Shown: in pieces, positions 1-31,458 of the stretch | Numbering within the stretch: the stretch's first letter is position 1 | How the letters are laid out: every line of letters starts with the position of its first letter | IMG/VR virus record: IMGVR_UViG_2534681704_000006 | Source of the DNA: a virus | Lineage: Duplodnaviria > Heunggongvirae > Uroviricota > Caudoviricetes | DNA: 31,458 nucleotides | Reading direction: 5' to 3' (one strand) | Notes under the pieces: generated by a model | Database searches by the model: none | Told to the model about the DNA's origin: nothing | Seen by the model: only the letters and a program-made list of their open reading frames with translations | Translations under genes and position numbers: made by a program

Positions 1-28
1 TGCCGCCTCCGTGACATGTCACAGAGAT

Positions 29-367
29 TTATATCATTAATTTTGTTTCGTGCCAGCCTTTGGTCACCCAGCATTGTGAGTCACCATTACACGGGCATGA
101 ATTAACAGGAACTCTCTCGCCGCACTTACCGCACCGTTTTCTGCTGATCGATTTTATACGCCAGCGCACACGTGCATCATCCTGGCGGCTCAGTAACGCG
201 ATGTACTCACCAAACTCGCAAGGCGCACGCCTGAAGCGACGCGTGGCACAGTTACGCTCCAGCATTTCAATTTCCTGAGCATCAAGTACAAGCTCCAGCT
301 TACGCATACCGGATGATGCTTGCTTGGCTCTCTGATCGGCTTTGTGCTCTGTTGCTGATTTAGCCAT
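29..367 (-). CDS. hypothetical small protein with C-terminal Cys cluster (possible zinc-binding)
   Basis: 112-aa ORF; AGGA-type ribosome-binding site about 8 nt upstream of the ATG at 367; CGKCG...CPCNG cysteine cluster; family not recognised. Confidence 0.4.
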   Translation of the reverse strand: MAKSATEHKADQRAKQASSGMRKLELVLDAQEIEMLERNCATRRFRRAPCEFGEYIALLSRQDDARVRWRIKSISRKRCGKCGERVPVNSCPCNGDSQCWVTKGWHETKLMI

Positions 368-570
368 TCTGCTTTTCCTGCATCAGGAGAAAGACAATCA
401 TGGCGGCGCGGATACTTCCGGTATCTTTTTACGCAATATTCCCCTTCAATGGCACATACAAGAAGAGAGCCATCAACAGGAGTGATTGAGGAATCGACAA
501 CCAGCAACGCTTAATTATCTATAGTGTCGTATTTGCTTCATAAAATATGGCGAATAACACAAAGCCCGCA

Positions 571-602
571 GCAGCTCATTGTGCGGGCTTTTCTTATACC
601 TA
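571..602. terminator. GC-rich hairpin (AAGCCCGCA...TGCGGGCTT) flanked by T/A runs; candidate bidirectional intrinsic terminator
   Basis: Inverted repeat read directly from sequence, followed by TTTTCTTAT on the + strand; lies downstream of the minus-strand gene 661..1275. Confidence 0.4.
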
Positions 603-660
603 CTTCCTAGAGATAATTCTATGGAGGCATTAAATCAATACTGTCATTGGTAATATCATA

Positions 661-1275
661 TTATCTAAAAGTCTTTCCACTTTTAACATCTAGGTATATT
701 CTGTTCGACAACGTCATTCCTCCGCAATATGTGAAATAGATGTTTTCACCCTTATTGCTTGATGCCATCCACCCTCCGATTTCCTTAAAATCGCTTTCCG
801 TGCAGACCCCTTCATTTATTAACTTCCTAGCTGCCGAAGAAAACTCTTTTTTGTATATACGGTAGTCATCAGATCCTTTGATTAAAGTATCATCTCCGCT
901 CGCATTTTCAGCAGGATCTGATGGCCTTTCACTGCTAAGATCACTAAGTTTAACCCATTCTGAAAACTTGCCATTAACGATTCCATTTTTTCTTGTGCAG
1001 GATTTATTACCTTCTTTAATATATTCGCTTTCCCCTCCAACACATGAGGCTGAATATGGCTCAGTTATACGAACCCATTCACCTTTTTTTTCTAGAAAAT
1101 CTACGCCTTCCCTGAAAAATAGTTTCCCAGCCACTCCACATTTACTTGAAGGGCAGGTATGTCTTTCCGTTCGATCAACAACAACCCATAGTTTTGATTC
1201 ATTTTTTGCCATTGCCGATGGTATTTGAGATGAGACAATTAACGTAAGCCCTAAAATTAGTATTGATTTTTTCAT
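661..1275 (-). CDS. secreted/periplasmic cysteine-containing protein of unknown function (AT-rich accessory gene)
   Basis: 204-aa ORF; N-terminal signal peptide (MKKSILILGLTLIVSSQIPSAMA|KN); six Cys residues; AT-rich relative to the flanking lambda-like genes. Confidence 0.6.
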   Translation of the reverse strand: MKKSILILGLTLIVSSQIPSAMAKNESKLWVVVDRTERHTCPSSKCGVAGKLFFREGVDFLEKKGEWVRITEPYSASCVGGESEYIKEGNKSCTRKNGIVNGKFSEWVKLSDLSSERPSDPAENASGDDTLIKGSDDYRIYKKEFSSAARKLINEGVCTESDFKEIGGWMASSNKGENIYFTYCGGMTLSNRIYLDVKSGKTFR

Positions 1276-1573
1276 TGTAATTTCCTTTTACTTTTTACAA
1301 AGCGTTTAATCATGGCTGATTATCTCTAAGTGTAGTAACAGCCTTGTGCGAAACATGTTACCAAATCGCCATTTCAGTGTATCCGCAGTTAGGCTGCCAC
1401 TTCAAGGATTCCTAATTACATGGTACGTAAGCGTAAAATCCCGTTGGTTGGCGGGTAATAACTCTGATCAAATCTCCCTTGTCTTTTGCTCTTACGTATG
1501 CAGCTCTTGTGTATTCAACCCAGGCCTCCAGTTCAGCAATACGCTTACTTCCATCCGAGATAACACCTTCTAC

Positions 1574-1825
1574 TCACGCTGCTCGTTGAGTTTTGATTTT
1601 TGCTGTCTCCAGCTCAACACGCAGTTTCCCCACCGTTAGCGCAATATCCTCGTTCTCCTGGTCGCGGCGTTTGATGTATTGCTGGTTTCTTTCCCGTTCA
1701 TCCAGCAGTGTCAGCACAATCGATGGTGTTACCAGCTCATGGAAAAGGTCCGCGTCAAATCCCCAGTTGTCAGGCATTGCCTGCTCTGCCGCTTCACGCA
1801 GTGCCTGAGAGTGAATTACGCTCAC
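1574..1825 (-). CDS. hypothetical protein (early-left accessory region)
   Basis: 83-aa ORF whose start overlaps the stop of the upstream TraR-like gene by 4 nt (operon-like arrangement). Confidence 0.45.
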   Translation of the reverse strand: MSVIHSQALREAAEQAMPDNWGFDADLFHELVTPSIVLTLLDERERNQQYIKRRDQENEDIALTVGKLRVELETAKIKTQRAA

Positions 1826-2043
1826 TTCGAACCTCTCTGTTTACTGATAAGCTCCAGATCTTCCTGGCAACTTGCACAAGTCCGACAACCCTGAACGGCC
1901 AGGCGTCTTAGCTCATCTATGGGATCGCCACACTCACAACAATGAGTGGCAGATACAGCCTGGTGGTTCAGGCGGCGCATTTTTATTGCTGTGTTGCGCT
2001 GTAATTCTTCAATTTCTGATGCTGAATCAATGATGTCTGCCAT
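1822..2043 (-). CDS. TraR/DksA-family C4 zinc-finger protein
   Basis: 73-aa ORF with CxxC-x17-CxxC motif (CCECG...CASC) typical of phage TraR/DksA-like proteins. Confidence 0.7.
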   Translation of the reverse strand: MADIIDSASEIEELQRNTAIKMRRLNHQAVSATHCCECGDPIDELRRLAVQGCRTCASCQEDLELISKQRGSK

Positions 2044-2097
2044 CTTCCATTAATCCCTGAATTGTTGGTTAATACGCTTGGGGGTAAATGCGAGCAA

Positions 2098-2125
2098 TAA
2101 AAAAGGAGCCTGTAGCTCCCTGATA
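2098..2125 (-). terminator. candidate intrinsic terminator within the leftward early operon (tL-like)
   Basis: Minus-strand hairpin GGAGC-TACAG-GCTCC followed by TTTTTTATTG. Confidence 0.4.
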
Positions 2126-2141
2126 ATTTTGCTTTTCATGT

Positions 2142-2357
2142 TCATCGTTCCTTAAAGACGCCGTTTAACATGCCGATTGCCAGGCTTAAATGAGTCGGTG
2201 TGAATCCCATCAGCGTTACCGTTTCGCGGTGCTTCTTCAGTACGCTACGGCAAATGTCATCGACGTTTTTATCCGGAAACTGCTGTCTGGCTTTTTTGAT
2301 TTCAGAATTAGCCTGACGGGCAATGCTGCGAAGGGCGTTTTCTTGCTGAGGTGTCAT
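2142..2357 (-). CDS. small protein in the position of lambda orf61; start uncertain (alternative ATG at 2423)
   Basis: Third small ORF downstream of exo in the leftward operon, matching lambda layout; internal ATG at 2357 has a G-rich ribosome-binding site. Confidence 0.5.
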   Translation of the reverse strand: MTPQQENALRSIARQANSEIKKARQQFPDKNVDDICRSVLKKHRETVTLMGFTPTHLSLAIGMLNGVFKER

Positions 2358-2433
2358 TGAACAAGCCCCATGTCGGCAAGCATAAGCACACAGAATATGA
2401 AGCCCGCTGCCAGAAAAATGCATTCAGTGGTTG

Positions 2434-2625
2434 TCATACCTGGTCTCTCTCATCTGCTTCTGCTTTCGCCACCATCATTTCCAGCTTTTGTGAAAGGGAT
2501 GCGGCTAACGTATGAAATTCTTCGTCTGTTTCTACTGGTATTGGCACAAACCTGACTCCAATTTGAGCGAGGCTATGTGCCATCTCGATACACGTTCTTA
2601 ACTCAACAGGAGATGCTTTGTGCAT
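2434..2625 (-). CDS. small protein in the position of lambda orf63
   Basis: 63-aa ORF, second gene downstream of exo, same length as lambda orf63. Confidence 0.55.
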   Translation of the reverse strand: MHKASPVELRTCIEMAHSLAQIGVRFVPIPVETDEEFHTLAASLSQKLEMMVAKAEADERDQV

Positions 2626-2786
2626 ACAGCCCCCCGTTTATTATTTATCTCCTCAGCCAGCCGCTGTGCTTTCAGGGGATTTCTGATAACAGAAAGGCCG
2701 GGAAATACCCAGCCTCGCTTTGTAACGGAGTAGACGAAAGTGATCGCACCTACCCGGATATTATCGTGAGGATGCTTCATCGCCAT
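2598..2786 (-). CDS. small protein in the position of lambda orf60a
   Basis: 62-aa ORF immediately downstream of exo and overlapping its stop. Confidence 0.5.
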
Positions 2787-3457
2787 TGCTCCCCAAATAC
2801 AAAACCAATTTCAGCCAGTGCCTCGTCCATTTTTTCGATGAACTCCGGCACCATCTCGTCAAAACTCGCCATGTACTTTTCATCCCGCTCAACCACGACA
2901 TAATGCAGGCCTTCACGCTTCATACGCGGGTCATAGTTGGCAAAGTACCAGGCATCTTTTCGCGTCACCCACATGCTGTACTGCACCTGGGCCATGTAAG
3001 CCGACTTTATGGCCTCGAAACCACCGAGCCGGAACTTCATGAAATCCCGGGAGGTAAACGGGCATTTCAGCTCAAGGCCATTGCCGTCACTGCATAAACC
3101 ATCGGGAGAGCAGGCGGTACGCATACTTTCGTCGCGATAGATGATCGGGGATTCAGTAACATTCACGCCGGAAGTGAATTCAAACAGAGTTCTGGCGTCG
3201 TTCTCGTACTGTTTTCCCCATGCCAGCGCCTTAGCATTAACTTCCGGAGCCACACCGGTGCAAACCTCAGCCAGCAGGGTGTGGAAGTAGGACATTTTCA
3301 TGTCAGGCCACTTTTTTCCGGAGCGGGGTTTTGCTATCACATTGTGAACTTCTGAAGCGGTGATGACGCCGAGCCGTAATTTGTGCCACGCATCATCCCC
3401 CTGTTCGACAGCTCTCACGTCGATTCCGGTACGCTGCAGGATAATGTCCGGTGTCAT
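2777..3457 (-). CDS. exo: lambda exonuclease (Red-alpha, 5'-3' dsDNA exonuclease)
   Basis: 226-aa product matches my recollection of lambda Exo end to end ([40 protein letters not shown]...); 4-nt overlap with bet as in lambda. Confidence 0.96.
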
Positions 3458-4239
3458 GCAGCCACCTTCTGCTCAGTGGCTTTCTGTTTCAGGAATCCAA
3501 GAGCTTTCACTGCTTCGGCCTGTGTCAGTTCTGACGATGCGCGAATGTCGCGGCGAAATATCTGGGAACAGAGCGGCAATAAGTCGTCATCCCATGTTTT
3601 ATCCAGGGCAATCAGCAGAGTGTTAATCTCCTGCATGGTTTCATCGTTAACCGGAGTGATGTCGCGTTCCGGCTGACGTTCTGCAGTGTATGCGGTATTT
3701 TCGACAATGCGCTCGGCTTCATCCTTGTCATAGATACCAGCAAATCCGAAGGCGAGACGGGCACACTGAATCATGGCTTTATGCCGTAACATCCGTTTGG
3801 GATGCGACTGCCACGGCCCCGTGATTTCTCTGCCTTCGCGGGTTTTGAATGGTTCGCGGCGGCATTCATCCATCCACTCGGTAACGCAGATCGGATGATT
3901 GCGGTCTTTGCGGTAAATCCGGCATGTGCAGGATTCATTGTCCTGCTCAAAGTCCATGCCATCAAACTGCTGGTTTTCATTGATGATACGGGACCAGCCA
4001 TCAACGCCCACCACCGGAACGATGCCGTTCTGCTTGTCAGGGAAGGCGTAAATTTCTTTCGTCCACGGATTAAGGCCGTACTGGTTGGCGACGATCAGCA
4101 ATGCGATGAACTGCGCATCGCTGGCATCACCTTTAAATGCCGTCTGGCGAAGAGTGGTGATCAGTTCCTGTGGGTCGACAGAATCCATGCCGACGCGTTC
4201 AGCCAGCTTCCCAGCCAGCGTTGCGAGTGCTGTACTCAT
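3454..4239 (-). CDS. bet: lambda Bet (Red-beta single-strand annealing recombinase)
   Basis: 261-aa product matches recalled lambda Bet ([66 protein letters not shown]...). Confidence 0.96.
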
Positions 4240-4244
4240 CCGTT

Positions 4245-4661
4245 TTATACCTCTGAATCAATATCAACCTGGTGGTGAGCAATGGTTTCAACCATGTACC
4301 GGATGTGTTCTGCCATGCGCTCCTGAAACTCAACATCGTCATCAAACGCACGGGTAATGGCTTTTTTGCTGGCCCCGTGGCGTTGTAAATGATCGATGCA
4401 GAGTGATTCAAACAGGTGCTGGGGCAGACCTTTTTCCATGTCGTCTGCCAGTTCTGCCTCTTTCTCTTCACGGGCGATCTGCTGGTAGTGACGCGTCCAG
4501 CTCTGAGCCTCAAGACGATCCTGAATGTAATAAGCGTTCATGGCTGAACTCCTGAAATAGCTGTGAAAATATCGCCCGCGAAATGCCGGGCTGATTAGGA
4601 AAACAGGAAAGGAGGTTAGTGAATGCTTTTGCTTGATCTCAGTTTCAGTATTAATATCCAT
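4245..4661 (-). CDS. gam: Gam (RecBCD inhibitor)
   Basis: 138-aa product matches recalled lambda Gam long form ([16 protein letters not shown]...). Confidence 0.94.
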
Positions 4662-4759
4662 TTTTTATAAGCGTCGACGGCCTCACGAAACATCTTTTCA
4701 TCGCCAATAAAAGTGGCGATAGTGAATTTAGTCTGGATAGCCATAAGTGTTTGATCCAT
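4616..4759 (-). CDS. kil: Kil (host-killing, FtsZ inhibitor)
   Basis: 47-aa product [47 protein letters not shown] embedded in the longer 89-aa track ORF; overlaps gam as in lambda. Confidence 0.85.
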
Positions 4760-4892
4760 TTTTTGGGACTCCTGGCTGATTAAGTATGTCGATAAGGCGT
4801 TTCCATCCGTCACGTAATTTACGGGTGATTCGTTCAAGTAAAGATTCGGAAGGGCAGCCAGCAACAGGCCACCCTGCAATGGCATATTGCAT
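4728..4892 (-). CDS. cIII: cIII (FtsH inhibitor, stabilises cII)
   Basis: 54-aa product [54 protein letters not shown]; the track ORF N-terminal extension runs into the IS1 end. Confidence 0.9.
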   Translation of the reverse strand: MQYAIAGWPVAGCPSESLLERITRKLRDGWKRLIDILNQPGVPKNGSNTYGYPD

Positions 4893-4894
4893 GG

Positions 4895-4903
4895 TGTGCT
4901 CCG
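4895..4903. repeat. 9-bp target-site duplication (GTGTGCTCC), left copy
   Basis: Same 9-mer directly abuts both IS1 termini. Confidence 0.85.
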
Positions 4904-4917
4904 GTAATGACTCCAAC

Positions 4918-5421
4918 TTATTGATAGTGTTTTATGTTCAGATAATGCCCGATGACTTTGTCATGCAGCTCCACCGATTTTGAGAACGACAGCGACTTCC
5001 GTCCCAGCCGTGCCAGGTGCTGCCTCAGATTCAGGTTATGCCGCTCAATTCGCTGCGTATATCGCTTGCTGATTACGTGCAGCTTTCCCTTCAGGCGGGA
5101 TTCATACAGCGGCCAGCCATCCGTCATCCATATCACCACGTCAAAGGGTGACAGCAGGCTCATAAGACGCCCCAGCGTCGCCATAGTGCGTTCACCGAAT
5201 ACGTGCGCAACAACCGTCTTCCGGAGCCTGTCATACGCGTAAAACAGCCAGCGCTGGCGCGATTTAGCCCCGACGTATCCCCACTGTTCGTCCATTTCCG
5301 CGCAGACGATGACGTCACTGCCCGGCTGTATGCGCGAGGTTACCGACTGCGGCCTGAGTTTTTTAAATGGCGGAAAATCGTGTTGAGGCCAACGCCCATA
5401 ATGCGGGCGGTTGCCCGGCAT
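4918..5421 (-). CDS. insB: IS1 transposase InsB (expressed as InsAB' by -1 frameshift)
   Basis: 167-aa product matches recalled IS1 InsB. Confidence 0.93.
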
Positions 5422-5615
5422 CCAACGCCATTCATGGCCATATCAATGATTTTCTGGTGCGTACCGGGTTGAGAAGCGGTGTAAGTGAACTGCAGTTGCC
5501 ATGTTTTACGGCAGTGAGAGCAGAGATAGCGCTGATGTCCGGCAGTGCTTTTGCCGTTACGCACCACCCCGTCAGTAGCTGAACAGGAGGGACAGCTGAT
5601 AGAAACAGAAGCCAC
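5340..5615 (-). CDS. insA: IS1 InsA (transposition repressor / N-terminal part of InsAB')
   Basis: 91-aa product [43 protein letters not shown]... matches recalled InsA. Confidence 0.93.
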
Positions 5616-5670
5616 TGGAGCACCTCAAAAACACCATCATACACTAAATCAGTAAGTTGGCAGCATCACC

Positions 5671-5679
5671 GTGTGCTCC
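5671..5679. repeat. 9-bp target-site duplication (GTGTGCTCC), right copy
   Basis: Same 9-mer as at 4895..4903. Confidence 0.85.
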
Positions 5680-5741
5680 TTATTTATACATAACGAAAAA
5701 CGCCTCGAGTGAAGCGTTATTGGTATGCGGTAACGCCGCGC

Positions 5742-6110
5742 TCAGGCGGCTTTGATAGTCATATCATCTGAATCAAATATTCCTGATGTATCGATATCGG
5801 TAATTCTTATTCCTTCGCTACCATCCATTGGAGGCCATCCTTCCTGACCATTTCCATCATTCCAGTCGAACTCACACACAACACCATATGCATTTAAGTC
5901 GCTTGAAATTGCTATAAGCAGAGCATGTTGCGCCAGCATGATTAATACAGCATTTAATACAGAGCCGTGTTTATTGAGTCGGTATTCAGAGTCTGACCAG
6001 AAATTATTAATCTGGTGAAGTTTTTCCTCTGTCATTACGTCATGGTCGATTTCAATTTCTATTGATGCTTTCCAGTCGTAATCAATGATGTATTTTTTGA
6101 TGTTTGACAT
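5742..6110 (-). CDS. ea10: Ea10-like early protein
   Basis: 122-aa product (MSNIKKYIIDYDWKASIEIEIDHDV...) matches my recollection of lambda Ea10 and sits between cIII and sieB as in lambda. Confidence 0.8.
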   Translation of the reverse strand: MSNIKKYIIDYDWKASIEIEIDHDVMTEEKLHQINNFWSDSEYRLNKHGSVLNAVLIMLAQHALLIAISSDLNAYGVVCEFDWNDGNGQEGWPPMDGSEGIRITDIDTSGIFDSDDMTIKAA

Positions 6111-6127
6111 CTATTCATATCCTCACA

Positions 6128-6156
6128 GATAAAAAATCGCCCTCACATTGGAGGGC
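6128..6156 (-). terminator. intrinsic terminator upstream of ea10 in the leftward operon (tL1-like)
   Basis: Minus-strand hairpin GCCCTC-CAATGT-GAGGGC followed by GATTTTTTATCT. Confidence 0.55.
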
Positions 6157-6370
6157 AAAGAAGATTTCCAATAATCAGAACAAGTCGGCTCCTGTTTAGT
6201 TACGAGCGACATTGCTCAGTGTATTCACTCGTTGGAATGAATACACAGTGCAGTGTTTATTAGTATGCCTGTCTTTTAACCACATCAGGCTCGGTGGTTC
6301 TCGTGTACCCCTACAGCGAGAAATCGGATAAACTCTATTCACCCCTACAGAGAGCAAAAGAGAAACGCCG

Positions 6371-6952
6371 ATGAACAACTCATGGTGGCAGGAACTAATG
6401 CATTTTTTCCTGCAAGGAATGACACTTAAACAGTTGATTCATATGCTAATCATCCTAATCATATTGATTATTGTTATGCCTGTAAGCGTAAAAGAATGGA
6501 TAAACCTGCATAATCCAGAAATCCTTCCTCATTACTGGATGTATTACATCCTGTTGTTTTGCGTTAGCTATGTGCTTAACGGCGTTGTTAATTCCGCTTA
6601 TCACGCTGTGACTGAAAGAATTGAGATATTCGCTGCTCAGAAGCGCAAATCTAAAGAAGAGAAATACGTGCAAGATTTGTTTGATTCGTTAACTCTTGGA
6701 GAAAGAGCGTATTTGGCATTCGCTGTAGCCGCTAATAACCAGCTAAAGACAGAAAAGGGAAGCCCTGAAGCAATCTCATTGCTCGAAAAAGGGCTTCTTA
6801 TTCGGGTACCTTCTGCTACTGGATATCCTGAAATCGACCGTTTTGTTATCCCAGAACGCTATAGAAATGAGTGCTACATTAGGTTTGCTGGGAAGAAAGA
6901 CAGTCTTATGGATGAACTTATCGCTCAGGATAAGCATGGCAAAAACAAGTAA
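6371..6952 (+). CDS. sieB: superinfection exclusion protein B
   Basis: 193-aa membrane protein (MNNSWWQELM.FFLQGMTLKQLIHMLIILI...KHGKNK) matching recalled lambda/Rac SieB; encoded opposite to the leftward early operon, convergent with N. Confidence 0.85.
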   Translation: MNNSWWQELMHFFLQGMTLKQLIHMLIILIILIIVMPVSVKEWINLHNPEILPHYWMYYILLFCVSYVLNGVVNSAYHAVTERIEIFAAQKRKSKEEKYVQDLFDSLTLGERAYLAFAVAANNQLKTEKGSPEAISLLEKGLLIRVPSATGYPEIDRFVIPERYRNECYIRFAGKKDSLMDELIAQDKHGKNK

Positions 6953-6968
6953 TTAGCAAATTAATTTA

Positions 6969-7241
6969 TCATCTCGCCGTCAGTTGTTTTGATTTCCGGT
7001 AGCCTGCCGCGTAAATGGCTACGTTTGGCAGGCAAATACTTCCACTGCATTCATCTGCCTTCTTGCAGCGAAGGCTTCCGAGTGATGCTGCTTTGTCTGC
7101 TCTGACGCAACCAGAGAGCTTTAGCGCAATTTTTCGCGCCAGTCGCTGTTCTTGCATTGCCTGCTCACGTTGAGCCTGTCTGCGTGCTCTGCGGCGATTT
7201 CTGGCGTTATCGTCAGCCAGATATGTAATGACTACTGCCAT
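6969..7241 (-). CDS. N: N-type transcription antiterminator (arginine-rich motif; P22 gp24-like C-terminus)
   Basis: 90-aa basic protein; N-terminal Arg-rich motif NARNRRRARRQAQREQ; C-terminal LPNVAIYAAGYRKSKQLTAR resembles P22 gene 24; first gene downstream of candidate nutL. Confidence 0.8.
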   Translation of the reverse strand: MAVVITYLADDNARNRRRARRQAQREQAMQEQRLARKIALKLSGCVRADKAASLGSLRCKKADECSGSICLPNVAIYAAGYRKSKQLTAR

Positions 7242-7347
7242 GTTGACCTCCGATGATTGACTTTGGCGGTGACGCGCCGGGTGCTTATCTTCCGGTTGCC
7301 GTCGTGCAGCTGCACTTCACGTCACCCCAAAGCCAACTACTCTTTGG

Positions 7348-7390
7348 TTCCCGCATTTCGGCGGGACAATCCCATCAATGTTAAAGAGCC
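7348..7390 (-). promoter_or_regulatory. nutL candidate (boxA GGCTCTTTAACA, then boxB hairpin TCCCGC-CGAAAT-GCGGGA on the minus strand)
   Basis: boxA-like sequence followed 11 nt later by a hairpin identical to the boxB hairpin found at the mirror position right of cro. Confidence 0.65.
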
Positions 7391-7424
7391 TGCCAATCTG
7401 TTCCGTTTGGCTACCAGCGTCCTG

Positions 7425-7520
7425 CCGATGACTTAAATTTAAGATTTCTTTAACTATTGGTCAAGAGCGTTTTTGAAGAAAACTTAAATTTTGTTGCGAA
7501 GCTTAAGTTTTGCTTTGATT
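7425..7520 (-). promoter_or_regulatory. OL/pL region: repeated P22-type operator half-sites (xTTAAG...CTTAAx) and candidate pL (-35 TTGACC, -10 TAAATT on minus strand)
   Basis: Multiple CTTAA/TTAAG-containing dyads between cI terminator and nutL; promoter hexamers with about 17-bp spacing on the minus strand. Confidence 0.55.
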
Positions 7521-7524
7521 TTTA

Positions 7525-7557
7525 AAGGAAAGAAAAAAAGGGGCGAATGCCCCTTAT
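7525..7557 (-). terminator. intrinsic terminator at the 3' end of the repressor gene
   Basis: Minus-strand hairpin AAGGGGC-ATTC-GCCCCTT followed by TTTTTTTCTTTCC, overlapping the cI stop codon. Confidence 0.6.
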
Positions 7558-8204
7558 GGAAGGTTTGCTATTTTTGCATCGACAACTACACCGATGATTT
7601 TGCAGTTCCCGTTGATCTCAATCATCGGATATTGTGGGTTAAGTGGTTTTAGAAACCTTCTGCCAGCATCAATAACTAACTTCTTGAAAGTTGCCTCGTT
7701 TTCTCCTTCGAGCTTTGCCACTACCAGCTTCCCATTACGAGGTTCTACTTCAGGATCGACTAGTATTATCATCCCTTCCGGGATGCTAAGACCGGCTGGA
7801 GCCGTCATCGAATCACCCTTTACGTCCAGCCAAAACGAATCTTCTGAACAATCTACGGTTGTATCGTACCAGTTATCTATTGCACGCTTATGATATGGCT
7901 CTACAGCTTCCATCCAACATCCTGCGCTTACCCAACTAATTAGAGGATACGAACCTCTTGGATCATGCCTGCTGTGATAGGCAATGTTTGAAAGACTATC
8001 TTCTCCTTTCAACAAGTAATCAGGGGAGCACTGTAAAGCCTTGGCTAAAGCCAATAGGTTTTCGCCATTGGGCTCAGTTTCAGAACGCTCCCATTGGGAA
8101 ATAGCAACATTAGACACGCCAACCATCTTGCCAAGGGCAGCCTGCCTAATCTTAAGTTCTTTTCTGCGAGCGCGAATACGCTCACCCATCAGTTGTGTAT
8201 TCAT
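7554..8204 (-). CDS. cI: CI-type immunity repressor, P22 C2-like (LexA-like autocleaving)
   Basis: 216-aa product matches recalled P22 C2 closely (MNTQLMGERIRARRK.LKIRQAALGKMVGVSNVAISQWERSETEPNGENLLAL...); HTH plus S24 peptidase domain with Ala-Gly cleavage site (VSAGCW). Confidence 0.92.
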   Translation of the reverse strand: MNTQLMGERIRARRKELKIRQAALGKMVGVSNVAISQWERSETEPNGENLLALAKALQCSPDYLLKGEDSLSNIAYHSRHDPRGSYPLISWVSAGCWMEAVEPYHKRAIDNWYDTTVDCSEDSFWLDVKGDSMTAPAGLSIPEGMIILVDPEVEPRNGKLVVAKLEGENEATFKKLVIDAGRRFLKPLNPQYPMIEINGNCKIIGVVVDAKIANLP

Positions 8205-8284
8205 AGTTAAGACATCTTAAATAAACTTGACTTAAGATTCCTTTGATAGATAATTTAAGTGTTCTTTAATTTCGGAGCGAGTCT
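8205..8284. promoter_or_regulatory. OR/pRM/pR region: three P22-type operators (AGTTAAGACATCTTAAAT, ACTTAAGATTCCTTTGAT, ATTTAAGTGTTCTTTAAT) and candidate pR (-35 TTGACT 8227..8232, -10 GATAAT 8249..8254)
   Basis: Operator dyads and promoter hexamers read directly between divergent cI and cro. Confidence 0.7.
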
Positions 8285-8470
8285 ATGTACAAGAAAGATG
8301 TTATCGACCACTTCGGAACCCAGCGTGCGGTAGCTAAAGCGTTAGGCATTAGCGATGCAGCAGTCTCTCAGTGGAAGGAAGTCATCCCAGAGAAAGACGC
8401 CTATCGACTGGAAGTCGTTACAGCTGGCGCCCTGAAGTATCAAGAAAGTGCTTATCGCAAAGCGGCATAA
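8285..8470 (+). CDS. cro: Cro repressor, P22-like
   Basis: 61-aa product MYKKDVIDHFGTQRAVAKALGISDAAVSQWKEVIPEKDAYRLE.VTAGALKYQE.AYR.AA matches recalled P22 Cro. Confidence 0.92.
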   Translation: MYKKDVIDHFGTQRAVAKALGISDAAVSQWKEVIPEKDAYRLEVVTAGALKYQESAYRKAA

Positions 8471-8476
8471 GCAAAT

Positions 8477-8521
8477 TGCTCTTTAACAGTCATGGTCCTT
8501 ATTCCCGCCGAAATGCGGGAA
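8477..8521 (+). promoter_or_regulatory. nutR candidate (boxA TGCTCTTTAACA, boxB hairpin TCCCGC-CGAAAT-GCGGGA)
   Basis: boxA consensus-like sequence 13 nt upstream of a hairpin identical to the nutL boxB; located between cro and the cII-like gene. Confidence 0.7.
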
Positions 8522-8578
8522 TACAACGCGCATCAGTTGGTGCGTATAACTTCTTATTTGTTAAGGAAATACTTACAT

Positions 8579-8857
8579 ATGCAACTTACAAGTACTCGCA
8601 AGAAAGCGAATGCAATCACAAGCAACATCCTGAATCGAATTGCTGTACGTGGTCAGCGAAAGGTTGCTGATGCATTAGGGATTAATGAATCGCAAATTTC
8701 GCGATGGAAAGACAGCTTTATCCCAAAGATGGCCATGCTTCTGGCTGTGCTGGAGTGGGGTGTTGAAGACGAGGAATTAGCAAAGCTAGCAAAGAAAGTA
8801 GCCATGGTGCTGACAAAAGAAAAGCCTCAAGACTGCTGCAACAGTTTTGAGGCCTGA
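8579..8857 (+). CDS. cII: cII-type lysogeny establishment activator, P22 C1-like
   Basis: 92-aa product from MQLTSTRKKANAITSNILNRIAVRGQRKVADALGINESQISRWK...; the longer track ORF from 8492 overlaps nutR and lacks support. Confidence 0.85.
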   Translation: MQLTSTRKKANAITSNILNRIAVRGQRKVADALGINESQISRWKDSFIPKMAMLLAVLEWGVEDEELAKLAKKVAMVLTKEKPQDCCNSFEA

Positions 8858-8891
8858 TGTAGAAAGACTGGATCAATCCACAGGAGTCATT

Positions 8892-9791
8892 ATGACAAAT
8901 ACAGCAAAAATACTCAACTTCGGCAGAGGTAACTTTACCGGACAGGAGCGTAATGTGGCAGATCTCGATGATGGTTACGCCAGACTATCAAATATGCTGC
9001 TTGAGGCTTATTCAGGCGCAGATCTGACCAAGCGACAGTTTAAAGTGCTGCTTGCCATTCTGCGTAAAACCTATGGGTGGAATAAACCAATGGACAGAAT
9101 CACCGATTCTCAACTTAGCGAGATTACAAAGTTACCTGTCAAACGGTGCAATGAAGCCAAGTTAGAACTCGTCAGAATGAATATTATCAAGCAGCAAGGC
9201 GGCATGTTTGGACCAAATAAAAACATCTCAGAATGGTGTATCCCTCAAAACGAGGGAAAATCCCCTAAAACGAGGGATAAAACATCCCTCAAATTGGGGG
9301 ATTGCTATCCCTCAAAACAGGGGGACACAAAAGACACTATTACAAAAGAAAAAAGAAAAGATTATTCGTCCGAGAATTCTGGCGAATCCTCTGACCAGCC
9401 AGAAAACGATCTTTCTGTGGTTAAAACGGATGCTGCAATTCAGAGCGGCAGTAAGTGGGGAACAGCAGAAGACCTGACCGCCGCAGAGTGGATGTTTGAC
9501 ATGGTGAAGACCATCGCGCCATCAGCCAGAAAACCGAATTTTGCTGGGTGGGCTAACGATATCCGCCTGATGCGTGAACGTGACGGACGTAACCACCGCG
9601 ATATGTGTGTGCTTTTCCGCTGGGCCTGCCAGGACAACTTCTGGTCCGGTAACGTGCTGAGTCCGGCCAAACTCCGCGACAAGTGGACCCAGCTCGAAAT
9701 CAACCGTAACAAGCAACAGGCTGGCGTGACAGCCGGAAAACCAAAACTCGACCTGACAAACACTGACTGGATTTACGGGGTGGATCTATGA
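8892..9791 (+). CDS. O: lambda-type replication initiator O
   Basis: 299-aa product starting MTNTAKILNFGRGNF matches recalled lambda O; contains the ori iterons. Confidence 0.95.
   Translation: MTNTAKILNFGRGNFTGQERNVADLDDGYARLSNMLLEAYSGADLTKRQFKVLLAILRKTYGWNKPMDRITDSQLSEITKLPVKRCNEAKLELVRMNIIKQQGGMFGPNKNISEWCIPQNEGKSPKTRDKTSLKLGDCYPSKQGDTKDTITKEKRKDYSSENSGESSDQPENDLSVVKTDAAIQSGSKWGTAEDLTAAEWMFDMVKTIAPSARKPNFAGWANDIRLMRERDGRNHRDMCVLFRWACQDNFWSGNVLSPAKLRDKWTQLEINRNKQQAGVTAGKPKLDLTNTDWIYGVDL
9240..9365. repeat. ori-lambda: four about 19-bp iterons (ATCCCTCAAAACGAGGGA-type) followed by A+T-rich region, inside O
   Basis: Four tandem imperfect repeats of TCCCTCAAAACGAGGGA-like sequence followed by AAAAGAAAAAAGAAAAG. 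Confidence 0.9.
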
Positions 9792-10489
9792 AAAACATCG
9801 CCGCACAGATGGTTAACTTTGACCGTGAGCAGATGCGTCGGATCGCCAACAACATGCCGGAACAGTACGACGAAAAGCCACAGGTACAGCAGGTAGCGCA
9901 GATCATCAACGGTGTGTTCAGCCAGTTACTGGCAACTTTCCCGGCGAGTCTGGCTAACCGTGACCAGAACGAACTGAACGAAATCCGCCGCCAGTGGGTT
10001 CTGGCTTTCCGGGAAAACGGGATCACCACAATGGAACAGGTTAACGCAGGAATGCGCGTAGCCCGTCGGCAGAATCGACCATTTCTGCCATCACCCGGGC
10101 AGTTTGTTGCATGGTGCCGGGAAGAAGCATCCGTTATCGCCGGACTGCCAAACGTCAGCGAGCTGGTTGATATGGTTTACGAGTATTGCCGGAAGCGAGG
10201 CCTGTATCCGGATGCGGAGTCTTATCCGTGGAAATCAAACGCGCACTACTGGCTGGTTACCAACCTGTATCAGAACATGCGGGCCAATGCGCTTACTGAT
10301 GCGGAATTACGGCGCAAGGCTGCCGATGAACTGACCTGTATGACAGCGCGAATTAACCGTGGTGAGACGATACCTGAACCAGTAAAACAACTTCCTGTTA
10401 TGGGCGGTAGACCTCTAAATCGTGCACAGGCTCTGGCGAAGATCGCAGAAATTAAAGCTAAGTTCGGACTGAAAGGAGCAAGTGTATGA
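9788..10489 (+). CDS. P: lambda-type replication protein P (DnaB helicase loader)
   Basis: 233-aa product matches recalled lambda P (MKNIAAQMVNFDREQMRRIANNMPEQYDEKPQVQQ...). Confidence 0.95.
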   Translation: MKNIAAQMVNFDREQMRRIANNMPEQYDEKPQVQQVAQIINGVFSQLLATFPASLANRDQNELNEIRRQWVLAFRENGITTMEQVNAGMRVARRQNRPFLPSPGQFVAWCREEASVIAGLPNVSELVDMVYEYCRKRGLYPDAESYPWKSNAHYWLVTNLYQNMRANALTDAELRRKAADELTCMTARINRGETIPEPVKQLPVMGGRPLNRAQALAKIAEIKAKFGLKGASV

Positions 10490-10776
10490 CGGGCAAAGAG
10501 GCAATTATTCATTACCTGGGGACGCATAATAGCTTCTGTGCGCCGGACGTTGCCGCGCTAACAGGCGCAACAGTAACCAGCATAAATCAGGCCGCGGCTA
10601 AAATGGCACGGGCAGGTCTTCTGGTTATCGAAGGTAAGGTCTGGCGAACGGTGTATTACCGGTTTGCTACCAGGGAAGAACGGGAAGGAAAGATGAGCAC
10701 GAACCTGATTTTTAAGGAGTGTCGCCAGAGTGCCGCGATGAAACGGGTATTGGCGGTATATGGAGTTAAAAGATGA
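10486..10776 (+). CDS. ren: Ren (Rex exclusion resistance)
   Basis: 96-aa product matches recalled lambda Ren (MTGKEAIIHYLGTHNSFCAPDVAALTGATVTSINQAAAKMARAG...). Confidence 0.9.
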   Translation: MTGKEAIIHYLGTHNSFCAPDVAALTGATVTSINQAAAKMARAGLLVIEGKVWRTVYYRFATREEREGKMSTNLIFKECRQSAAMKRVLAVYGVKR

Positions 10777-10801
10777 CCATCTACATTACTGAGCTAATAA
10801 C

Positions 10802-10834
10802 AGGCCTGCTGGTAATCGCAGGCCTTTTTATTTG
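10802..10834 (+). terminator. intrinsic terminator between ren and ninB (tR2-like)
   Basis: Hairpin AGGCCTGC-TGGTAATC-GCAGGCCT followed by TTTTTATTT. Confidence 0.7.
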
Positions 10835-10849
10835 GGGGAGAGGGAAGTC

Positions 10850-11290
10850 ATGAAAAAACTAACCTTTGAAATTCGATCTCCAGCACATCAGCAAAACGCT
10901 ATTCACGCAGTACAGCAAATCCTTCCAGACCCAACCAAACCAATCGTAGTAACCATTCAGGAACGCAACCGCAGCTTAGACCAAAACAGGAAGCTATGGG
11001 CCTGCTTAGGTGACGTCTCTCGTCAGGTTGAATGGCATGGTCGCTGGCTGGATGCAGAAAGCTGGAAGTGTGTGTTTACCGCAGCATTAAAGCAGCAGGA
11101 TGTTGTTCCTAACCTTGCCGGGAATGGCTTTGTGGTAATAGGCCAGTCAACCAGCAGGATGCGTGTAGGCGAATTTGCGGAGCTATTAGAGCTTATACAG
11201 GCATTCGGTACAGAGCGTGGCGTTAAGTGGTCAGACGAAGCGAGACTGGCTCTGGAGTGGAAAGCGAGATGGGGAGATCGGGCTGCATGA
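10850..11290 (+). CDS. ninB: NinB (Orf-family recombination mediator)
   Basis: 146-aa product from MKKLTFEIRSPAHQQNAIHAVQQILPDPTKPIVV... matches recalled lambda NinB. Confidence 0.9.
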   Translation: MKKLTFEIRSPAHQQNAIHAVQQILPDPTKPIVVTIQERNRSLDQNRKLWACLGDVSRQVEWHGRWLDAESWKCVFTAALKQQDVVPNLAGNGFVVIGQSTSRMRVGEFAELLELIQAFGTERGVKWSDEARLALEWKARWGDRAA

Positions 11291-11814
11291 CTATCAAATC
11301 AAATACGCCAGCACACGACAAGGACTGCTGGCAAACGCCGCTTTGGCTTTTTGATGCACTGGATATTGAGTTTGGATTCTGGCTGGATTCGGCAGCGAGC
11401 GACAAAAATGCTCTGTGTGCTCACTGGCTAACTGAGGCCGACGACGCGCTCAATTCTGAGTGGGTAAGCCACGGTGCAATCTGGAATAACCCACCGTACA
11501 GCAATATCAGGCCGTGGGTGGAAAAAGCTGCTGAGCAGTGCATACAACAGCAACAGACGGTAGTTATGCTTGTGCCAGAGGATATGTCAGTCGGATGGTT
11601 CAGCAAGGCTCTGGAGAGTGTCGACGAAGTTCGCATTATCACTGATGGACGGATTAATTTTATCGAACCATCGACAGGGCTGGAGAAGAAGGGAAACAGC
11701 AAAGGCTCCATGCTGCTGATTTGGCGACCGTTCATCAGTCCTCGACGGATGTTTACTACCGTATCCAAAGCGGCATTGATGGCGATCGGGCAGGGCGTCA
11801 GGAGGGCGGCATGA
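11287..11814 (+). CDS. phage-type DNA N6-adenine methyltransferase (Dam-like)
   Basis: 175-aa product with NPPY motif (AIWNNPPYS); start overlaps ninB stop (ATGA); nin-region position typical of lambdoid phage methyltransferases. Confidence 0.8.
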
Positions 11815-11987
11815 GGCGACAGCGACGAAGTTTCACCGACATCATCTGCGAAAACTGCAAATACCTTCCAACGAAACGCTCCAGAAATAAACGCAAGCCA
11901 ATCCCAAAAGAATCTGACGTAAAAACCTTCAATTACACAGCTCACCTGTGGGATATCCGGTGGCTAAGATATCGTGCGAGGAAATGA
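11811..11987 (+). CDS. ninE: NinE
   Basis: 58-aa product [58 protein letters not shown] matches recalled NinE. Confidence 0.85.
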
Positions 11988-12331
11988 CAATGGATTATTC
12001 ACAGTTAAGTGATTTTGAAATTAACAGAATGGTAGGAGACATAATTTTTAAAGGCCTTTGGGCAAGTAAACCGGAAACATCAGGGAATAACACCAACAAA
12101 TGGTATTACGGAAATGCTGATACAACTTTTGAGCCATTAAATCATTTGCCTGACTACTGCAATGATCCGAGCGCTTCATGGCCGATTATTGAGAAATACA
12201 GGATTTCTATCTTAGACCAGTTAACTGAATGGTGTGTGGATGCAAAAGGCGTAAGCCCAATATTTGATACCAGACCTCTCCGCGCCGCCATGATTGTCTT
12301 TCTCCTGATGCAGGAGGCCAATAATGCTTAG
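11984..12331 (+). CDS. hypothetical nin-region protein (start 11984 or 11990)
   Basis: ORF translationally coupled to ninE (ATGA overlap) with GAGGAA ribosome-binding site; family not recognised. Confidence 0.5.
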
Positions 12332-12518
12332 CCCATCTCAATCCCTTCAATACCTGAAAGGAAGCATAGAGCGGGCTTCAATGTGCACAGAGTGGATTCT
12401 ATCTAGGTTTAGCGCATACAGAAGATTGCCGGTAAAGGGCATGCCAAGCAAGTCGATGCTGCATATGCAAAAGAATGCGCGCTGGAAGGTATGGCGAGAA
12501 CACAGGTTATCTGGCTGA
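12324..12518 (+). CDS. NinF-like small protein (N-terminus [10 protein letters not shown] matches lambda NinF, remainder divergent)
   Basis: 64-aa ORF; only the first 10 to 20 residues resemble recalled lambda NinF. Confidence 0.45.
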
Positions 12519-12537
12519 AAGAGGGGGTTATTAAGGC

Positions 12538-12900
12538 GTGAATACCTACAGCATCACATTACCCTGGCCTCCGAGCAATAATCGCTATTACCGCCATAAT
12601 CGCGGGCGCACGCACGTCAGCGCAGAGGGGCAGGCATACCGCGATAACGTCGCCCGAATCATTAAAAACGCAATGCTGGATATCGGCCTGGCTATGCCTG
12701 TGAAAATCCGCATTGAGTGCCACATGCCGGATCGCCGTCGCCGTGACCTGGATAATCTGCAAAAAGCCGCTTTTGACGCACTCACTAAAGCAGGTTTCTG
12801 GCTGGATGATGCTCAGGTCGTTGATTACCGCGTTGTGAAGATGCCTGTTACCAAAGGTGGGAGGCTGGAACTGACCATCACCGAAATGGGGAATGAATGA
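12538..12900 (+). CDS. rusA: RusA Holliday-junction resolvase
   Basis: 120-aa product [47 protein letters not shown]... matches recalled E. coli prophage RusA. Confidence 0.92.
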
Positions 12901-13037
12901 TGTTTGAGTTTAATATGGCAGAACTTCTTCGCCACCGCTGGGGGCGTCTGCGCTTATATCGTTTCCCCGGTTCTGTTTTGACCGATTACCGAATACTGAA
13001 GAATTACGCCAAAACACTGACAGGAGCAGGAGTATGA
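12897..13037 (+). CDS. ylcG: YlcG-like small protein
   Basis: 46-aa [26 protein letters not shown]... overlapping rusA stop, same arrangement as DLP12 rusA-ylcG; below the ORF-track length cut-off. Confidence 0.6.
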
Positions 13038-13122
13038 AGTCAGAGATAACAATCAACTAATACTGTTTTGTTGATTTTTGCTTGTAATTGGCGTTCTGGT
13101 CTGAGTTTTGTGGAGTAAGTTG

Positions 13123-13500
13123 ATGCGTGATATTCAGATGGTTCTTGAGCGTTGGGGAGCGTGGGCGGCTAATAATCATGAAGATGTGACCTGGTCGTCC
13201 ATTGCCGCCGGTTTTAAGGGATTAATTCCTTCAAAAGTAAAATCTCGCCCACAATGTTGTGACGATGACGCGATGATCATTTGCGGGTGCATGGCCCGTC
13301 TGAAAAAGAACAACAGCGATTTGCATGATTTATTGGTGGACTATTATGTCGGCGGCATGACTTTTATGGCGCTTGCACGTAAGCATGGGCGATCTGATTG
13401 TTGGGTTGGCAGGATGCTTCAGAAAGCTGAGGGCGTAGTGGAGGGTATGCTGATGGTGTTGGATCTCCGATTGGAGATGGATGCTGATTGTTCGAAATAA
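13123..13500 (+). CDS. Q: late-gene antiterminator Q (phage 82/DLP12 QuuD-like)
   Basis: 125-aa product [57 protein letters not shown]... (Cys-rich zinc-binding Q family); GGAG ribosome-binding site 7 nt upstream. Confidence 0.85.
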
Positions 13501-13512
13501 TTAAAGGAAAAG

Positions 13513-13541
13513 TTGCTGTCTGATTGTCATTAGTCTAACAT
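13513..13541 (+). promoter_or_regulatory. candidate late promoter pR' (-35 TTGCTG, -10 TAACAT)
   Basis: Hexamers with 17-bp spacing immediately downstream of Q and upstream of the tR'-like terminator; placement by analogy with lambdoid pR'. Confidence 0.35.
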
Positions 13542-13598
13542 TTTAAATGTTGGAATCGCAACGTAGTTATTATCATATAACAGCTTGTTTCCTGATTT

Positions 13599-13630
13599 AG
13601 CCAGCCTCCCCAAAGGCTGGTCTTTTTCTA
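13599..13630 (+). terminator. tR'-like intrinsic terminator downstream of Q (end of 6S-type leader RNA)
   Basis: Hairpin CCAGCCT-CCCCAA-AGGCTGG followed by TCTTTTTCT. Confidence 0.55.
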
Positions 13631-13655
13631 ATAAGTATTATTTCGGGTAGGGATT

Positions 13656-14180
13656 TTATTGTTTAACCCATAATAATTCATTGACATTGAATCCCAACTT
13701 TTGAGCGGTTCGCACATAGTCTGCTTTTACTTTATCTGGAATAGTTGGGGTCCTTGCCAGAATCCATAGGTATTCTCTGTTCGGACCACTGACAAGAGCA
13801 TACTTATACTCATCATCCAGTTTGATTACATTATAGCCACCATAGAAGGGGCCAAAAAACGAAACCTTCAATGCTGCAGTTTTAGTATCTCCAGTAAAGT
13901 ATGCTTTACCTTCGCTCTCGCTCCATTTATTTTTCGTTGGATCGTATCCACGGTTAAGTACACGAATCCCTCCGTCGTTCCGTTTTCCATAAGTAGCGCT
14001 GACCTGTTCCAGACCACGTTCGAACCGGTTCTCGAGGCGAGCTATTTCATACCATTTTCCGAGGTAGCGGTTGGCGTCAAAATTTGTAATCGGCTGCACA
14101 CCTTTAGGTGGTGTCGGGGCCTTACATGCTATAAGAGTGAAAGAGAGTGCAATGCCAGTCAACACAGGCCATAACTTCAT
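13656..14180 (-). CDS. blc: Blc-like outer-membrane lipocalin lipoprotein
   Basis: 174-aa product with lipobox (LIAC) and strong similarity to recalled bacterial lipocalin Blc (NFDANRYLGKWYEIARLENRFERGLE...KVSFFGPFYGGYNVI...YLWILARTP). Confidence 0.85.
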   Translation of the reverse strand: MKLWPVLTGIALSFTLIACKAPTPPKGVQPITNFDANRYLGKWYEIARLENRFERGLEQVSATYGKRNDGGIRVLNRGYDPTKNKWSESEGKAYFTGDTKTAALKVSFFGPFYGGYNVIKLDDEYKYALVSGPNREYLWILARTPTIPDKVKADYVRTAQKLGFNVNELLWVKQ

Positions 14181-14372
14181 AATAAATCCTGTACTTTTGA
14201 TAGTTGAGAGTAAGTATGAAAGATAGATGATTACGACCGATCACTTAAAGAACTTTCATACTATATTAGGAATAGTCCATAACAGAAAAATTGTCAGTGA
14301 TGACGCCAGAAAGGCAATTTATTCCGTGCACTACACAGTTTATGTGTTAATGAATTAGTCAAGGGGGAGAAT

Positions 14373-15332
14373 ATGATAAAAAAACCTGTGATTGGAATCA
14401 GCGGTTGTTTGGCCGGTTCTGCTGTTCGTTTTGATGGTGGTCACAAAAGAGCTGACTTTTTAATGGACAAATTAGTGGAATGGGTAACATTCAGACCAGT
14501 ATGTCCGGAAATGGCTATAGGGCTGCCAGTTCCGCGTCCTGCTCTACGTCTTGTGCGCTCGATGCAAGGAAATATACGGATGTGTTTCAGCCACGACCAG
14601 AATGAGGATGTGACAGAGAGAATGACAGAGTTTAGTCGTTCTTATATGGACAAATTAAAGGATGTATCGGGGTTTGTGGTTTGTGCTAAATCTCCCAGCT
14701 GTGGCATGGAGCGCGTGCGTGTCTATGATGAAAATGGTAATCGAGGTCGTAAAGATGGAGTGGGACTATTTACGAGCACTTTGATGGAAAAGTTTTCCTG
14801 GCTACCGGTTGAAGAGGATGGGCGATTACATGATCCAGTGCTTCGTGAGAATTTTGTTGAAAGAGTTTTTGCTTTGCATGAGCTCAATCACCTTTACAAG
14901 GAGAAATTATCAAGAAGAGAGTTATTAGCTTTTCATAGTCGTTATAAGCTTCAGTTGTTGGCGCATAGTCAGGCAGGCTATAAAGATATGGGACCATTTG
15001 TGGCTGCAATACACGAGTGGGCGGACCTTGAATCATACTTTGAGGTGTATCGTGATAAGCTGATGGCGATTCTCAGAAAACCTGCATCACGTAAAAATCA
15101 CACGAATGTGCTGATGCATATACAGGGGTATTTTAGTAACTACTTAAGTACACGCCAGCGTAAAGAGTTGAGCGAGGTTATACTTAACTATCGTTCTGGC
15201 ACATTACCTCTTCTTGCGCCGTTGACTCTGCTGAAGCATTATCTGGGTGAGTATCCTAATGATTACTTGCTTACACAGAATTACTTCGATCCCTATCCGG
15301 ACGAACTGGCTCTAAGACTGATGGTAAATTAA
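14373..15332 (+). CDS. DUF523/DUF1722 fusion protein (TudS-like [4Fe-4S] desulfidase-type N-domain)
   Basis: 319-aa ORF; N-terminal GISGCLAGSAVRFDGGHK motif with further conserved Cys residues, typical of DUF523; C-terminal half resembles DUF1722 (YbgA-like); domain assignment from memory. Confidence 0.65.
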   Translation: MIKKPVIGISGCLAGSAVRFDGGHKRADFLMDKLVEWVTFRPVCPEMAIGLPVPRPALRLVRSMQGNIRMCFSHDQNEDVTERMTEFSRSYMDKLKDVSGFVVCAKSPSCGMERVRVYDENGNRGRKDGVGLFTSTLMEKFSWLPVEEDGRLHDPVLRENFVERVFALHELNHLYKEKLSRRELLAFHSRYKLQLLAHSQAGYKDMGPFVAAIHEWADLESYFEVYRDKLMAILRKPASRKNHTNVLMHIQGYFSNYLSTRQRKELSEVILNYRSGTLPLLAPLTLLKHYLGEYPNDYLLTQNYFDPYPDELALRLMVN

Positions 15333-15674
15333 TTGTATGCGATATCATCCAAAAGGATGAGTTCCTGCATGCAGGATATTTACAATCGTAAAAACTACAC
15401 TATGATACCCAGAGTGTCAGTTTGTATAAAAACTCTGTTTACGCTGAAGAAACAATTGAGATGCAACTTAAAGTTGGTAAACATGCCAGTCAAAATATAT
15501 AATATTATGATTCCACGCAGCTATATATAATATAACAGATTGGTTTAATAATTTGTCTTTGTGAGTTAAATACATAATTTTATACTTGTGATGCAATGAA
15601 ATTTTCCTTATTGTTGAACTGGCGAATATTGATTTTCCACCTATACTTACCTGGTGTAACCCCAATGATATCAG

Positions 15675-16415
15675 GTGGATAATATGCCATACATATGTTC
15701 TATCATTTTGGTGTTGAACTCGTTTGATGTCCGAATTGGTAAAGAAGATATTTTGTTTAAAAAAGGAAGTGCTGTTCTCATTGATTACAATTTAAAAGAT
15801 TTTTTTTCATCAAATATAGATCATGTAATGATCGTAGATGTTGAAGAGAAAACAGTTAATGATTTCTTTAAAAGCAACACACTCTCACCTTTTTCTGTAA
15901 GAAGGTTTTATCCGGCATACTTGATGGTGGAATGTGAAGATTTTTCATTGTTAAAGAACTTGATTGCATGCTTGAATTGTGATGGCAGAACTGTGGATTT
16001 TGTTAGAAATCAAATATCACTTGCATGTCTTGCTATCTTATCTTCAGAGAAAATAGTGCAAAGTTTTTTATTTGGATGTCTTAATAGTTTAGGAAGTAAA
16101 GTTAAGGCTATTATTCACACGGATATATCTGCAGCATGGAGACTTTGTGATATATCTTCAAGACTGTATCTGAGTGAAAGTCTGTTAAAAAGAAAATTAA
16201 AGCACGAAGGCTTATCATTTAGTAAGTTAATTCTTGAAGAGCGAATGGTGATGGCGGAAAGGTTATTAAGCTACAATTTATATTCTGTTGGAAAAGTTGC
16301 TGAGATATGCGGTTATGAAAACACGTCATATTTTGTAAGTGTTTTCAGAAGGTATTTTGGTGTTCCTCCCCATCAATATTCATCAAGATTTTTTTTAGAA
16401 AAAGACATGATGTAA
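15675..16415 (+). CDS. AraC/XylS-family transcriptional regulator (AT-rich, AppY/GadX-like architecture)
   Basis: 246-aa ORF with C-terminal dual HTH AraC signature (...LKHEGLSFSKLILEERMVMAERLL...VGKVAEICGYENTSYFVSVFRRYFGVPP); very AT-rich gene and flanks. Confidence 0.8.
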   Translation: MDNMPYICSIILVLNSFDVRIGKEDILFKKGSAVLIDYNLKDFFSSNIDHVMIVDVEEKTVNDFFKSNTLSPFSVRRFYPAYLMVECEDFSLLKNLIACLNCDGRTVDFVRNQISLACLAILSSEKIVQSFLFGCLNSLGSKVKAIIHTDISAAWRLCDISSRLYLSESLLKRKLKHEGLSFSKLILEERMVMAERLLSYNLYSVGKVAEICGYENTSYFVSVFRRYFGVPPHQYSSRFFLEKDMM

Positions 16416-16602
16416 CGTGATGCGTTTTAATGATTTTGTAATTTTCGTATTTGATAATTGTATGATGCTTTCAGCTACGCCAGAATAATCGCGGCGTTTT
16501 TCTTTTTGAATAGATGTTCAAGCCTTACGCTAATGTAACTTCTATACCTTTCCTCTTCGTTCCGAACCGTGTACACCATCCGTTATTTGCGGAGGTGAGG
16601 CT

Positions 16603-16818
16603 ATGAAATCCATGGATAAGTTAACAACGGGTGTCGCCTATGGCACCTCAGCAGGTAGTGCCGGTTACTGGTTTTTACAGCTGCTCGATAAAGTCACGCC
16701 CTCACAGTGGGCAGCAATAGGTGTGCTGGGTAGCCTGGTATTTGGCCTGCTGACGTACCTGACAAACCTTTATTTCAAGATTAAAGAAGATAAGCGCAAG
16801 GCTGCGAGAGGTGAATAA
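16603..16818 (+). CDS. S: class II holin, phage 21 S-type (pinholin) with dual start motif MKSM
   Basis: 71-aa product [31 protein letters not shown]...[13 protein letters not shown] matches recalled S21 holin/antiholin. Confidence 0.9.
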
Positions 16819-17315
16819 TGCCTCCATCATTACGAAAAGCCGTTGCTGCTGCTATTGGTGGCGGAGCAATTGCTATAGCATCAGTGTTAATCACTGGCCC
16901 AAGTGGTAACGATGGTCTGGAAGGTGTCAGCTACATACCATACAAAGATATCGTTGGCGTATGGACTGTATGTCACGGGCATACAGGAAAAGACATCATT
17001 CCCGGTAAAACGTATACCGAAGCAGAATGCAAAGCCCTCCTGAATAAAGACCTTGCCACGGTAGCCAGACAAATTAACCCGTACATCAAAGTCGATATAC
17101 CGGAAACAACGCGCGGCGCTCTTTACTCGTTCGTCTATAACGTGGGCGCAGGCAATTTCAGAACATCTACTCTTCTTCGCAAAATAAACCAGGGCGATAT
17201 CAAGGGCGCATGTGACCAGCTACGTCGCTGGGCATACGCTGGCGGTAAGCAATGGAAAGGCCTGATGACTCGTCGTGAGATTGAGCGTGAGGTCTGTTTG
17301 TGGGGGCAACAATGA
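16818..17315 (+). CDS. R: SAR endolysin (lysozyme, R21/RrrD-like)
   Basis: 165-aa product; Gly/Ala-rich N-terminal signal-arrest-release segment ([18 protein letters not shown]); catalytic E-x8-D-x5-T spacing ([17 protein letters not shown]); start overlaps holin stop. Confidence 0.9.
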
Positions 17316-17776
17316 GCAGGGTAACCGCGATTATCTCCGCTCTGGTTATCTGCATCATCGTCTGCCTGTCATGGGCTGTTAATCATTACCGTGATAACGC
17401 CATTACCTACAAAGCCCAGCGCGACAAAAATGCCAGAGAACTGAAGCTGGCGAACGCGGCAATTACTGACATGCAGATGCGTCAGCGTGATGTTGCTGCG
17501 CTCGATGCAAAATACACGAAGGAGTTAGCTGATGCGAAAGCTGAAAATGATGCTCTGCGTGATGATGTTGCCGCTGGTCGTCGTCGGTTGCACATCAAAG
17601 CAGTCTGTCAGTCAGTGCGTGAAGCCACCACCGCCTCCGGCGTGGATAATGCAGCCTCCCCCCGACTGGCAGACACCGCTGAACGGGATTATTTCACCCT
17701 CCGGGAACGACTGGTAATGATGCAGGCCCAACTTGAAGGTGCTCAGCAATACATAACCGAGCAGTGTTTAAAGTAA
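17312..17776 (+). CDS. Rz: Rz inner-membrane spanin
   Basis: 154-aa product with N-terminal transmembrane segment and coiled-coil; overlaps endolysin stop; contains the embedded Rz1 frame. Confidence 0.85.
17532..17717 (+). CDS. Rz1: Rz1 outer-membrane lipoprotein spanin (embedded in Rz, +1 frame)
   Basis: 61-aa ORF with lipobox (VVGC) and proline-rich body ([15 protein letters not shown]), fully embedded within Rz. Confidence 0.8.
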
Positions 17777-17913
17777 AATCTTAACTACAATATGATTCAT
17801 TTTGATGATTGTTTCATAAGGAACAGTGAAGTAAGATCTAAGAGGAGTTAAATTTTATACAGTATAATCATAATATTGCAGCAAGGTGGTTATAATTGAA
17901 AGAATATTTAGAT

Positions 17914-19371
17914 ATGAATACATCTCATGTAAGAGTTGTTACTCATATGTGTGGGTTCCTGGTTTGGCTCTATAGTCTTTCAATGTTGCCACCAATGGTT
18001 GTAGCATTGTTTTATAAAGAAAAAAGCCTGTTCGTTTTCTTTATAACTTTCGTTATATTTTTTTGCATTGGTGGCGGAGCGTGGTATACAACTAAGAAAT
18101 CTGGCATTCAATTACGTACCCGTGATGGGTTTATTATAATTGTAATGTTTTGGATTTTGTTTTCTGTTATTAGTGCATTCCCTTTATGGATTGACTCAGA
18201 ACTTAATTTAACGTTCATTGATGCTCTGTTTGAAGGGGTTTCTGGAATAACAACAACAGGAGCAACTGTAATTGATGATGTTAGTTCATTACCTCGGGCA
18301 TATTTGTACTATCGGTCACAGTTAAATTTTATAGGTGGTTTAGGAGTTATTGTTCTGGCGGTTGCTGTATTGCCATTATTGGGTATTGGTGGTACAAAGC
18401 TTTATCAGTCAGAAATGCCGGGGCCATTTAAGGATGACAAACTCACTCCCCGCCTGGCCGATACGTCACGGACACTGTGGATAACTTATTCTTTATTAGG
18501 TATTGCTTGTATTGTCTGTTATAGACTTGCAGGAATGCCTTTGTTTGATGCTATTTGTCACGGGATTTCCACAGTTTCGCTTGGTGGTTTCTCAACTCAT
18601 AGCGAGAGTATCGGATATTTTAATAACTATTTGGTTGAGCTGGTGGCTGGTTCTTTTTCCCTGCTATCGGCTTTCAACTTCACTCTTTGGTATATTGTTA
18701 TTAGCAGGAAAACGATAAAACCTTTAATCAGAGATATTGAACTTCGTTTCTTTCTGTTAATAGCCTTAGGGGTGATCATTGTTACCTCTTTCCAGGTCTG
18801 GCATATAGGTATGTATGACTTGCATGGAAGTTTTATTCATTCGTTTTTTCTTGCCAGCTCCATGCTCACTGATAATGGTTTAGCTACGCAGGATTATGCA
18901 AACTGGCCCACGCACACGATAGTGTTTTTGCTGTCGTCAAGTTTCTTTGGGGGATGTATAGGTTCAACTTGTGGTGGAATTAAGTCACTTCGATTTCTTA
19001 TACTTTTCAAACAAAGCAAACACGAGATAAATCAGCTTTCTCATCCCAGAGCGTTGTTGAGTGTAAATGTAGGAGGGAAGATAGTTACAGATCGTGTAAT
19101 GAGGTCTGTATGGAGTTTCTTTTTTCTTTATACTCTCTTCACGGTGTTTTTTATACTGGTGTTAAATGGTATGGGATATGATTTTCTTACATCATTTGCA
19201 ACAGTGGCTGCATGTATTAATAATATGGGATTAGGTTTTGGGGCTACTGCATCGTCATTCGGAGTGCTTAATGACATTGCAAAATATTTAATGTGCATAG
19301 CTATGATTCTTGGTCGCCTTGAAATTTATCCTGTTATTATATTGTTTTCAGGTTTTTTTTGGCGCTCCTAA
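17914..19371 (+). CDS. trkG: TrkG potassium uptake protein (TrkH family)
   Basis: 485-aa multi-pass membrane protein from MNTSHVRVVTHMCGFLVWLYSLSMLPPMVVALFYKEK...; matches recalled Rac-prophage TrkG; AT-rich. Confidence 0.92.
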   Translation: MNTSHVRVVTHMCGFLVWLYSLSMLPPMVVALFYKEKSLFVFFITFVIFFCIGGGAWYTTKKSGIQLRTRDGFIIIVMFWILFSVISAFPLWIDSELNLTFIDALFEGVSGITTTGATVIDDVSSLPRAYLYYRSQLNFIGGLGVIVLAVAVLPLLGIGGTKLYQSEMPGPFKDDKLTPRLADTSRTLWITYSLLGIACIVCYRLAGMPLFDAICHGISTVSLGGFSTHSESIGYFNNYLVELVAGSFSLLSAFNFTLWYIVISRKTIKPLIRDIELRFFLLIALGVIIVTSFQVWHIGMYDLHGSFIHSFFLASSMLTDNGLATQDYANWPTHTIVFLLSSSFFGGCIGSTCGGIKSLRFLILFKQSKHEINQLSHPRALLSVNVGGKIVTDRVMRSVWSFFFLYTLFTVFFILVLNGMGYDFLTSFATVAACINNMGLGFGATASSFGVLNDIAKYLMCIAMILGRLEIYPVIILFSGFFWRS

Positions 19372-19508
19372 TATATGGCTGATTTATAATTGTGAGTTTA
19401 ATATTATATTGACTCACTCATTGATCCAATACCTAACTTTACCAGCAACACCTCCGCCCCCAGTAGCACTGGCTGCTGGGGTGCGTTTTATTCATAAAGC
19501 AAGGCTGT

Positions 19509-20297
19509 ATGAGCGAGAAATTAAAGATAGTCTATCGCCCATTACAAGAATTGTCACCGTATGCGCACAACGCCAGGACGCACAGTACTGAGCAGGTGGC
19601 ACAACTGGTAGAAAGTATTAAGCAATTCGGCTGGACTAATCCGGTGCTGATTGACGAAAAGGGCGAAATTATTGCGGGTCACGGTCGTGTTATGGCGGCT
19701 GAAATGCTCAAAATGGATTCTGTTCCGGTCATTGTTCTGTCTGGCCTGACGGATGAGCAGAAAAAGGCGTACCGCCTGGCAGATAATCGCCTACCGATGA
19801 ATGCTGGCTGGGATGAAGATCTGTTGCGGATGGAGCTGTCGGACCTAATCAATGCTGATTTTGATGTCTCCCTGACAGGCTTCGGCCCGACAGAAATTGA
19901 TGAACTGTTGACGGATGTTTTGCCCGGTACAGGAAATAAGGAGGAGCCGTATACGACGAAAATTGATACGCCTGTTTATGAGCCGTCGGGCGGTAAACCG
20001 GATATCAGTGAACTGTACGACGATACGAAAACTCAGGAGCTGATCAGCCGGATACGTTCGGCGTCCCTTGAGCCTGATATTGAGAAATTCCTCCTGTGTG
20101 CGGCAGAACGTCACACGGTGTTTAATTTCAGCAGAATTGCGGACTATTACGCTCATGCCCCCGCTGAAATTCAGTGCCTTTTCGAGGAGTCGGCGCTGGT
20201 GATCATTGATTATCAGCAGGCTATTGAAAATGGATTTGTCCGAATGACGCAGCGCATGGTGGCGATCATGCATAGCGGGGAGGAGGAATATGCGTGA
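19509..20297 (+). CDS. ParB-like nuclease domain protein (YnaK-like)
   Basis: 262-aa ORF; N-terminus (YRPLQELSPYAHNARTHS...IIAGHGRVMAA) has ParB/Srx-type motifs; resembles recalled Rac YnaK but full length here. Confidence 0.75.
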   Translation: MSEKLKIVYRPLQELSPYAHNARTHSTEQVAQLVESIKQFGWTNPVLIDEKGEIIAGHGRVMAAEMLKMDSVPVIVLSGLTDEQKKAYRLADNRLPMNAGWDEDLLRMELSDLINADFDVSLTGFGPTEIDELLTDVLPGTGNKEEPYTTKIDTPVYEPSGGKPDISELYDDTKTQELISRIRSASLEPDIEKFLLCAAERHTVFNFSRIADYYAHAPAEIQCLFEESALVIIDYQQAIENGFVRMTQRMVAIMHSGEEEYA

Positions 20298-21153
20298 TGA
20301 TTTTTGCGCCTTTATTCTGACTCACGGGCGACCGGACAAAGTTCTGACTTACCGGACGTTGCGTCGTGCTGGCTATACCGGGAAAATTTTTATCGTTGTT
20401 GATGATGAAGATAAGACACGGCATCAGTACATGGCTGAATTTGGTGAACAGGTGCTGGTATTTTCCAAAGCAGATATTGCCAGTCGTTTTGACGAAGCCG
20501 ATAATTTTGGTGACCGCCGCTCAATTTTTTACGCCCGTAATGCCTGTTTCGACCTGGCAAAACTGGTCGGGTGTAAATACTTCATTCAGCTCGATGATGA
20601 TTATCACGAGTTCCAGTTTCGGGTGGATCGCAACTATGACCAGGCCTATTTCCCGATAAGGAAACTGGATGCGATCCTTTCTGAAATGCTGGCGTATTAC
20701 GAATCAATACCCGCGCTTTCCATCGCTATGTCGCAGGGCGGGGATTTTCTTGGTGACAATGGCGGCCATGCTTCGTGGGTGAAACGCAAGGCAATGAACA
20801 GCTTTATCTGTTCGGTTGATCGACCGTTCTCATTCATGGGGCGCATTAACGAGGATGTGAATACGTACACGAATCTCGGTCGCCGTGGTGAATTGTTTAT
20901 GACGATCGGTGCTGTCCAGTTAGGGCAGAAACAGACGTAGAAAAACAGCGGCGGAATGACCGAGCTGTATCTGGATTCCGGGACCTACGTTAAAAGTTTT
21001 TATTCCGTCATGTATGCGCCGTCGTGCGTAAAAATCTCACTGATGGGCGCCAGCCATAAACGCATTCACCATCAGGTCACCTGGAACAACGCTGCAGTAA
21101 AAATCCTTCACGAAAAATACAGGAAGAAGACACCCTGCATATTAATGGGGTGA
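20290..21153 (+). pseudogene. YdaY-like gene interrupted by a single in-frame TAG (20938..20940); possible DxD-type transferase
   Basis: ORFs 20290..20940 and 20956..21153 are in the same frame, separated only by TAG plus 5 codons; 8-nt overlap with upstream ParB-like gene; contains DDD motifs (VVDDEDK, QLDDDYHEF). Confidence 0.5.
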
Positions 21154-21156
21154 CAA

Positions 21157-21408
21157 ATGATTCCGTATTCGAAAGTCGAGTCTCTGGCAGCGTGCCGGAT
21201 GACTGCACAACAAATCGCTGACGTACTGGATGTTGATCTGAACCGACTGAAAGAAAATCGGGAAGCAATGACAAATTTTTACGCGTCCATCCGTAAGGGC
21301 AGAGCGAAAGGTGAAGCCGAGCTACGGGCGGCATTGTTTAAGCTTGCCAGAAAAGGGGATGCCTTTGCCCTGCGCGAACTACTCAGGGTGGATAAAAATC
21401 AGGACTAA
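21157..21408 (+). CDS. small hypothetical protein upstream of terminase
   Basis: 83-aa ORF tightly packed between the interrupted gene and terS; no recognised family. Confidence 0.45.
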   Translation: MIPYSKVESLAACRMTAQQIADVLDVDLNRLKENREAMTNFYASIRKGRAKGEAELRAALFKLARKGDAFALRELLRVDKNQD

Positions 21409-21411
21409 CTG

Positions 21412-22506
21412 ATGAGCAGACCGGACTGGGGGGCGTTGCAGCAGGAGTATATTGCTGAATACACCCGCTCCGGTATATCTCCGGTGGCATGGTGTGAAGC
21501 AAGGGGACTGAATTACGCAACAGCCCGTCGTTACATCAAAAAACCTCCGAAAAATGCGCAGACAGAAATGCGCAAAACTGCGCAAAAAAGTGCGCAGAAA
21601 AAATCTGCGCAGACTGCACAAAAGCGGAACGGAAAATCTCAGGAAAAAAAGCCAGTATCCGATGCGTACCTGAATGAGGGCGATGCGGAAGAAATTTCGT
21701 TCTGTCCCGATGAATTCGGCGTTTCTGACCAGCAGGCGAAATTCGCAATGCTGGTTGCCCAGGGGAAAAAACTCGTTGAGGCATATCGCCTGGCAGGATA
21801 CGAGTCAGAGGGGAATGCGGCCTACGTAACCGCCAGCCAGCTCCTAAGAAATCCTAAGGTTTTTCGTGCTATCAGCTACTTCCGCAATCAGTACCAGAAA
21901 CGCTATACCGCAGACCTGGATTTACTGGTGAGTCAGTTGATGGCCATTGTCCAGGCCGACCCCAATCAGTTGGCACAATTTCGCCGTGTTAACTGCCGTT
22001 ATTGCTGGGGCGAGAATCATCACTACCAGTGGCGCGATATAGCAGAATTCGATAAGGCAGCGGCGCAGGCCTCCAGAGATGGCAAACCCGAGCCGGAATA
22101 TGGTGGCCTTGGCTTTGTTGATAACGCCATACCCAATCCGGACTGCCCGAAGTGCTGCGGTGAGGGAACGGGGCAGCTTTATATGGCTGATACCACTCTG
22201 CTTGATGGGGATGCGCGGCAATTATATGCAGGGGCAAAGCTCGGAAAATTTGGTGTTGAGATCCTGCTGGAGGATAAGGCTGCCGCCCGGCGTGAATTGT
22301 TGCGTTTGCTTGCTGCTGGCGGGGCTTTATGTGCAGATAAGCGGCTACAGGAACTGGAAATTGAACGGCGCAGAATGGAAAACCAGAAGCTGCGCAAAGA
22401 GATCGAAACGGTGGAGGATAATGAACATCCCCAACCTGTTGCGATCAATATTAATGTGGTTGATGCCAGAGTAAGGAGTGATGAAGATGATCTCTCCGAC
22501 GCTTAA
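21412..22506 (+). CDS. terS: terminase small subunit (TerS)
   Basis: 364-aa ORF directly upstream of and overlapping the terL-like ORF; N-terminal HTH-like segment and central terminase-small-like region (KFAMLVAQGKKLVEAYRLAGYESEGNAAYVTASQLLRNPKV). Confidence 0.65.
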   Translation: MSRPDWGALQQEYIAEYTRSGISPVAWCEARGLNYATARRYIKKPPKNAQTEMRKTAQKSAQKKSAQTAQKRNGKSQEKKPVSDAYLNEGDAEEISFCPDEFGVSDQQAKFAMLVAQGKKLVEAYRLAGYESEGNAAYVTASQLLRNPKVFRAISYFRNQYQKRYTADLDLLVSQLMAIVQADPNQLAQFRRVNCRYCWGENHHYQWRDIAEFDKAAAQASRDGKPEPEYGGLGFVDNAIPNPDCPKCCGEGTGQLYMADTTLLDGDARQLYAGAKLGKFGVEILLEDKAAARRELLRLLAAGGALCADKRLQELEIERRRMENQKLRKEIETVEDNEHPQPVAININVVDARVRSDEDDLSDA

Positions 22507-23281
22507 TGTGCCTCAGGCGCGATTTCTTTCAATGCCCCACAAATTTAAAGCCTATGTCGCTGGTTTTGGCTCGGGTAAAACATGGATTGGGTGTGGTGGC
22601 ATATGCAAGGGGATTTGGGAACATCCTGGTATAAATCAGGGATATTTTGCGCCAACGTATCCCCAAATTCGCGATATTTTTTACCCTACAGTGGAAGAAG
22701 TTGCTGCTGACTGGGGATTGAATGTAAAAATTAATGAGGGAAATAAAGAGGTTCATTTTTATTACGGACGTCAGTATCGGGGAACCACTATCTGCAGATC
22801 GATGGAGAAGCCGCAAACGATCGTCGGTTTCAAAATTGGTAATGCGCTGGTGGATGAACTGGACATTTTGCCGAAGGAAAAAGCCAGAACAGCGTGGCGC
22901 AAGATAATTGCGCGTATGCGTTATAAGGTTGATGGACTTCGCAACGGTATTGACGTTACAACCACGCCGGAAGGATTCAAATTTGTCTACGAGCAGTTTG
23001 TTAAAGCCGTGCGTGAAAAAACAGAGCTGGCCTCACTGTATGGTCTGGTGCAGGCATCTACTTTCGATAATGAAAAGAACCTGCCAGCAGATTACATTCC
23101 TTCGCTTCTTGAGTCATACCCTCCAGAGCTGATTAAAGCCTATCTTCGAGGACAGTTTACTAACCTGACAAGTGGTACTGTTTACCATCAGTTTGACCGG
23201 AAACTGAATAATTGCGAAGAAGTGGAGCAGCCAACCGCGCTGCTATTAACAGCATGTTTACCAGGCTCTCCGGAGAGCTGA
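22478..23281 (+). pseudogene. terL: terminase large subunit, N-terminal ATPase fragment only
   Basis: Walker A (VAGFGSGKTW) and Walker B (ALVDELD) motifs; ORF ends after 267 aa where the frame changes into a head-morphogenesis-like fragment; nuclease domain absent. Confidence 0.65.
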
Positions 23282-24000
23282 ACGAGCTGGCAGTTTATGA
23301 GGCTGGTTATCAGTTAAGTCTGTTTGATTCTCTGCTACCTGATTTTGTTGCTGATGTTCACCCTCTGGTTGGTATCTCACCTGATGCACTTTATGCCGCG
23401 GCAATGGCGCGACCATTCCAGGGACGACTGCTCAGTGAGTGGGCCTCAGATCTTGAGGCGGATCGGCTCAGACGCATAACAAATACGGTGCGTCAGGGTT
23501 TTTTGTTGGGGGATACCAATGAGCAGATCGCAAGAAAAATTCGGGGACATGTCAGTAAGGGATTTCAGGATGGTGCATTGCAGATGAGCCGGGCTAATGC
23601 GGCCAGCATTGCAAAAACAGCGGTTGGACATCTTGCTGCTACTGCCCGTGAGAGTTTTGCCAGCGCGAATAATGATTTGATTAAGGGTAAGCAATGGTTA
23701 TCAACGCTTGATAATCGTACTACGCCACAATGTCGAATCAGGGATCGCCTCAAATATACGCTGAATAATAAACCTGTAGGTCACAGCGTGCCTTATTTGC
23801 AGGGGCCGGGAAAAATTCATTTCTGCTGCCGCTCAACGGAAACGTTCATTCTGAAATCAGCGAAGGAACTGGGTATTGATGTTCGTGATATTTCCCCGGC
23901 TGAGCGGGCCAGCATGGATGGCGTGGTGGCCGGAGATACAACCTACAGGGAATGGTTTTTGCGTCAGCCTTACACCAGACAAAAACAGATTGTGGGGGAA
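23212..24000 (+). pseudogene. head morphogenesis protein fragment (SPP1 gp7 / Mu F-like)
   Basis: ORF without plausible start or ribosome-binding site in a different frame from terL; residues resemble minor head morphogenesis family (assignment from memory, moderate); runs into J-homologous sequence. Confidence 0.45.
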
Positions 24001-25829
24001 ATCCGGTCAGCGTGGAGGTTCAGTCCGTCACCGACGGCGTGAAGGTGAAAGTGAGCCGTGTTCCTGACGGCGTTGCCGGATACAGCGTGTGGGGGCTGAA
24101 GCTGCCGACGCTGCGCCAGCGCCTGTTCCGCTGTGTGAGTATCCGTGAGAACGACGACGGCACGTATGCCATCACTGCCGTGCAGCATGTGCCGGAAAAA
24201 GAGGCCATCGTGGATAACGGAGCGCACTTTGACGGCGACCAGAGCGGCACGGTGAATGGTGTCACGCCGCCAGCGGTGCAGCACCTGACCGCAGAAGTCA
24301 CCGCAGACAGTGGGGAGTATCAGGTGCTGGCGCGCTGGGACACGCCGAAGGTGGTGAAGGGTGTGAGCTTTATGCTTCGCCTGACCGTGGCCGCCGATGA
24401 CGGCAGTGAGCGGCTGGTCAGCACGGCCCGGACGACGGAAACCACTTACCGCTTCAGGCAGCTGGCGCTGGGGCGTTACACGCTGACGGTCCGGGCGGTA
24501 AATGCCCGGGGACAGCAGGGCGATCCGGCGTCGGTATCGTTCCGGATTGCCGCCCCGGCAGCGCCGTCGCGGATTGAGCTGACGCCGGGCTATTTTCAGA
24601 TAACTGCCACGCCGCATCTTGCGGTTTATGATCCGACGGTACAGTTTGAGTTCTGGTTCTCGGAAACGCGGATTACCGATATCAGGCAGGTTGAAACCAC
24701 AGCCCGCTACCTTGGCACGGGGCTGTACTGGATAGCCGCCAGTATCAATATCAAACCGGGCCATGATTATTACTTTTATATCCGCAGTGTGAACACCGTT
24801 GGCAAATCGGCATTCGTGGAGGCCGTCGGTCGGGCGAGCGATGATGCGGAAGGTTACCTGGATTTTTTCAAAGGCAAGATAACCGAATCCCATCTCGGTA
24901 AAGAGCTGCTGGAAAAAGTTGATCTGACGGAGGATAACGCCAGCAGACTGGATGAGTTTTCGAAAGAGTGGAAGGACGCTAACGATAAATGGAATGCCAT
25001 GTGGGGCGTCAAAATTGAGCAGACCAAAGACGGCAAACATTATGTCGCGGGTATTGGCCTCAGCATGGAGGACACGGAGGAAGGCAAGCTGAGCCAGTTT
25101 CTGGTTGCCGCTAACCGTATCGCGTTTATTGACCCGGCAAACGGGAATGAAACGCCGATGTTTGTGGCGCAGGGCAACCAGATATTCATGAACGACGTGT
25201 TCCTGAAGCGCCTGACAGCCCCCACCATTACCAGCGGTGGCAGTCCTCCGGTATTTTCCCTGACATCAGACGGAAAGCTGACCGCTAAAAATGCGGATAT
25301 CAGTGGTAGTGTGAATGCGAACTCAGGAACGCTCAACAATGTCACGATTAACCAGAACTGTACGATTAAGGGCATGCTGGAGGCGACCCAGGTCAGAGGG
25401 GATTTCGTTAAAGCTGTATCAAAAGCCTTCCCGAAAAAAGTCGGTACGTGGGGTAACACGGAAACACCAAACGGTACGGTTACAGTCACCATCAGCGATG
25501 ATCATAACTTTGACCGCCAGATTATTATTCCGCCCATTATTTTTAACGGTATAGCGTATGACGATCCGGGGAGCGGAAATAACCCAGGAGGCACGCGATA
25601 CACGGGTTATGGTTTTGAAGTTCGCAAAAACGGCGTATTAATCGCATCCAGAGAAACTAAAGGGGCCATTCCCGGTAGTTACAGTGCAGTTATTGATATG
25701 CCTAGTGGTGGTGGTAGCGTCACTCTGGAGTTTAAGATTTTCCAGAAAGGCAATCAGGGGGCAGGCAATATCACCGACTGTACGGTGATTGTGACCAAAA
25801 AAGCCGCTTCCGGCATCAGTATTCGTTGA
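24001..25829 (+). pseudogene. J: tail tip fibre / host specificity protein J, C-terminal half only
   Basis: From about 24001 the translation ([43 protein letters not shown]...) matches the C-terminal part of recalled lambda J; no N-terminal half upstream. Confidence 0.85.
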
Positions 25830-25850
25830 AATTGTTATAACCCATATAAG

Positions 25851-25878
25851 GGCACCAGAAATGGTGCCTTTTTTATTG
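25851..25878 (+). terminator. intrinsic terminator after J
   Basis: Hairpin GGCACCAGAAATGGTGCC followed by TTTTTTATT. Confidence 0.7.
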
Positions 25879-25898
25879 CAGAAAAGCGAGAGGTAATT

Positions 25899-26498
25899 AT
25901 GCGTAAACTTTATGCCGCCATTTTGTCCGCAGCCATTTGTCTGGCCGTATCAGGTGCGCCTGCATGGGCGTCTGAACATCAGTCCACGCTGAGCGCGGGG
26001 TATCTTCATGCCTCGACGAACGTTCCCGGCAGCGATGATCTGAACGGGATTAACGTGAAATACCGTTATGAGTTTACGGACACACTGGGGATGGTGACGT
26101 CATTCAGCTATGCAGGAGACAAGAATCGCCAGCTGACTCATTACAGCGATACCCGCTGGCATGAAGATTCCGTTCGTAACCGCTGGTTCAGCGTAATGGC
26201 GGGGCCGTCTGTGCGCGTGAATGAATGGTTCAGCGCGTATGCGATGGCGGGTGTGGCTTACAGCCGTGTGTCGACTTTCTCCGGGGATTATCTCCGCGTA
26301 ACTGACAACAAGGGGAAAACGCACGATGTGCTGACCGGAAGTGATGACGGTCGCCACAGCAACACGTCTCTGGCGTGGGGAGCTGGCGTGCAGTTTAACC
26401 CGATCGAATCCGTGGCCATTGATATTGCTTATGAAGGCTCCGGCAGTGGCGACTGGCGCACTGACGGTTTCATCGTGGGTGTCGGTTATAAGTTCTGA
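25899..26498 (+). CDS. lom: Lom outer-membrane protein (Ail/PagC/OmpX family)
   Basis: 199-aa product with signal peptide and beta-barrel C-terminal YKF, in lambda position between J and stf. Confidence 0.9.
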   Translation: MRKLYAAILSAAICLAVSGAPAWASEHQSTLSAGYLHASTNVPGSDDLNGINVKYRYEFTDTLGMVTSFSYAGDKNRQLTHYSDTRWHEDSVRNRWFSVMAGPSVRVNEWFSAYAMAGVAYSRVSTFSGDYLRVTDNKGKTHDVLTGSDDGRHSNTSLAWGAGVQFNPIESVAIDIAYEGSGSGDWRTDGFIVGVGYKF

Positions 26499-26523
26499 TT
26501 AGCCAGGTAACACAGTGTTATGA

Positions 26524-26552
26524 CAGCCCGCCGGTTCAGGCGGGCTTTTTTG
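26524..26552 (+). terminator. intrinsic terminator after lom
   Basis: Hairpin AGCCCGCC-GGTTCA-GGCGGGCT followed by TTTTTTGTGG. Confidence 0.7.
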
Positions 26553-26562
26553 TGGGGTGAAT

Positions 26563-29400
26563 ATGGCAGTAAAAATTTCAGGTGTACTGAAAGACGGCAC
26601 AGGAAAACCGGTACAGAACTGCACAATCCAGCTGAAAGCAAAACGTAACAGTACCACGGTGGTGGTGAACACGCTGGCATCTGAAAATCCGGATGAAGCC
26701 GGGCGTTACAGTATGGACGTTGAGTACGGTCAGTACAGCGTTATTCTGTTGGTGGAAGGATTCCCGCCGTCACATGCCGGGACCATCACAGTGTATGAAG
26801 ATTCCCGACCCGGTACGCTGAATGATTTTCTCGGTGCCATGACGGAGGATGATGCCCGTCCGGAGGCACTGCGCCGTTTTGAGCTGATGGTGGAAGAGGT
26901 GGCGCGTAACGCGTCCGTGGTGGCACAGAACACGGCAGCCGCGAAGAAGTCAGCCAGTGATGCCAGCACATCAGCCCGTGAGGCGGCAACCCATGCGACT
27001 GATGCTGCAGGCTCAGCACGCGCAGCCAGCACGTCAGCCGGACAGGCCGCGTCGTCGGCTCAGTCAGCGACTTCCAGCGCAGGAACGGCATTAACAAAGG
27101 CCACTGAAGCATCAAAAAGTGCTGCCGCTGCAGAGTCCTCAAAAAGCGCGGCAGCTACCAGTGCCAGTGCCGCGAAAACGTCAGAAACGAATGCTGCAGC
27201 GTCACAACAATCAGCAGCCACTTCTGCATCCACCGCGACTACGAAAGCGTCAGAAGCTGCCACCTCAGCCCGGGATGCGGCGGCTTCAAAAGAGGCGGCA
27301 AAATCATCAGAAACGAACGCATCCTCGAGCGCCAGTAGCGCAGCTTCCTCGGCAACAGCGGCAGGAAATTCCGCGAAGGCGGCAAAAACGTCCGAGACGA
27401 ACGCTAAGTCTTCTGAAACAGCAGCGGGACAGAGCGCCTCAGCTGCGGCAGGTTCAAAAACAGCGGCTGCGTCGTCTGCCAGTGCTGCGTCAACAAGTGC
27501 CGGGCAGGCCTCAGCCAGTGCCACCGCTGCCGGAAAATCGGCAGAAAGCGCCGCATCATCCGCTTCAACAGCCACAACGAAGGCTGGCGAAGCCACTGAG
27601 CAAGCCACTGCAGCAGCGAGGTCTGCTTCTGCAGCAAAAACCTCTGAAACAAATGCAAAGACTTCAGCAGACAATGCTGCTTCCTCTAAGGCGGCAGCCG
27701 CATCGTCCGCTGGTTCAGCGGCGTCATCGGCATCATCTGCGTCTGCTTCAAAAGATGAGGCGACCAGACAAGCGTCAGCAGCGAAAGGTAGTGCCACGAC
27801 AGCAACAACGAAAGCATCAGAGGCGGCAGGCAGTGCGACGGCTGCATCTCAGAGCAAAGTTGCTGCTGAATCCGCGGCAACGCGTGCCGAAACAGCGGCA
27901 AAACGGGCAGAGGATATTGCTGATGCCGTATCTCTGGAAGATGCGAGTACGACGAAAAAAGGTGTGGTTCAGCTCAGTAGCGCCACTAACAGCCCGTCTG
28001 AAACGCTGGCTGCGACACCAAAAGCGGTTAAGGCGGTAATGGATGAAACGAACAAGAAAGCGCCCTTAAATAGTCCTGCACTGACCGGAACGCCAACAAC
28101 GCCAACTGCGCCAAAAGGTACTAATAATACTCAGATCGCAAGTACGGCTTATGTGATGGCCGCGATTGCCGCCCTTGTAGACTCGTCGCCTGACGCACTG
28201 AATACGCTGAACGAGTTAGCGGCGGCGCTGGGCAACGACCCGAATTTTGCGACCACCATGACTAACGCGCTTGCGGGTAAGCAACCGAAAGATGCCACCC
28301 TGACGGCGCTGGCCGGGCTTGCTACTGCGGCAGACAGGTTTCCGTATTTTACGGGGAATGATGTCGCCAGCCTGGCAACCCTGACAAAAGTCGGGCGGGA
28401 TATTCTTGCGAAATCGACCGTTGCTGCCGTTATCGAATACCTCGGTTTACAGGAAACGGTAAATCAGGCTTCTGGCGCATTACAGAAAAACCAGAACGGC
28501 GCAGATATTCCGGGAAAAGATACCTTCACCAAAAACATTGGTGCCTGCCGCGCATATAGCGCATGGCTGAATATTGGTGGCGATAGTCAGGTCTGGACAA
28601 CTGCGCAATTTATTTCGTGGCTGGAGAGTCAGGGGGCATTTAACCATCCTTACTGGATGTGCAAAGGCTCATGGGCTTATGCAAATAATAAGGTTATTAC
28701 AGATACAGGTTGCGGAAATATTTGTCTTGCAGGTGCTGTGGTGGAAGTTATTGGCACTCGCGGCGCAATGACCATACGCGTTACTACGCCGAGCACGTCC
28801 AGCGGTGGCGGAATTACTAACGCTCAATTCACTTATATTAATCATGGTGATGCTTACGCTCCTGGCTGGCGACGAGACTACAACACGAAAAACCAGCAGC
28901 CTGCATTTGCTTTAGGGCAAACAGGAAGCAGGGTCGCAAATGATAAAGCTGTTGGCTGGAACTGGAATAGCGGTGTTTATGATGCAGATATCAGTGGTGC
29001 ATCGACATTAATCCTCCACTTCAATATGAATGCGGGGAGTTGCCCTGCTGTACAGTTCCGCGTGAATTACAGGAACGGCGGTATTTTTTATCGTTCAGCG
29101 CGTGATGGTTATGGCTTTGAAGCTAACTGGTCAGAGTTTTACACCACAACACGCAAACCCTCTGCGGGGGATGTTGGTGCATATACGCAGGCAGAATGTA
29201 ACTCAAGGTTTATTACAGGTATTCGCCTTGGCGGTCTGTCATCTGTTCAGACATGGAAAGGCCCCGGCTGGTCTGACAGGTCAGGTTATGTCGTTACGGG
29301 TTCAGTTAACGGAAACCGTGATGAATTAATTGATACAACTCAGGCAAGGCCAATTCAGTATTGCATTAATGGGACGTGGTATAACGCGGGGAGTATTTAA
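26563..29400 (+). CDS. stf: side tail fibre protein Stf (lambda-like N-terminus, Ala/Ser-rich repeats, variable C-terminus)
   Basis: 945-aa product from MAVKISGVLKDGTGKPVQNCTIQLKA... matching recalled lambda/Rac Stf N-terminus; gix-like site at 28430..28455 divides constant from variable part. Confidence 0.9.
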   Translation: MAVKISGVLKDGTGKPVQNCTIQLKAKRNSTTVVVNTLASENPDEAGRYSMDVEYGQYSVILLVEGFPPSHAGTITVYEDSRPGTLNDFLGAMTEDDARPEALRRFELMVEEVARNASVVAQNTAAAKKSASDASTSAREAATHATDAAGSARAASTSAGQAASSAQSATSSAGTALTKATEASKSAAAAESSKSAAATSASAAKTSETNAAASQQSAATSASTATTKASEAATSARDAAASKEAAKSSETNASSSASSAASSATAAGNSAKAAKTSETNAKSSETAAGQSASAAAGSKTAAASSASAASTSAGQASASATAAGKSAESAASSASTATTKAGEATEQATAAARSASAAKTSETNAKTSADNAASSKAAAASSAGSAASSASSASASKDEATRQASAAKGSATTATTKASEAAGSATAASQSKVAAESAATRAETAAKRAEDIADAVSLEDASTTKKGVVQLSSATNSPSETLAATPKAVKAVMDETNKKAPLNSPALTGTPTTPTAPKGTNNTQIASTAYVMAAIAALVDSSPDALNTLNELAAALGNDPNFATTMTNALAGKQPKDATLTALAGLATAADRFPYFTGNDVASLATLTKVGRDILAKSTVAAVIEYLGLQETVNQASGALQKNQNGADIPGKDTFTKNIGACRAYSAWLNIGGDSQVWTTAQFISWLESQGAFNHPYWMCKGSWAYANNKVITDTGCGNICLAGAVVEVIGTRGAMTIRVTTPSTSSGGGITNAQFTYINHGDAYAPGWRRDYNTKNQQPAFALGQTGSRVANDKAVGWNWNSGVYDADISGASTLILHFNMNAGSCPAVQFRVNYRNGGIFYRSARDGYGFEANWSEFYTTTRKPSAGDVGAYTQAECNSRFITGIRLGGLSSVQTWKGPGWSDRSGYVVTGSVNGNRDELIDTTQARPIQYCINGTWYNAGSI
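26920..27900 (+). repeat. low-complexity Ala/Ser/Thr-rich repetitive coding region within stf (KTSETNA-type repeats)
   Basis: Repeated peptide motifs (AAKTSETNA, SSASAAS) and GC-rich DNA; source of several overlapping alternative-frame ORFs in the track. Confidence 0.7.
28430..28455. other. gix/pix/cix-like 26-bp site-specific inversion crossover site (TTATCGAATACC TC GGTTTACAGGAA)
   Basis: Right half and centre match the recalled Mu gix site (TTATCCAAAACCTCGGTTTACAGGAA); lies in the conserved EYLGL coding segment of stf. Confidence 0.7.
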
Positions 29401-29402
29401 CG

Positions 29403-29936
29403 ATGATGCACTTAAAAAACATTACTGCTGGCAACCCTAAAACAAAAGAGCAATACCAGCTAACAAAGCAATTTAACATCAAATGGCTTTATTCAGATGA
29501 TGGAAAAAACTGGTATGAGGAACAAAAGAATTTCCAGCCAGACACTTTGAAAATGGTCTATGACCATAACGGCGTTATTATTTGTATTGAAAAGGATGTT
29601 TCAGCAATTAATCCAGAGGGTGCAAGCGTCGTTGAATTACCTGATATTACAGCAAATCGCCGGGCTGATATTTCGGGGAAATGGATGTTCAAAGATGGCG
29701 TAGTGATAAAGCGAACTTATACCGAGGAAGAGCAGAGGCAACAAGCGGAAAATGAAAAGCAAAGCCTGTTGCAACTTGTCAGGGATAAAACCCAGCTATG
29801 GGACTCACAGCTACGGCTGGGCATCATTTCCGACGAGAATAAACAAAAATTAACCGAGTGGATGCTCTATGCGCAGAAAGTCGAATCTACAGACACTTCC
29901 GGCCTGCCAGTAACGTTTCCCGAACAACCAGAATGA
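29403..29936 (+). CDS. tfa: tail fibre assembly protein Tfa
   Basis: 177-aa product [40 protein letters not shown]... typical Tfa/U family, immediately after stf. Confidence 0.85.
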   Translation: MMHLKNITAGNPKTKEQYQLTKQFNIKWLYSDDGKNWYEEQKNFQPDTLKMVYDHNGVIICIEKDVSAINPEGASVVELPDITANRRADISGKWMFKDGVVIKRTYTEEEQRQQAENEKQSLLQLVRDKTQLWDSQLRLGIISDENKQKLTEWMLYAQKVESTDTSGLPVTFPEQPE

Positions 29937-29939
29937 GAG

Positions 29940-29962
29940 AAGGCCCGCTATCGGGCCTTAAT
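29940..29962. terminator. hairpin shared by the convergent tfa genes (bidirectional terminator candidate)
   Basis: AAGGCCCG-CTAT-CGGGCCTT followed by AATTTTTACT. Confidence 0.5.
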
Positions 29963-29964
29963 TT

Positions 29965-30492
29965 TTACTCTGGTTTTTGTGGCCATTCAGGATTTGCCGT
30001 ATCCACACGGCTGACCAGAACACTGTAGCGTTCCCATGCTTCCAGTCGTGTGCGTTCCTCGTCTGTTGCCATATTCAGCCTGACAGCGCGTTCCAGCGGT
30101 TGGATGACTGATTCAGCTTCGAAAAGCAATGCGGCCTTTTGTGATTCGGCCTGTTGTTGTTGCTCGTCTGCCGTATAAATCCGTTTAACCACAGCTCCGT
30201 CCCTAAACATCCACTTACTGGAATCATCAGCGCAGCGGTTGGCTGTAATATCTGGAACCTCAACGACGCTATAACCTTCAGGGTTAAGCGTGGAGGCATC
30301 TTTGGTGATGGCGACAATAATATTATTTGCATCGTAAACAATCTTTATTGTGTCTGGCTGAAAGTTTTTCACTTCCTCATACCAGTTTTTTCCGTCTTCG
30401 GACCATAACCAGATAACATCAAAATTCTTTGTTAGCTGATATTGTTCTTTTGTTTTTGGATTTCCAGACTTAATATTTTTTAAATGCTGCAT
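29965..30492 (-). CDS. alternative tail fibre assembly protein Tfa' (inverted orientation)
   Basis: 175-aa product [40 protein letters not shown]... paralogous to the + strand Tfa. Confidence 0.85.
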
Positions 30493-30495
30493 AAA

Positions 30496-31458
30496 TTACA
30501 CCTGTACGACGTTATACCATGTGCCATTGATGTATTTTTGTATTGGTCTGAATACTGCCGGATCATCGCCATCAACTGCACCGATAATGCCAAGCCCCGT
30601 AATTGCATGACCTGATTTCTCATACATCACGCCTTTTTGCATAGTCTGAACAACACGTGTACCAAGTCGGACATCTCTCACATAACGTGAGTCAAAATTA
30701 CCATAATTGCCGGGAATAACTTGCGCACCGCAAAGCCAGTTGCCATTGTTGTCCATGTACGCCTGACCATCGGTGCCATTGGCTGTCCTTGAGTTATTAA
30801 TCATGTAGATGCCAAATTGCTTATTCCCCAGTCCACCAATCATAAATTTGCGATCAGCGTGGTCCTGACGAAGTAATGCCTGCGCACCATCGGTGGATAC
30901 CGCATTGCGTCCCAAAATAACATTCTGGTCACGCATATGAATCCACATGCCGGTACTACTGTTAATTGCAAAACGGTTTGCAAATATATCCCCTGTAACA
31001 TCAAGACCATGCCCCATGCTTATCCGACCAGTTCTGAGATTAAGCGTAAAGGGGCGTAGTGGCCCTATATCACCATTTTCTCCCTCATTCTCTCGTGTAG
31101 GGATGATATGCAGGCATTCTTCAGAACGACGAAAAATAGCACCAAAAGATGAATTAAATATCCTCAGTGCATTGACTGTCGATATTTTTACTTCACTGCT
31201 GAAAAGGGCTTTAACAAGGACAGACAAAGCATCCCATTTAAGAGTCATCAGGTCTTTTGTTGTGGTGCTCTGGCGGCTTCTCCATTTGAAATATTCATTG
31301 CCGTTGTCGCCTGTTTCAAACCACATGTATGAATCAGTGTCGCTGTCGGCATTATTTTTAAAACCAATCTTTGCCCAGTCAGTATTTCTAATCCAGGCAA
31401 GGATTGAGTCGTTTTCAAAAGTAAGCCCACCGGACAAGGTATCGCCATTCTTTTGCAC
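30496..31458 (-). CDS. alternative tail fibre C-terminal (variable) segment, 5' end beyond window
   Basis: 320-aa partial ORF running off the window; begins (V)QKNGDTLSGG, paralleling the + strand LQKNQNGADIPG after the crossover site; both end with INGTWYN. Confidence 0.8.
   Translation of the reverse strand: MQKNGDTLSGGLTFENDSILAWIRNTDWAKIGFKNNADSDTDSYMWFETGDNGNEYFKWRSRQSTTTKDLMTLKWDALSVLVKALFSSEVKISTVNALRIFNSSFGAIFRRSEECLHIIPTRENEGENGDIGPLRPFTLNLRTGRISMGHGLDVTGDIFANRFAINSSTGMWIHMRDQNVILGRNAVSTDGAQALLRQDHADRKFMIGGLGNKQFGIYMINNSRTANGTDGQAYMDNNGNWLCGAQVIPGNYGNFDSRYVRDVRLGTRVVQTMQKGVMYEKSGHAITGLGIIGAVDGDDPAVFRPIQKYINGTWYNVVQV

Follow-up and report, generated by a model that had tools for sequence, protein, structure and literature searches.

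An IS1 insertion, probably recent and of weak polarity, in the ea10-cIII spacer of the pL operon in a defective lambda-like prophage

We analysed a stretch of DNA of 31,458 nucleotides (hereafter called the window) that contains a lambdoid prophage in which the leftward early (pL) operon is interrupted by a complete copy of the insertion sequence IS1. The element is located in the spacer between ea10 and cIII, and a perfect target-site duplication together with an IS-free relative demonstrates that it arrived there by a real, simple transposition event, with a fit far beyond chance. In our assessment it is quite probable that this was a recent and strain-specific transposition of an IS1B-type element that exerts weak polarity on the genes downstream, and that it constitutes a neutral step in the IS-driven decay of a cryptic prophage rather than a regulatory adaptation. 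The evidence for this reading, and the alternative explanations that we weighed against it, are presented below.

Results

The element and its target-site duplication

Screening of the sequence with a repeat finder identified two perfect copies of the 9-bp sequence GTGTGCTCC, which are 777 bp apart and have exactly 768 bp between them. The left, cIII-proximal copy occupies positions 4894-4902 and the right, ea10-proximal copy positions 5671-5679; the start of the insertion, placed at 4895 in an earlier note on this DNA, is hence to be moved to 4894, where the duplication begins. The enclosed segment (4903-5670, minus strand) is a complete IS1 of 768 bp and of the IS1B type, as judged from its identity to the elements of E. 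coli K-12 and from reconstruction of the empty site. It starts with GGTAATGACTCCAACTTATTGAT on the plus strand at position 4903, which is the right inverted repeat (IRR; 4903-4925), and at its other end, position 5670, is the left inverted repeat (IRL; 5648-5670), which reads GGTGATGCTGCCAACTTACTGAT on the minus strand. The arms of IRL and IRR match at 18 of 23 positions. Thus, on re-inspection both terminal inverted repeats and both copies of the duplication were present, as the earlier note had described.

At the nucleotide level the element matches the IS1B and IS1C copies annotated in E. coli K-12 MG1655 at 767 of its 768 positions, and IS1A of the same strain at 760 of 768. All of its features are on the minus strand, and this is also the direction of pL transcription. 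The insA gene (5340-5615) encodes a protein of 91 aa that is the same as InsA of K-12 IS1B, and the insB reading frame (4918-5421; 167 aa, with its TAA stop codon at 4920-4918) differs from that of K-12 IS1B by one residue. The programmed -1 frameshift motif TTTAAAAAAC (A6C), corresponding to IS1 positions 304-313, is located at 5358-5367, and a -1 fusion at this motif generates the 232-aa InsAB' transposase. A length of about 768 bp, imperfect repeats of about 23 bp, insA and insB' with the A6C motif, the 9-bp duplication and the identity to the reference elements were therefore all found, and together they define the segment as a member of IS1. It is a canonical copy and presumably active, its intact reading frames and ends being compatible with activity. 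A consensus promoter scan detected a promoter-like sequence, CTGCCA-16-TATGAT, at 5663-5636; this site overlaps IRL, is directed toward cIII, and corresponds in position to the known insA promoter.

Reconstruction of the empty site

The earlier note had proposed a comparison with an IS-free relative. When positions 4903-5679 were deleted in silico, the resulting sequence matched the IS-free locus of E. coli AR_0085 exactly over 1,200 bp (600 bp on each side), and the empty site in AR_0085 contains a single copy of the 9-mer. Phage lambda, too, has the sequence of the reconstructed empty site over the stretch between the terminator hairpin and the cIII ATG. The AT content is 67% in the 30 nt upstream of the duplication, whose first and last bases are G and C, respectively; this AT-rich flank and the G...C ends fit the target preference of IS1.

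These results also bear on the possibility that the insertion is an assembly artefact, in which a multi-copy IS1 was misplaced at this site. IS1 is indeed present in multiple copies, with a median of 10-11 matching places per genome, and repeats of this kind often misassemble. Nevertheless, a perfect 9-bp duplication, a full-length element and an excision that exactly restores the ancestral sequence are not what misassembly is expected to produce, and we regard an artefact as extremely improbable.

The start region of cIII

The cIII gene (4728-4892, minus strand; 54 codons plus the stop codon) starts with an ATG at 4892-4890. The cIII genes annotated in four other E. coli genomes share this nucleotide sequence at 100% identity, and that in a fifth at 98.8%. 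According to the earlier note, IS1 would sit 3 bp upstream of the cIII start codon; the actual distance from the end of IS1 to the ATG is 10 nt, consisting of the 9-bp duplication plus one C, so that the duplication itself ends 1 nt before the ATG. Read on the sense strand, the junction consists of IS1 ending in CAATAAGTTGGAGTCATTACC, followed by the duplication, which in this orientation is GGAGCACAC, followed by C and the ATG. This 9-mer includes GGAG, the Shine-Dalgarno sequence of cIII, and because the duplication carries it, cIII retains its core Shine-Dalgarno sequence, the spacing and the start codon. What the insertion removes from cIII is the upstream UAA of the lambda-type UAAGGAG, and the predicted pairing of the cIII leader with the 3' end of 16S rRNA changes from -8.5 to about -5.9 kcal/mol. 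Judging from this predicted pairing, the insertion most likely renders translation of cIII somewhat less efficient.

We also considered whether the insertion alters the switch structure of the cIII mRNA, and rejected this idea: the predicted hairpin that holds the Shine-Dalgarno sequence and the AUG sits wholly downstream of the insertion point, and the predicted mean unpaired probability from the Shine-Dalgarno sequence to the AUG is 0.33 versus 0.34 in the two alleles, so that neither the predicted fold nor the accessibility of the start has changed. A TTG within IRR (4914-4916) extends the cIII frame by 24 nt upstream of the ATG, giving an ORF at 4728-4916; it has no ribosome-binding site and is probably meaningless.

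Antitermination and polarity in the pL operon

According to Pfam and to the annotations of relatives, the window contains a lambda-type pL gene order, with N followed by ea10-cIII-kil-gam-bet-exo, running leftward from the repressor gene. The position of IS1 between ea10 and cIII in an operon of this type, as given in the earlier note, agrees with this gene order and with the identity to lambda. A promoter scan detected a candidate pL promoter (TTGACC-17-TAAATT; 7436-7464, minus strand) adjoining the repressor gene. The antitermination gene N (6969-7241, minus strand; 90 aa) was identified by its Pfam N_peptide domain (E = 2e-15); it is full length, and its product is 97-99% identical to N of the viable phages JEP4, mEp213, HK140, HK620 and HK630. 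Between pL and N, a candidate nutL was recognized by eye at 7348-7385 (minus strand), in which a boxA-like GCTCTTTAA precedes a hairpin resembling boxB (CCCGCC GAAAUG CGGG region); this hairpin has 6 bp of GC pairs, and with a fold z score of -0.6 it is no better than shuffled controls.

A scan for intrinsic terminators yielded two terminator-like hairpins on the minus strand between N and IS1. One, with a T-rich tail, is located in the ea10-cIII spacer (5718-5699), 28 nt upstream of IS1, and is the same in phage lambda; the other is located at 6158-6137. The gene situated between them, ea10 (5742-6110, minus strand; DUF2528), is intact according to ORF and Pfam analyses. Since both hairpins must be passed between N and IS1, a leftward polymerase that reaches IS1 should already be modified by N.

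This argument is relevant to the strong polarity that the earlier note had attributed to the insertion. In the strongest form of that model, IS1 would cut cIII, kil, gam, bet and exo off from pL, and would have been kept for the lower Kil toxicity and the more stable prophage that result. In ordinary operons IS1 is classically polar, which is explained by the fact that insB' is translated only after a rare frameshift, leaving a long stretch of untranslated RNA for Rho. Moreover, silencing of toxic prophage genes by Rho is established (reviewed in PMC12360218), and kil is located directly downstream. However, transcripts that arrive at IS1 should have run through two terminator-like hairpins and hence be antiterminated by N, whose gene is intact, so that these features point away from strong polarity. 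In addition, N-modified transcription classically withstands the polarity of IS elements; Adhya, Gottesman and de Crombrugghe (PNAS 1974) reportedly found N-modified pL transcription to be insensitive to it. As long as the lysogen is repressed, pL is off in any case, and the insertion would then be without effect on pL-driven expression. Taken together, the polarity of IS1 on cIII-kil-gam-bet-exo would be weak in induction and irrelevant in repression, and any silencing of downstream genes by IS1 would probably be small.

A second proposal concerns transcription that starts within the element. The earlier note had suggested that an outward promoter of IS1 rewires the operon, and in its fullest form the idea is that the IS1 promoter, or a hybrid promoter at IRR, drives constitutive low-level expression of cIII-kil-gam-bet-exo in the repressed lysogen, amounting to a domestication of Red and Gam. 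The element reads in the same direction as the operon, its insA promoter-like site (5663-5636) aims at cIII, and a scan for intrinsic-terminator-like sites between insB and cIII found none. Conversely, no outward-facing promoter-like site was found on the minus strand at the IRR/cIII junction (about 4903-4960) at the threshold of the consensus scan, and the rewiring proposal thus received no backing from the cIII-proximal end of the element. Transcription from the IS1 promoter is weak and subject to repression by InsA, and the untranslated insB' of the wild-type element favours termination by Rho; constitutive synthesis of Kil would, furthermore, be harmful. Reporter work does show that transcripts from the IS1 promoter reach a gene placed just past the stop codon of insAB', in a construct in which the transposase frameshift was fixed and the gene was fully translated (PMC12428005). 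On balance, we consider read-out from IS1 into the operon to be very unlikely.

Distribution of the insertion

To the 5,426 complete E. coli genomes that we searched, the insertion is foreign: the left junction had no contiguous match, the right junction was found in none of them, and the whole 1.77-kb region had no colinear match. The exact left junction was likewise found zero times among 185,579 species-representative genomes, zero times in IMG/VR and zero times in the JGI metagenomes. The reconstructed empty site, on the other hand, is present in 1,477 of the 5,426 complete E. coli genomes. With no junction against 1,477 empty sites, the insertion looks private to its source strain and appears to be a recent single event in a prophage that was already defective.

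Four other E. coli genomes contain an IS1 near cIII that ends upstream of its ATG at a distance of 125, 132, 180 or 288 nt (at L006 1675, L001 6622, L004 1730 and L005 1838) and has the same orientation as the IS1 of the window. In all four the DNA on the far side of IS1 is deleted, and the element borders on cusS, an N fragment or a ParB-like fragment. These look like IS1-mediated adjacent deletions that stopped at different points in ea10. We had considered that the exact site might be a recurrent hot spot for IS1, which is rejected, because the only candidates among the 5,426 complete genomes, a set of two-piece matches, correspond to IS1 copies elsewhere, 125 to 288 nt upstream, accompanied by adjacent deletions.

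The same data also bear on strong polarity. Insertion sequences in or near cIII of relatives could be a sign that expression of the leftward operon was repeatedly selected against. On the other side, the four nearby IS1 copies go together with adjacent deletions and are not clean insertions, and a junction seen in 0 of 5,426 genomes, as opposed to 1,477 with an intact site, gives no sign of spread. The population data therefore lend no support to the idea that the insertion was selected for a reduced Kil toxicity, and we consider an insertion that shuts the operon down and was kept for that reason to be unlikely.

The host prophage and its relatives

Pfam analysis and annotated relatives identify the host of the insertion as a lambdoid prophage. 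The left arm of the window consists of exo, bet, gam, kil, cIII, IS1, ea10 and sieB, and is followed by a regulatory and replication region with N, a LexA-like repressor gene, O, P, nin genes, a Dam methylase gene, rusA and Q. Between Q and the lysis genes there is a cargo block (13656-16415), which contains a lipocalin gene on the minus strand and genes for YbgA (319 aa) and an AraC-type regulator; its position is that of the Shiga toxin genes in Stx phages. The 319-aa ORF (14373-15332) was examined as a candidate for the Shiga toxin A subunit and rejected, because Pfam assigns it to YbgA (DUF523/DUF1722).

Beyond the cargo block, the window continues with the lysis genes, trkG, a ParB-like gene and a glycosyltransferase gene. 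The gene annotated as trkG in relatives encodes a TrkH-family potassium transporter and is located at 17896-19371, between the lysis genes and the ParB-like gene; the Rac prophage of K-12 has the same arrangement. The region 19509-20940 carries a gene with a ParB N-terminal domain followed by a gene for a TET-associated glycosyltransferase (PF20691), and these two may form a DNA-modification pair. The late end of the window contains terminase fragments, a J fragment, lom and tail-fibre genes. At 29403-31458, two tail-fibre assembly genes converge (29403-29936 on the plus strand and 29965-30492 on the minus strand) beside an inverted tail-fibre fragment, and in a relative a recombinase gene is located just past the tail-fibre segment. 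Invertible host-range segments have this arrangement.

In two relatives, prophages of this family occupy the att-lambda region, flanked by ybhC on one side and by ybhB-bioA on the other. Of the relatives found, the closest is the prophage of E. coli MB30 (NZ_CP073968.1), which is at att-lambda and has a backbone that is 99.95-100% identical to that of the window. Compared with MB30, the window lacks the genes for the portal, major capsid, tail tube and tape measure proteins, and a 2.16-kb deletion fuses the gene for the large terminase subunit to a minor head gene. These differences are located at window positions 23233 and 24006-29123, to be compared with L010 27454-29618 and 30391-40442 in MB30. 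In turn, a J fragment, lom and a tail-fibre gene are still present in the window and were lost from MB30. The two are therefore differently decayed copies of one prophage family, and the prophage of the window is defective and incapable of making particles. The MB30 prophage contains copies of ISKpn26 (IS5 family) in cIII, sieB, the holin gene and the tape measure gene (L010 6183-7490, 8393-9589, 19800-20997 and 36573-40294). These copies hit the same operon independently, and the pattern in the relatives fits an accumulation of IS elements and IS-mediated deletions in dispensable prophage DNA.

Discussion

The most probable course of events may be summarized as follows. IS1 entered the AT-rich ea10-cIII spacer of the pL operon of a lambda-like prophage that is defective, and the staggered cut at the target copied the 9 bp GGAGCACAC. 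Upon derepression, N produced from its intact gene would modify RNA polymerase at nutL, and the N-modified polymerase would read through both hairpins, through IS1 and then through cIII-kil-gam-bet-exo, resulting in weak polarity. The direct consequences of the insertion would then be modest: a lower translation of cIII and, when pL fires, a high level of sense transcription of insA and insAB'. For lambda, it is known that cIII, ea10 and their neighbours are dispensable for growth (PMC10695390). Because this region is non-essential and the prophage is already defective, there would be little constraint on an insertion at this position. A single private insertion fits neutrality and recent selection alike and by itself cannot distinguish between them.

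The predicted sense transcription of the transposase genes raises a further possibility. IS1 is co-oriented with pL inside an operon antiterminated by N, and SOS derepression of the prophage might therefore cause sense transcription of insA and insAB' and a burst of transposase, thereby tying genome rearrangement to DNA damage. Reporter work has shown that sense transcription from upstream raises both transcription of the IS1 transposase and transposition (PMC12428005). According to Machida 1983, as cited in that same paper, read-through repressed cointegration. Since these two sources disagree, the direction of the effect of read-through is uncertain, and we regard such a coupling as rather unlikely.

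The element and its biology are already known, and the sole new fact is its location, that is, the private insertion of one strain. The insertion has little import beyond annotation, and it represents a clean and well-documented case of IS-driven prophage decay. It also illustrates that IS polarity should not be assumed in operons that are read by an antiterminated polymerase. The downstream Red genes exo, bet and gam are intact, and they may still be expressed on induction.

Comparison with known systems places these observations in context. The IS1 of the window shares with IS1B and IS1C of K-12 its 768-bp length, InsA, the inverted repeats, the A6C frameshift site and a 9-bp target duplication. 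The single nucleotide that differs is IS1 position 704: residue 152 of InsB is Q in K-12 IS1B and L in the element of the window, the latter being the residue found in IS1A. The genomic place of the element also differs from that of IS1B and IS1C in K-12. In the MB30 prophage the pL operon has been hit by an IS as well; there, however, it is ISKpn26 and it is located inside the cIII coding sequence, and no IS1 is present at the site occupied in the window.

With respect to phage lambda itself, the pL operon has the same gene order, and the nucleotide identity is 97.8% over 3,056 bp (exo-bet-gam-kil-cIII-ea10). The window differs from lambda by the IS1 interruption and by having no ral or orf28 between ea10 and sieB. 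The gap left by ral and orf28 corresponds to window positions 6111-6370, where the lambda alignment skips from 34055 to 34396. The N and immunity region is also of a different type, with an N like that of mEp213 and HK620, and the late region is degraded.

Classical cases of IS elements in operons of this kind are lambda r14, which has IS1 in cII, and gal::IS1 or gal::IS2 read from pL. As in those lambda and gal insertions, the element of the window is located in an early operon antiterminated by N, and its polarity is likewise expected to depend on N modification. In contrast to lambda r14 and to gal::IS1 or gal::IS2, the insertion described here is a natural one, in the cryptic prophage of a wild strain, and it is located in an intergenic region where the ribosome site of the downstream gene has been kept.

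Follow-up and report, generated by a model that had tools for sequence, protein, structure and literature searches.

The interval between the late antiterminator gene Q and the holin gene holds Shiga toxin in other phages, and the lc/nmpC porin gene is a classical lysogenic-conversion gene. Two of the genes discussed below have been described individually. RudS_vir, the product of phage 1H12 gp66 (H3V29_gp66, NC_049947), was cloned and tested as a tRNA 4-thiouridine (s4U) desulfidase (Jamontas 2024, NAR, PMC11417400). All RudS variants tested in that work, RudS_vir included, lowered tRNA s4U in E. coli upon overexpression, RudS_vir displaying the lowest tRNA desulfidation activity among the well-expressed variants, and mutagenesis identified the DUF1722 domain as an aid to tRNA binding. 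The same study linked RudS to light-responsive operons and to a UVA-triggered fall of s4U in E. cloacae (PMC11417400). In a set of 19 infant-gut lambda phages, more than 50% were reported to carry the lipocalin gene blc as a moron, an accessory gene dispensable for phage growth (Mathieu 2020, PMC6969025). The RudS literature and a 2026 review consider E. coli to be without RudS, and our literature search found no paper connecting RudS with prophages or lysogens. The finding reported here is thus mostly known, rudS having been characterised from this kind of cassette in 2024 and blc catalogued as a moron in 2020; new are the pairing of lipocalin and RudS on bacterial chromosomes, the kinship of the AraC protein to PatE and the purifying selection on all three genes. 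The individual genes aside, we found no published description of what the cassette does for the phage.

The DNA analysed here, hereafter the window, is a 31,458-nucleotide stretch of a Caudoviricetes genome (IMG/VR record IMGVR_UViG_2534681704_000006). Its cargo interval, bounded by the stop of Q (13500) and the start of the holin gene (16603), contains three open reading frames encoding a lipocalin, a RudS fusion protein and an AraC-family regulator. The initial annotation had placed them at 13501-16602, between Q and the lysis cassette, and comparison with the DLP12 prophage bears this out: homology to quuD of DLP12 stops at 13482, within the last 18 nt of Q, and homology restarts at 16592, these left and right recombination junctions being essentially equal to the annotated limits. 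We consider it probable that this is a three-gene moron cassette of two origins, in which erasure of s4U by RudS would shield late translation while the lipocalin and the AraC protein would play the parts proposed below; tolerance of near-UV and translation stress would be its most likely role.

The flanks were identified by Pfam (Phage_antitermQ, a P21-type holin, lysozyme and Rz). Identical genomes label Q (13108..13500, + strand; Phage_antitermQ, 2.5e-51; RefSeq start 13123) as an antiterminator Q family protein; the gene for the P21-type holin, essD (16603-16818, + strand; Phage_holin_2_1, 2e-35), is the first of the lysis cassette. The cassette genes have GC contents of 31.8-43.8%, against 48-49% for the flanks. 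Directly after Q lies a cassette-specific pR'/qut-type leader (13501..13655, + strand) which ends in a tR'-like intrinsic terminator, a hairpin at ~13599-13621 followed by CTTTTTCT, and which has only short motifs such as ATATAACAG in common with the DLP12 leader. This hairpin (~13599-13630; -14.2 kcal/mol, z = -3.6) was the sole terminator-like site found in 13000-17000, the scan returning no second strong terminator between it and the holin gene; the cargo is accordingly positioned 3' of the late terminator tR' and 5' of the holin. Alignment located a terminator-like hairpin with a T-run 3' of the AraC gene (16477..16508, + strand), present in other alleles and weakened in the window copy by a 1-nt deletion (-8.1 kcal/mol, compared with -12.1 kcal/mol in the 1H12 allele). 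A promoter scan of 13000-17000 gave 13 matches against 11.3 expected from shuffled sequences, a chance-level result from which promoters cannot be placed; sigma-70-like hexamers at 15379-15406 and 15474-15503, in the AT-rich spacer 5' of the AraC gene (15333..15683), score 10/12 within that same shuffled-sequence expectation. The divergent intergenic region between the lipocalin gene and rudS (14181..14372), presumed to hold their own promoters, is conserved between the two phage alleles, those of the window and of 1H12. A 20-nt direct repeat (13571-13590 and 15526-15545, 85% identical) that contains ATATAACAG was considered as a sign of a second late promoter and rejected, because by a rough estimate chance alone would yield some 2-3 such pairs in an AT-rich stretch this long. 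Within 13000-17000, ARAGORN found no tRNA and an Rfam search at E<=1 returned sub-threshold noise only, so that the slot, unlike that of Stx phages, has neither a tRNA nor a known sRNA.

The lipocalin gene (13656-14180, - strand) runs antisense to late transcription. Its product matches Pfam Lipocalin_2 (PF08212; 7e-44), scores 316 bits against the NCBIfam Blc subfamily model NF007786 (cutoff 267) and matches Blc in the PDB at 3.5e-69; together with its lipobox LIAC (...FTLIAC19K...), these profile searches confirm the Blc-like lipocalin lipoprotein on the opposite strand that had been proposed from the DNA. Cys19 is invariant in the lipocalin alignment, and the Lys at +2, a non-Asp residue, leads us to predict sorting of the lipoprotein to the outer membrane. 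Identity is 60% to K-12 Blc but 80-82% to the lipocalins that accompany RudS in Enterobacter, Leclercia and C. sedlakii; the phage protein belongs to this RudS-linked paralogue lineage and is not an orthologue of the ampC-adjacent chromosomal blc.

The rudS gene (14373-15332, + strand, co-directional with late transcription) encodes on one polypeptide an N-terminal 2-thiour_desulf domain (DUF523/TudS, PF04463; 4.5e-40, residues 7-149, covering positions 1-141 of the 141-position model) and a C-terminal DUF1722 domain (PF08349; 5.8e-41, residues 192-309). Cys12, Cys44 and Cys110, the three [4Fe-4S] ligands, align with those given for RudS_vir in Table 1 of PMC11417400, and the first two with TudS Cys10 and Cys43, so that the DUF523/DUF1722 fusion with TudS-type cysteines seen by the initial annotation holds up in full. 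Glu46, Arg55, Ser107 and Ser109 are also present, the CPE46 and PR55P motifs aligning with TudS and the S107-P-S109-C110 motif being visible in the translation; these residues were matched to RudS_KT E51, R60, S111 and S113 by motif offset rather than by a computed alignment. The claim that the gene combination had no described role is not supported, on two counts: the fusion is 93% identical (298/319 residues) to RudS_vir, shown to lower tRNA s4U (PMC11417400), and blc has been reported as a moron (PMC6969025). By this identity the window protein would be an s4U desulfidase, an activity shown in vivo for RudS_vir and other homologues only. A different substrate, in line with the nucleobase detoxification suggested by the initial annotation, has to be weighed at this point. 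RudS might mainly convert free 4-thiouracil, or tRNA-derived 4-thio-UMP, to uracil or UMP, thereby feeding phage nucleotide pools or removing a toxic base; its N-terminal domain is a member of the family of TudS 2-thiouracil desulfurases, whose stand-alone forms recycle 4-thio-UMP (PMC10611767), and RudS_vir gave the shortest lag of the RudS enzymes tested to a uracil auxotroph on 4-thiouracil (PMC11417400). We regard such salvage or detoxification as unlikely, given that DUF1722, the tRNA-binding aid, has been kept under purifying selection and that free thiouracil is no known natural stress of gut E. coli.

The third gene (15684-16415, + strand; GC 31.8%) encodes an AraC/XylS-family regulator of the YdeO/AppY/PatE group (Pfam HTH_18, 1.1e-14; HTH_AraC, 2.1e-11), in agreement with the AT-rich AraC regulator that had been proposed just 5' of the holin; the GTG chosen by the ORF finder, at 15675, is 9 nt upstream of the RefSeq ATG. 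The protein matches the DNA-binding domain of GadX in the PDB (2.6e-20) and, over its full length, the YdeO model, its best match at 127 bits, which is below the 348-bit cutoff and hence not an equivalog-level match. Its identity to Sakai ECs_0287 is 54% by BLASTP or 52% in an alignment, that to AppY and to YdeO 31% each. We infer that ECs_0287 (Z0321) is PatE because it is the sole AraC-family gene in OI-8/CP-933H. The targets of PatE include the gad and hde genes of the host, and activation of acid-resistance promoters of the gadE/hdeA type is known for PatE and PsrB only.

Comparison of the interval across related phages supports the earlier view that the slot between Q and the holin gene carries accessory cargo; lysogenic conversion, suggested by the initial annotation, is plausible. 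The rusA-ylcG-Q module of the window occurs in 41 phage records, 12 of which carry the cassette. An Lc/NmpC porin fills the slot in DLP12 and in 36 phage records; where Q and holin are of the types found here, the porin is the commoner cargo. The 12 isolated phage records with the cassette differ in their structural modules, and the cassette is found in Qin-like early-gene backgrounds too. Among 5426 complete E. coli genomes, 997-1152 (~18-21%) contain the cassette, the flanks being matched in 4519 genomes against 997 for the cassette; IMG/VR has it at 125 loci. The 80 IMG/VR loci that were examined all show the order lipocalin (-) then RudS (+), and in 79 of them, i.e. wherever the contig reaches Q, the cassette follows Q. 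The AraC gene is intact in 71, lost by IS insertion or deletion in five, and uninformative in four (three contig ends and one unresolved case), and is the part of the cassette most often destroyed by IS elements. The cassette is therefore an optional, widespread cargo of lambda-like E. coli phages and not a standard conserved part of their late region. All three genes are under purifying selection, as measured by dN/dS between the two phage alleles, window and 1H12 (0.06 for the lipocalin, 0.11 for RudS and 0.26 for the AraC gene). That the cassette is functionless passenger DNA riding with a successful Q-holin module appears most improbable: copies in cryptic prophages, those of the E. coli B lineage among them, are often truncated or broken by IS1, IS2, IS3 or IS5, but dN/dS is low across alleles that differ by 5-13% in nucleotides, plaque-forming phages have the genes intact, and the prevalence of the genes is high.

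On the chromosomes of other Enterobacteriaceae, a lipocalin gene lies divergent from and within 2.3 kb of the RudS gene in 41 of 62 species loci. The order is lipocalin / MerR-MlrA / transthyretin-like / RudS in 36 of these 41, and in two the genes are directly adjacent as in the phage. In Citrobacter braakii, RudS closes a longer series, MerR-SnoaL-SDR-amine oxidase-DUF1365-CFA synthase-DUF2878-(ORF with no Pfam match)-DUF3833-RudS. Lipocalin and RudS thus form a conserved divergent pair beside a MerR/MlrA regulator, or RudS closes a photo-oxidative-stress operon. DUF3833, a neighbour of RudS in Citrobacter, was considered as a lipocalin relative and rejected (hhalign probability 0.6%, the lipobox alone being aligned). 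The phage intergenic region (14181-14372) is not alignable with that of either C. sedlakii or Citrobacter JGM124, the two directly adjacent loci, and therefore no donor can be named.

These chromosomal loci bear on the part played by the AraC protein, which could be the cassette's own regulator, replacing MerR/MlrA and switching on lipocalin and rudS in the lysogen upon some signal. The phage lacks the MerR gene that separates lipocalin and RudS in 38 of the 62 chromosomal loci; nearly all informative IMG/VR copies other than the 71 with an intact AraC gene are IS or deletion derivatives, and the three genes travel together across early-gene backgrounds. A separate origin of the AraC gene is nevertheless suggested by its low GC content, against 43-44% for lipocalin and rudS, and by its faster divergence (83% amino-acid identity, against 93-97%). 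Close paralogues (PatE and genes of mEp332 and ev099) stand alone in the b region with neither lipocalin nor RudS, the targets of PatE are host genes, and derivatives that have lost AraC retain intact lipocalin and rudS. We hold this reading to be possible but rather doubtful, and note that it is compatible with the shielding role that we favour for RudS.

In the explanation that we prefer, one part of the cassette, the lipocalin/rudS pair, would derive from an enterobacterial MerR/MlrA-regulated near-UV or photo-oxidative-stress locus whose regulator was left behind, and the other would be a low-GC regulator of the AraC family, from the PatE/YdeO/AppY group typical of prophages, that came with its own terminator. 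With overexpressed RudS_vir as precedent, the [4Fe-4S] cluster of RudS would remove sulfur from 4-thiouridine at tRNA position 8. Because rudS lies 3' of tR' and in the late direction, Q-antiterminated transcription would express it strongly after induction. Less s4U would mean fewer s4U8-C13 photo-crosslinks, and fewer crosslinks may mean less uncharged tRNA, less ppGpp and less translation arrest in sunlit cells, where UV would both induce the prophage and threaten late protein synthesis. The lipocalin is probably an outer-membrane lipoprotein expressed in the lysogen, because its gene is antisense to late transcription, and by analogy with Blc it may handle damaged or lyso-lipids. The AraC protein is probably an activator of AT-rich promoters under H-NS silencing, be they those of host acid-resistance genes, as for PatE, the cassette's own, or both. 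In favour of this explanation, RudS_KT shortened the UVA growth delay from ~105 to ~60 min, but the phenotype was seen for the Pseudomonas enzyme only and upon overexpression only (PMC11417400). Against it stand the tRNA desulfidation activity of RudS_vir, the lowest among the well-expressed variants, the chance-level promoter predictions within the cassette, the frequent destruction of the AraC gene by IS elements, and the fact that no mechanistic tie of the AraC protein to lipocalin and rudS is in evidence. Moreover, s4U is reported to protect Salmonella from being killed by near-UV light, and tRNAs that lose it can become open to decay by the degradosome; the benefit of erasing it is therefore not obvious. 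The stronger proposal, that temperate coliphages took an s4U eraser and its lipocalin partner from an enterobacterial light-stress regulon into the late operon, such that sunlight would induce the prophage without stalling late translation through s4U8-C13 crosslinks and the stringent response, is possible but rather doubtful.

The late-operon position, which implies expression in lytic growth, would also suit a light-independent role in counter-defence or host take-over, RudS remodelling the tRNA pool against a tRNA-targeting Abi nuclease or blunting a ppGpp shut-down. tRNA modifications can indeed be determinants for anticodon nucleases, such as t6A for PrrC. No known defence system reads s4U8, though, PADLOC matched none of the three cassette proteins to a known defence family, our literature search found no paper tying thiI or s4U to the outcome of phage infection, and the chromosomal homologues lie in stress operons and not in defence islands, all of which makes such a role very unlikely.

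The prevalence of the cassette means that RudS is present on a prophage in some 18-21% of complete E. coli genomes, at variance with the notion that E. coli lacks it, and the conserved pairing of lipocalin and RudS, linked to a MerR-controlled photo-oxidative-stress locus, provides the phage lipocalin with a concrete functional hypothesis. If the late operon does express rudS, RudS would be a rare phage-encoded eraser of a tRNA modification, and a lysogen and its cured strain would make a natural s4U-erasure test system free of overexpression. Should the capture from a light-stress regulon prove true, near-UV physiology (growth delay, ppGpp burst and tRNA s4U level) would comprise prophage-dependent and strain-variable traits in about 1 in 5 E. 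coli strains.

Among known systems, RudS_vir of phage 1H12 is like the window protein in length (319 aa) and cysteine ligands (Cys12/Cys44/Cys110), and its gene, too, has a lipocalin gene on one side and an AraC gene on the other in the slot between Q and holin, a phage context that PMC11417400, treating the gene in isolation, left undiscussed; the two alleles differ by 21 substitutions (92% nucleotide identity, dS 0.29). Chromosomal RudS proteins (Enterobacter, Leclercia, Citrobacter; Salmonella ORF319/STM1389, under a MerR regulator) are 66-76% identical to the phage protein, and their partner lipocalins, equally divergent in orientation, 69-82%. C. sedlakii and Citrobacter JGM124 resemble the phage in that the two genes are directly adjacent. 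The chromosomal loci differ in having a MerR/MlrA-type regulator, which the phage pair lacks, usually accompanied by a transthyretin-like gene, or else an entire stress operon with a CFA synthase; none is flanked by Q and holin or includes the AraC gene. E. coli Blc (PDB 1QWD, 2ACO, 3MBT) has in common with the phage lipocalin the Lipocalin_2 fold, a lipoprotein signal and a full-length alignment, but is only 60% identical to it and is encoded next to ampC. PatE, AppY and YdeO, prophage-encoded or prophage-associated acid-resistance regulators, share full-length architecture, low GC content and a prophage location with the window AraC protein, which is an orthologue of none of them; its gene occupies the Q-holin slot, whereas PatE-type genes lie in the b region next to int. 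The lc/nmpC porin cassette of phage PA-2 and DLP12 fills this interval too, flanked by Q and essD of the same types, and its porin gene, like the window lipocalin gene, encodes an outer membrane protein antisense directly after the late leader. The exchanged interval of DLP12, ~3.1 kb including an IS5 insertion, is similar in length to the window cassette, but the porin cassette is of unrelated sequence and consists of one gene, with neither enzyme nor regulator. The cassette described here alternates with this classical porin at a single recombination slot.

The window is a lambda-type prophage adjoining ybhC, which in near-identical genomes marks the attB-lambda side, with a 5' part that runs int-xis ... 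exo-bet-gam-kil-cIII ... cI-cro-cII-O-P-ren-nin genes-rusA-ylcG-Q, and a 3' part made up of the cargo, essD (holin)-lysozyme-Rz, trkG, terminase, and head and tail genes. The interval from the Q stop at 13500 to the holin start at 16603 contains three ORFs: a lipocalin gene (13656-14180, minus strand, 174 aa), a DUF523/DUF1722 fusion gene (14373-15332, plus strand, 319 aa) and a gene for an AraC-family protein (15684-16415, plus strand, 243 aa). The initial annotation had assigned all three and viewed them as cargo, an observation confirmed here by profile searches that back each domain assignment (E-values 1e-11 to 1e-44), by a lipocalin score above the NCBI Blc subfamily cutoff, and by the presence of a lipobox (LIAC, Cys19). 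The gene identities are thereby demonstrated, and we place high confidence in them and in the cassette nature of the locus. The GC contents of the lipocalin, fusion and AraC genes (43.8%, 43.3% and 31.8%, respectively, against 48-49% in the flanks) are suggestive of at least two separate acquisitions.

Elsewhere in the window, trkG (17896-19371, plus strand; TrkH-family potassium transporter, Pfam 8.9e-144), low in GC (37-40%), represents a second cargo gene directly 3' of the lysis cassette and is separated from the terminase by a ParB/Srx-like gene; K-12 Rac retains a mere remnant of this lysis-trkG-ParB/Srx-like-terminase arrangement. In the nin region, an N6-adenine methyltransferase ORF with an NPPY motif (11227-11814, plus strand) is open; strain 81EVA has an otherwise near-identical prophage in which this gene carries a frameshift annotation.

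The middle gene of the cassette is already CHARACTERISED. RudS, a TudS desulfidase fused to DUF1722, strips 4-thiouridine (s4U) from tRNA (Jamontas et al., NAR 2024, PMC11417400). The viral representative studied there, RudS_vir, has Cys12, Cys44 and Cys110 as ligands and corresponds to H3V29_gp66 in the genome of phage 1H12 (NC_049947) (PMC11417400); its gene sits within the 1H12 copy of the cassette. The window protein is identical to RudS_vir at 298 of 319 positions, retains all three cysteines, and carries Glu46, Arg55, Ser107 and Ser109 as counterparts of Glu51, Arg60, Ser111 and Ser113 of RudS_KT. The lowering of s4U by a 93%-identical protein is thus a matter of record: RudS_vir reduced tRNA s4U in E. 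coli, if below the effect of the other well-expressed variants (PMC11417400). The shortening of the UVA growth delay from ~105 to ~60 min was demonstrated for the Pseudomonas enzyme only, and the host of the published UVA experiment was BL21(DE3) (PMC11417400). As for the lipocalin, Mathieu et al. (2020, PMC6969025) described blc as a moron found in over half of a set of 19 lambda phages from the infant gut. Given these two papers, the earlier statement that the combination has no described role no longer holds for two of the three genes; our literature search returned no paper on the cassette as a unit and none on RudS in prophages.

Comparison with the K-12 prophage DLP12, whose Q and holin are of the types found here, delimits the exchanged segment. 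Homology to the left of the cassette (95%) ends at 13482, 18 nt ahead of the Q stop, and resumes on the right (94%) at 16592, 11 nt ahead of the holin ATG; between these breakpoints DLP12 carries nmpC and an IS5. The live phages ev243, 4A7 and mEp332, also of the same Q and holin types, have an intact antisense porin gene in the slot, and the porin cassette was found in 36 phage records at a coverage of at least 80%. The lipocalin-RudS-AraC cassette, for its part, occurs in only 12 of the 41 phage records with the same rusA-ylcG-Q module. The three genes are thus not a standard, conserved late-region component, which is the outcome that would have refuted the initial annotation. The carriers include plaque-forming isolates with differing structural modules, and identity to the window cassette is 99% in IdasGreatGrand and 89% in the 1H12 group. 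The same Q and cassette are also found in Qin-like early regions (hokD-rem-DUF968-Q). The cassette is therefore demonstrably optional and mobile, and is a common alternative to other cargo in this slot, such as the lc/nmpC porin.

Among complete E. coli genomes the cassette was detected in 1152 of 5426 (997 at a coverage of at least 80%), flank matches being present in 4519. IMG/VR yielded 125 cassette loci. In all 80 examined, the lipocalin (minus) precedes RudS (plus), and the pair immediately follows Q in 79, i.e. wherever the contig extends to Q. An intact AraC gene is present in 71; another five loci reach the holin without one, those checked being IS or deletion derivatives, and of the remaining four, three contigs stop just past RudS and one has no holin or AraC match in the 6 kb downstream. 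When part of the cassette is missing from IMG/VR loci, and likewise in strain 165, it is usually this AT-rich gene. Insertions of IS1, IS2, IS3 and IS5 within the cassette are common (compared E. coli genomes and loci H1-H5, H12, H41, H43, H45, H47, H53, H69, H70, H73 and L076). The E. coli B lineage carries an IS3-truncated remnant in a Qin-like prophage; the locus of E. coli C43(DE3) (L077, NZ_CP011938.1 1582616-1593495) has, at 4484-7073, Q, an intact lipocalin gene and a rudS that IS3 cuts off after its first 147 nt. Two short contigs of a MAG labelled Candidatus Nanosynbacter sp. (L058 and L063) harbor 94-100% identical pieces (Q, lipocalin, RudS, AraC, holin), most likely as bin contamination.

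All three genes are maintained by purifying selection. Comparing the window with the 1H12 allele gives dN/dS values of 0.06 (lipocalin), 0.11 (RudS) and 0.26 (AraC), the reference genes Q, holin and lysozyme giving 0.05-0.09. That the cassette is inert passenger DNA is very improbable.

A survey of one genome per species identified 62 chromosomal RudS loci (66-76% identity) in Citrobacter, Enterobacter, Leclercia, Lelliottia, Kluyvera, Klebsiella, Pectobacterium and Dickeya, with neither Q, holin nor a cassette-type AraC gene near any of them. A divergent lipocalin gene lies within 2.3 kb upstream of RudS in 41 of these loci, its product being 69-82% identical to the phage lipocalin (E. coli Blc, just 60%). 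The order lipocalin (minus), MerR/MlrA-type regulator (plus), transthyretin-like (plus), RudS (plus) is found in 36; C. sedlakii and Citrobacter sp. JGM124 resemble the phage in that the lipocalin directly adjoins RudS. The Citrobacter braakii cluster (L006 167-8947) comprises ten co-directional ORFs: MerR/MlrA, SnoaL, SDR, FAD amine oxidase, DUF1365, cyclopropane-fatty-acid synthase, DUF2878, an ORF without a Pfam match, DUF3833 (lipoprotein) and, last, RudS. This gene set is the conserved proteobacterial cluster for the response to singlet oxygen and blue light. Immediately 3' of C. braakii RudS is an SRAP (SOS-response-associated peptidase) gene in convergent orientation. RudS is known to occur in light-responsive operons, and in E. 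cloacae, where a MerR gene neighbors RudS, UVA pre-treatment reduces tRNA s4U (PMC11417400). From the stress-type cluster, the chromosomal linkage and these operons, it follows that the phage pair is a fragment of a near-UV/photo-oxidative-stress locus without its native regulator. The phage lipocalin-rudS intergenic DNA does not align with the chromosomal loci.

Within 13000-17000, a single site resembles a terminator: a hairpin at ~13599-13621 (-14.2 kcal/mol, z = -3.6) with a T-run behind it, ~100 nt past Q and at the expected place of tR', which puts the cargo downstream of the late leader. rudS and araC are co-directional with late transcription and the lipocalin gene opposes it. The left recombination junction falls within the final 18 nt of Q (13482-13600 versus L005, a compared locus, 4317-4530), and the pR'/qut-type leader is thus specific to the cassette; the leaders of the lipocalin and porin cassettes have just short motifs in common, e.g. 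ATATAACAG, and the Q genes are ~95% identical in DNA. The hairpin that follows araC is a good terminator hairpin in other alleles (-12.1 kcal/mol); in the window (16477-16508) it lacks 1 nt present in the 1H12 and IdasGreatGrand alleles and is weakened to -8.1 kcal/mol.

After induction, Q-modified RNA polymerase would pass tR' and transcribe rudS and araC with the lysis genes, crossing the lipocalin gene antisense. RudS would then reduce s4U8, the near-UV chromophore of tRNA, and less s4U8 may mean fewer crosslink-derived uncharged tRNAs, less ppGpp and less translation arrest, a benefit expected when sunlight induces the prophage and also delivers UVA. The lipocalin gene may act as a conversion gene in the lysogen, perhaps joined by rudS and araC expressed at a low level. 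We consider this picture as a whole reasonably probable; the near-UV/translation rationale is tentative. Thiouracil salvage as the function is improbable, and counter-defence, for which PADLOC returned zero matches, highly so.

The cassette AraC matches the YdeO model from end to end but scores far under the equivalog cutoff; AppY and YdeO are each 31% identical to it. Its identity to ECs_0287 is 54% (BLASTP) or 52% (multiple alignment); ECs_0287 is probably PatE, being the sole AraC-family gene in Sp1/CP-933H (OI-8) of O157:H7. PatE and PsrB activate the acid-resistance promoters gadE and hdeA. The mEp332 paralogue is 51% identical by multiple alignment, and those of mEp332 and ev099 52-53% by tblastn. 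These PatE-like paralogues (L071 3492-4244 in mEp332; L072 3501-4244 in ev099) lie in the b region, where they have transposase fragments on their flanks and are bounded by the tail-fibre genes and int, and the Q-holin slot of both phages holds the porin cassette, without the lipocalin cassette. That AraC is the cassette's own regulator, a proposal compatible with late expression and conversion as outlined here, is possible but rather unlikely.

The finding is real and largely known: a catalogued moron and a characterized viral RudS in the classical conversion slot. Added here are the high prevalence of the cassette in E. coli, against published statements that the species is without RudS, the conserved lipocalin-RudS linkage with its stress-operon origin, and the alternation of the cassette in the slot with the lc/nmpC porin, which phage PA-2 carries as its classical lc gene.

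Follow-up and report, generated by a model that had tools for sequence, protein, structure and literature searches.

The window analysed here is a 31,458-nucleotide stretch of Caudoviricetes DNA (IMG/VR record IMGVR_UViG_2534681704_000006) in which a ParB-like gene and a glycosyltransferase gene interrupted by a stop codon lie between a trkG moron and the terminase genes (Table 1). The two reading frames overlap by 8 nt (ATGCGTGA), the ATG at 20290 falling within the stop region of the ParB-like gene, and a Shine-Dalgarno sequence (GAGGAGGA, positions 20280-20287) stands ahead of that ATG. Inspection of the sequence and its ORFs bears out this overlap, and also the split of the downstream gene into 216- and 65-residue ORFs of one frame by a TAG codon, all as given in the original prediction. 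Past the TAG the frame is open from position 20941 through to the TGA at 21151-21153. The DDD/DxD-like motifs that the same prediction had noted are present as DDED at residues 38-41 and DDD at residues 102-104. Upstream of the pair a hairpin with a stem of 10 pairs, 7 of them GC (CCCCAGTAGCACTGGCTGCTGGGG), is followed by TGCGTTTTAT, and the ParB-like start lies 17 nt downstream; this structure is the putative terminator of the trkG moron. The pair had been described as lying between trkG and terS, directly upstream of the terminase. Its location at the packaging module stands, with the correction that a gene of 83 codons intervenes. The product of that gene is probably an HTH/TerS-accessory protein, and orthologues of 84-85 residues occupy the equivalent position in Salmonella, Pantoea and Serratia loci.

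Table 1 Coordinates of the features at the ParB-glycosyltransferase locus of the window
Feature	Position	Strand	Remark
Terminator-like hairpin and T-run 3' of the trkG moron	19458..19491	+	consensus match alone
ParB-like ORF	19509..20297	+	262 aa
TAGT-family (GREB1-related) GT-A glycosyltransferase gene	20290..21153	+	premature stop; 287 aa were codon 217 Gln
216-aa ORF	20290..20940	+	ends at TAG 20938-20940
DDD (Asp102-104), DxD metal/NDP-sugar motif of GT-A fold	20593..20601	+	
Premature TAG in place of CAG (Gln217)	20938..20940	+	
65-aa ORF	20956..21153	+	ATG-initiated, same frame as the 216-aa ORF
GGGG tract fixing the C-terminal end (287 aa)	21147..21150	+	alignment
83-aa gene in the glycosyltransferase-terS gap	21157..21408	+	phrog_309 'terminase small subunit', E 2.5e-22
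Small terminase subunit	21412..22506	+	Pfam Terminase_2, E 1.9e-9; RefSeq product name
Large terminase, N-terminal fragment	22478..23233	+	Pfam Terminase_6N

Family searches for the glycosyltransferase were run on an intact allele that is 99% identical to the window copy. Residues 8-222 of this allele matched the Pfam TAGT family (PF20691) with a score of 124.8 bits against a cutoff of 27.5 (E 5.8e-36), which places the protein within the family, and the match to phrog_842 had an E value of 1.3e-103. PGAP names the product 'GREB1-related protein'. The DDD triplet is invariant among 31 homologues and sits at the end of strand 97-102 in a structural model, the C-terminal part of which is of low confidence. 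On family match and model, the partner of the ParB-like gene is a TAGT/GREB1-related glycosyltransferase with a predicted GT-A fold and a DxD motif. A function that had been given as unknown is thereby narrowed to a family tied to phage DNA hypermodification. A PDB sequence search with the glycosyltransferase profile gave nothing meaningful. The PADLOC defence-system models gave no match to the enzyme, and the role in anti-phage defence that had been offered as one option found no backing there.

In a library clustered at 50% identity the TAGT family is large, 1,500 representatives passing E <= 0.001 and 717 passing E <= 1e-30. Lengths of 280-299 residues were found in 101 of the 142 newly listed cluster representatives, and nearly all of them align to the end of the profile. 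Among the long representatives there are TAGT members fused to SAM-methyltransferase, sulfotransferase, P-loop or second TAGT domains, others having the look of read-through artefacts; a ParB-TAGT fusion was sought among these proteins and none was found. The window copy departs from the uninterrupted ORF of family-typical length at codon 217, where the TAG stands.

Residues 1-140 of the ParB-like protein form a ParB/Srx N-terminal domain carrying a GHGR variant of the GERR box. The Pfam ParB_N model (PF02195) gave 29.4 bits against a cutoff of 26.3, so that the domain assignment holds, and the protein matched phrog_620 (E 2.5e-90) and Spo0J/ParB structures (E values from 1.8e-5 for Spo0J, 1vz0, to 2.3e-4). 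Conservation extends over the full length of 23 homologues of 257-292 residues and is strong also in the C-terminal half (residues ~145-262), which the AF2 model renders as helical with low confidence. The Pfam scan found no domain after ParB_N, and no HTH was recognised in the protein. The domain being a ParB/Srx N-terminal fold, and our search having found no evidence of nuclease function, we dropped the 'nuclease' label of the original prediction. The module is shared with phage DNA methyltransferases. Homology to the N-terminal module of these enzymes covers residues 1-141 (phrog_498, E 3.7e-51), and residues 10-141 match the N-terminus of the PADLOC MTase_II model (E 1e-38), this ParB-type N-terminus being all that the protein matched among the PADLOC models. 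When phage genomes were searched by tblastn, 430 records matched, many of them annotated as DNA methylase.

Two other assignments for the ParB-like protein were considered and rejected. A chromosome- or plasmid-partition ParB acting as a CTPase clamp was ruled out by four observations: the box reads AGHGRVMAA against the GERRxRA CTP-binding box, with two of the three arginines gone; the HTH is lacking; no ParA is annotated in the prophage; and the NCBIfam partition models all scored far under their cutoffs. A dioxygenase hidden in the C-terminal half was rejected because the all-helical model, of low confidence though it is, misfits a double-stranded beta-helix.

The stop codon was then placed against intact alleles. 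In the induced phage vB_EcoS-473R12 and in strain FDAARGOS_497 the aligned codon is CAG, so that a single C to T change accounts for the TAG. The frequency of the stop was taken from a 63-nt probe centred on the codon, which matched 907 E. coli genomes. The match was exact in only 12 of these and the remainder differed by at least one base. CAG was present in all of the latter whose sequence was read, and the fetched loci comprised 65 with CAG and 2 with TAG. Among 79 loci of the E. coli type the ORF is of 310 residues in 74, 312 in one, 287 in one and 216 in two, both of the last being records picked for their identity to the window. Gln217 is invariant in the 31 homologues, at identities down to 59%, and with it begins the stretch of strongest conservation in the family, TQxNxGGMTELYxxxGTYVKSFYS, which is followed by R258, H260/H261 and W265. 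Motifs that lie 3' of the TAG (GGMTxLY, GTYxKxFY, R258, H261 and W265) are conserved across phyla. Hence the window gene cannot encode the conserved C-terminal third of the enzyme.

Alignment over the TAG was the check proposed in the original prediction, with homologues that stop at that point named as the outcome that would speak against a disrupted gene. The homologues instead read Gln and continue through some 70 more conserved residues. The alternative of two genuine genes, a 216-residue protein and a separately initiated protein of 65 residues, is therefore hardly credible: an ATG does lie 15 nt past the stop (position 20956, Met223) with a weak GGCGGA ahead of it, but this Met223 belongs to the invariant GGMT motif, and across many phyla the homologues are single polypeptides of 280-300 residues. 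Even less credence attaches to a sequencing or assembly error, for which we found no point in favour. The window DNA is 100% identical over 2021 nt in at least 11 independent complete genomes, in addition to the 12 exact probe matches, and the TAG is thus no sequencing error. Several countries are represented among the carriers of the identical DNA, and the sources are poultry, pig, dog, calf, frog and waste water.

A functional TAG, suppressor-dependent or subject to programmed read-through such that the full-length enzyme is still made, had also been put forward. The base after the stop is A, and TAGA is not the strongest termination context of E. coli; moreover, the frame stays open for 71 further codons. 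Against this, the stop is limited to those 12 genomes, of which the ones examined show 100% identity across 2 kb, it is absent from every homologue inspected, no tRNA gene was found in the window, and the element is visibly decaying (below). Since the stop is rare, is not conserved and has no tRNA gene beside it in the window, nothing suggests programmed read-through, and we regard a functional TAG as very improbable. Some natural read-through of the TAG-A context, at a low level, or re-initiation from Met223 may nevertheless occur.

In RefSeq the glycosyltransferase gene of DNA identical to that of the window carries the pseudogene flag 'frameshifted; internal stop'. The internal stop agrees with our reading. 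As the alleles compare, the TAG is a recent nonsense mutation of the CAG codon of Gln217 and the glycosyltransferase gene of the window is a pseudogene, the outcome that the original prediction had listed as a recent nonsense mutation in one gene coupled to the ParB-like gene at the packaging module. The relatives have a sense codon at the site, conserved sequence is lost, and the prophage has other lesions, as expected of a nonsense pseudogene in a decaying element, and we found no weighty evidence to the contrary. The pseudogene status is already annotated publicly and the family is already in Pfam; what happened to the gene is ordinary decay.

The 'frameshifted' part of the RefSeq flag has a different origin. 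Alignment traced it to the GGGG tract at 21147-21150, where the usual E. coli allele has GGGGG. GGGG is the minority form (25 of 882 genomes). The GGGGG allele gives a 310-residue product whose frame extends 72 nt into the following gene, and its 23-residue tail (VTNDSVFESRVSG...) is absent from other genera, being the sequence of the next gene in another frame. The GGGG allele gives 287 residues and ends a few residues past K279, the last conserved position, an end point common to homologues from Salmonella, Klebsiella, Enterobacter, Serratia, Pantoea, Yersinia and many other phyla. The stop of the GGGG allele lies 3 nt ahead of the ATG of the 83-residue gene, comparable to the 4-nt stop/start overlap in Salmonella. 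Thus, the second lesion that RefSeq records is probably not a lesion. Given that GGGG produces the family-typical end, the TAG came about on a GGGG background, and no other change in the gene is clearly inactivating. Strain YJ6 has GGGG together with CAG and hence an uninterrupted 287-codon ORF, and this too is annotated as 'frameshifted'. Since the yardstick in RefSeq is the E. coli-specific 310-residue allele, the last 23 residues of which are not conserved, and GGGG restores the end typical of the family, 287-residue alleles such as that of YJ6 are probably functional genes wrongly flagged as pseudogenes.

The surrounding prophage shows lesions of its own. The window belongs to the lambdoid prophage lineage of strain WP8-S18-CRE-02, where the prophage lies beside ybhB-bioA and is 100% identical to window positions 16555-23233. 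BLAST comparison with a fuller prophage, L004, aligned window 16555-23233 to L004 17156-23834 and window 23233-24006 to L004 25998-26771. At 23233 a deletion junction fuses terL, at about codon 250, to the minor-head gene, so that the remainder of terL, all of the portal gene and the beginning of the minor-head gene are gone. Beyond a second junction, near 24006, lie the C-terminal part of the J tail-tip gene and then lom, stf and tfa (a head-to-tail deletion). An IS1 is present in the window at 4902-5670. Other TAG carriers have different lesions, an IS1 in the tape-measure gene in one and an IS1 after a truncated terL in another. The E. coli prophage of the window is a remnant no longer under selection for virion production. 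Taken together, we consider it highly probable that the locus is a two-gene cassette whose TAGT copy was killed by a recent CAG to TAG change within a remnant, the pair in its relatives being putatively DNA-glycosylating.

To see where intact relatives of the pair occur we relied on a scan of contigs from one genome per species, which gave 45 loci at 39-99% identity; a scan of viral contigs gave no diversity, nearly all its matches being E. coli prophages of near-identical sequence. The hosts span Enterobacterales, Bacteroidota, Firmicutes, Desulfobacterota, Kiritimatiellae, Cloacimonadota and Saccharibacteria. Neighbours were counted within 10-kb flanks in the 43 of the 45 loci where the ORF caller recovered the glycosyltransferase gene. 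In 38 of these 43 a ParB-like gene lies directly upstream on the same strand, and the genes found downstream of TAGT in diverse loci encode a small HTH/TerS-like protein, TerL and portal. The Salmonella pair has an 8-nt overlap as well, a soil MAG has a ParB gene followed by two tandem TAGT genes, and homologues of both proteins co-occur on contigs throughout the two homologue lists.

Given the family, we looked for an enzyme that could supply a modified base. No TET/JBP dioxygenase or thymidylate-synthase-like gene is annotated in the complete prophage, and its hypothetical proteins gave no such Pfam match. Among the neighbours in the 43 loci there was no recurrent dioxygenase cluster, although rare single-locus cases may exist; C5-methyltransferases occurred in 5 loci and SNF2-N6/N4 methyltransferases in 6. 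The glycosyltransferase gene thus does not adjoin a TET/JBP (5mYOX) gene or other source of hydroxymethyl-pyrimidine. Without a TET/JBP or thymidylate-synthase-like enzyme in the prophage or among the recurrent neighbours, the usual acceptor of the family, 5hmC or 5hmU, is not supplied. On the evidence of these gene neighbourhoods, the ParB-TAGT pair is a conserved cassette that precedes the terminase genes and has no dioxygenase partner, in phages of Proteobacteria, Bacteroidota, Firmicutes and other phyla.

For the intact pair we propose, with about even confidence, that it glycosylates DNA with the assistance of ParB at about the time of packaging. The pair would be transcribed together with the late and packaging genes. 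The ParB-like protein, with its nucleotide-binding-fold domain, helical C-terminal domain and no HTH, would engage double-stranded phage DNA and enable its partner enzyme, much as ParB homologues activate phage thymine dioxygenases and as suggested also by the fusion of the same ParB_N subfamily to phage DNA methyltransferases. The DxD glycosyltransferase would then move a sugar from an NDP-sugar to phage DNA, before or during packaging, and the sugar on progeny DNA would guard against host nucleases. We base this proposal on the TAGT family and fold, on the strict association of the enzyme with a ParB_N subfamily that elsewhere forms fusions with DNA methyltransferases, on the place of the cassette in the packaging operon and on published ParB activation of phage dioxygenases. 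In that work, ParB homologues that lack a DNA-binding domain activated phage 5mYOX (thymine dioxygenases) specifically on double-stranded DNA, and the commonest 5mYOX neighbours were glycosyltransferases, ParBs and terminases (PMC13229309). Phage GT-A enzymes are known to put sugars on DNA (10.1101/2023.12.21.572611), and an earlier proposal has ParB directing modification enzymes during packaging (PMC8256090). We counted against the mechanism, as its main weakness, that the usual acceptor is not supplied, and further the lack of a ParB-TAGT fusion, the degenerate GERR box (GHGR) and the low-confidence C-terminal parts of the models.

It is also conceivable, though unlikely, that the intact cassette modifies no DNA, the glycosyltransferase acting on a protein or other non-DNA acceptor and the ParB-like protein serving as a packaging accessory or nuclease. 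GREB1, the eukaryotic TAGT relative, has been reported to glycosylate a protein, which counts for such an acceptor, and the position of the cassette next to the terminase genes suits a role in packaging. The missing hydroxymethyl-pyrimidine source points the same way, and about 65% of phage glycosyltransferase contigs likewise have no such source and were judged less obviously DNA-modifying (10.1101/2023.12.21.572611). For a clade lacking a 5hmC- or 5hmU-making enzyme, the proportion of such orphan contigs keeps a non-DNA acceptor a real rival. However, identities of 45-57% across phyla argue for a universal acceptor such as DNA and not a host-specific protein. The strict pairing with the ParB_N subfamily noted above also weighs against it, and the TAGT fusions to SAM-methyltransferase, sulfotransferase and P-loop domains fit the tailoring of sugar adducts. 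A more specific form of the DNA glycosylation proposal is that the intact ParB-TAGT pair could be a self-sufficient, dioxygenase-independent system that glycosylates a canonical or universally available position of DNA at packaging, with ParB assisting; this we advance only tentatively and think rather improbable. If it were true, dioxygenase-independent ParB-TAGT glycosylation would add to phage DNA a chemistry that has yet to be described there, and the window copy would be a dead example of the system.

The amber codon itself carries little weight, since it adds just another lesion to a prophage remnant and has already been flagged publicly. The correction of the RefSeq 'frameshifted' label and the dioxygenase-less cassette are the more useful by-products of its analysis. 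The ParB-TAGT-terminase order is strikingly conserved across phyla without an enzyme that produces hydroxymethyl-pyrimidine. Intact E. coli prophages and induced phages (e.g., the vB_EcoS-473R12 group) offer a tractable system for finding the targets of 'orphan' phage glycosyltransferases, and the cassette also bears on whether ParB-like proteins activate enzymes besides dioxygenases.

Several known systems bear comparison with the cassette. The T4 alpha- and beta-glucosyltransferases have a GT-B fold and a substrate, 5hmC, that is incorporated pre-replication, and we know of no ParB partner for them. They are phage enzymes that sugar DNA and so evade restriction (10.1101/2023.12.21.572611), a role like the one proposed for the intact cassette. 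The TET/5mYOX-associated glycosyltransferases (PF20691, with the kinetoplastid base-J glucosyltransferase and GREB1 as relatives) share with the window gene the family match, the GT-A fold and the DxD motif. The clade of the window gene is also phage-borne, with ParB and terminase neighbours; it differs in having no dioxygenase or hydroxymethyl-pyrimidine source nearby, and the window copy differs further in stopping at residue 216. YnaK of E. coli K-12 is a ParB-like remnant beside trkG in the Rac prophage, and PGAP gives the name ynaK to the window-type gene, which also follows trkG. The K-12 protein is reduced to the N-terminal part, ~87 residues, against the 262 encoded by the full gene of the window. 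In some records PGAP annotates just the first 258 nt of an intact ParB-like ORF.

The ParB activators associated with 5mYOX, such as ParB176, resemble the ParB-like protein in their small size, in a nucleotide-binding-fold domain at the N-terminus that is joined to a C-terminal domain, and in lacking an evident DNA-binding HTH, and in both cases the gene adjoins one for a DNA-modification-type enzyme in a phage (PMC13229309). The likeness is one of architecture, and the partner in the window is a glycosyltransferase, not a dioxygenase; with no 5mYOX present, the ParB-like gene has no cognate 5mYOX beside it. Fusions of ParB_N to DNA methyltransferases (phrog_498; PADLOC MTase_II) have an N-terminal module homologous to residues 1-141 of the ParB-like protein, whereas in the window this module belongs to a separate protein that is translationally coupled to the glycosyltransferase.

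RefSeq labels as 'frameshifted' the alleles of the glycosyltransferase gene that carry GGGG near its 3' end (window 21147-21150; the strain YJ6 locus, L089, 1091-2022). It is the GGGG allele that gives the 287-aa, family-typical end of the protein, and GGGGG, the majority allele in E. coli, adds a 23-aa non-conserved tail that overlaps the next gene. Alleles combining GGGG with CAG at codon 217 are probably functional genes that have been wrongly called pseudogenes.

The upstream ParB-like gene has an annotation problem of its own. In some records PGAP marks, within an intact 789-nt ORF, only the first 258 nt (comparison loci L001, 3110-3367, and L003, 1110-1367) and labels this stretch 'ynaK, incomplete, missing C-terminus'. 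The identical DNA is annotated as full-length in other records (WP_001752316.1), and the short annotation looks like an artefact in which the name was taken over from the truncated YnaK of K-12. In Shigella flexneri SFBU0723 (L091) the ParB-like gene is split into ORFs of 129 aa and 168 aa and the glycosyltransferase ORF is unbroken, the reverse of the window as to which cassette gene is broken.

In some distant loci (L007, 1357-3938; L135) a tandem pair of TAGT genes follows a single ParB gene, and one locus (L130) has the repeated order ParB-TAGT-ParB-TAGT. Such tandem or repeated genes suggest successive sugar additions or paralogous specificities. Fusions were found among the TAGT cluster representatives (P0248, P0254, P0277, P0293, P0263, P0294 and P0298). 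Some have a class-I SAM methyltransferase or sulfotransferase domain joined C-terminally. In others the N-terminus bears a P-loop (GxxxxGKS) domain, roughly 180 aa long, which gave no Pfam match.

Features of the window outside the ParB-TAGT pair
Feature	Position	Strand	Detail
IS1 copy	4902-5670		95% identical to IS1 copies in the NZ_AP022245 related prophage
trkG potassium-transporter moron	17896-19371		between lysis genes and ParB-TAGT pair
Strong terminator-like hairpin	19458-19491		3' of trkG moron
Deletion junction	23233		terL N-terminal part fused to middle of Mu-F-like minor-head gene; portal gene gone
Deletion junction	near 24006		minor-head fragment joined to C-terminal 625 aa of J-type tail-tip protein
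Tail-fibre-assembly gene (lambda gpK / Caudo_TAP)	29403-29936	+
Tail-fibre-assembly gene (lambda gpK / Caudo_TAP)	29965-30492	-

Late transcription could get to the packaging genes only by reading through the hairpin that follows trkG. In the fuller related prophage L004, the stretch flanked by Q and the lysis genes holds two morons (15221-16180), a lipocalin gene and a YbgA-type gene with 2-thiouracil desulfurase and DUF1722 domains.

Both deletion junctions lie within 22478-24042, and the window lacks all head genes and most tail genes. Relative to the prophage of NZ_AP022245, the IS1 copy breaks the early region. The two tail-fibre-assembly genes lie face to face 3' of an stf-like tail-fibre gene, and beyond them one more minus-strand ORF reaches the end of the window, an arrangement typical of invertible host-range segments.

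Follow-up and report, generated by a model that had tools for sequence, protein, structure and literature searches.

Two out-of-frame deletion scars in the virion module of a lambdoid Escherichia coli prophage

The window (the whole stretch of 31,458 nucleotides that was analyzed) contains three adjacent ORFs that resemble parts of terL, a minor head gene, and J. Are these ORFs the remains of larger genes that were cut by deletions, as the original prediction held, or are they full-length proteins of compact families? The joins were compared base by base, in a three-way comparison, with the prophage of E. coli YJ6 (NZ_AP023235.1), which has an intact late module. The element is almost certainly an ordinary decaying lambdoid E. 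coli prophage. Its late (virion) module is eroded, and its late region is of the Rac type with trkG. Two deletions, probably RecA-independent and by illegitimate recombination, removed 15.3 kb from the virion module. The features are listed in Table 1.

Table 1. Coordinates of features in and next to the eroded virion module
Feature	Position	Strand	Basis
terS, small terminase subunit, intact, 364 aa	21412..22506	+	Pfam Terminase_2, PHROG 51
terL remnant, codons 1-249 of 433	22487..23233	+	Terminase_6N; 249-aa prefix identical to YJ6 TerL
Junction 1, scar of the 2,164-bp deletion, out of frame	23233..23234	.	Microhomology of 1 nt, A at 23233
End of the terL remnant, out of frame, TALLLTACLPGSPES + stop, encoded by minor-head-gene DNA	23234..23281	+	
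Minor head (Mu F / SPP1 gp7 family) remnant, codons 73 to ~329 of 370	23233..24001	+	Phage_Mu_F, PHROG 241, YJ6 mapping
Junction 2, scar of the 13,180-bp deletion, out of frame	23997..24006	.	Imperfect 10-nt repeat
J (tip attachment / host specificity) remnant, codons ~528-1137 of 1137	24002..25829	+	Pfam domains, YJ6 mapping
lom, intact, 199 aa	25899..26498	+	Ail_Lom over 1-199 of 199
Side tail fibre gene, stf-like, 947 aa	26557..29400	+	ORF; collinear with YJ6

Gene fragments and the junctions between them

The window and the YJ6 prophage share 14.6 kb in three collinear blocks with 99.87 to 99.97% identity. Window positions 16828-23233 correspond to YJ6 7829-14234, positions 23233-24006 to YJ6 16398-17171, and positions 23997-31458 to YJ6 30342-37803. 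With 99.9 to 100% nucleotide identity to the reference module, chance is not an issue. At least two internal deletions had been proposed. Two suffice, one of 2,164 bp and one of 13,180 bp, when the window is sized against the 99.9% identical YJ6 module.

The terL ORF (22478-23281) is 267 aa long, and ATG 22487 is its likelier start. It is identical (100%) to residues 1-249 of the 433-aa YJ6 TerL. Past residue 249 it contains 15 out-of-frame residues and then a stop. It encodes the N-terminal ATPase part only, as predicted. Terminase_6N (PF03237) was found at residues 26-241 with an E value of 1.5e-33, covering model positions 2-213 of 215, and the Walker A (AGFGSGKT) and Walker B (LVDE) motifs are kept. 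The RNaseH-like nuclease domain Terminase_6C (PF17289), which sits at residues 255-417 of intact YJ6 TerL, had no match in the terL ORF of the window. The window terL is a gene fragment and not a functional member of the large terminases. The terS stretch is 100% identical to YJ6.

The first frame switch had been placed at about 23212..23281, and the exact junction is 23233/23234. Here the 2,164-bp deletion puts terL codon 249 next to minor head codon 73. It took the 3' end of terL, all of the DUF4055 portal gene, and the first 72 minor head codons.

The minor head ORF (23212-24042) corresponds to residues 73 to ~329-331 of the 370-aa YJ6 minor head protein. It matches Phage_Mu_F (PF04233) with an E value of 8.2e-9 and 36.6 bits against a cut-off of 29.6. 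It also matches PHROG 241 (“head morphogenesis”) with an E value of 1.9e-123, from profile position 80 on. These matches agree with its earlier description as a start-less head-morphogenesis-like ORF. The start and first 72 codons of the gene were deleted at one end and the last ~41 codons at the other, and the coding sequence is incomplete. The remnant contains no native start, ribosome-binding site, or native C terminus.

At junction 2, the repeat reads GGAAACCCGG on the left and GGCAATCCGG on the right, with 8 of the 10 positions matching. The crossover lies in the shared AA at 24000-24001, which falls in the interval given for the second frame switch (about 23995..24005). The base at 23999 is that of the left parent, and the base at 24002 is that of the right parent. 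The 13,180-bp deletion brings minor head codon ~329 up against J codon 528. It took the genes for the scaffold, the P22-type capsid, the connectors, the tail tube, the tape measure, and gpM/L/K/I, as well as J up to codon 528.

The J-fragment ORF (23952-25829) encodes residues 528-1137 of the 1137-aa J, and its identification as the C-terminal half of J was correct. It contains strong matches to Ig_J, Ig_J_second, Phage_Tail_Tip, and Ig_GpJ_C (PF24421, PF24489, PF09327, and PF12421). The remnant therefore keeps two Ig-like domains, the tail-tip domain, and the C-terminal receptor-binding domain. By Pfam, the N-terminal, tip-complex-forming domains FNIII-A_GpJ and Phage-tail_3 are absent from the window J ORF. 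Intact YJ6 J contains them at residues 86-207 and 330-496.

In YJ6, the missing interval is annotated with terL, the DUF4055 portal, the minor head protein, DUF6651, the P22-type capsid, the tail terminator, the tube, ydaY, the tape measure, M/L/K/I, and J. A tblastn search of all 19 YJ6 late proteins against the whole window retrieved the terL, minor head, and J fragments only; the 16 other structural proteins had no match. This search and Pfam confirm that the portal, capsid, tail tube, tape measure, and J N terminus are absent. Of the genes that survive in part, terL has lost its nuclease domain and J its baseplate-forming half. Lost in full are the portal, scaffold, major capsid protein, connectors, tail tube, tape measure, and gpM/L/K/I. 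Structural genes were found nowhere else in the window, and the intact homologues of the three ORFs are 433, 370, and 1137 aa long and contain the missing domains. That the ORFs are complete members of compact families has next to no probability.

Both joins shift the frame, so that three pseudogene fragments remain and not fusion proteins. The terL, minor head, and J fragments are probably non-functional leftovers. Homologous or “relaxed” recombination between repeats was rejected because the joins share no more than 1 and 2 nt of perfect homology. Homology this short points to illegitimate recombination as the probable mechanism. The breakpoints, the frames, and the gene content are established by the sequence comparisons. 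No evidence contradicting the deletion reading was met.

The scars in sister contigs and public records

Junction 1 was identical in 10/10 sister contigs, and junction 2 was identical in 9/9 sister contigs long enough to hold it. Both junctions were retrieved together, base for base, from 9/9 long-enough independently assembled contigs that are at least 99.99% identical to the window. The scars are thus common to a set of near-identical isolates. Scar-bearing contigs came from at least 10 samples. The sister contigs differ by 0-1 positions in 5-19 kb. The fragment proteins were present on 23-30 contigs, one of which is 878 kb long. Among 5,426 complete E. coli genomes, junction 1, junction 2, and the two together were found 0 times. 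Because the junctions are shared by independent assemblies and absent from these complete genomes, the scars are genuine and identify a single lineage of recent origin.

An assembly or annotation artefact at the joins is about as improbable as the compact families. At least 10 assemblies made independently show the same junctions, and the 878-kb contig carries one fragment protein. Assembly collapse was ruled out because the joins contain no repeat able to collapse and the junctions in the sister contigs are identical.

No single-scar intermediate was retrieved from the 5,426 complete genomes or by exact protein look-up, and successive deletions or a single complex event both fit. The predicted minor head chimera with deletion 2 only was not on record in an exact-sequence look-up, a weak result that depends on identical gene calls.

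The value of the locus is foremost in annotation. Public records label the three fragments as ordinary genes, under the names “terminase,” “phage Mu F like family protein,” and “DUF1983 domain-containing protein.” Gene callers predict ORFs of 264, 262, and 605 aa from them. PHROG 38319 (“unknown function”) matches the truncated terL end to end, with the out-of-frame tail included. Both base-exact junctions are usable as a lineage marker. The erosion itself is routine for a prophage, and the mechanism and the kind of element are already known. A literature search turned up broad accounts of how prophages decay and of Rac; none described this allele.

Relation to Rac and other lambdoid prophages

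Like the window, K-12 Rac has a trkG-bearing late region. The two are 99.3% identical over 2,431 bp (window 17332-19762, rzpR-trkG-ynaK), with 93-97% identity in lom and the 5' portion of stf. K-12 Rac also contains two internal deletions in the virion module and keeps trkG, lom, stf, and tfa. Its breakpoints differ entirely from those of the window. One joins ynaK (ParB-like) to ydaY with 11.6 kb lost, and the other joins ynaA (tape measure) to lomR with 8.4 kb lost. K-12 Rac lost terS, all of terL, and all of J, whereas the window keeps these in part.

The early regions also differ. The window encodes lambda-type exo/bet/gam (a YqaJ-type exonuclease, a RecT-family Bet, and Gam), an S24-type peptidase repressor (cI), and lambda O and P. 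K-12 Rac encodes recE/recT, racR, and ydaS-ydaW. Window positions 1-17331 had no blastn match to K-12 Rac, recET and racR included. The element is not Rac proper, since its early region is unrelated. Judged by its sequence, it is a mosaic lambdoid prophage with a Rac-type late arm.

The YJ6 prophage has the same late module and keeps both the 2,164-bp and the 13,180-bp blocks. It is itself defective, in a way that complements the window: an IS1 stands in place of the early region equivalent to window 407-16827. The YJ6 integrase adjoins ybhC and not ttcA, and the YJ6 locus was rearranged by IS1. The window contains neither prophage end.

The siphophages vB_EcoS-473R12 and vB_EcoS-666R9 (ON470609 and ON470614) match the window at 96% identity across terS, terL, and Mu F, and both contain the 2,164-bp block (~2.16 kb) that is missing from the window. 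Because isolated siphophages carry the same module with this block, the intact form is a working virion module. Strain ES2 contains a scar in the same module that joins terL to J, unlike the joins of the window. Together, the window, YJ6, K-12 Rac, and ES2 supply independent deletions at different sites within one prophage family, a clean and useful set for the study of virion-module decay.

Retained genes and what the element may still do

The element has lost the terminase nuclease, head, and tail genes and so would be unable, alone, to package DNA or to build heads or tails. The original prediction that it cannot form particles probably stands for the element on its own, and it is valid only where there is no helper prophage. 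In O157 Sakai, the head and packaging genes of the lambdoid prophages Sp4, Sp9, Sp13, and Sp15 are damaged by deletions, frameshifts, and IS insertions, and experiments showed that co-resident prophages can package these elements in trans (Asadulghani et al. 2009, PMC2669165). The window resembles these prophages in its damaged head and packaging genes; packaging of its own element in trans would be hypothetical.

A helper-dependent, satellite-like prophage, in which terS steers its own DNA into the capsids of a related co-resident prophage, would accord with this trans-packaging of prophages that lack head or packaging genes (PMC2669165). It would also accord with the full-length ORFs that the window contains for terS, Q, holin, endolysin, spanin, cI, O, and P. 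We consider it very unlikely. The hallmarks of PICI-like satellites are absent. The 99.9% identity to an intact module, together with out-of-frame joins at 1-2 nt of homology, indicates recent accidental loss.

The remnant may instead be a selected, domesticated set, in which the deletions disarm the phage yet keep genes useful to the host or for defence (trkG, lom, and stf). A free C-terminal J fragment, or J/stf as a template for incoming lambdoid phages, would maybe be kept too. Three independent scar patterns in the family that remove head and tail-shaft genes and keep trkG, lom, and stf are in its favor. All four C-terminal domains survive in the J fragment, whose ORF has possible ATG/GTG starts that arose at the junction. 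It is 95-99% identical to J of free phages, e.g., mEp460_ev081 and 434, which suffices for exchange. Exchange of this kind has reportedly been described for defective prophages.

We nevertheless regard a selected set as improbable, if somewhat less so than a satellite. The scar lineage is so young, by the few differences among sister contigs, that retention says nothing about selection. Both J-fragment starts are unconvincing for want of a good ribosome-binding site: AGGGA directly abuts ATG 23952, and GTG 24012 has a G-rich stretch 12 nt upstream. A fresh nonsense mutation at 20938 in a neighbouring gene and an IS1 in the early operon indicate ongoing decay. There is equally little to expect, as with the satellite, from the idea that the erosion itself was selected. 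The disarmed element would then still be inducible and lytic, and the J fragment, with Lom and the side fibre, would serve in superinfection exclusion or as a decoy, or as a reservoir from which host-range genes are recombined.

Erosion without such a role remains the preferred reading, and it leaves several genes whole. The original prediction that terS, the lysis genes, lom, and the tail-fibre switch are retained holds for the genes, which are full length, and for the invertible segment, which flips in sister isolates. It fails for the invertase. The invertase gene adjoins the segment just outside the window. In sister contigs it is reduced to a stub of ~65 codons, and the switch is therefore not self-sufficient. 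The 3' end of the stf-like gene lies inside the segment. The left crossover site is at ~28440-28468, and the inversion breakpoint relative to L005 is at 28426-28468.

Fragmented genes of the late region

The window encodes the early and regulatory genes for a YqaJ-type exonuclease, a RecT-family Bet, Gam, SieB, an S24-type repressor, O, P, Dam, RusA and Q. Morons, lysis genes and trkG are present as well. The moron block, between Q and the holin gene, is unusual cargo ahead of the lysis cassette; its genes are named by the Pfam labels of a sister contig (an independently assembled, near-identical contig with the same scars). A run of plus-strand ORFs was surveyed in window 20000-28000 (see the table).

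Window features and blocks collinear with E. coli YJ6
Feature	Window	Strand	YJ6	Details
gam	4245-4661			
IS1	~4903-5671	-		inside leftward early operon
DUF2528 gene	5742-6110			
Moron block	13656-16415			Blc-like lipocalin (- strand), 2-thiouracil-desulfurase/DUF1722 gene, AraC-type regulator
Block 1	16828-23233		7829-14234	99.97% identity
ParB-like gene	19509-20297	+		
TAGT-type glycosyltransferase gene	20290-21153	+		broken
terS	21412-22506	+		364 aa
terL-like ORF	22478-23281	+		267 aa; native residues 1-249 of 433 followed by a 15-residue out-of-frame extension ending in a stop; lacks the Terminase_6C nuclease domain (255-417)
Phage_Mu_F-matching ORF	23212-24042	+		276 aa, frame different from terL-like ORF; native minor head residues 73 to ~329 of 370; start, first 72 and last ~41 residues lost
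Block 2	23233-24006		16398-17171	99.87% identity
J C-terminal ORF	23952-25829	+		625 aa, third frame; native residues 528-1137 of 1137; FNIII-A_GpJ and Phage-tail_3 domains lost
Block 3	23997-31458		30342-37803	99.93% identity
lom	25899-26498	+		
Side tail fibre gene	26557-29400	+		947 aa
Tail-fibre segment	~28426-31458			~3 kb; stf 3' end, tfa, inverted tfa', alternative fibre C-terminus

The 267-aa ORF covers Terminase_6N almost end to end and has no other match. Hits for the 276-aa ORF are Phage_Mu_F and PHROG 241 ("head morphogenesis"), the PHROG alignment starting only at profile position 80. The 625-aa ORF contains the four C-terminal J domains; its alignment to the J family of PHROG begins no earlier than position 269, or 783 in the longer model. 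The original prediction had described terL cut to its N-terminal ATPase part, a start-less head-morphogenesis-like ORF and the C-terminal half of J, and alignment to the intact proteins bore out all three.

PHROG 38319 ("unknown function," 271 positions) spans the truncated terL ORF (22487-23281) end to end, including its frameshifted tail. Its source appears to be this pseudogene fragment, or one very like it, and not a genuine protein family.

Breakpoints and consequences of the deletions

The window arrangement was found by megablast in none of 5,426 complete E. coli genomes. Many of them match window 21000-24009 as two pieces, spanning 5,174 bp versus 3,010 bp. The best was E. coli YJ6 (NZ_AP023235.1). 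Its annotated order is terS, terL (433 aa), a DUF4055 portal (468 aa), a minor head protein (370 aa), a DUF6651 protein, a P22-type major capsid protein, four small proteins, tail terminator, tail tube, ydaY, tape measure, M-, L-, K- and I-like tail proteins, J (1137 aa), lom, stf and tfa. Alignment of the window to two joined YJ6 stretches gave three collinear blocks, whose coordinate offsets correspond to deletions of 2,164 bp and 13,180 bp. At least two internal deletions had been predicted; they are now sized, with base-exact breakpoints.

At the terL/minor head junction (junction 1), one A is common to both parents (...CAGCCA/ACCGCG...). At the minor head/J junction (junction 2), the left parent reads GGAAACCCGG, the right parent GGCAATCCGG and the window GGAAATCCGG. 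Base 23999 is that of the left parent and base 24002 that of the right, placing the crossover within the shared AA at 24000-24001. The reading frame is broken at both junctions, so no fusion protein is made.

Since perfect homology at the joins is just 1 to 2 nt, illegitimate (RecA-independent, microhomology-level) recombination or replication slippage accounts best for both deletions, and homologous or recombinase-mediated exchange is unlikely. The preferred reading draws on the junction sequences and partly on general knowledge of E. coli deletion formation.

A tblastn search of the whole window with all 19 YJ6 late proteins matched only the TerL, minor head and J fragments. With early and other genes elsewhere, the missing genes are thus absent from the sequenced part of the element, including the portal, capsid, tail tube and tape measure genes predicted to be gone. 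The element also lacks the terminase nuclease, scaffold and distal tail proteins, and J is halved. Isolated siphophages carry the module at 96% identity, with the 2.16-kb block that is missing in the window, which supports the intact module being a working virion module. We infer from the gene loss that the element would not make virions alone. The original prediction stands in both observation and interpretation, with particle loss holding for the element by itself. It may, however, be packaged with a helper's aid, by analogy with O157 prophages deficient in head or packaging functions, for which helper-dependent packaging has been shown (Asadulghani et al., PMC2669165).

The window is a case of ordinary prophage decay. 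It is very improbable that selection has kept a disarmed yet lysis-competent element or a free J receptor-binding fragment. For annotation, the value of the case is that three pseudogene fragments now carry protein names in public records. The scar pair also serves as a lineage marker.

Distribution of the scars

The 264-aa TerL fragment with its frameshifted tail has an exact copy on about 25 public contigs (EFM3790466.1, "terminase"). The 262-aa Mu F fragment (EMX31659.1, E. coli MP021561.2) occurs on 23 contigs; for the 605-aa J fragment (EMX31660.1) there are 30. At least one of these contigs is 878 kb. Ten sister contigs from different samples were compared. Junction 1 was present base for base in 10/10 and junction 2 in all nine that were long enough, with 0 to 1 substitutions relative to the window over 5 to 19 kb. 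The 5,426 complete genomes contain neither junction, and they and an exact protein look-up yielded no intermediate with a single scar. The scars are thus genuine, travel together and mark one very recent lineage or very recently spread element.

The TAGT gene ("GREB1-related," TET-associated-glycosyltransferase-like) sits downstream of the ParB-like gene. It contains a CAG-to-TAG nonsense change at codon 217 (stop 20938-20940); base 20938 is C in YJ6 and strain ES2. The truncated 216-aa call is present in 9/10 sister contigs, making this a further lesion peculiar to the scar lineage. A G-run in its 3' region differs by one G between ES2 and both YJ6 and the window.

Related prophages and other lesions

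The late arm of the window is Rac-type, with 99.3% identity to K-12 Rac over rzpR-trkG-ynaK and 93 to 97% over lom and stf. The early arm resembles that of lambda and has no relation to K-12 Rac. The element is thus a mosaic lambdoid prophage that carries a Rac-type late arm, and not Rac in the strict sense. Relative to YJ6, K-12 Rac has scars at ynaK/ydaY (11.6 kb lost; L014 16630) and at ynaA (a tape-measure fragment)/lomR (8.4 kb lost; L014 18389). In ES2 (L002 9489-9785), terL ends after ~99 codons with J directly next. By sequence comparison, the Rac-type late module shows at least three independent erosion patterns (K-12 Rac, ES2 and the window lineage). Head and tail-shaft genes were repeatedly lost in K-12 Rac and ES2; trkG, lom and stf remain. 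Reviews of "grounded" prophages describe deletion-driven decay of exactly this kind, with Rac incomplete in K-12 and more complete in other strains (PMC6379469).

The IS1 copy lies between gam and the DUF2528 gene. Polar effects on gam/bet/exo and xis/int expression are possible, which would make the insertion a further "grounding" lesion. YJ6 has an intact late arm, but IS1 at the equivalent place has replaced its early genes, everything matching window 407-16827 (16.4 kb).

The tail-fibre segment has the opposite orientation in one sister contig (L005, 10809-13841). Two others stop at or just short of the crossover site, at window 28468 (L011) and 28056 (L006). The crossover sites look gix/pix-like (TTCCTGTAAACCGAGGTTTT...). 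An invertase gene adjoins the segment just beyond the window. In L004 (18972-19270) only ~65 codons of its 5' end remain before a TGA, so inversion in the scar lineage presumably relies on a Pin/Gin-family invertase encoded elsewhere.

Follow-up and report, generated by a model that had tools for sequence, protein, structure and literature searches.

A conserved hexamer array inside the small terminase gene of a Rac-type prophage as a candidate TerS recognition part of a pac site

The terS locus and its hexamer array

The stretch of DNA analysed here (the window, 31,458 nucleotides; IMG/VR record IMGVR_UViG_2534681704_000006) carries a neighbourhood of genes comprising trkG, a ParB_N protein, a TET-associated/GREB1-like glycosyltransferase, an 83-aa ORF, terS and terL. 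Judged from its sequence, the locus is the late region of a defective Rac-type lambdoid prophage of E. coli. The genes and domains that concern us are as follows:

21412..22506, plus strand: terS, 364 aa, a Terminase_2 core with a Cys-rich insertion; the hexamer array lies at gene offsets 143-207
21412..21546, plus strand: coding region of the TerS N-terminal domain (aa 1-45), a predicted three-helix helix-turn-helix (HTH) and the proposed hexamer reader
22478..23281, plus strand: truncated terL, ATPase domain only, with a 2163-bp deletion junction at 23233

The 364-aa ORF matches Pfam Terminase_2 (E 1.9e-9) and PHROG 51, 'terminase small subunit'. Up to 23233 the window and the intact prophage of strain MB30 (NZ_CP073968, region 3214372-3222751) agree at 99.98% identity. 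From there the window lacks 2163 bp, which in MB30 hold the nuclease domain of terL, the portal gene and the beginning of the gene for the minor head protein, and a further junction against the MB30 prophage lies at 24006. Since terL is truncated, the prophage is defective for packaging, and the site in the window is a relic that cannot be used by its own terminase; thus, any role of the array is played in intact relatives. The TerL of the intact relative consists of Terminase_6N and 6C domains, an architecture that is compatible with headful packaging without proving it. Phage vB_EcoS-666R9 is a further example of an intact relative.

The AlphaFold2 model of TerS was built on a shallow alignment of 15 sequences and has a mean pLDDT of 50, so that only its N-terminal helices and some of the core are usable. 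These helices are predicted at residues 6-20, 24-30 and 35-38 with moderate confidence (pLDDT 70-78), and the third helix of the domain reads ATARRYIKK (aa 36-44). The linker encoded by the array (aa 51-93) has a pLDDT below 50 and is predicted to be disordered. Searches by sequence with the N-terminal profile, the full TerS and TerL gave no significant homologue of solved structure; the best match, the HTH of an IS21-family transposase, has a non-significant E of 0.12.

The sequence-only reading of this DNA had reported five copies of TGCGCA and one TGCACA in the 5' part of terS. All are present, the five starting at exactly 21555, 21569, 21579, 21591 and 21606 and the sixth at 21614, and the full array (21555-21619) is 65 bp long, in line with the approximate length that had been given for it. 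Within 21540-21630 the text runs ...AAAAA TGCGCA GACAGAAA TGCGCA AAAC TGCGCA AAAAAG TGCGCA GAAAAAATC TGCGCA GAC TGCACA AAAG..., and its parts are:

21555..21619, no strand assigned: hexamer array of five TGCGCA and a decayed sixth with A-rich spacers, the proposed TerS recognition part of pac
21555..21560, no strand assigned: TGCGCA copy 1, AAT GCG CAG (N-A-Q)
21569..21574, no strand assigned: TGCGCA copy 2, in another frame, ATG CGC AAA (M-R-K)
21579..21584, no strand assigned: TGCGCA copy 3 (T-A-Q)
21591..21596, no strand assigned: TGCGCA copy 4 (S-A-Q)
21606..21611, no strand assigned: TGCGCA copy 5 (S-A-Q)
21614..21619, no strand assigned: TGCACA, decayed copy 6, which is TGCGCA in many E. 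coli relatives

The whole window contains 13 TGCGCA against 14.1 in shuffles, about as many as expected; thus, the anomaly lies in the clustering and not in the number. Five of the 13 fall within 57 bp, a density that 13 randomly placed sites reached in none of 200,000 trials, and TGCGCA is the sole 6-mer in the window to reach five copies within 70 bp. In a scan of the window, the next TGCGCA outside the array is 785 bp away. The start-to-start spacings of the five copies are 14, 10, 12 and 15 bp. The earlier description of this spacing as roughly helical holds for the window, at 10-15 bp, but not for the relatives, in which the common spacings are 7, 9, 10, 12, 14 and 15 bp (30 dereplicated lineages) and distances reach at least 36 bp. 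On this survey a fixed helical period is not conserved among relatives, and the phasing detail does not generalise.

Conservation of the array as DNA

The first 45 residues of TerS were searched in metagenomes, IMG/VR and phage records, giving 246 loci with 110 distinct 5' regions. The diversity of the loci was supplied by the metagenome and IMG/VR scans, and a scan of a genome collection with the full TerS alignment gave at least 4 loci. Of 5426 complete E. coli genomes, 883 (about 1 in 6) carry the module of N-terminal domain and array, and relatives have 4-6 copies at the equivalent place. The 30 dereplicated lineages with TGCGCA (class A) carry 1-9 copies, with a median of 5 and with 3-9 in all but one; 27 of them have their first copy at gene offset 137 or 143, and the others at 130, 144 or 158. 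Their extended consensus is AAA(C)TGCGCA(A/G)AA with A-rich flanks. One group (L241-L251) has a second cluster 45-76 nt downstream of the first. The gene contexts upstream of terS vary widely among array carriers, and downstream the module precedes TerS cores of at least four unrelated kinds:

Rac-type Cys-rich core
classical P27-type Terminase_2 core, in Klebsiella phage ST974-OXA48phi18.2 and E. coli phage PHB10
'LKPQHEQFAQNIAQG' type core
933W-type body, in Stx phage GER2

The best explanation for this family of arrays is that it belongs to headful-packaging temperate phages, apparently including Rac-type lambdoid prophages.

The repeat does encode a Lys/Ala/Gln-rich linker, and the peptide KNAQTEMRKTAQKSAQKKSAQTAQK had been read correctly by the sequence-only reading, which had offered a signal at the protein level as its alternative. 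Put as a mechanism, a low-complexity Lys/Ala/Gln-rich linker would have grown by duplication of AQK-type units, with the hexamers as a by-product. Indeed, four of the five copies in the window read xxT-GCG-CAR, encoding X-Ala-Gln, and the copies counted across lineages fall into reading frames 0, 1 and 2 as 5, 20 and 75, so that 75 of 100 lie in the Ala-Gln frame. However, copy 2 lies in another frame, as ATG-CGC-AAA (Met-Arg-Lys), and the codon before it varies in relatives (ATG, CTG, GTG or TTG, for M, L or V) while the hexamer is retained. Similarly, the codon before copy 5 in E. coli relatives is TCT, CCT, ACT or TTT (S, P, T or F); codons before the alanine end in T throughout, although the residue may be N, T, S, P or F.

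The diverged lineages argue in the same direction. The homologue of Serratia fonticola (L086), whose protein is 53% identical over its whole length and 76% identical within the N-terminal domain, has five TGCGCA at the equivalent place, the first two spacings (14 and 10) being as in the window, yet its copies encode SAQ, MRN, AAQ, LRT and TAQ, a different peptide that switches between the AQ and [ML]R frames. When the peptide was held fixed and synonymous codons were redrawn from the window's own codon usage (2000 resamples), 0.73 copies were expected in the window against the 5 observed. In 18 diverged lineages, 0.2-0.9 copies were expected per 204 nt against 3-8 observed, and in 17 of the 18 the observed count was reached by none of the 2000 resamples. 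A low-complexity peptide should be conserved as peptide with free synonymous variation; instead the frames are mixed, the peptide is not kept and the codon choice is constrained, and the linker, predicted to be disordered, diverges freely in sequence between lineages. Comparison of DNA motif and peptide in homologues, which had been named as the check on the array, clearly favours the DNA. We reject the protein-level signal as extremely improbable, since the hexamers are kept while frame, peptide, spacing and downstream TerS core all change. From these sequence comparisons, we conclude that the TGCGCA array is a conserved DNA-level signal.

Protein variants with compensated frameshifts, which seemed to prove the peptide dispensable, were discarded as likely homopolymer sequencing errors; in the DNA of one such variant (L273) each A-run is 1 nt shorter, which is typical of this error. 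Close E. coli relatives vary in about 6 of 36 hexamer columns versus about 8 of 30 spacer columns, a divergence too shallow to decide. Hexamers do mutate, as the TGTGCA at copy 2 in the commonest E. coli prophage variant demonstrates. Such decay is seen among E. coli prophages, and many of these prophages are defective.

Proposed reader helix, hexamer identity and the P1 counterpart

The identity of the hexamer varies together with the third helix of the N-terminal domain. Where this helix reads ARRYIK (86 distinct regions), the next 200 nt contain a median of 5 TGCGCA (range 1-8) and a median of 0 TGCGAA, whereas regions with AKRYIK (19 distinct) contain 0 TGCGCA but 3-6 TGCGAA and 1-3 TTCGCA. 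The AKRYIK-[VIL] group (class B), to which Yersinia phage vB_YenM_210.17 and Providencia phage PSTCR3 belong, often has its TGCGAA within a 12-bp palindrome, TGCGAATTCGCA. With the helix ARTRIKM, that of 933W-type TerS, come four YGATCA at a 12-bp period. Two matched pairs are instructive. The domains of L136 and L141 are 86% identical and differ by R39K and K44V, with TGCGCA in the one and TGCGAA in the other, whereas the window and L136 share only 68% domain identity and both have TGCGCA. Phages GER2 and 933W are 79% identical over aa 1-33, and their helices (ARRYIKL versus ARTRIKM) go with TGCGCA and GATCA, respectively. These pairs indicate that the hexamer tracks the helix and not overall relatedness. 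Window-type cores also occur behind unrelated N-terminal HTH domains, and the corresponding DNA for the linker then has other repeats, namely GGGGCA and then inverted TGCCCC in an Erwinia-type family (conserved in 17 IMG/VR loci), and GTTTCCAC and then GTGGAAAC in a phage deposited as pPE4. The association of helix and hexamer could partly reflect physical linkage and common descent, with about five independent reader/site types.

The closest counterpart with an experimentally defined function is the pac site of phage P1 (Sternberg and Coulby 1987, 1988; Skorupski et al. 1994, cited in PMC10028697), where recoding the hexamers synonymously cuts packaging about 9-fold (PMC10028697). Queried with a 103-aa N-terminal fragment, window TerS matches the PacA family phrog_1711 over aa 6-79 (E 1.4e-5). 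PacA in turn matches the 933W-type TerS profile phrog_370 (E 1.9e-4), as does the window domain (E 7.5e-18), and BLASTP of window TerS against PacA gives 34% identity over 35 aa (E 0.002), including LN..TARRY[IL][KR]. PacA residues 10-44 fall slightly below threshold for HTH_23 and HTH_28. These matches point to a distant homology of the TerS and PacA N-termini, limited to the N-terminal 80 or so residues; beyond them TerS continues as a Terminase_2 core that shares no relationship with the PacA body.

In the annotated P1 record, TGATC[AG] occurs at pacA offsets 193, 200, 212 and 227 and again at 323, 335, 346 and 374, in mixed frames and on either side of the IHF site and of the cuts, which have been mapped to about 277-283. 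Like P1 pac, the window array repeats a single palindromic hexanucleotide several times in different reading frames, and it lies in the 5' part of the gene for the small terminase, immediately 3' of the distantly homologous N-terminal HTH (here after aa 45), where it occupies the stretch that encodes a linker. Its hexamer differs, however, TGCGCA standing in place of TGATCA/G, and 21540-21630 contains no GATC, the Dam site through which methylation regulates cleavage in P1; a TGCGCA site without GATC thus has no Dam control and no obvious methylation control. Unlike the 4 + 3 copies that flank the cut in P1, the window has a single cluster of 5-6 copies in 65 bp, and the IHF consensus WATCAANNNNTTR has three matches in the window, none of them in or near terS. 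By position and architecture, we read the window array as the counterpart of one arm of P1 pac with a homologous reader domain.

Stx phage 933W provides a further likeness within the same domain family. Its TerS has a homologous N-terminal domain (39% identity), directly followed by an array of four hexamers; this array differs in being YGATCA with a strict 12-bp period and an (I/T)DH peptide repeat, and is P1-like, with Dam sites. In the literature searched, we did not find the 5' region of 933W-type terS described as pac. The pac sites of SPP1 and SF6 (pacL boxA/boxB/boxC direct repeats and A-tracts) resemble the window in having short repeats and A-rich runs at the start of terS, and their repeats are proposed to wrap a ring of TerS HTH domains, although the SF6 DNA-binding domain has little sequence specificity in vitro (PMC4737164, PMC9611059). 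The SPP1 repeats, which are only moderately conserved, extend from the promoter into the beginning of the gene (PMC4737164, PMC9611059), whereas TGCGCA is exact and tracks the reader helix; neither proteins nor sites are homologous between SPP1/SF6 and the window. The pac of P22 and Sf6 is likewise a cis site within the terS coding sequence of a headful temperate enterobacterial phage, but the P22 site is a single asymmetric one of about 22 bp in the middle of gene 3, with no palindromic hexamer array by the HTH (PMC9611059), and P22 TerS belongs to a different family from window TerS.

Proposed role in packaging and its meaning

We propose that the array is probably the part of a pac site that TerS recognises, and that this pac is a P1-like variant lacking Dam and IHF sites. 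The comparative evidence for this reading comprises the clustering of the copies, the constraint on the DNA, the conservation across diverged lineages, the co-variation with the third helix, and the homology to PacA together with the matching position in the gene. The sequence-only reading had suggested a pac-type recognition site made of short repeats inside terS, and hexamer conservation, helix co-variation and the PacA relationship all support it. That TerS and not another protein binds the hexamers, that the cut is nearby and that the DNA bends are what we infer. The mechanism would run as follows. A TerS oligomer would form in which each N-terminal HTH (aa 1-45, third helix ATARRYIKK) contacts one TGCGCA. 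The five or six hexamers, which begin 2-8 nt past the last codon of the domain and are separated by A-tracts, would allow multivalent binding and probably bending of the DNA; A-tracts would favour bending, as proposed for SPP1/SF6 pac DNA (PMC4737164). Bound TerS would then recruit TerL, the first cut would be made nearby, and headful packaging would proceed. At the same time, the site lies within DNA for a linker predicted to be disordered, which would leave the peptide free to follow the DNA signal. With reader and site less than 200 bp apart, the two may move jointly as a specificity cassette between TerS cores, and the placement in the linker may keep them linked through the mosaic recombination that characterises lambdoid phages.

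Deposited records of class A and class B phages were inspected for their ends, which may stand in for packaging termini, and none begins at terS. The record of phi296 breaks inside terS; this phage is of the 933W type, and the note in its record is ambiguous.

Three other explanations for the array must be weighed against recognition by TerS. A protein other than TerS, such as the product of the upstream small ORF, a late-gene regulator or a host factor, might bind the hexamers and control terS/terL expression instead of packaging. The 83-aa ORF (21157..21408) is an obvious candidate, as it matches part of the TerS family phrog_309 (E 2.5e-22); however, it is missing in 17 of the 30 dereplicated TGCGCA lineages and present beside a GGGGCA-type array. 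Its distribution does not follow the hexamer, and thus the 83-aa ORF is not the reader. Other upstream candidates fare no better against the wide variation of the genes in front of terS among carriers, the TerS N-terminal domain being the sole element that is always adjacent and co-varies, and we regard a different binder as unlikely. It is also conceivable that the array has no function and is a recombination-prone junction or a product of slippage, hitch-hiking with the N-terminal module at a mosaic boundary. The array does lie exactly at the boundary between this module and different cores, the Rac-SA53 deletion fusion ends within it, and gain or loss of units changes the copy number in three lineages (L066, L068 and L069). 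Yet exact hexamers persist between proteins of 53-76% identity although frame, spacing and peptide have changed, and a neutral sequence would not switch all its copies together when the helix changes, which makes a functionless array highly improbable.

The palindromic hexamers might, moreover, act as RNA, or as single-stranded DNA, pairing within the terS mRNA into hairpins that regulate its translation or stability. The region 21540-21630 folds at -31.7 kcal/mol (z = -5.45 against shuffles, pairs 2:3, 4:5 and 1:6), but arrays of self-complementary hexamers yield such a z automatically, and Rfam gave no match. Neither the number of copies nor their spacing nor the choice of pairing partner is conserved; the copy number is often odd (3 or 5), a 7-nt spacing leaves a 1-nt loop, and it is the TGCGCA sequence itself that is kept, compensatory changes in pairs being absent. 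The non-palindromic TGCGAA of class B is about three times as frequent as its complement TTCGCA. Finally, pairing in RNA does not predict co-variation with a protein helix, and the P1 hexamers work as duplex DNA (PMC10028697). We consider a role as hairpins improbable, and return to recognition of the duplex by TerS.

It is already well known that pac sites can lie inside terS and that P1 pacA contains hexamer arrays. In the literature searched, whose coverage was incomplete, we found no description of TGCGCA linked to packaging, of a Rac-type pac site or of a relationship between helix and hexamer. How small terminases select their own DNA is still called unclear and controversial (review PMC9611059). 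P22, Sf6 and SPP1/SF6 exhibit weak or non-specific binding in vitro, whereas the TGCGCA family offers exact, short and repeated sites, and the two pairs of near-identical reader domains with different hexamers are natural specificity switches that make TerS-pac recognition directly testable.

A wider generalisation, which we put forward tentatively and hold to be somewhat less probable than its opposite, is that the HTH and the adjacent hexamer array form a portable packaging-specificity cassette with a readable code, extending from P1 through Stx to Rac-type phages. One or two third-helix residues, R39/K39 with K44/V44 and RY versus TR at 40-41, would set the hexamer as TGCGCA, TGCGAA/TTCGCA or YGATCA. 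If this code were true, packaging specificity would be predictable from sequence and could be re-engineered, and one could predict which prophage relics or chromosomal regions are mobilised by a given superinfecting phage.

The array may suit phagemid and transduction tools, as P1 pac already does. For the phages themselves, the finding may permit sequence-based prediction of pac in Rac-type, Klebsiella, Yersinia, Providencia and Stx phages. The sites that remain in defective prophages could serve a related phage in trans, thus driving transduction of the neighbouring chromosomal genes.

Genes upstream of terS and deletions in the window

Three genes upstream of terS and two deletion junctions, the latter located by comparison with the intact prophage of E. 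coli strain MB30, concern us here:

19509..20297, + strand: ParB_N protein, a ynaK homologue of 262 aa
20290..21153, + strand: TET-associated/GREB1-like glycosyltransferase gene (Pfam TAGT; PHROG 'beta-glucosyl-HMC-alpha-glucosyltransferase')
21157..21408, + strand: 83-aa ORF immediately upstream of terS (phrog_309 match, E 2.5e-22)
23233: junction 1, terL codon ~250 joined to the middle of a Mu-F-like minor head gene
24006: junction 2, where the minor head gene runs into a tail-tip gene resembling lambda J

The loss at 23233 amounts to 2163 bp and includes the portal gene. The prophage cannot build heads or package DNA. Over 19001-23233, the sole mismatch to MB30 is a CAG to TAG change at 20938, an in-frame nonsense mutation that breaks the glycosyltransferase gene into ORFs of 216 aa and 65 aa. 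The adjoining ParB_N protein also has a match to phrog_498, a phage 'DNA methyltransferase' family (E 3.7e-51, to the N-terminal part of that family); side by side, the two genes could be the remnant of a DNA-modification module. The 83-aa ORF aligns to an internal segment of phrog_309 (positions 145-218 of 319), which is a small-terminase family other than that of the window's TerS; it is restricted to Rac-type lineages, and its presence does not follow hexamer type.

Database copies and labels of terS

Many of the database proteins P0019-P0055 and P0121-P0156 are truncated inside the array region or frameshifted across it, the truncated products being fragments of 49-79 aa. In the one case checked (locus L273), all A-runs are shorter by 1 nt, a pattern that suggests sequencing error in homopolymers. 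For terS, the runs of A5-A7 separating the hexamers are an annotation hazard. A label also looks doubtful: PP818812 (locus L003), deposited as 'Actinobacillus phage vB_Apl-pPE4' with Actinobacillus pleuropneumoniae as host, shares ~91% DNA identity with the Rac-type terS core of E. coli, and the neighbours of its terS are lambdoid and E. coli-like. Its TerS carries an N-terminal HTH of another type, with repeats GTTTCCAC/GTGGAAAC.

Arrays in the relatives

The relatives concerned are as follows:

L002, phage Rac-SA53, KU052037 24713..25741: terS annotated 'gpO-terS fusion by deletion'
L171 (Yersinia phage vB_YenM_210.17), L173 (Providencia phage PSTCR3), L141-L167 (metagenomes): class B, TGCGAA repeats
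L169 (phage 933W, NC_000924 28775..), L168 (phi296): 933W-type array in terS, gene offsets ~140-190

The Rac-SA53 breakpoint falls within the hexamer array, leaving copies 2-5, two of them mutated; its TerS has lost the N-terminal HTH and is therefore without the proposed reader. The class B repeats frequently form a 12-bp palindrome, TGCGAATTCGCA, within which an EcoRI site is present. The three hexamer types have GATC, GCGC and GAATTC as their cores, each a classic methyltransferase or restriction site.

The terS of 933W-type Stx phages has 1-2 TGCGCA copies farther 3' of its own array. That array, directly after the N-terminal HTH, repeats the hexamer YGATCA four times, exactly every 12 bp, and encodes the peptide IDHEIDHKTDHEIDH. 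These hexamers resemble those of P1 pac, Dam sites included, a likeness that makes the array a candidate pac site of Stx phages.

Follow-up and report, generated by a model that had tools for sequence, protein, structure and literature searches.

A Mu G-like invertible tail-fibre cassette with a remnant invertase gene in a defective lambdoid prophage of Escherichia coli

Known tail-fibre switches and the present locus

Invertible tail-fibre cassettes are a kind of genetic switch that is already known, and the G segment of phage Mu, the C segment of phage P1 and the P segment of e14 are textbook biology. The Mu system comprises a segment of about 3.05 kb, the Gin invertase, gix crossover sites, the sis enhancer and the host protein Fis. 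The gene pairs Sv-U and U'-S'v are convergent within the segment, the constant part of the fibre gene lies outside it, and the invertase gene leaves from the right site. Three Fis sites are located inside the gin coding region (PMC3378877). P1 and P7 have a C segment with the Cin invertase and cix sites. In Escherichia coli K-12, the P segment of the lambdoid cryptic prophage e14 is an invertible stf/tfa cassette with its own invertase, PinE, and is also acted on in trans by PinQ of the Qin prophage. Inversion of e14 stf by an invertase from a different prophage yields a chimeric protein, StfE2, that blocks adsorption of phage T2 (PMC12529663; PMC4272514), and the flipping of a cryptic-prophage stf segment by PinQ in trans has been shown experimentally (PMC12529663). 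The lambdoid phage LLS is described as having an invertase and a pair of opposed tail-fibre genes (PMC12315714).

The DNA analysed here, referred to as the window, is a stretch of 31,458 nucleotides belonging to a decayed lambda-like prophage of E. coli that is located at attB lambda and adjoins dgcX. It contains a side tail fibre module of the lambda type, with PF08400, two PF02413 domains, PF06316 (Lom) and the C-terminal domains of J, in which stf and tfa follow J and lom. The prophage has no portal, capsid or tail genes, and of J the N-terminal half is missing; host-range switching by the element alone is therefore not possible, and the host-range function assigned in the original prediction is not borne out as its present role. 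The two deletion joints of the window occur in no complete E. coli genome; an assembly error as the source of the deletions was ruled out, as they are common to at least eight independent assemblies.

At the DNA level the cassette is 92-94% identical to the G segment of Mu and the C segments of P1 and P7. The locus resembles Mu G in length, in the convergent arrangement of the two gene pairs, in the position of the constant part and in an invertase gene that leaves from the right site. It is also like Mu in its crossover sequence, including the central dinucleotide, in the S' type of the variable part that faces the constant part (Table 1), and in the start of the invertase gene, where the first 122 nt are 100% identical to Mu gin. 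The differences from Mu are that a lambda-type Stf (PF08400) placed after J and lom supplies the constant part instead of Mu S, that the invertase has been reduced to a stub of 64 codons, that the silent S-type part is mosaic, and that the carrier is a defective lambdoid prophage. A cassette of this kind on a lambda-type Stf is one more case of the trade in tail-fibre modules among Mu, P1, P2 and lambda-like phages.

Most of the cassette is 89-93% identical to the P1/P7 C segment at the DNA level, and the stf-side outer half-site, GGTATTCGATAA, agrees with the outer half of P1 cixR, GGTATTGGATAA, at 11 of 12 positions. In contrast, the central dinucleotide in P1 is TT/AA and not TC/GA, the P1 C segment measures 4.2 kb, and P1 cin points towards the segment, with its enhancer about 480 bp from cixL. 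The e14 cassette, like the present one, resides in a lambdoid cryptic prophage, whereas e14 has an intact pinE, a segment of 1.8 kb and different sites (TTGGTTTGGGAGAAGG-type repeats). Of an anti-phage effect of the PinQ/e14 StfE2 type, only the preconditions are seen here: the prophage is cryptic, its stf is invertible, and an invertase probably acts on it in trans. In the IMG/VR contig L012 the constant end of stf is homologous, both 26-mers are the same and the cassette is 93% identical, but this contig also carries an intact 196-aa Gin-like invertase and is thus a self-contained switch, while the present locus has a pseudogene remnant in a prophage unable to make particles. The switch of phage LLS is likewise self-contained, in contrast to the remnant found here. 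We consider it probable that the locus is an invertible cassette of the Mu G-segment type, about 3.05 kb long, in the stf gene of a lambdoid prophage at attB lambda, whose own invertase is dead and which has very recently been inverted, most likely by a Gin/Pin-family enzyme supplied in trans.

Crossover sites and anatomy of the cassette

The left crossover site is a gix-like 26-mer, TTATCGAATACCTCGGTTTACAGGAA, which occurs once in the window even when three mismatches are permitted and is matched in 0 of 100 shuffles. It equals Mu gix, TTATCCAAAACCTCGGTTTACAGGAA, at 24 of 26 positions, with TC/GA as the central dinucleotide in both. Direct reading of the sequence shows 7 of 12 positions to be the same in its two 12-nt half-sites, exactly as in Mu gix. 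The 12-nt core AAACCNNGGTTT alone, with one mismatch allowed, is not above chance in number (about one match expected), and the case for the site therefore rests on the full-length gix match. The site is the core of a longer inverted repeat with arms of 38 nt, the left one at 28426-28463, and the two arms are 92% complementary. Positions 28426-28430, at the boundary between the constant and variable parts of stf, are where similarity to Mu, P1, P7 and D108 starts. Both the proposed Gin/Pin/Cin-like dyad site of 26 bp and its placement at this boundary are confirmed by these data, and the identification of the locus as a Gin/gix-type invertible tail-fibre cassette is well supported by its sequence.

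The window ends before the second site, and all features past position 31458 come from identical or near-identical relatives, the contigs of the window lineage having been found through an exact-protein look-up. Five of these contigs (L046, L047, L049, L051 and L052) are identical to the window over 6.3-10.9 kb. In contigs with no mismatches to the window, a second site in inverted orientation and with the same central dinucleotide, TTCCTGTAAACCGAGGTTTTAGATAA, begins 25 nt past the window edge and extends from 25 to 50 nt beyond it, where an inverted copy had been predicted within about 50 bp. The second site is also present in complete genomes with 99.9% identity, in one of which (C2) it is part of the 38-nt inverted repeat, and around the crossover point a run of 25 bases is identical in both arms. 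After the second site, the five contigs carry, in order, a 64-aa Resolvase fragment, a 39-aa Caudo_TAP fragment, and genes for a GGDEF protein (dgcX), a PBP protein (ybhB) and bioA; the same right-edge arrangement is found in the complete genomes C2 and MB30. The GTDB species-representative genomes contain no exact match to a 57-mer taken from the end of the window.

Table 1. Coordinates of the tail-fibre cassette and its parts in the window
Feature	Position	Strand	Basis and remarks
stf, whole ORF	26563-29400	+	ORF list
stf constant part	26563..28442	+	Lambda-type N-terminal domain, PF08400 phage_tail_N, E=1e-71; CDS limits as in annotated genome C2
Left crossover site, gix-like 26-mer	28430-28455	+	Central TC at 28442-28443; inside stf codons for VIEYLGLQE
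Variable Stf C-terminus, predicted expressed, Mu S' (G(-)) type	28456..29400	+	304/314 aa identical to Mu S'v (97%)
tfa, tail fibre assembly chaperone for the expressed variant, Mu U' type	29403..29936	+	PF02413 Caudo_TAP, E=2e-36; position corresponds to Mu U'
Terminator-like hairpin between the convergent tfa genes	29940..29959	+	Consensus scan only: 8-bp stem, 6 GC pairs, T-rich tail
tfa', chaperone for the silent variant, Mu U type	29965..30492	-	PF02413, E=2e-36
Alternative Stf C-terminus, predicted silent, Mu S/G(+) type, mosaic	30496..31458	-	223/324 aa identical to Mu Sv (69%); PF21446 match

The constant part of stf, which continues after its N-terminal domain with an Ala/Ser-rich repeat shaft and then a conserved region up to the crossover point, lies outside the invertible segment, and within it the two alternative C-termini, each paired with a separate chaperone gene, are convergent. 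The ORF list thus agrees with the predicted layout of a variable stf C-terminus and tfa on the plus strand, followed by tfa' and an alternative C-terminus on the minus strand. The two tfa genes share an inverted repeat of 161 nt with 75% identity, and a consensus scan of the cassette region for promoter-like sites gave no excess over shuffled controls. Both variable parts have QKN shortly past the site, as had been described; INGTWYN, which had been taken for their end, is followed in each by four more residues (AGSI or VVQV). The silent C-terminus is without a 5' end of its own and is open at the window edge. A computed inversion joins it in frame to the constant part to give an Stf of 959 aa; a called stf gene of this length is carried by the flipped contigs, and the genome PEC1003 has an intact ORF of 961 aa.

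In the proposed mechanism, transcription and translation would come in from the stf constant part, and whichever C-terminus and tfa chaperone face it would be expressed, so that in the window the Mu S'/U' type would be on and the S/U type silent. Inversion would occur through serine-recombinase strand exchange at the central dinucleotide of the two inverted 26-bp gix-like sites, carried out by a putative Gin/Pin-family invertase that is encoded elsewhere in the genome and acts in trans.

The invertase remnant and the two orientations

An invertase gene had been predicted within about 1 kb past the right edge. A homologous gene does start there, 105 nt beyond the edge, but it is not intact: 64 codons remain as a stub, joined to a fragment of a tfa gene. 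The stub covers positions 2-73 of the 145 of PF00239 (Resolvase) and is identical to Gin at 60 of 64 residues. A TGA stands in place of the Arg codon at position 65, and the fusion with the tfa 3' end follows at about codon 78. No Gin homologue was found inside the window, and no intact small serine recombinase gene adjoins a site in the window lineage. Related loci with an intact invertase gene are L012, L015, L016, L028 and L035; the idea that these relatives are all P2-like was ruled out, as L012 has a lambdoid stf constant end.

About 230 nt homologous to the 5' end of gin are kept in the stub. The Cin enhancer is annotated in P1 at nt 19-90 of cin, and the position of the enhancer was taken from this annotation together with the Fis sites within gin, the literature on Mu gin enhancer coordinates giving indirect statements only. 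On this basis, the stub appears to retain the 5' gene region in which the Fis enhancer sits in Mu and P1, and the retained enhancer may still work. A loose Fis consensus scan gives two matches, at corresponding places in Mu gin and the stub, with a consensus too degenerate for the matches to count as evidence. The pin'-'tfa stub module is widespread, and a copy with about 95-96% identity is found by a different cassette in a lambdoid prophage at the ompW/trp locus of NCTC86.

Both orientations of the cassette were observed when assemblies were compared, with state A defined as the window orientation and state B as the flipped one. Three contigs (L053, L054 and L055) follow the window without a single mismatch through 7.9 kb of the left flank, both deletion joints included, and contain a 3003-nt segment identical to that of the window but inverted. 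Their right flanks, stub included, have no mismatches to L046 over 3.9 kb (L053 and L054) or 2.2 kb (L055). Over about 15 kb comprising the joints, the segment and the stub, no substitutions separate the A-state from the B-state contigs of the window lineage. Among the matches listed, at least 13 records from at least 12 complete genomes agree with the flipped junction at 100% identity along 750 nt, and all four flipped genomes whose flanks were compared (PEC1003, ETEC6, DXMF6-3R and ES6) have it at the same locus with the same stub. The expectation that both orientations would be found is thus upheld on identical flanks with an identical segment, and in closed genomes at the same locus. The pair ES1 and ES6, from the same farm and in opposite orientations, is similar and not clonal (7-11 differences per flank), and it was dropped as key evidence in favour of the zero-difference contigs. 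Inversion appears to have happened after the decay of the invertase, because the flipped contigs share both deletion joints, the stub and the identical 3003-nt segment.

Agent of the inversions and their significance

A Gin/Pin-type invertase of another prophage is the likeliest cause of the flips, with catalysis in trans inferred; in DXMF6-3R, one of the flipped strains, a P2-like prophage at another place in the genome encodes an intact invertase of 197 aa. That the flipped copies are misassemblies of a region bounded by inverted repeats is scarcely credible. Several short-read contigs do break at or near the repeats (L010 and L032 end at the last base of the window, L018 inside the left site and L050 13 nt past the window end), yet both states are present in many closed genomes and in independent assemblies of several sources, the stf ORF is intact and in frame in both states, and the repeat, at 38 nt, is shorter than any read, so the junctions are read directly. 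It is also improbable that inversion ceased when the invertase decayed and that an old orientation polymorphism persists, the stub-bearing right flank having later spread onto both forms through homologous recombination between prophages. Lambdoid prophages are highly mosaic, and the copy of the stub beside a different cassette in NCTC86 indicates that this module moves between prophages. However, an old polymorphism followed by flank replacement demands extra events and would be expected to leave differences, whereas the A and B contigs have none, and two or more segment haplotypes are found in state B, one of which also occurs in state A.

A somewhat stronger rival, although still an unlikely one, is that RecA-dependent homologous recombination between the 38-nt inverted repeats occasionally flips the segment without any invertase. 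The invertase in cis is dead, and the exchange point cannot be narrowed below the 25-nt identical core of the arms, so the sequence cannot tell site-specific exchange from rare RecA-dependent recombination. A length of 25 bases is at the bottom of the range in which RecA can mediate exchange in E. coli, and flips by this route should therefore be very rare; those observed have arisen repeatedly, in several lineages, on backgrounds that are identical or nearly so. In addition, an inversion limited to the region between the longer but diverged tfa/tfa' arms was seen in no full-length cassette comparison, and the 3' part of a Gin/Pin-type invertase gene was detected in 3166 of 5426 complete E. 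coli genomes (58%), which argues for a trans-acting enzyme.

The finding goes slightly beyond routine annotation in that a cassette with a stub invertase still changes orientation on otherwise identical DNA, which implies that prophage switches of this kind can be driven by the enzymes of other prophages. Labelling such switches as fixed for want of a nearby intact recombinase would be wrong. The locus also provides a second natural system in which to test the recent idea that the host can be protected against other phages by inversion of cryptic-prophage tail-fibre DNA. A more speculative reading, to which we give only a small chance, is that the right site and the enhancer-bearing stub are kept as a functional cis element, with the Stf of the defective prophage phase-varied by co-resident invertases and its two forms serving the host or other phages. 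If so, the Stf forms could mask receptors as in the PinQ/e14 StfE2 case, or the cassette could be a reserve of alternative tips on which lambdoid phages draw when they recombine with the prophage, and the recurrence of the same pin'-'tfa stub by different cassettes in different prophages would reflect selection instead of shared decay.

Control of a switch by an invertase from another element has a counterpart in flagellar phase variation. Work by Kutsukake et al. in 2006 is said to have shown that Fin, the invertase of the Fels-2 prophage, assists the Hin/hix flagellar switch in Salmonella LT2. That system is similar in that a prophage-encoded invertase of the Din family acts on a site elsewhere in the chromosome, and it differs in that a promoter is inverted with no exchange of coding sequence and that hin is intact.

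Crossover sites and cassette layout

The 26-mer TTATCGAATACCTCGGTTTACAGGAA is single-copy in the window with up to three mismatches allowed, and 0 of 100 dinucleotide-preserving shuffles gave a match. In the reference Mu genome one gix site reads TTATCCAAAACCTCGGTTTACAGGAA and the other, in inverted orientation, TTCCTGTAAACCGAGGTTTTGGATAA; the window site equals Mu gix at 24 of 26 positions, the central TC/GA dinucleotide is common to both, and in each the two half-sites match one another at 7 of 12 positions. The short core searched alone gave no more matches than chance, so the case for a crossover site rests on the full-length gix match. With its uniqueness and the shuffles, this match bears out the gix-like crossover site of the original prediction.

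Relatives were found by exact-protein look-up with the window Stf, and several contigs match the window with no mismatches: L046, L047 (10.9 kb), L049 (9.8 kb), and L051, L052 (6.3–6.6 kb). In these contigs a second, inverted site, TTCCTGTAAACCGAGGTTTTAGATAA, begins 25 nt beyond position 31458, in agreement with its predicted location within about 50 bp of the edge. The arms, 3011 nt apart, make up an inverted repeat of 38 nt that is 92% complementary. The complete E. coli genomes C2 and MB30 have the same arrangement, with 99.9% identity over the cassette. Among the contigs L010, L032, L018, and L050, two unrelated IMG/VR contigs stop exactly at base 31458, one stops inside the left site, and another stops 13 nt beyond the window end. 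Contig breaks cluster at the inverted repeats. Short-read assemblers break contigs at repeated DNA or DNA of mixed orientation, which may be the reason for the window end.

The predicted order of stf, tfa, inverted tfa′, and alternative stf C-terminus is confirmed by the ORF listing, and Pfam finds the N-terminal domain of a lambda-type Stf, identifies both chaperones as Caudo_TAP, and places a fibre trimerisation domain in the silent part. The variable part now expressed has 97% protein identity to Mu S′, the G(−) form, while the silent one is a mosaic with 69% protein identity to Mu S, the G(+) form. At the DNA level, window 28426–31458 resembles two invertible segments, the G segment of Mu, D108, and SfMu (92–94% identity) and the C segment of P1 and P7 (89–93%), and the likeness begins exactly at the crossover site. 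The Mu and P1 records label the matching regions invertible and list S/S′ as the variable parts and U/U′ as the chaperones.

A scan found a terminator-like hairpin between the convergent tfa genes and no more promoter-like sites in the cassette region than in shuffled controls, which fits the Mu model of expression entering from the constant part. A further terminator-like hairpin, a strong one, separates lom from stf at 26525–26546; it has an 8-bp stem with 7 GC pairs and a T-run. Expression of stf would probably need antiterminated late transcription or an undetected promoter. The Stf shaft (about 26900–27900) is a long Ala/Ser/Thr-rich repeat that also reads as several long but spurious ORFs in alternative frames and on the complementary strand, e.g., 27060–27797 (−) and 27119–28039 (+).

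Coordinates of the cassette, prophage, and neighbouring features (window positions unless a contig is named)
Feature	Position	Strand	Remark
IS1 insertion	4903-5670		768 bp; relative to 81EVA and L032
IS1 transposase ORF	4918-5421	-	PF03400, E=2e-78
Lipocalin	13656-14180	-	host-type cargo gene
DUF523/DUF1722 protein	14373-15332		host-type cargo gene
Potassium transporter trkG	17896-19371		host-type cargo gene
Deletion joint	23233		relative to full-length relative in 81EVA
Deletion joint	about 23996-24006		relative to full-length relative in 81EVA
stf	26563-29400	+	ORF
Left crossover site	28430-28455		26-mer; basis: gix match
tfa	29403-29936	+	ORF
tfa′	29965-30492	-	ORF
Alternative stf C-terminus	30496-31458	-	ORF, open at window edge
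Invertase stub + tfa 3′ fragment	L001 9264-9590; L006 5076-5402		105-431 nt past window end (L001)
dgcX	L046 11401-12732; L001 9664-10995		MASE4-GGDEF diguanylate cyclase; between prophage end and ybhB/bioA

Both orientations of the segment

The post-inversion junction was built in silico and then searched. In the built junction stf stays in frame with a product of 959 aa. Matches to it with 100% identity over 750 nt occur in 12 complete E. coli genomes (13 records), and the flipped stf ORF is intact. In strains PEC1003, ETEC6, DXMF6-3R, and ES6 it occupies the same chromosomal locus and is accompanied by the same invertase stub.

The strongest case for inversion comes from flipped contigs, found via look-up of a 247-aa ORF that is a separate gene in the flipped state only. 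In three such contigs (L053, L054, L055) the left flank agrees with the window at every position over 7.9 kb, both lineage-specific deletion joints included, and the 3003-nt segment is identical to that of the window and inverted. Their right flank, including the stub, has no mismatch to L046 over 3.9 kb (L053, L054) or 2.2 kb (L055). BLAST "differences" between these contigs and the window amount to just three positions, where the outer half-sites differ. Because these zero-difference flipped contigs carry the deletion joints and the stub, the inversion postdates prophage decay and invertase truncation, and it left no other change. Other lineages carry one identical segment haplotype in both states, and the flipped state occurs on at least two segment haplotypes. 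The segment is invertible, as predicted, with both orientations present across assemblies on identical flanks and an identical segment.

Invertase remnant and mechanism of inversion

The invertase gene predicted within about 1 kb of the edge proved to be only a 64-codon stub, whose reading frame begins 105 nt beyond 31458 in the window-identical contigs. Of its 64 residues, 60 are identical to Gin and the catalytic-serine region is kept; codon 65 is TGA where Gin has Arg, and within a few codons comes the fusion to the last ~30 codons of a tfa gene. Pfam covers only positions 2–73 of the 145-position Resolvase domain, and the stub is without the E-helix and the DNA-binding domain. No other Gin homologue was found in the window. 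The stub retains about 230 nt from the gene's 5′ end, of which the first 122 are identical to Mu gin, and by sequence this part corresponds to the region that holds the recombinational enhancer in this invertase family. The enhancer is annotated at nt 19–90 of cin in the P1 record, three Fis sites are reported in the gin coding region (PMC3378877), and the Hin enhancer is about 100 bp away from hixL (PMC3798978).

A stub with the same stop and fusion point, about 95–96% identical, is also present in E. coli NCTC86, in another lambdoid prophage at the ompW/trp locus, where the invertible cassette beside it differs from the one here. Judging by the spread of hits, hundreds of E. coli genomes seem to carry the stub. 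Related loci carrying both 26-mers have an intact invertase of 195–199 aa; one of these, on the IMG/VR contig L012, also has the lambdoid stf constant end.

The best-supported reading is Gin/gix-type inversion now catalysed in trans, in which a putative invertase encoded outside the cassette would act on the gix-like sites and flip the segment. Invertases of the Gin/Pin family cross-react. An intact 197-aa invertase is present in a P2-like prophage of DXMF6-3R, which has both the flipped segment and the stub, and the 3′ part of a Gin/Pin-type gene is found in 58% of complete E. coli genomes. Experiments with PinQ have demonstrated that an stf segment in a cryptic prophage can be inverted in trans (PMC12529663). 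The chief rival to catalysis in trans is RecA-dependent exchange in the 25 identical nucleotides at the core of the inverted repeats. The sequence is compatible with this too, but exchange over such a core is expected to be very rare, while flipped copies turn up repeatedly on identical backgrounds. The zero-mismatch contigs in both orientations and the closed genomes make an ancestral polymorphism with later flank replacement unlikely; misassembly of the flipped copies is likewise unlikely, as the flipped junction occurs in closed genomes and the flipped contigs have no mismatches.

In its workings the element resembles the Mu G segment, and its sites, cassette, and invertase remnant are homologous to their Mu counterparts, but a self-contained G-type system has an intact adjacent invertase, whereas this one does not. 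The most fitting description is an orphaned G-type cassette carried by a lambda-type Stf. Such switches are already known from the lambdoid elements e14 (PMC4272514) and LLS (PMC12315714), and surveys routinely find tail-fibre inversions (PMC9881135); the element therefore belongs to a known kind. Less ordinary are the recent inversion without an invertase in cis and how widely the stub, with its putative enhancer, is distributed.

Prophage decay and flanking genes

The prophage is lambdoid and sits at attB lambda, flanked by ybhC on one side and ybhB/bioA on the other; the window spans its int-proximal to stf portion, with lambda-like exo/bet, a cI-type repressor, Q, lysozyme, and cargo including trkG. 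The host-type cargo genes sit in the late region (13656–19371); the Rac prophage also carries trkG. Two deletions removed the portal, capsid, and tail genes and halved two further genes, the large terminase losing its C-terminal half and J its N-terminal half, so that window 22478–25829 runs from the terminase N-terminal domain through a Mu-F-like head protein fragment to the C-terminal 605–625 aa of J. The tail tube and tape measure are also missing relative to the full 81EVA prophage, and the prophage is defective. Both joints are common to at least 8 independent assemblies and are therefore real; no closed E. coli genome with these joints was found.

The right neighbour of the stub is dgcX, a GGDEF gene described at attB lambda beside lambdoid prophage DNA (PMC4287979) and, in the literature, as hitch-hiking on lambdoid prophages. 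The tfa-fragment/dgcX junction by itself also occurs in genomes without the prophage. Further remnants of the window prophage with other internal deletions are present in L013 and L021 (IMG/VR) and in L032. One such remnant joins window position 2758 to 17098 and 19929 to 29943, with tfa′, the silent S-type end, the right site, and the stub as all that is left.
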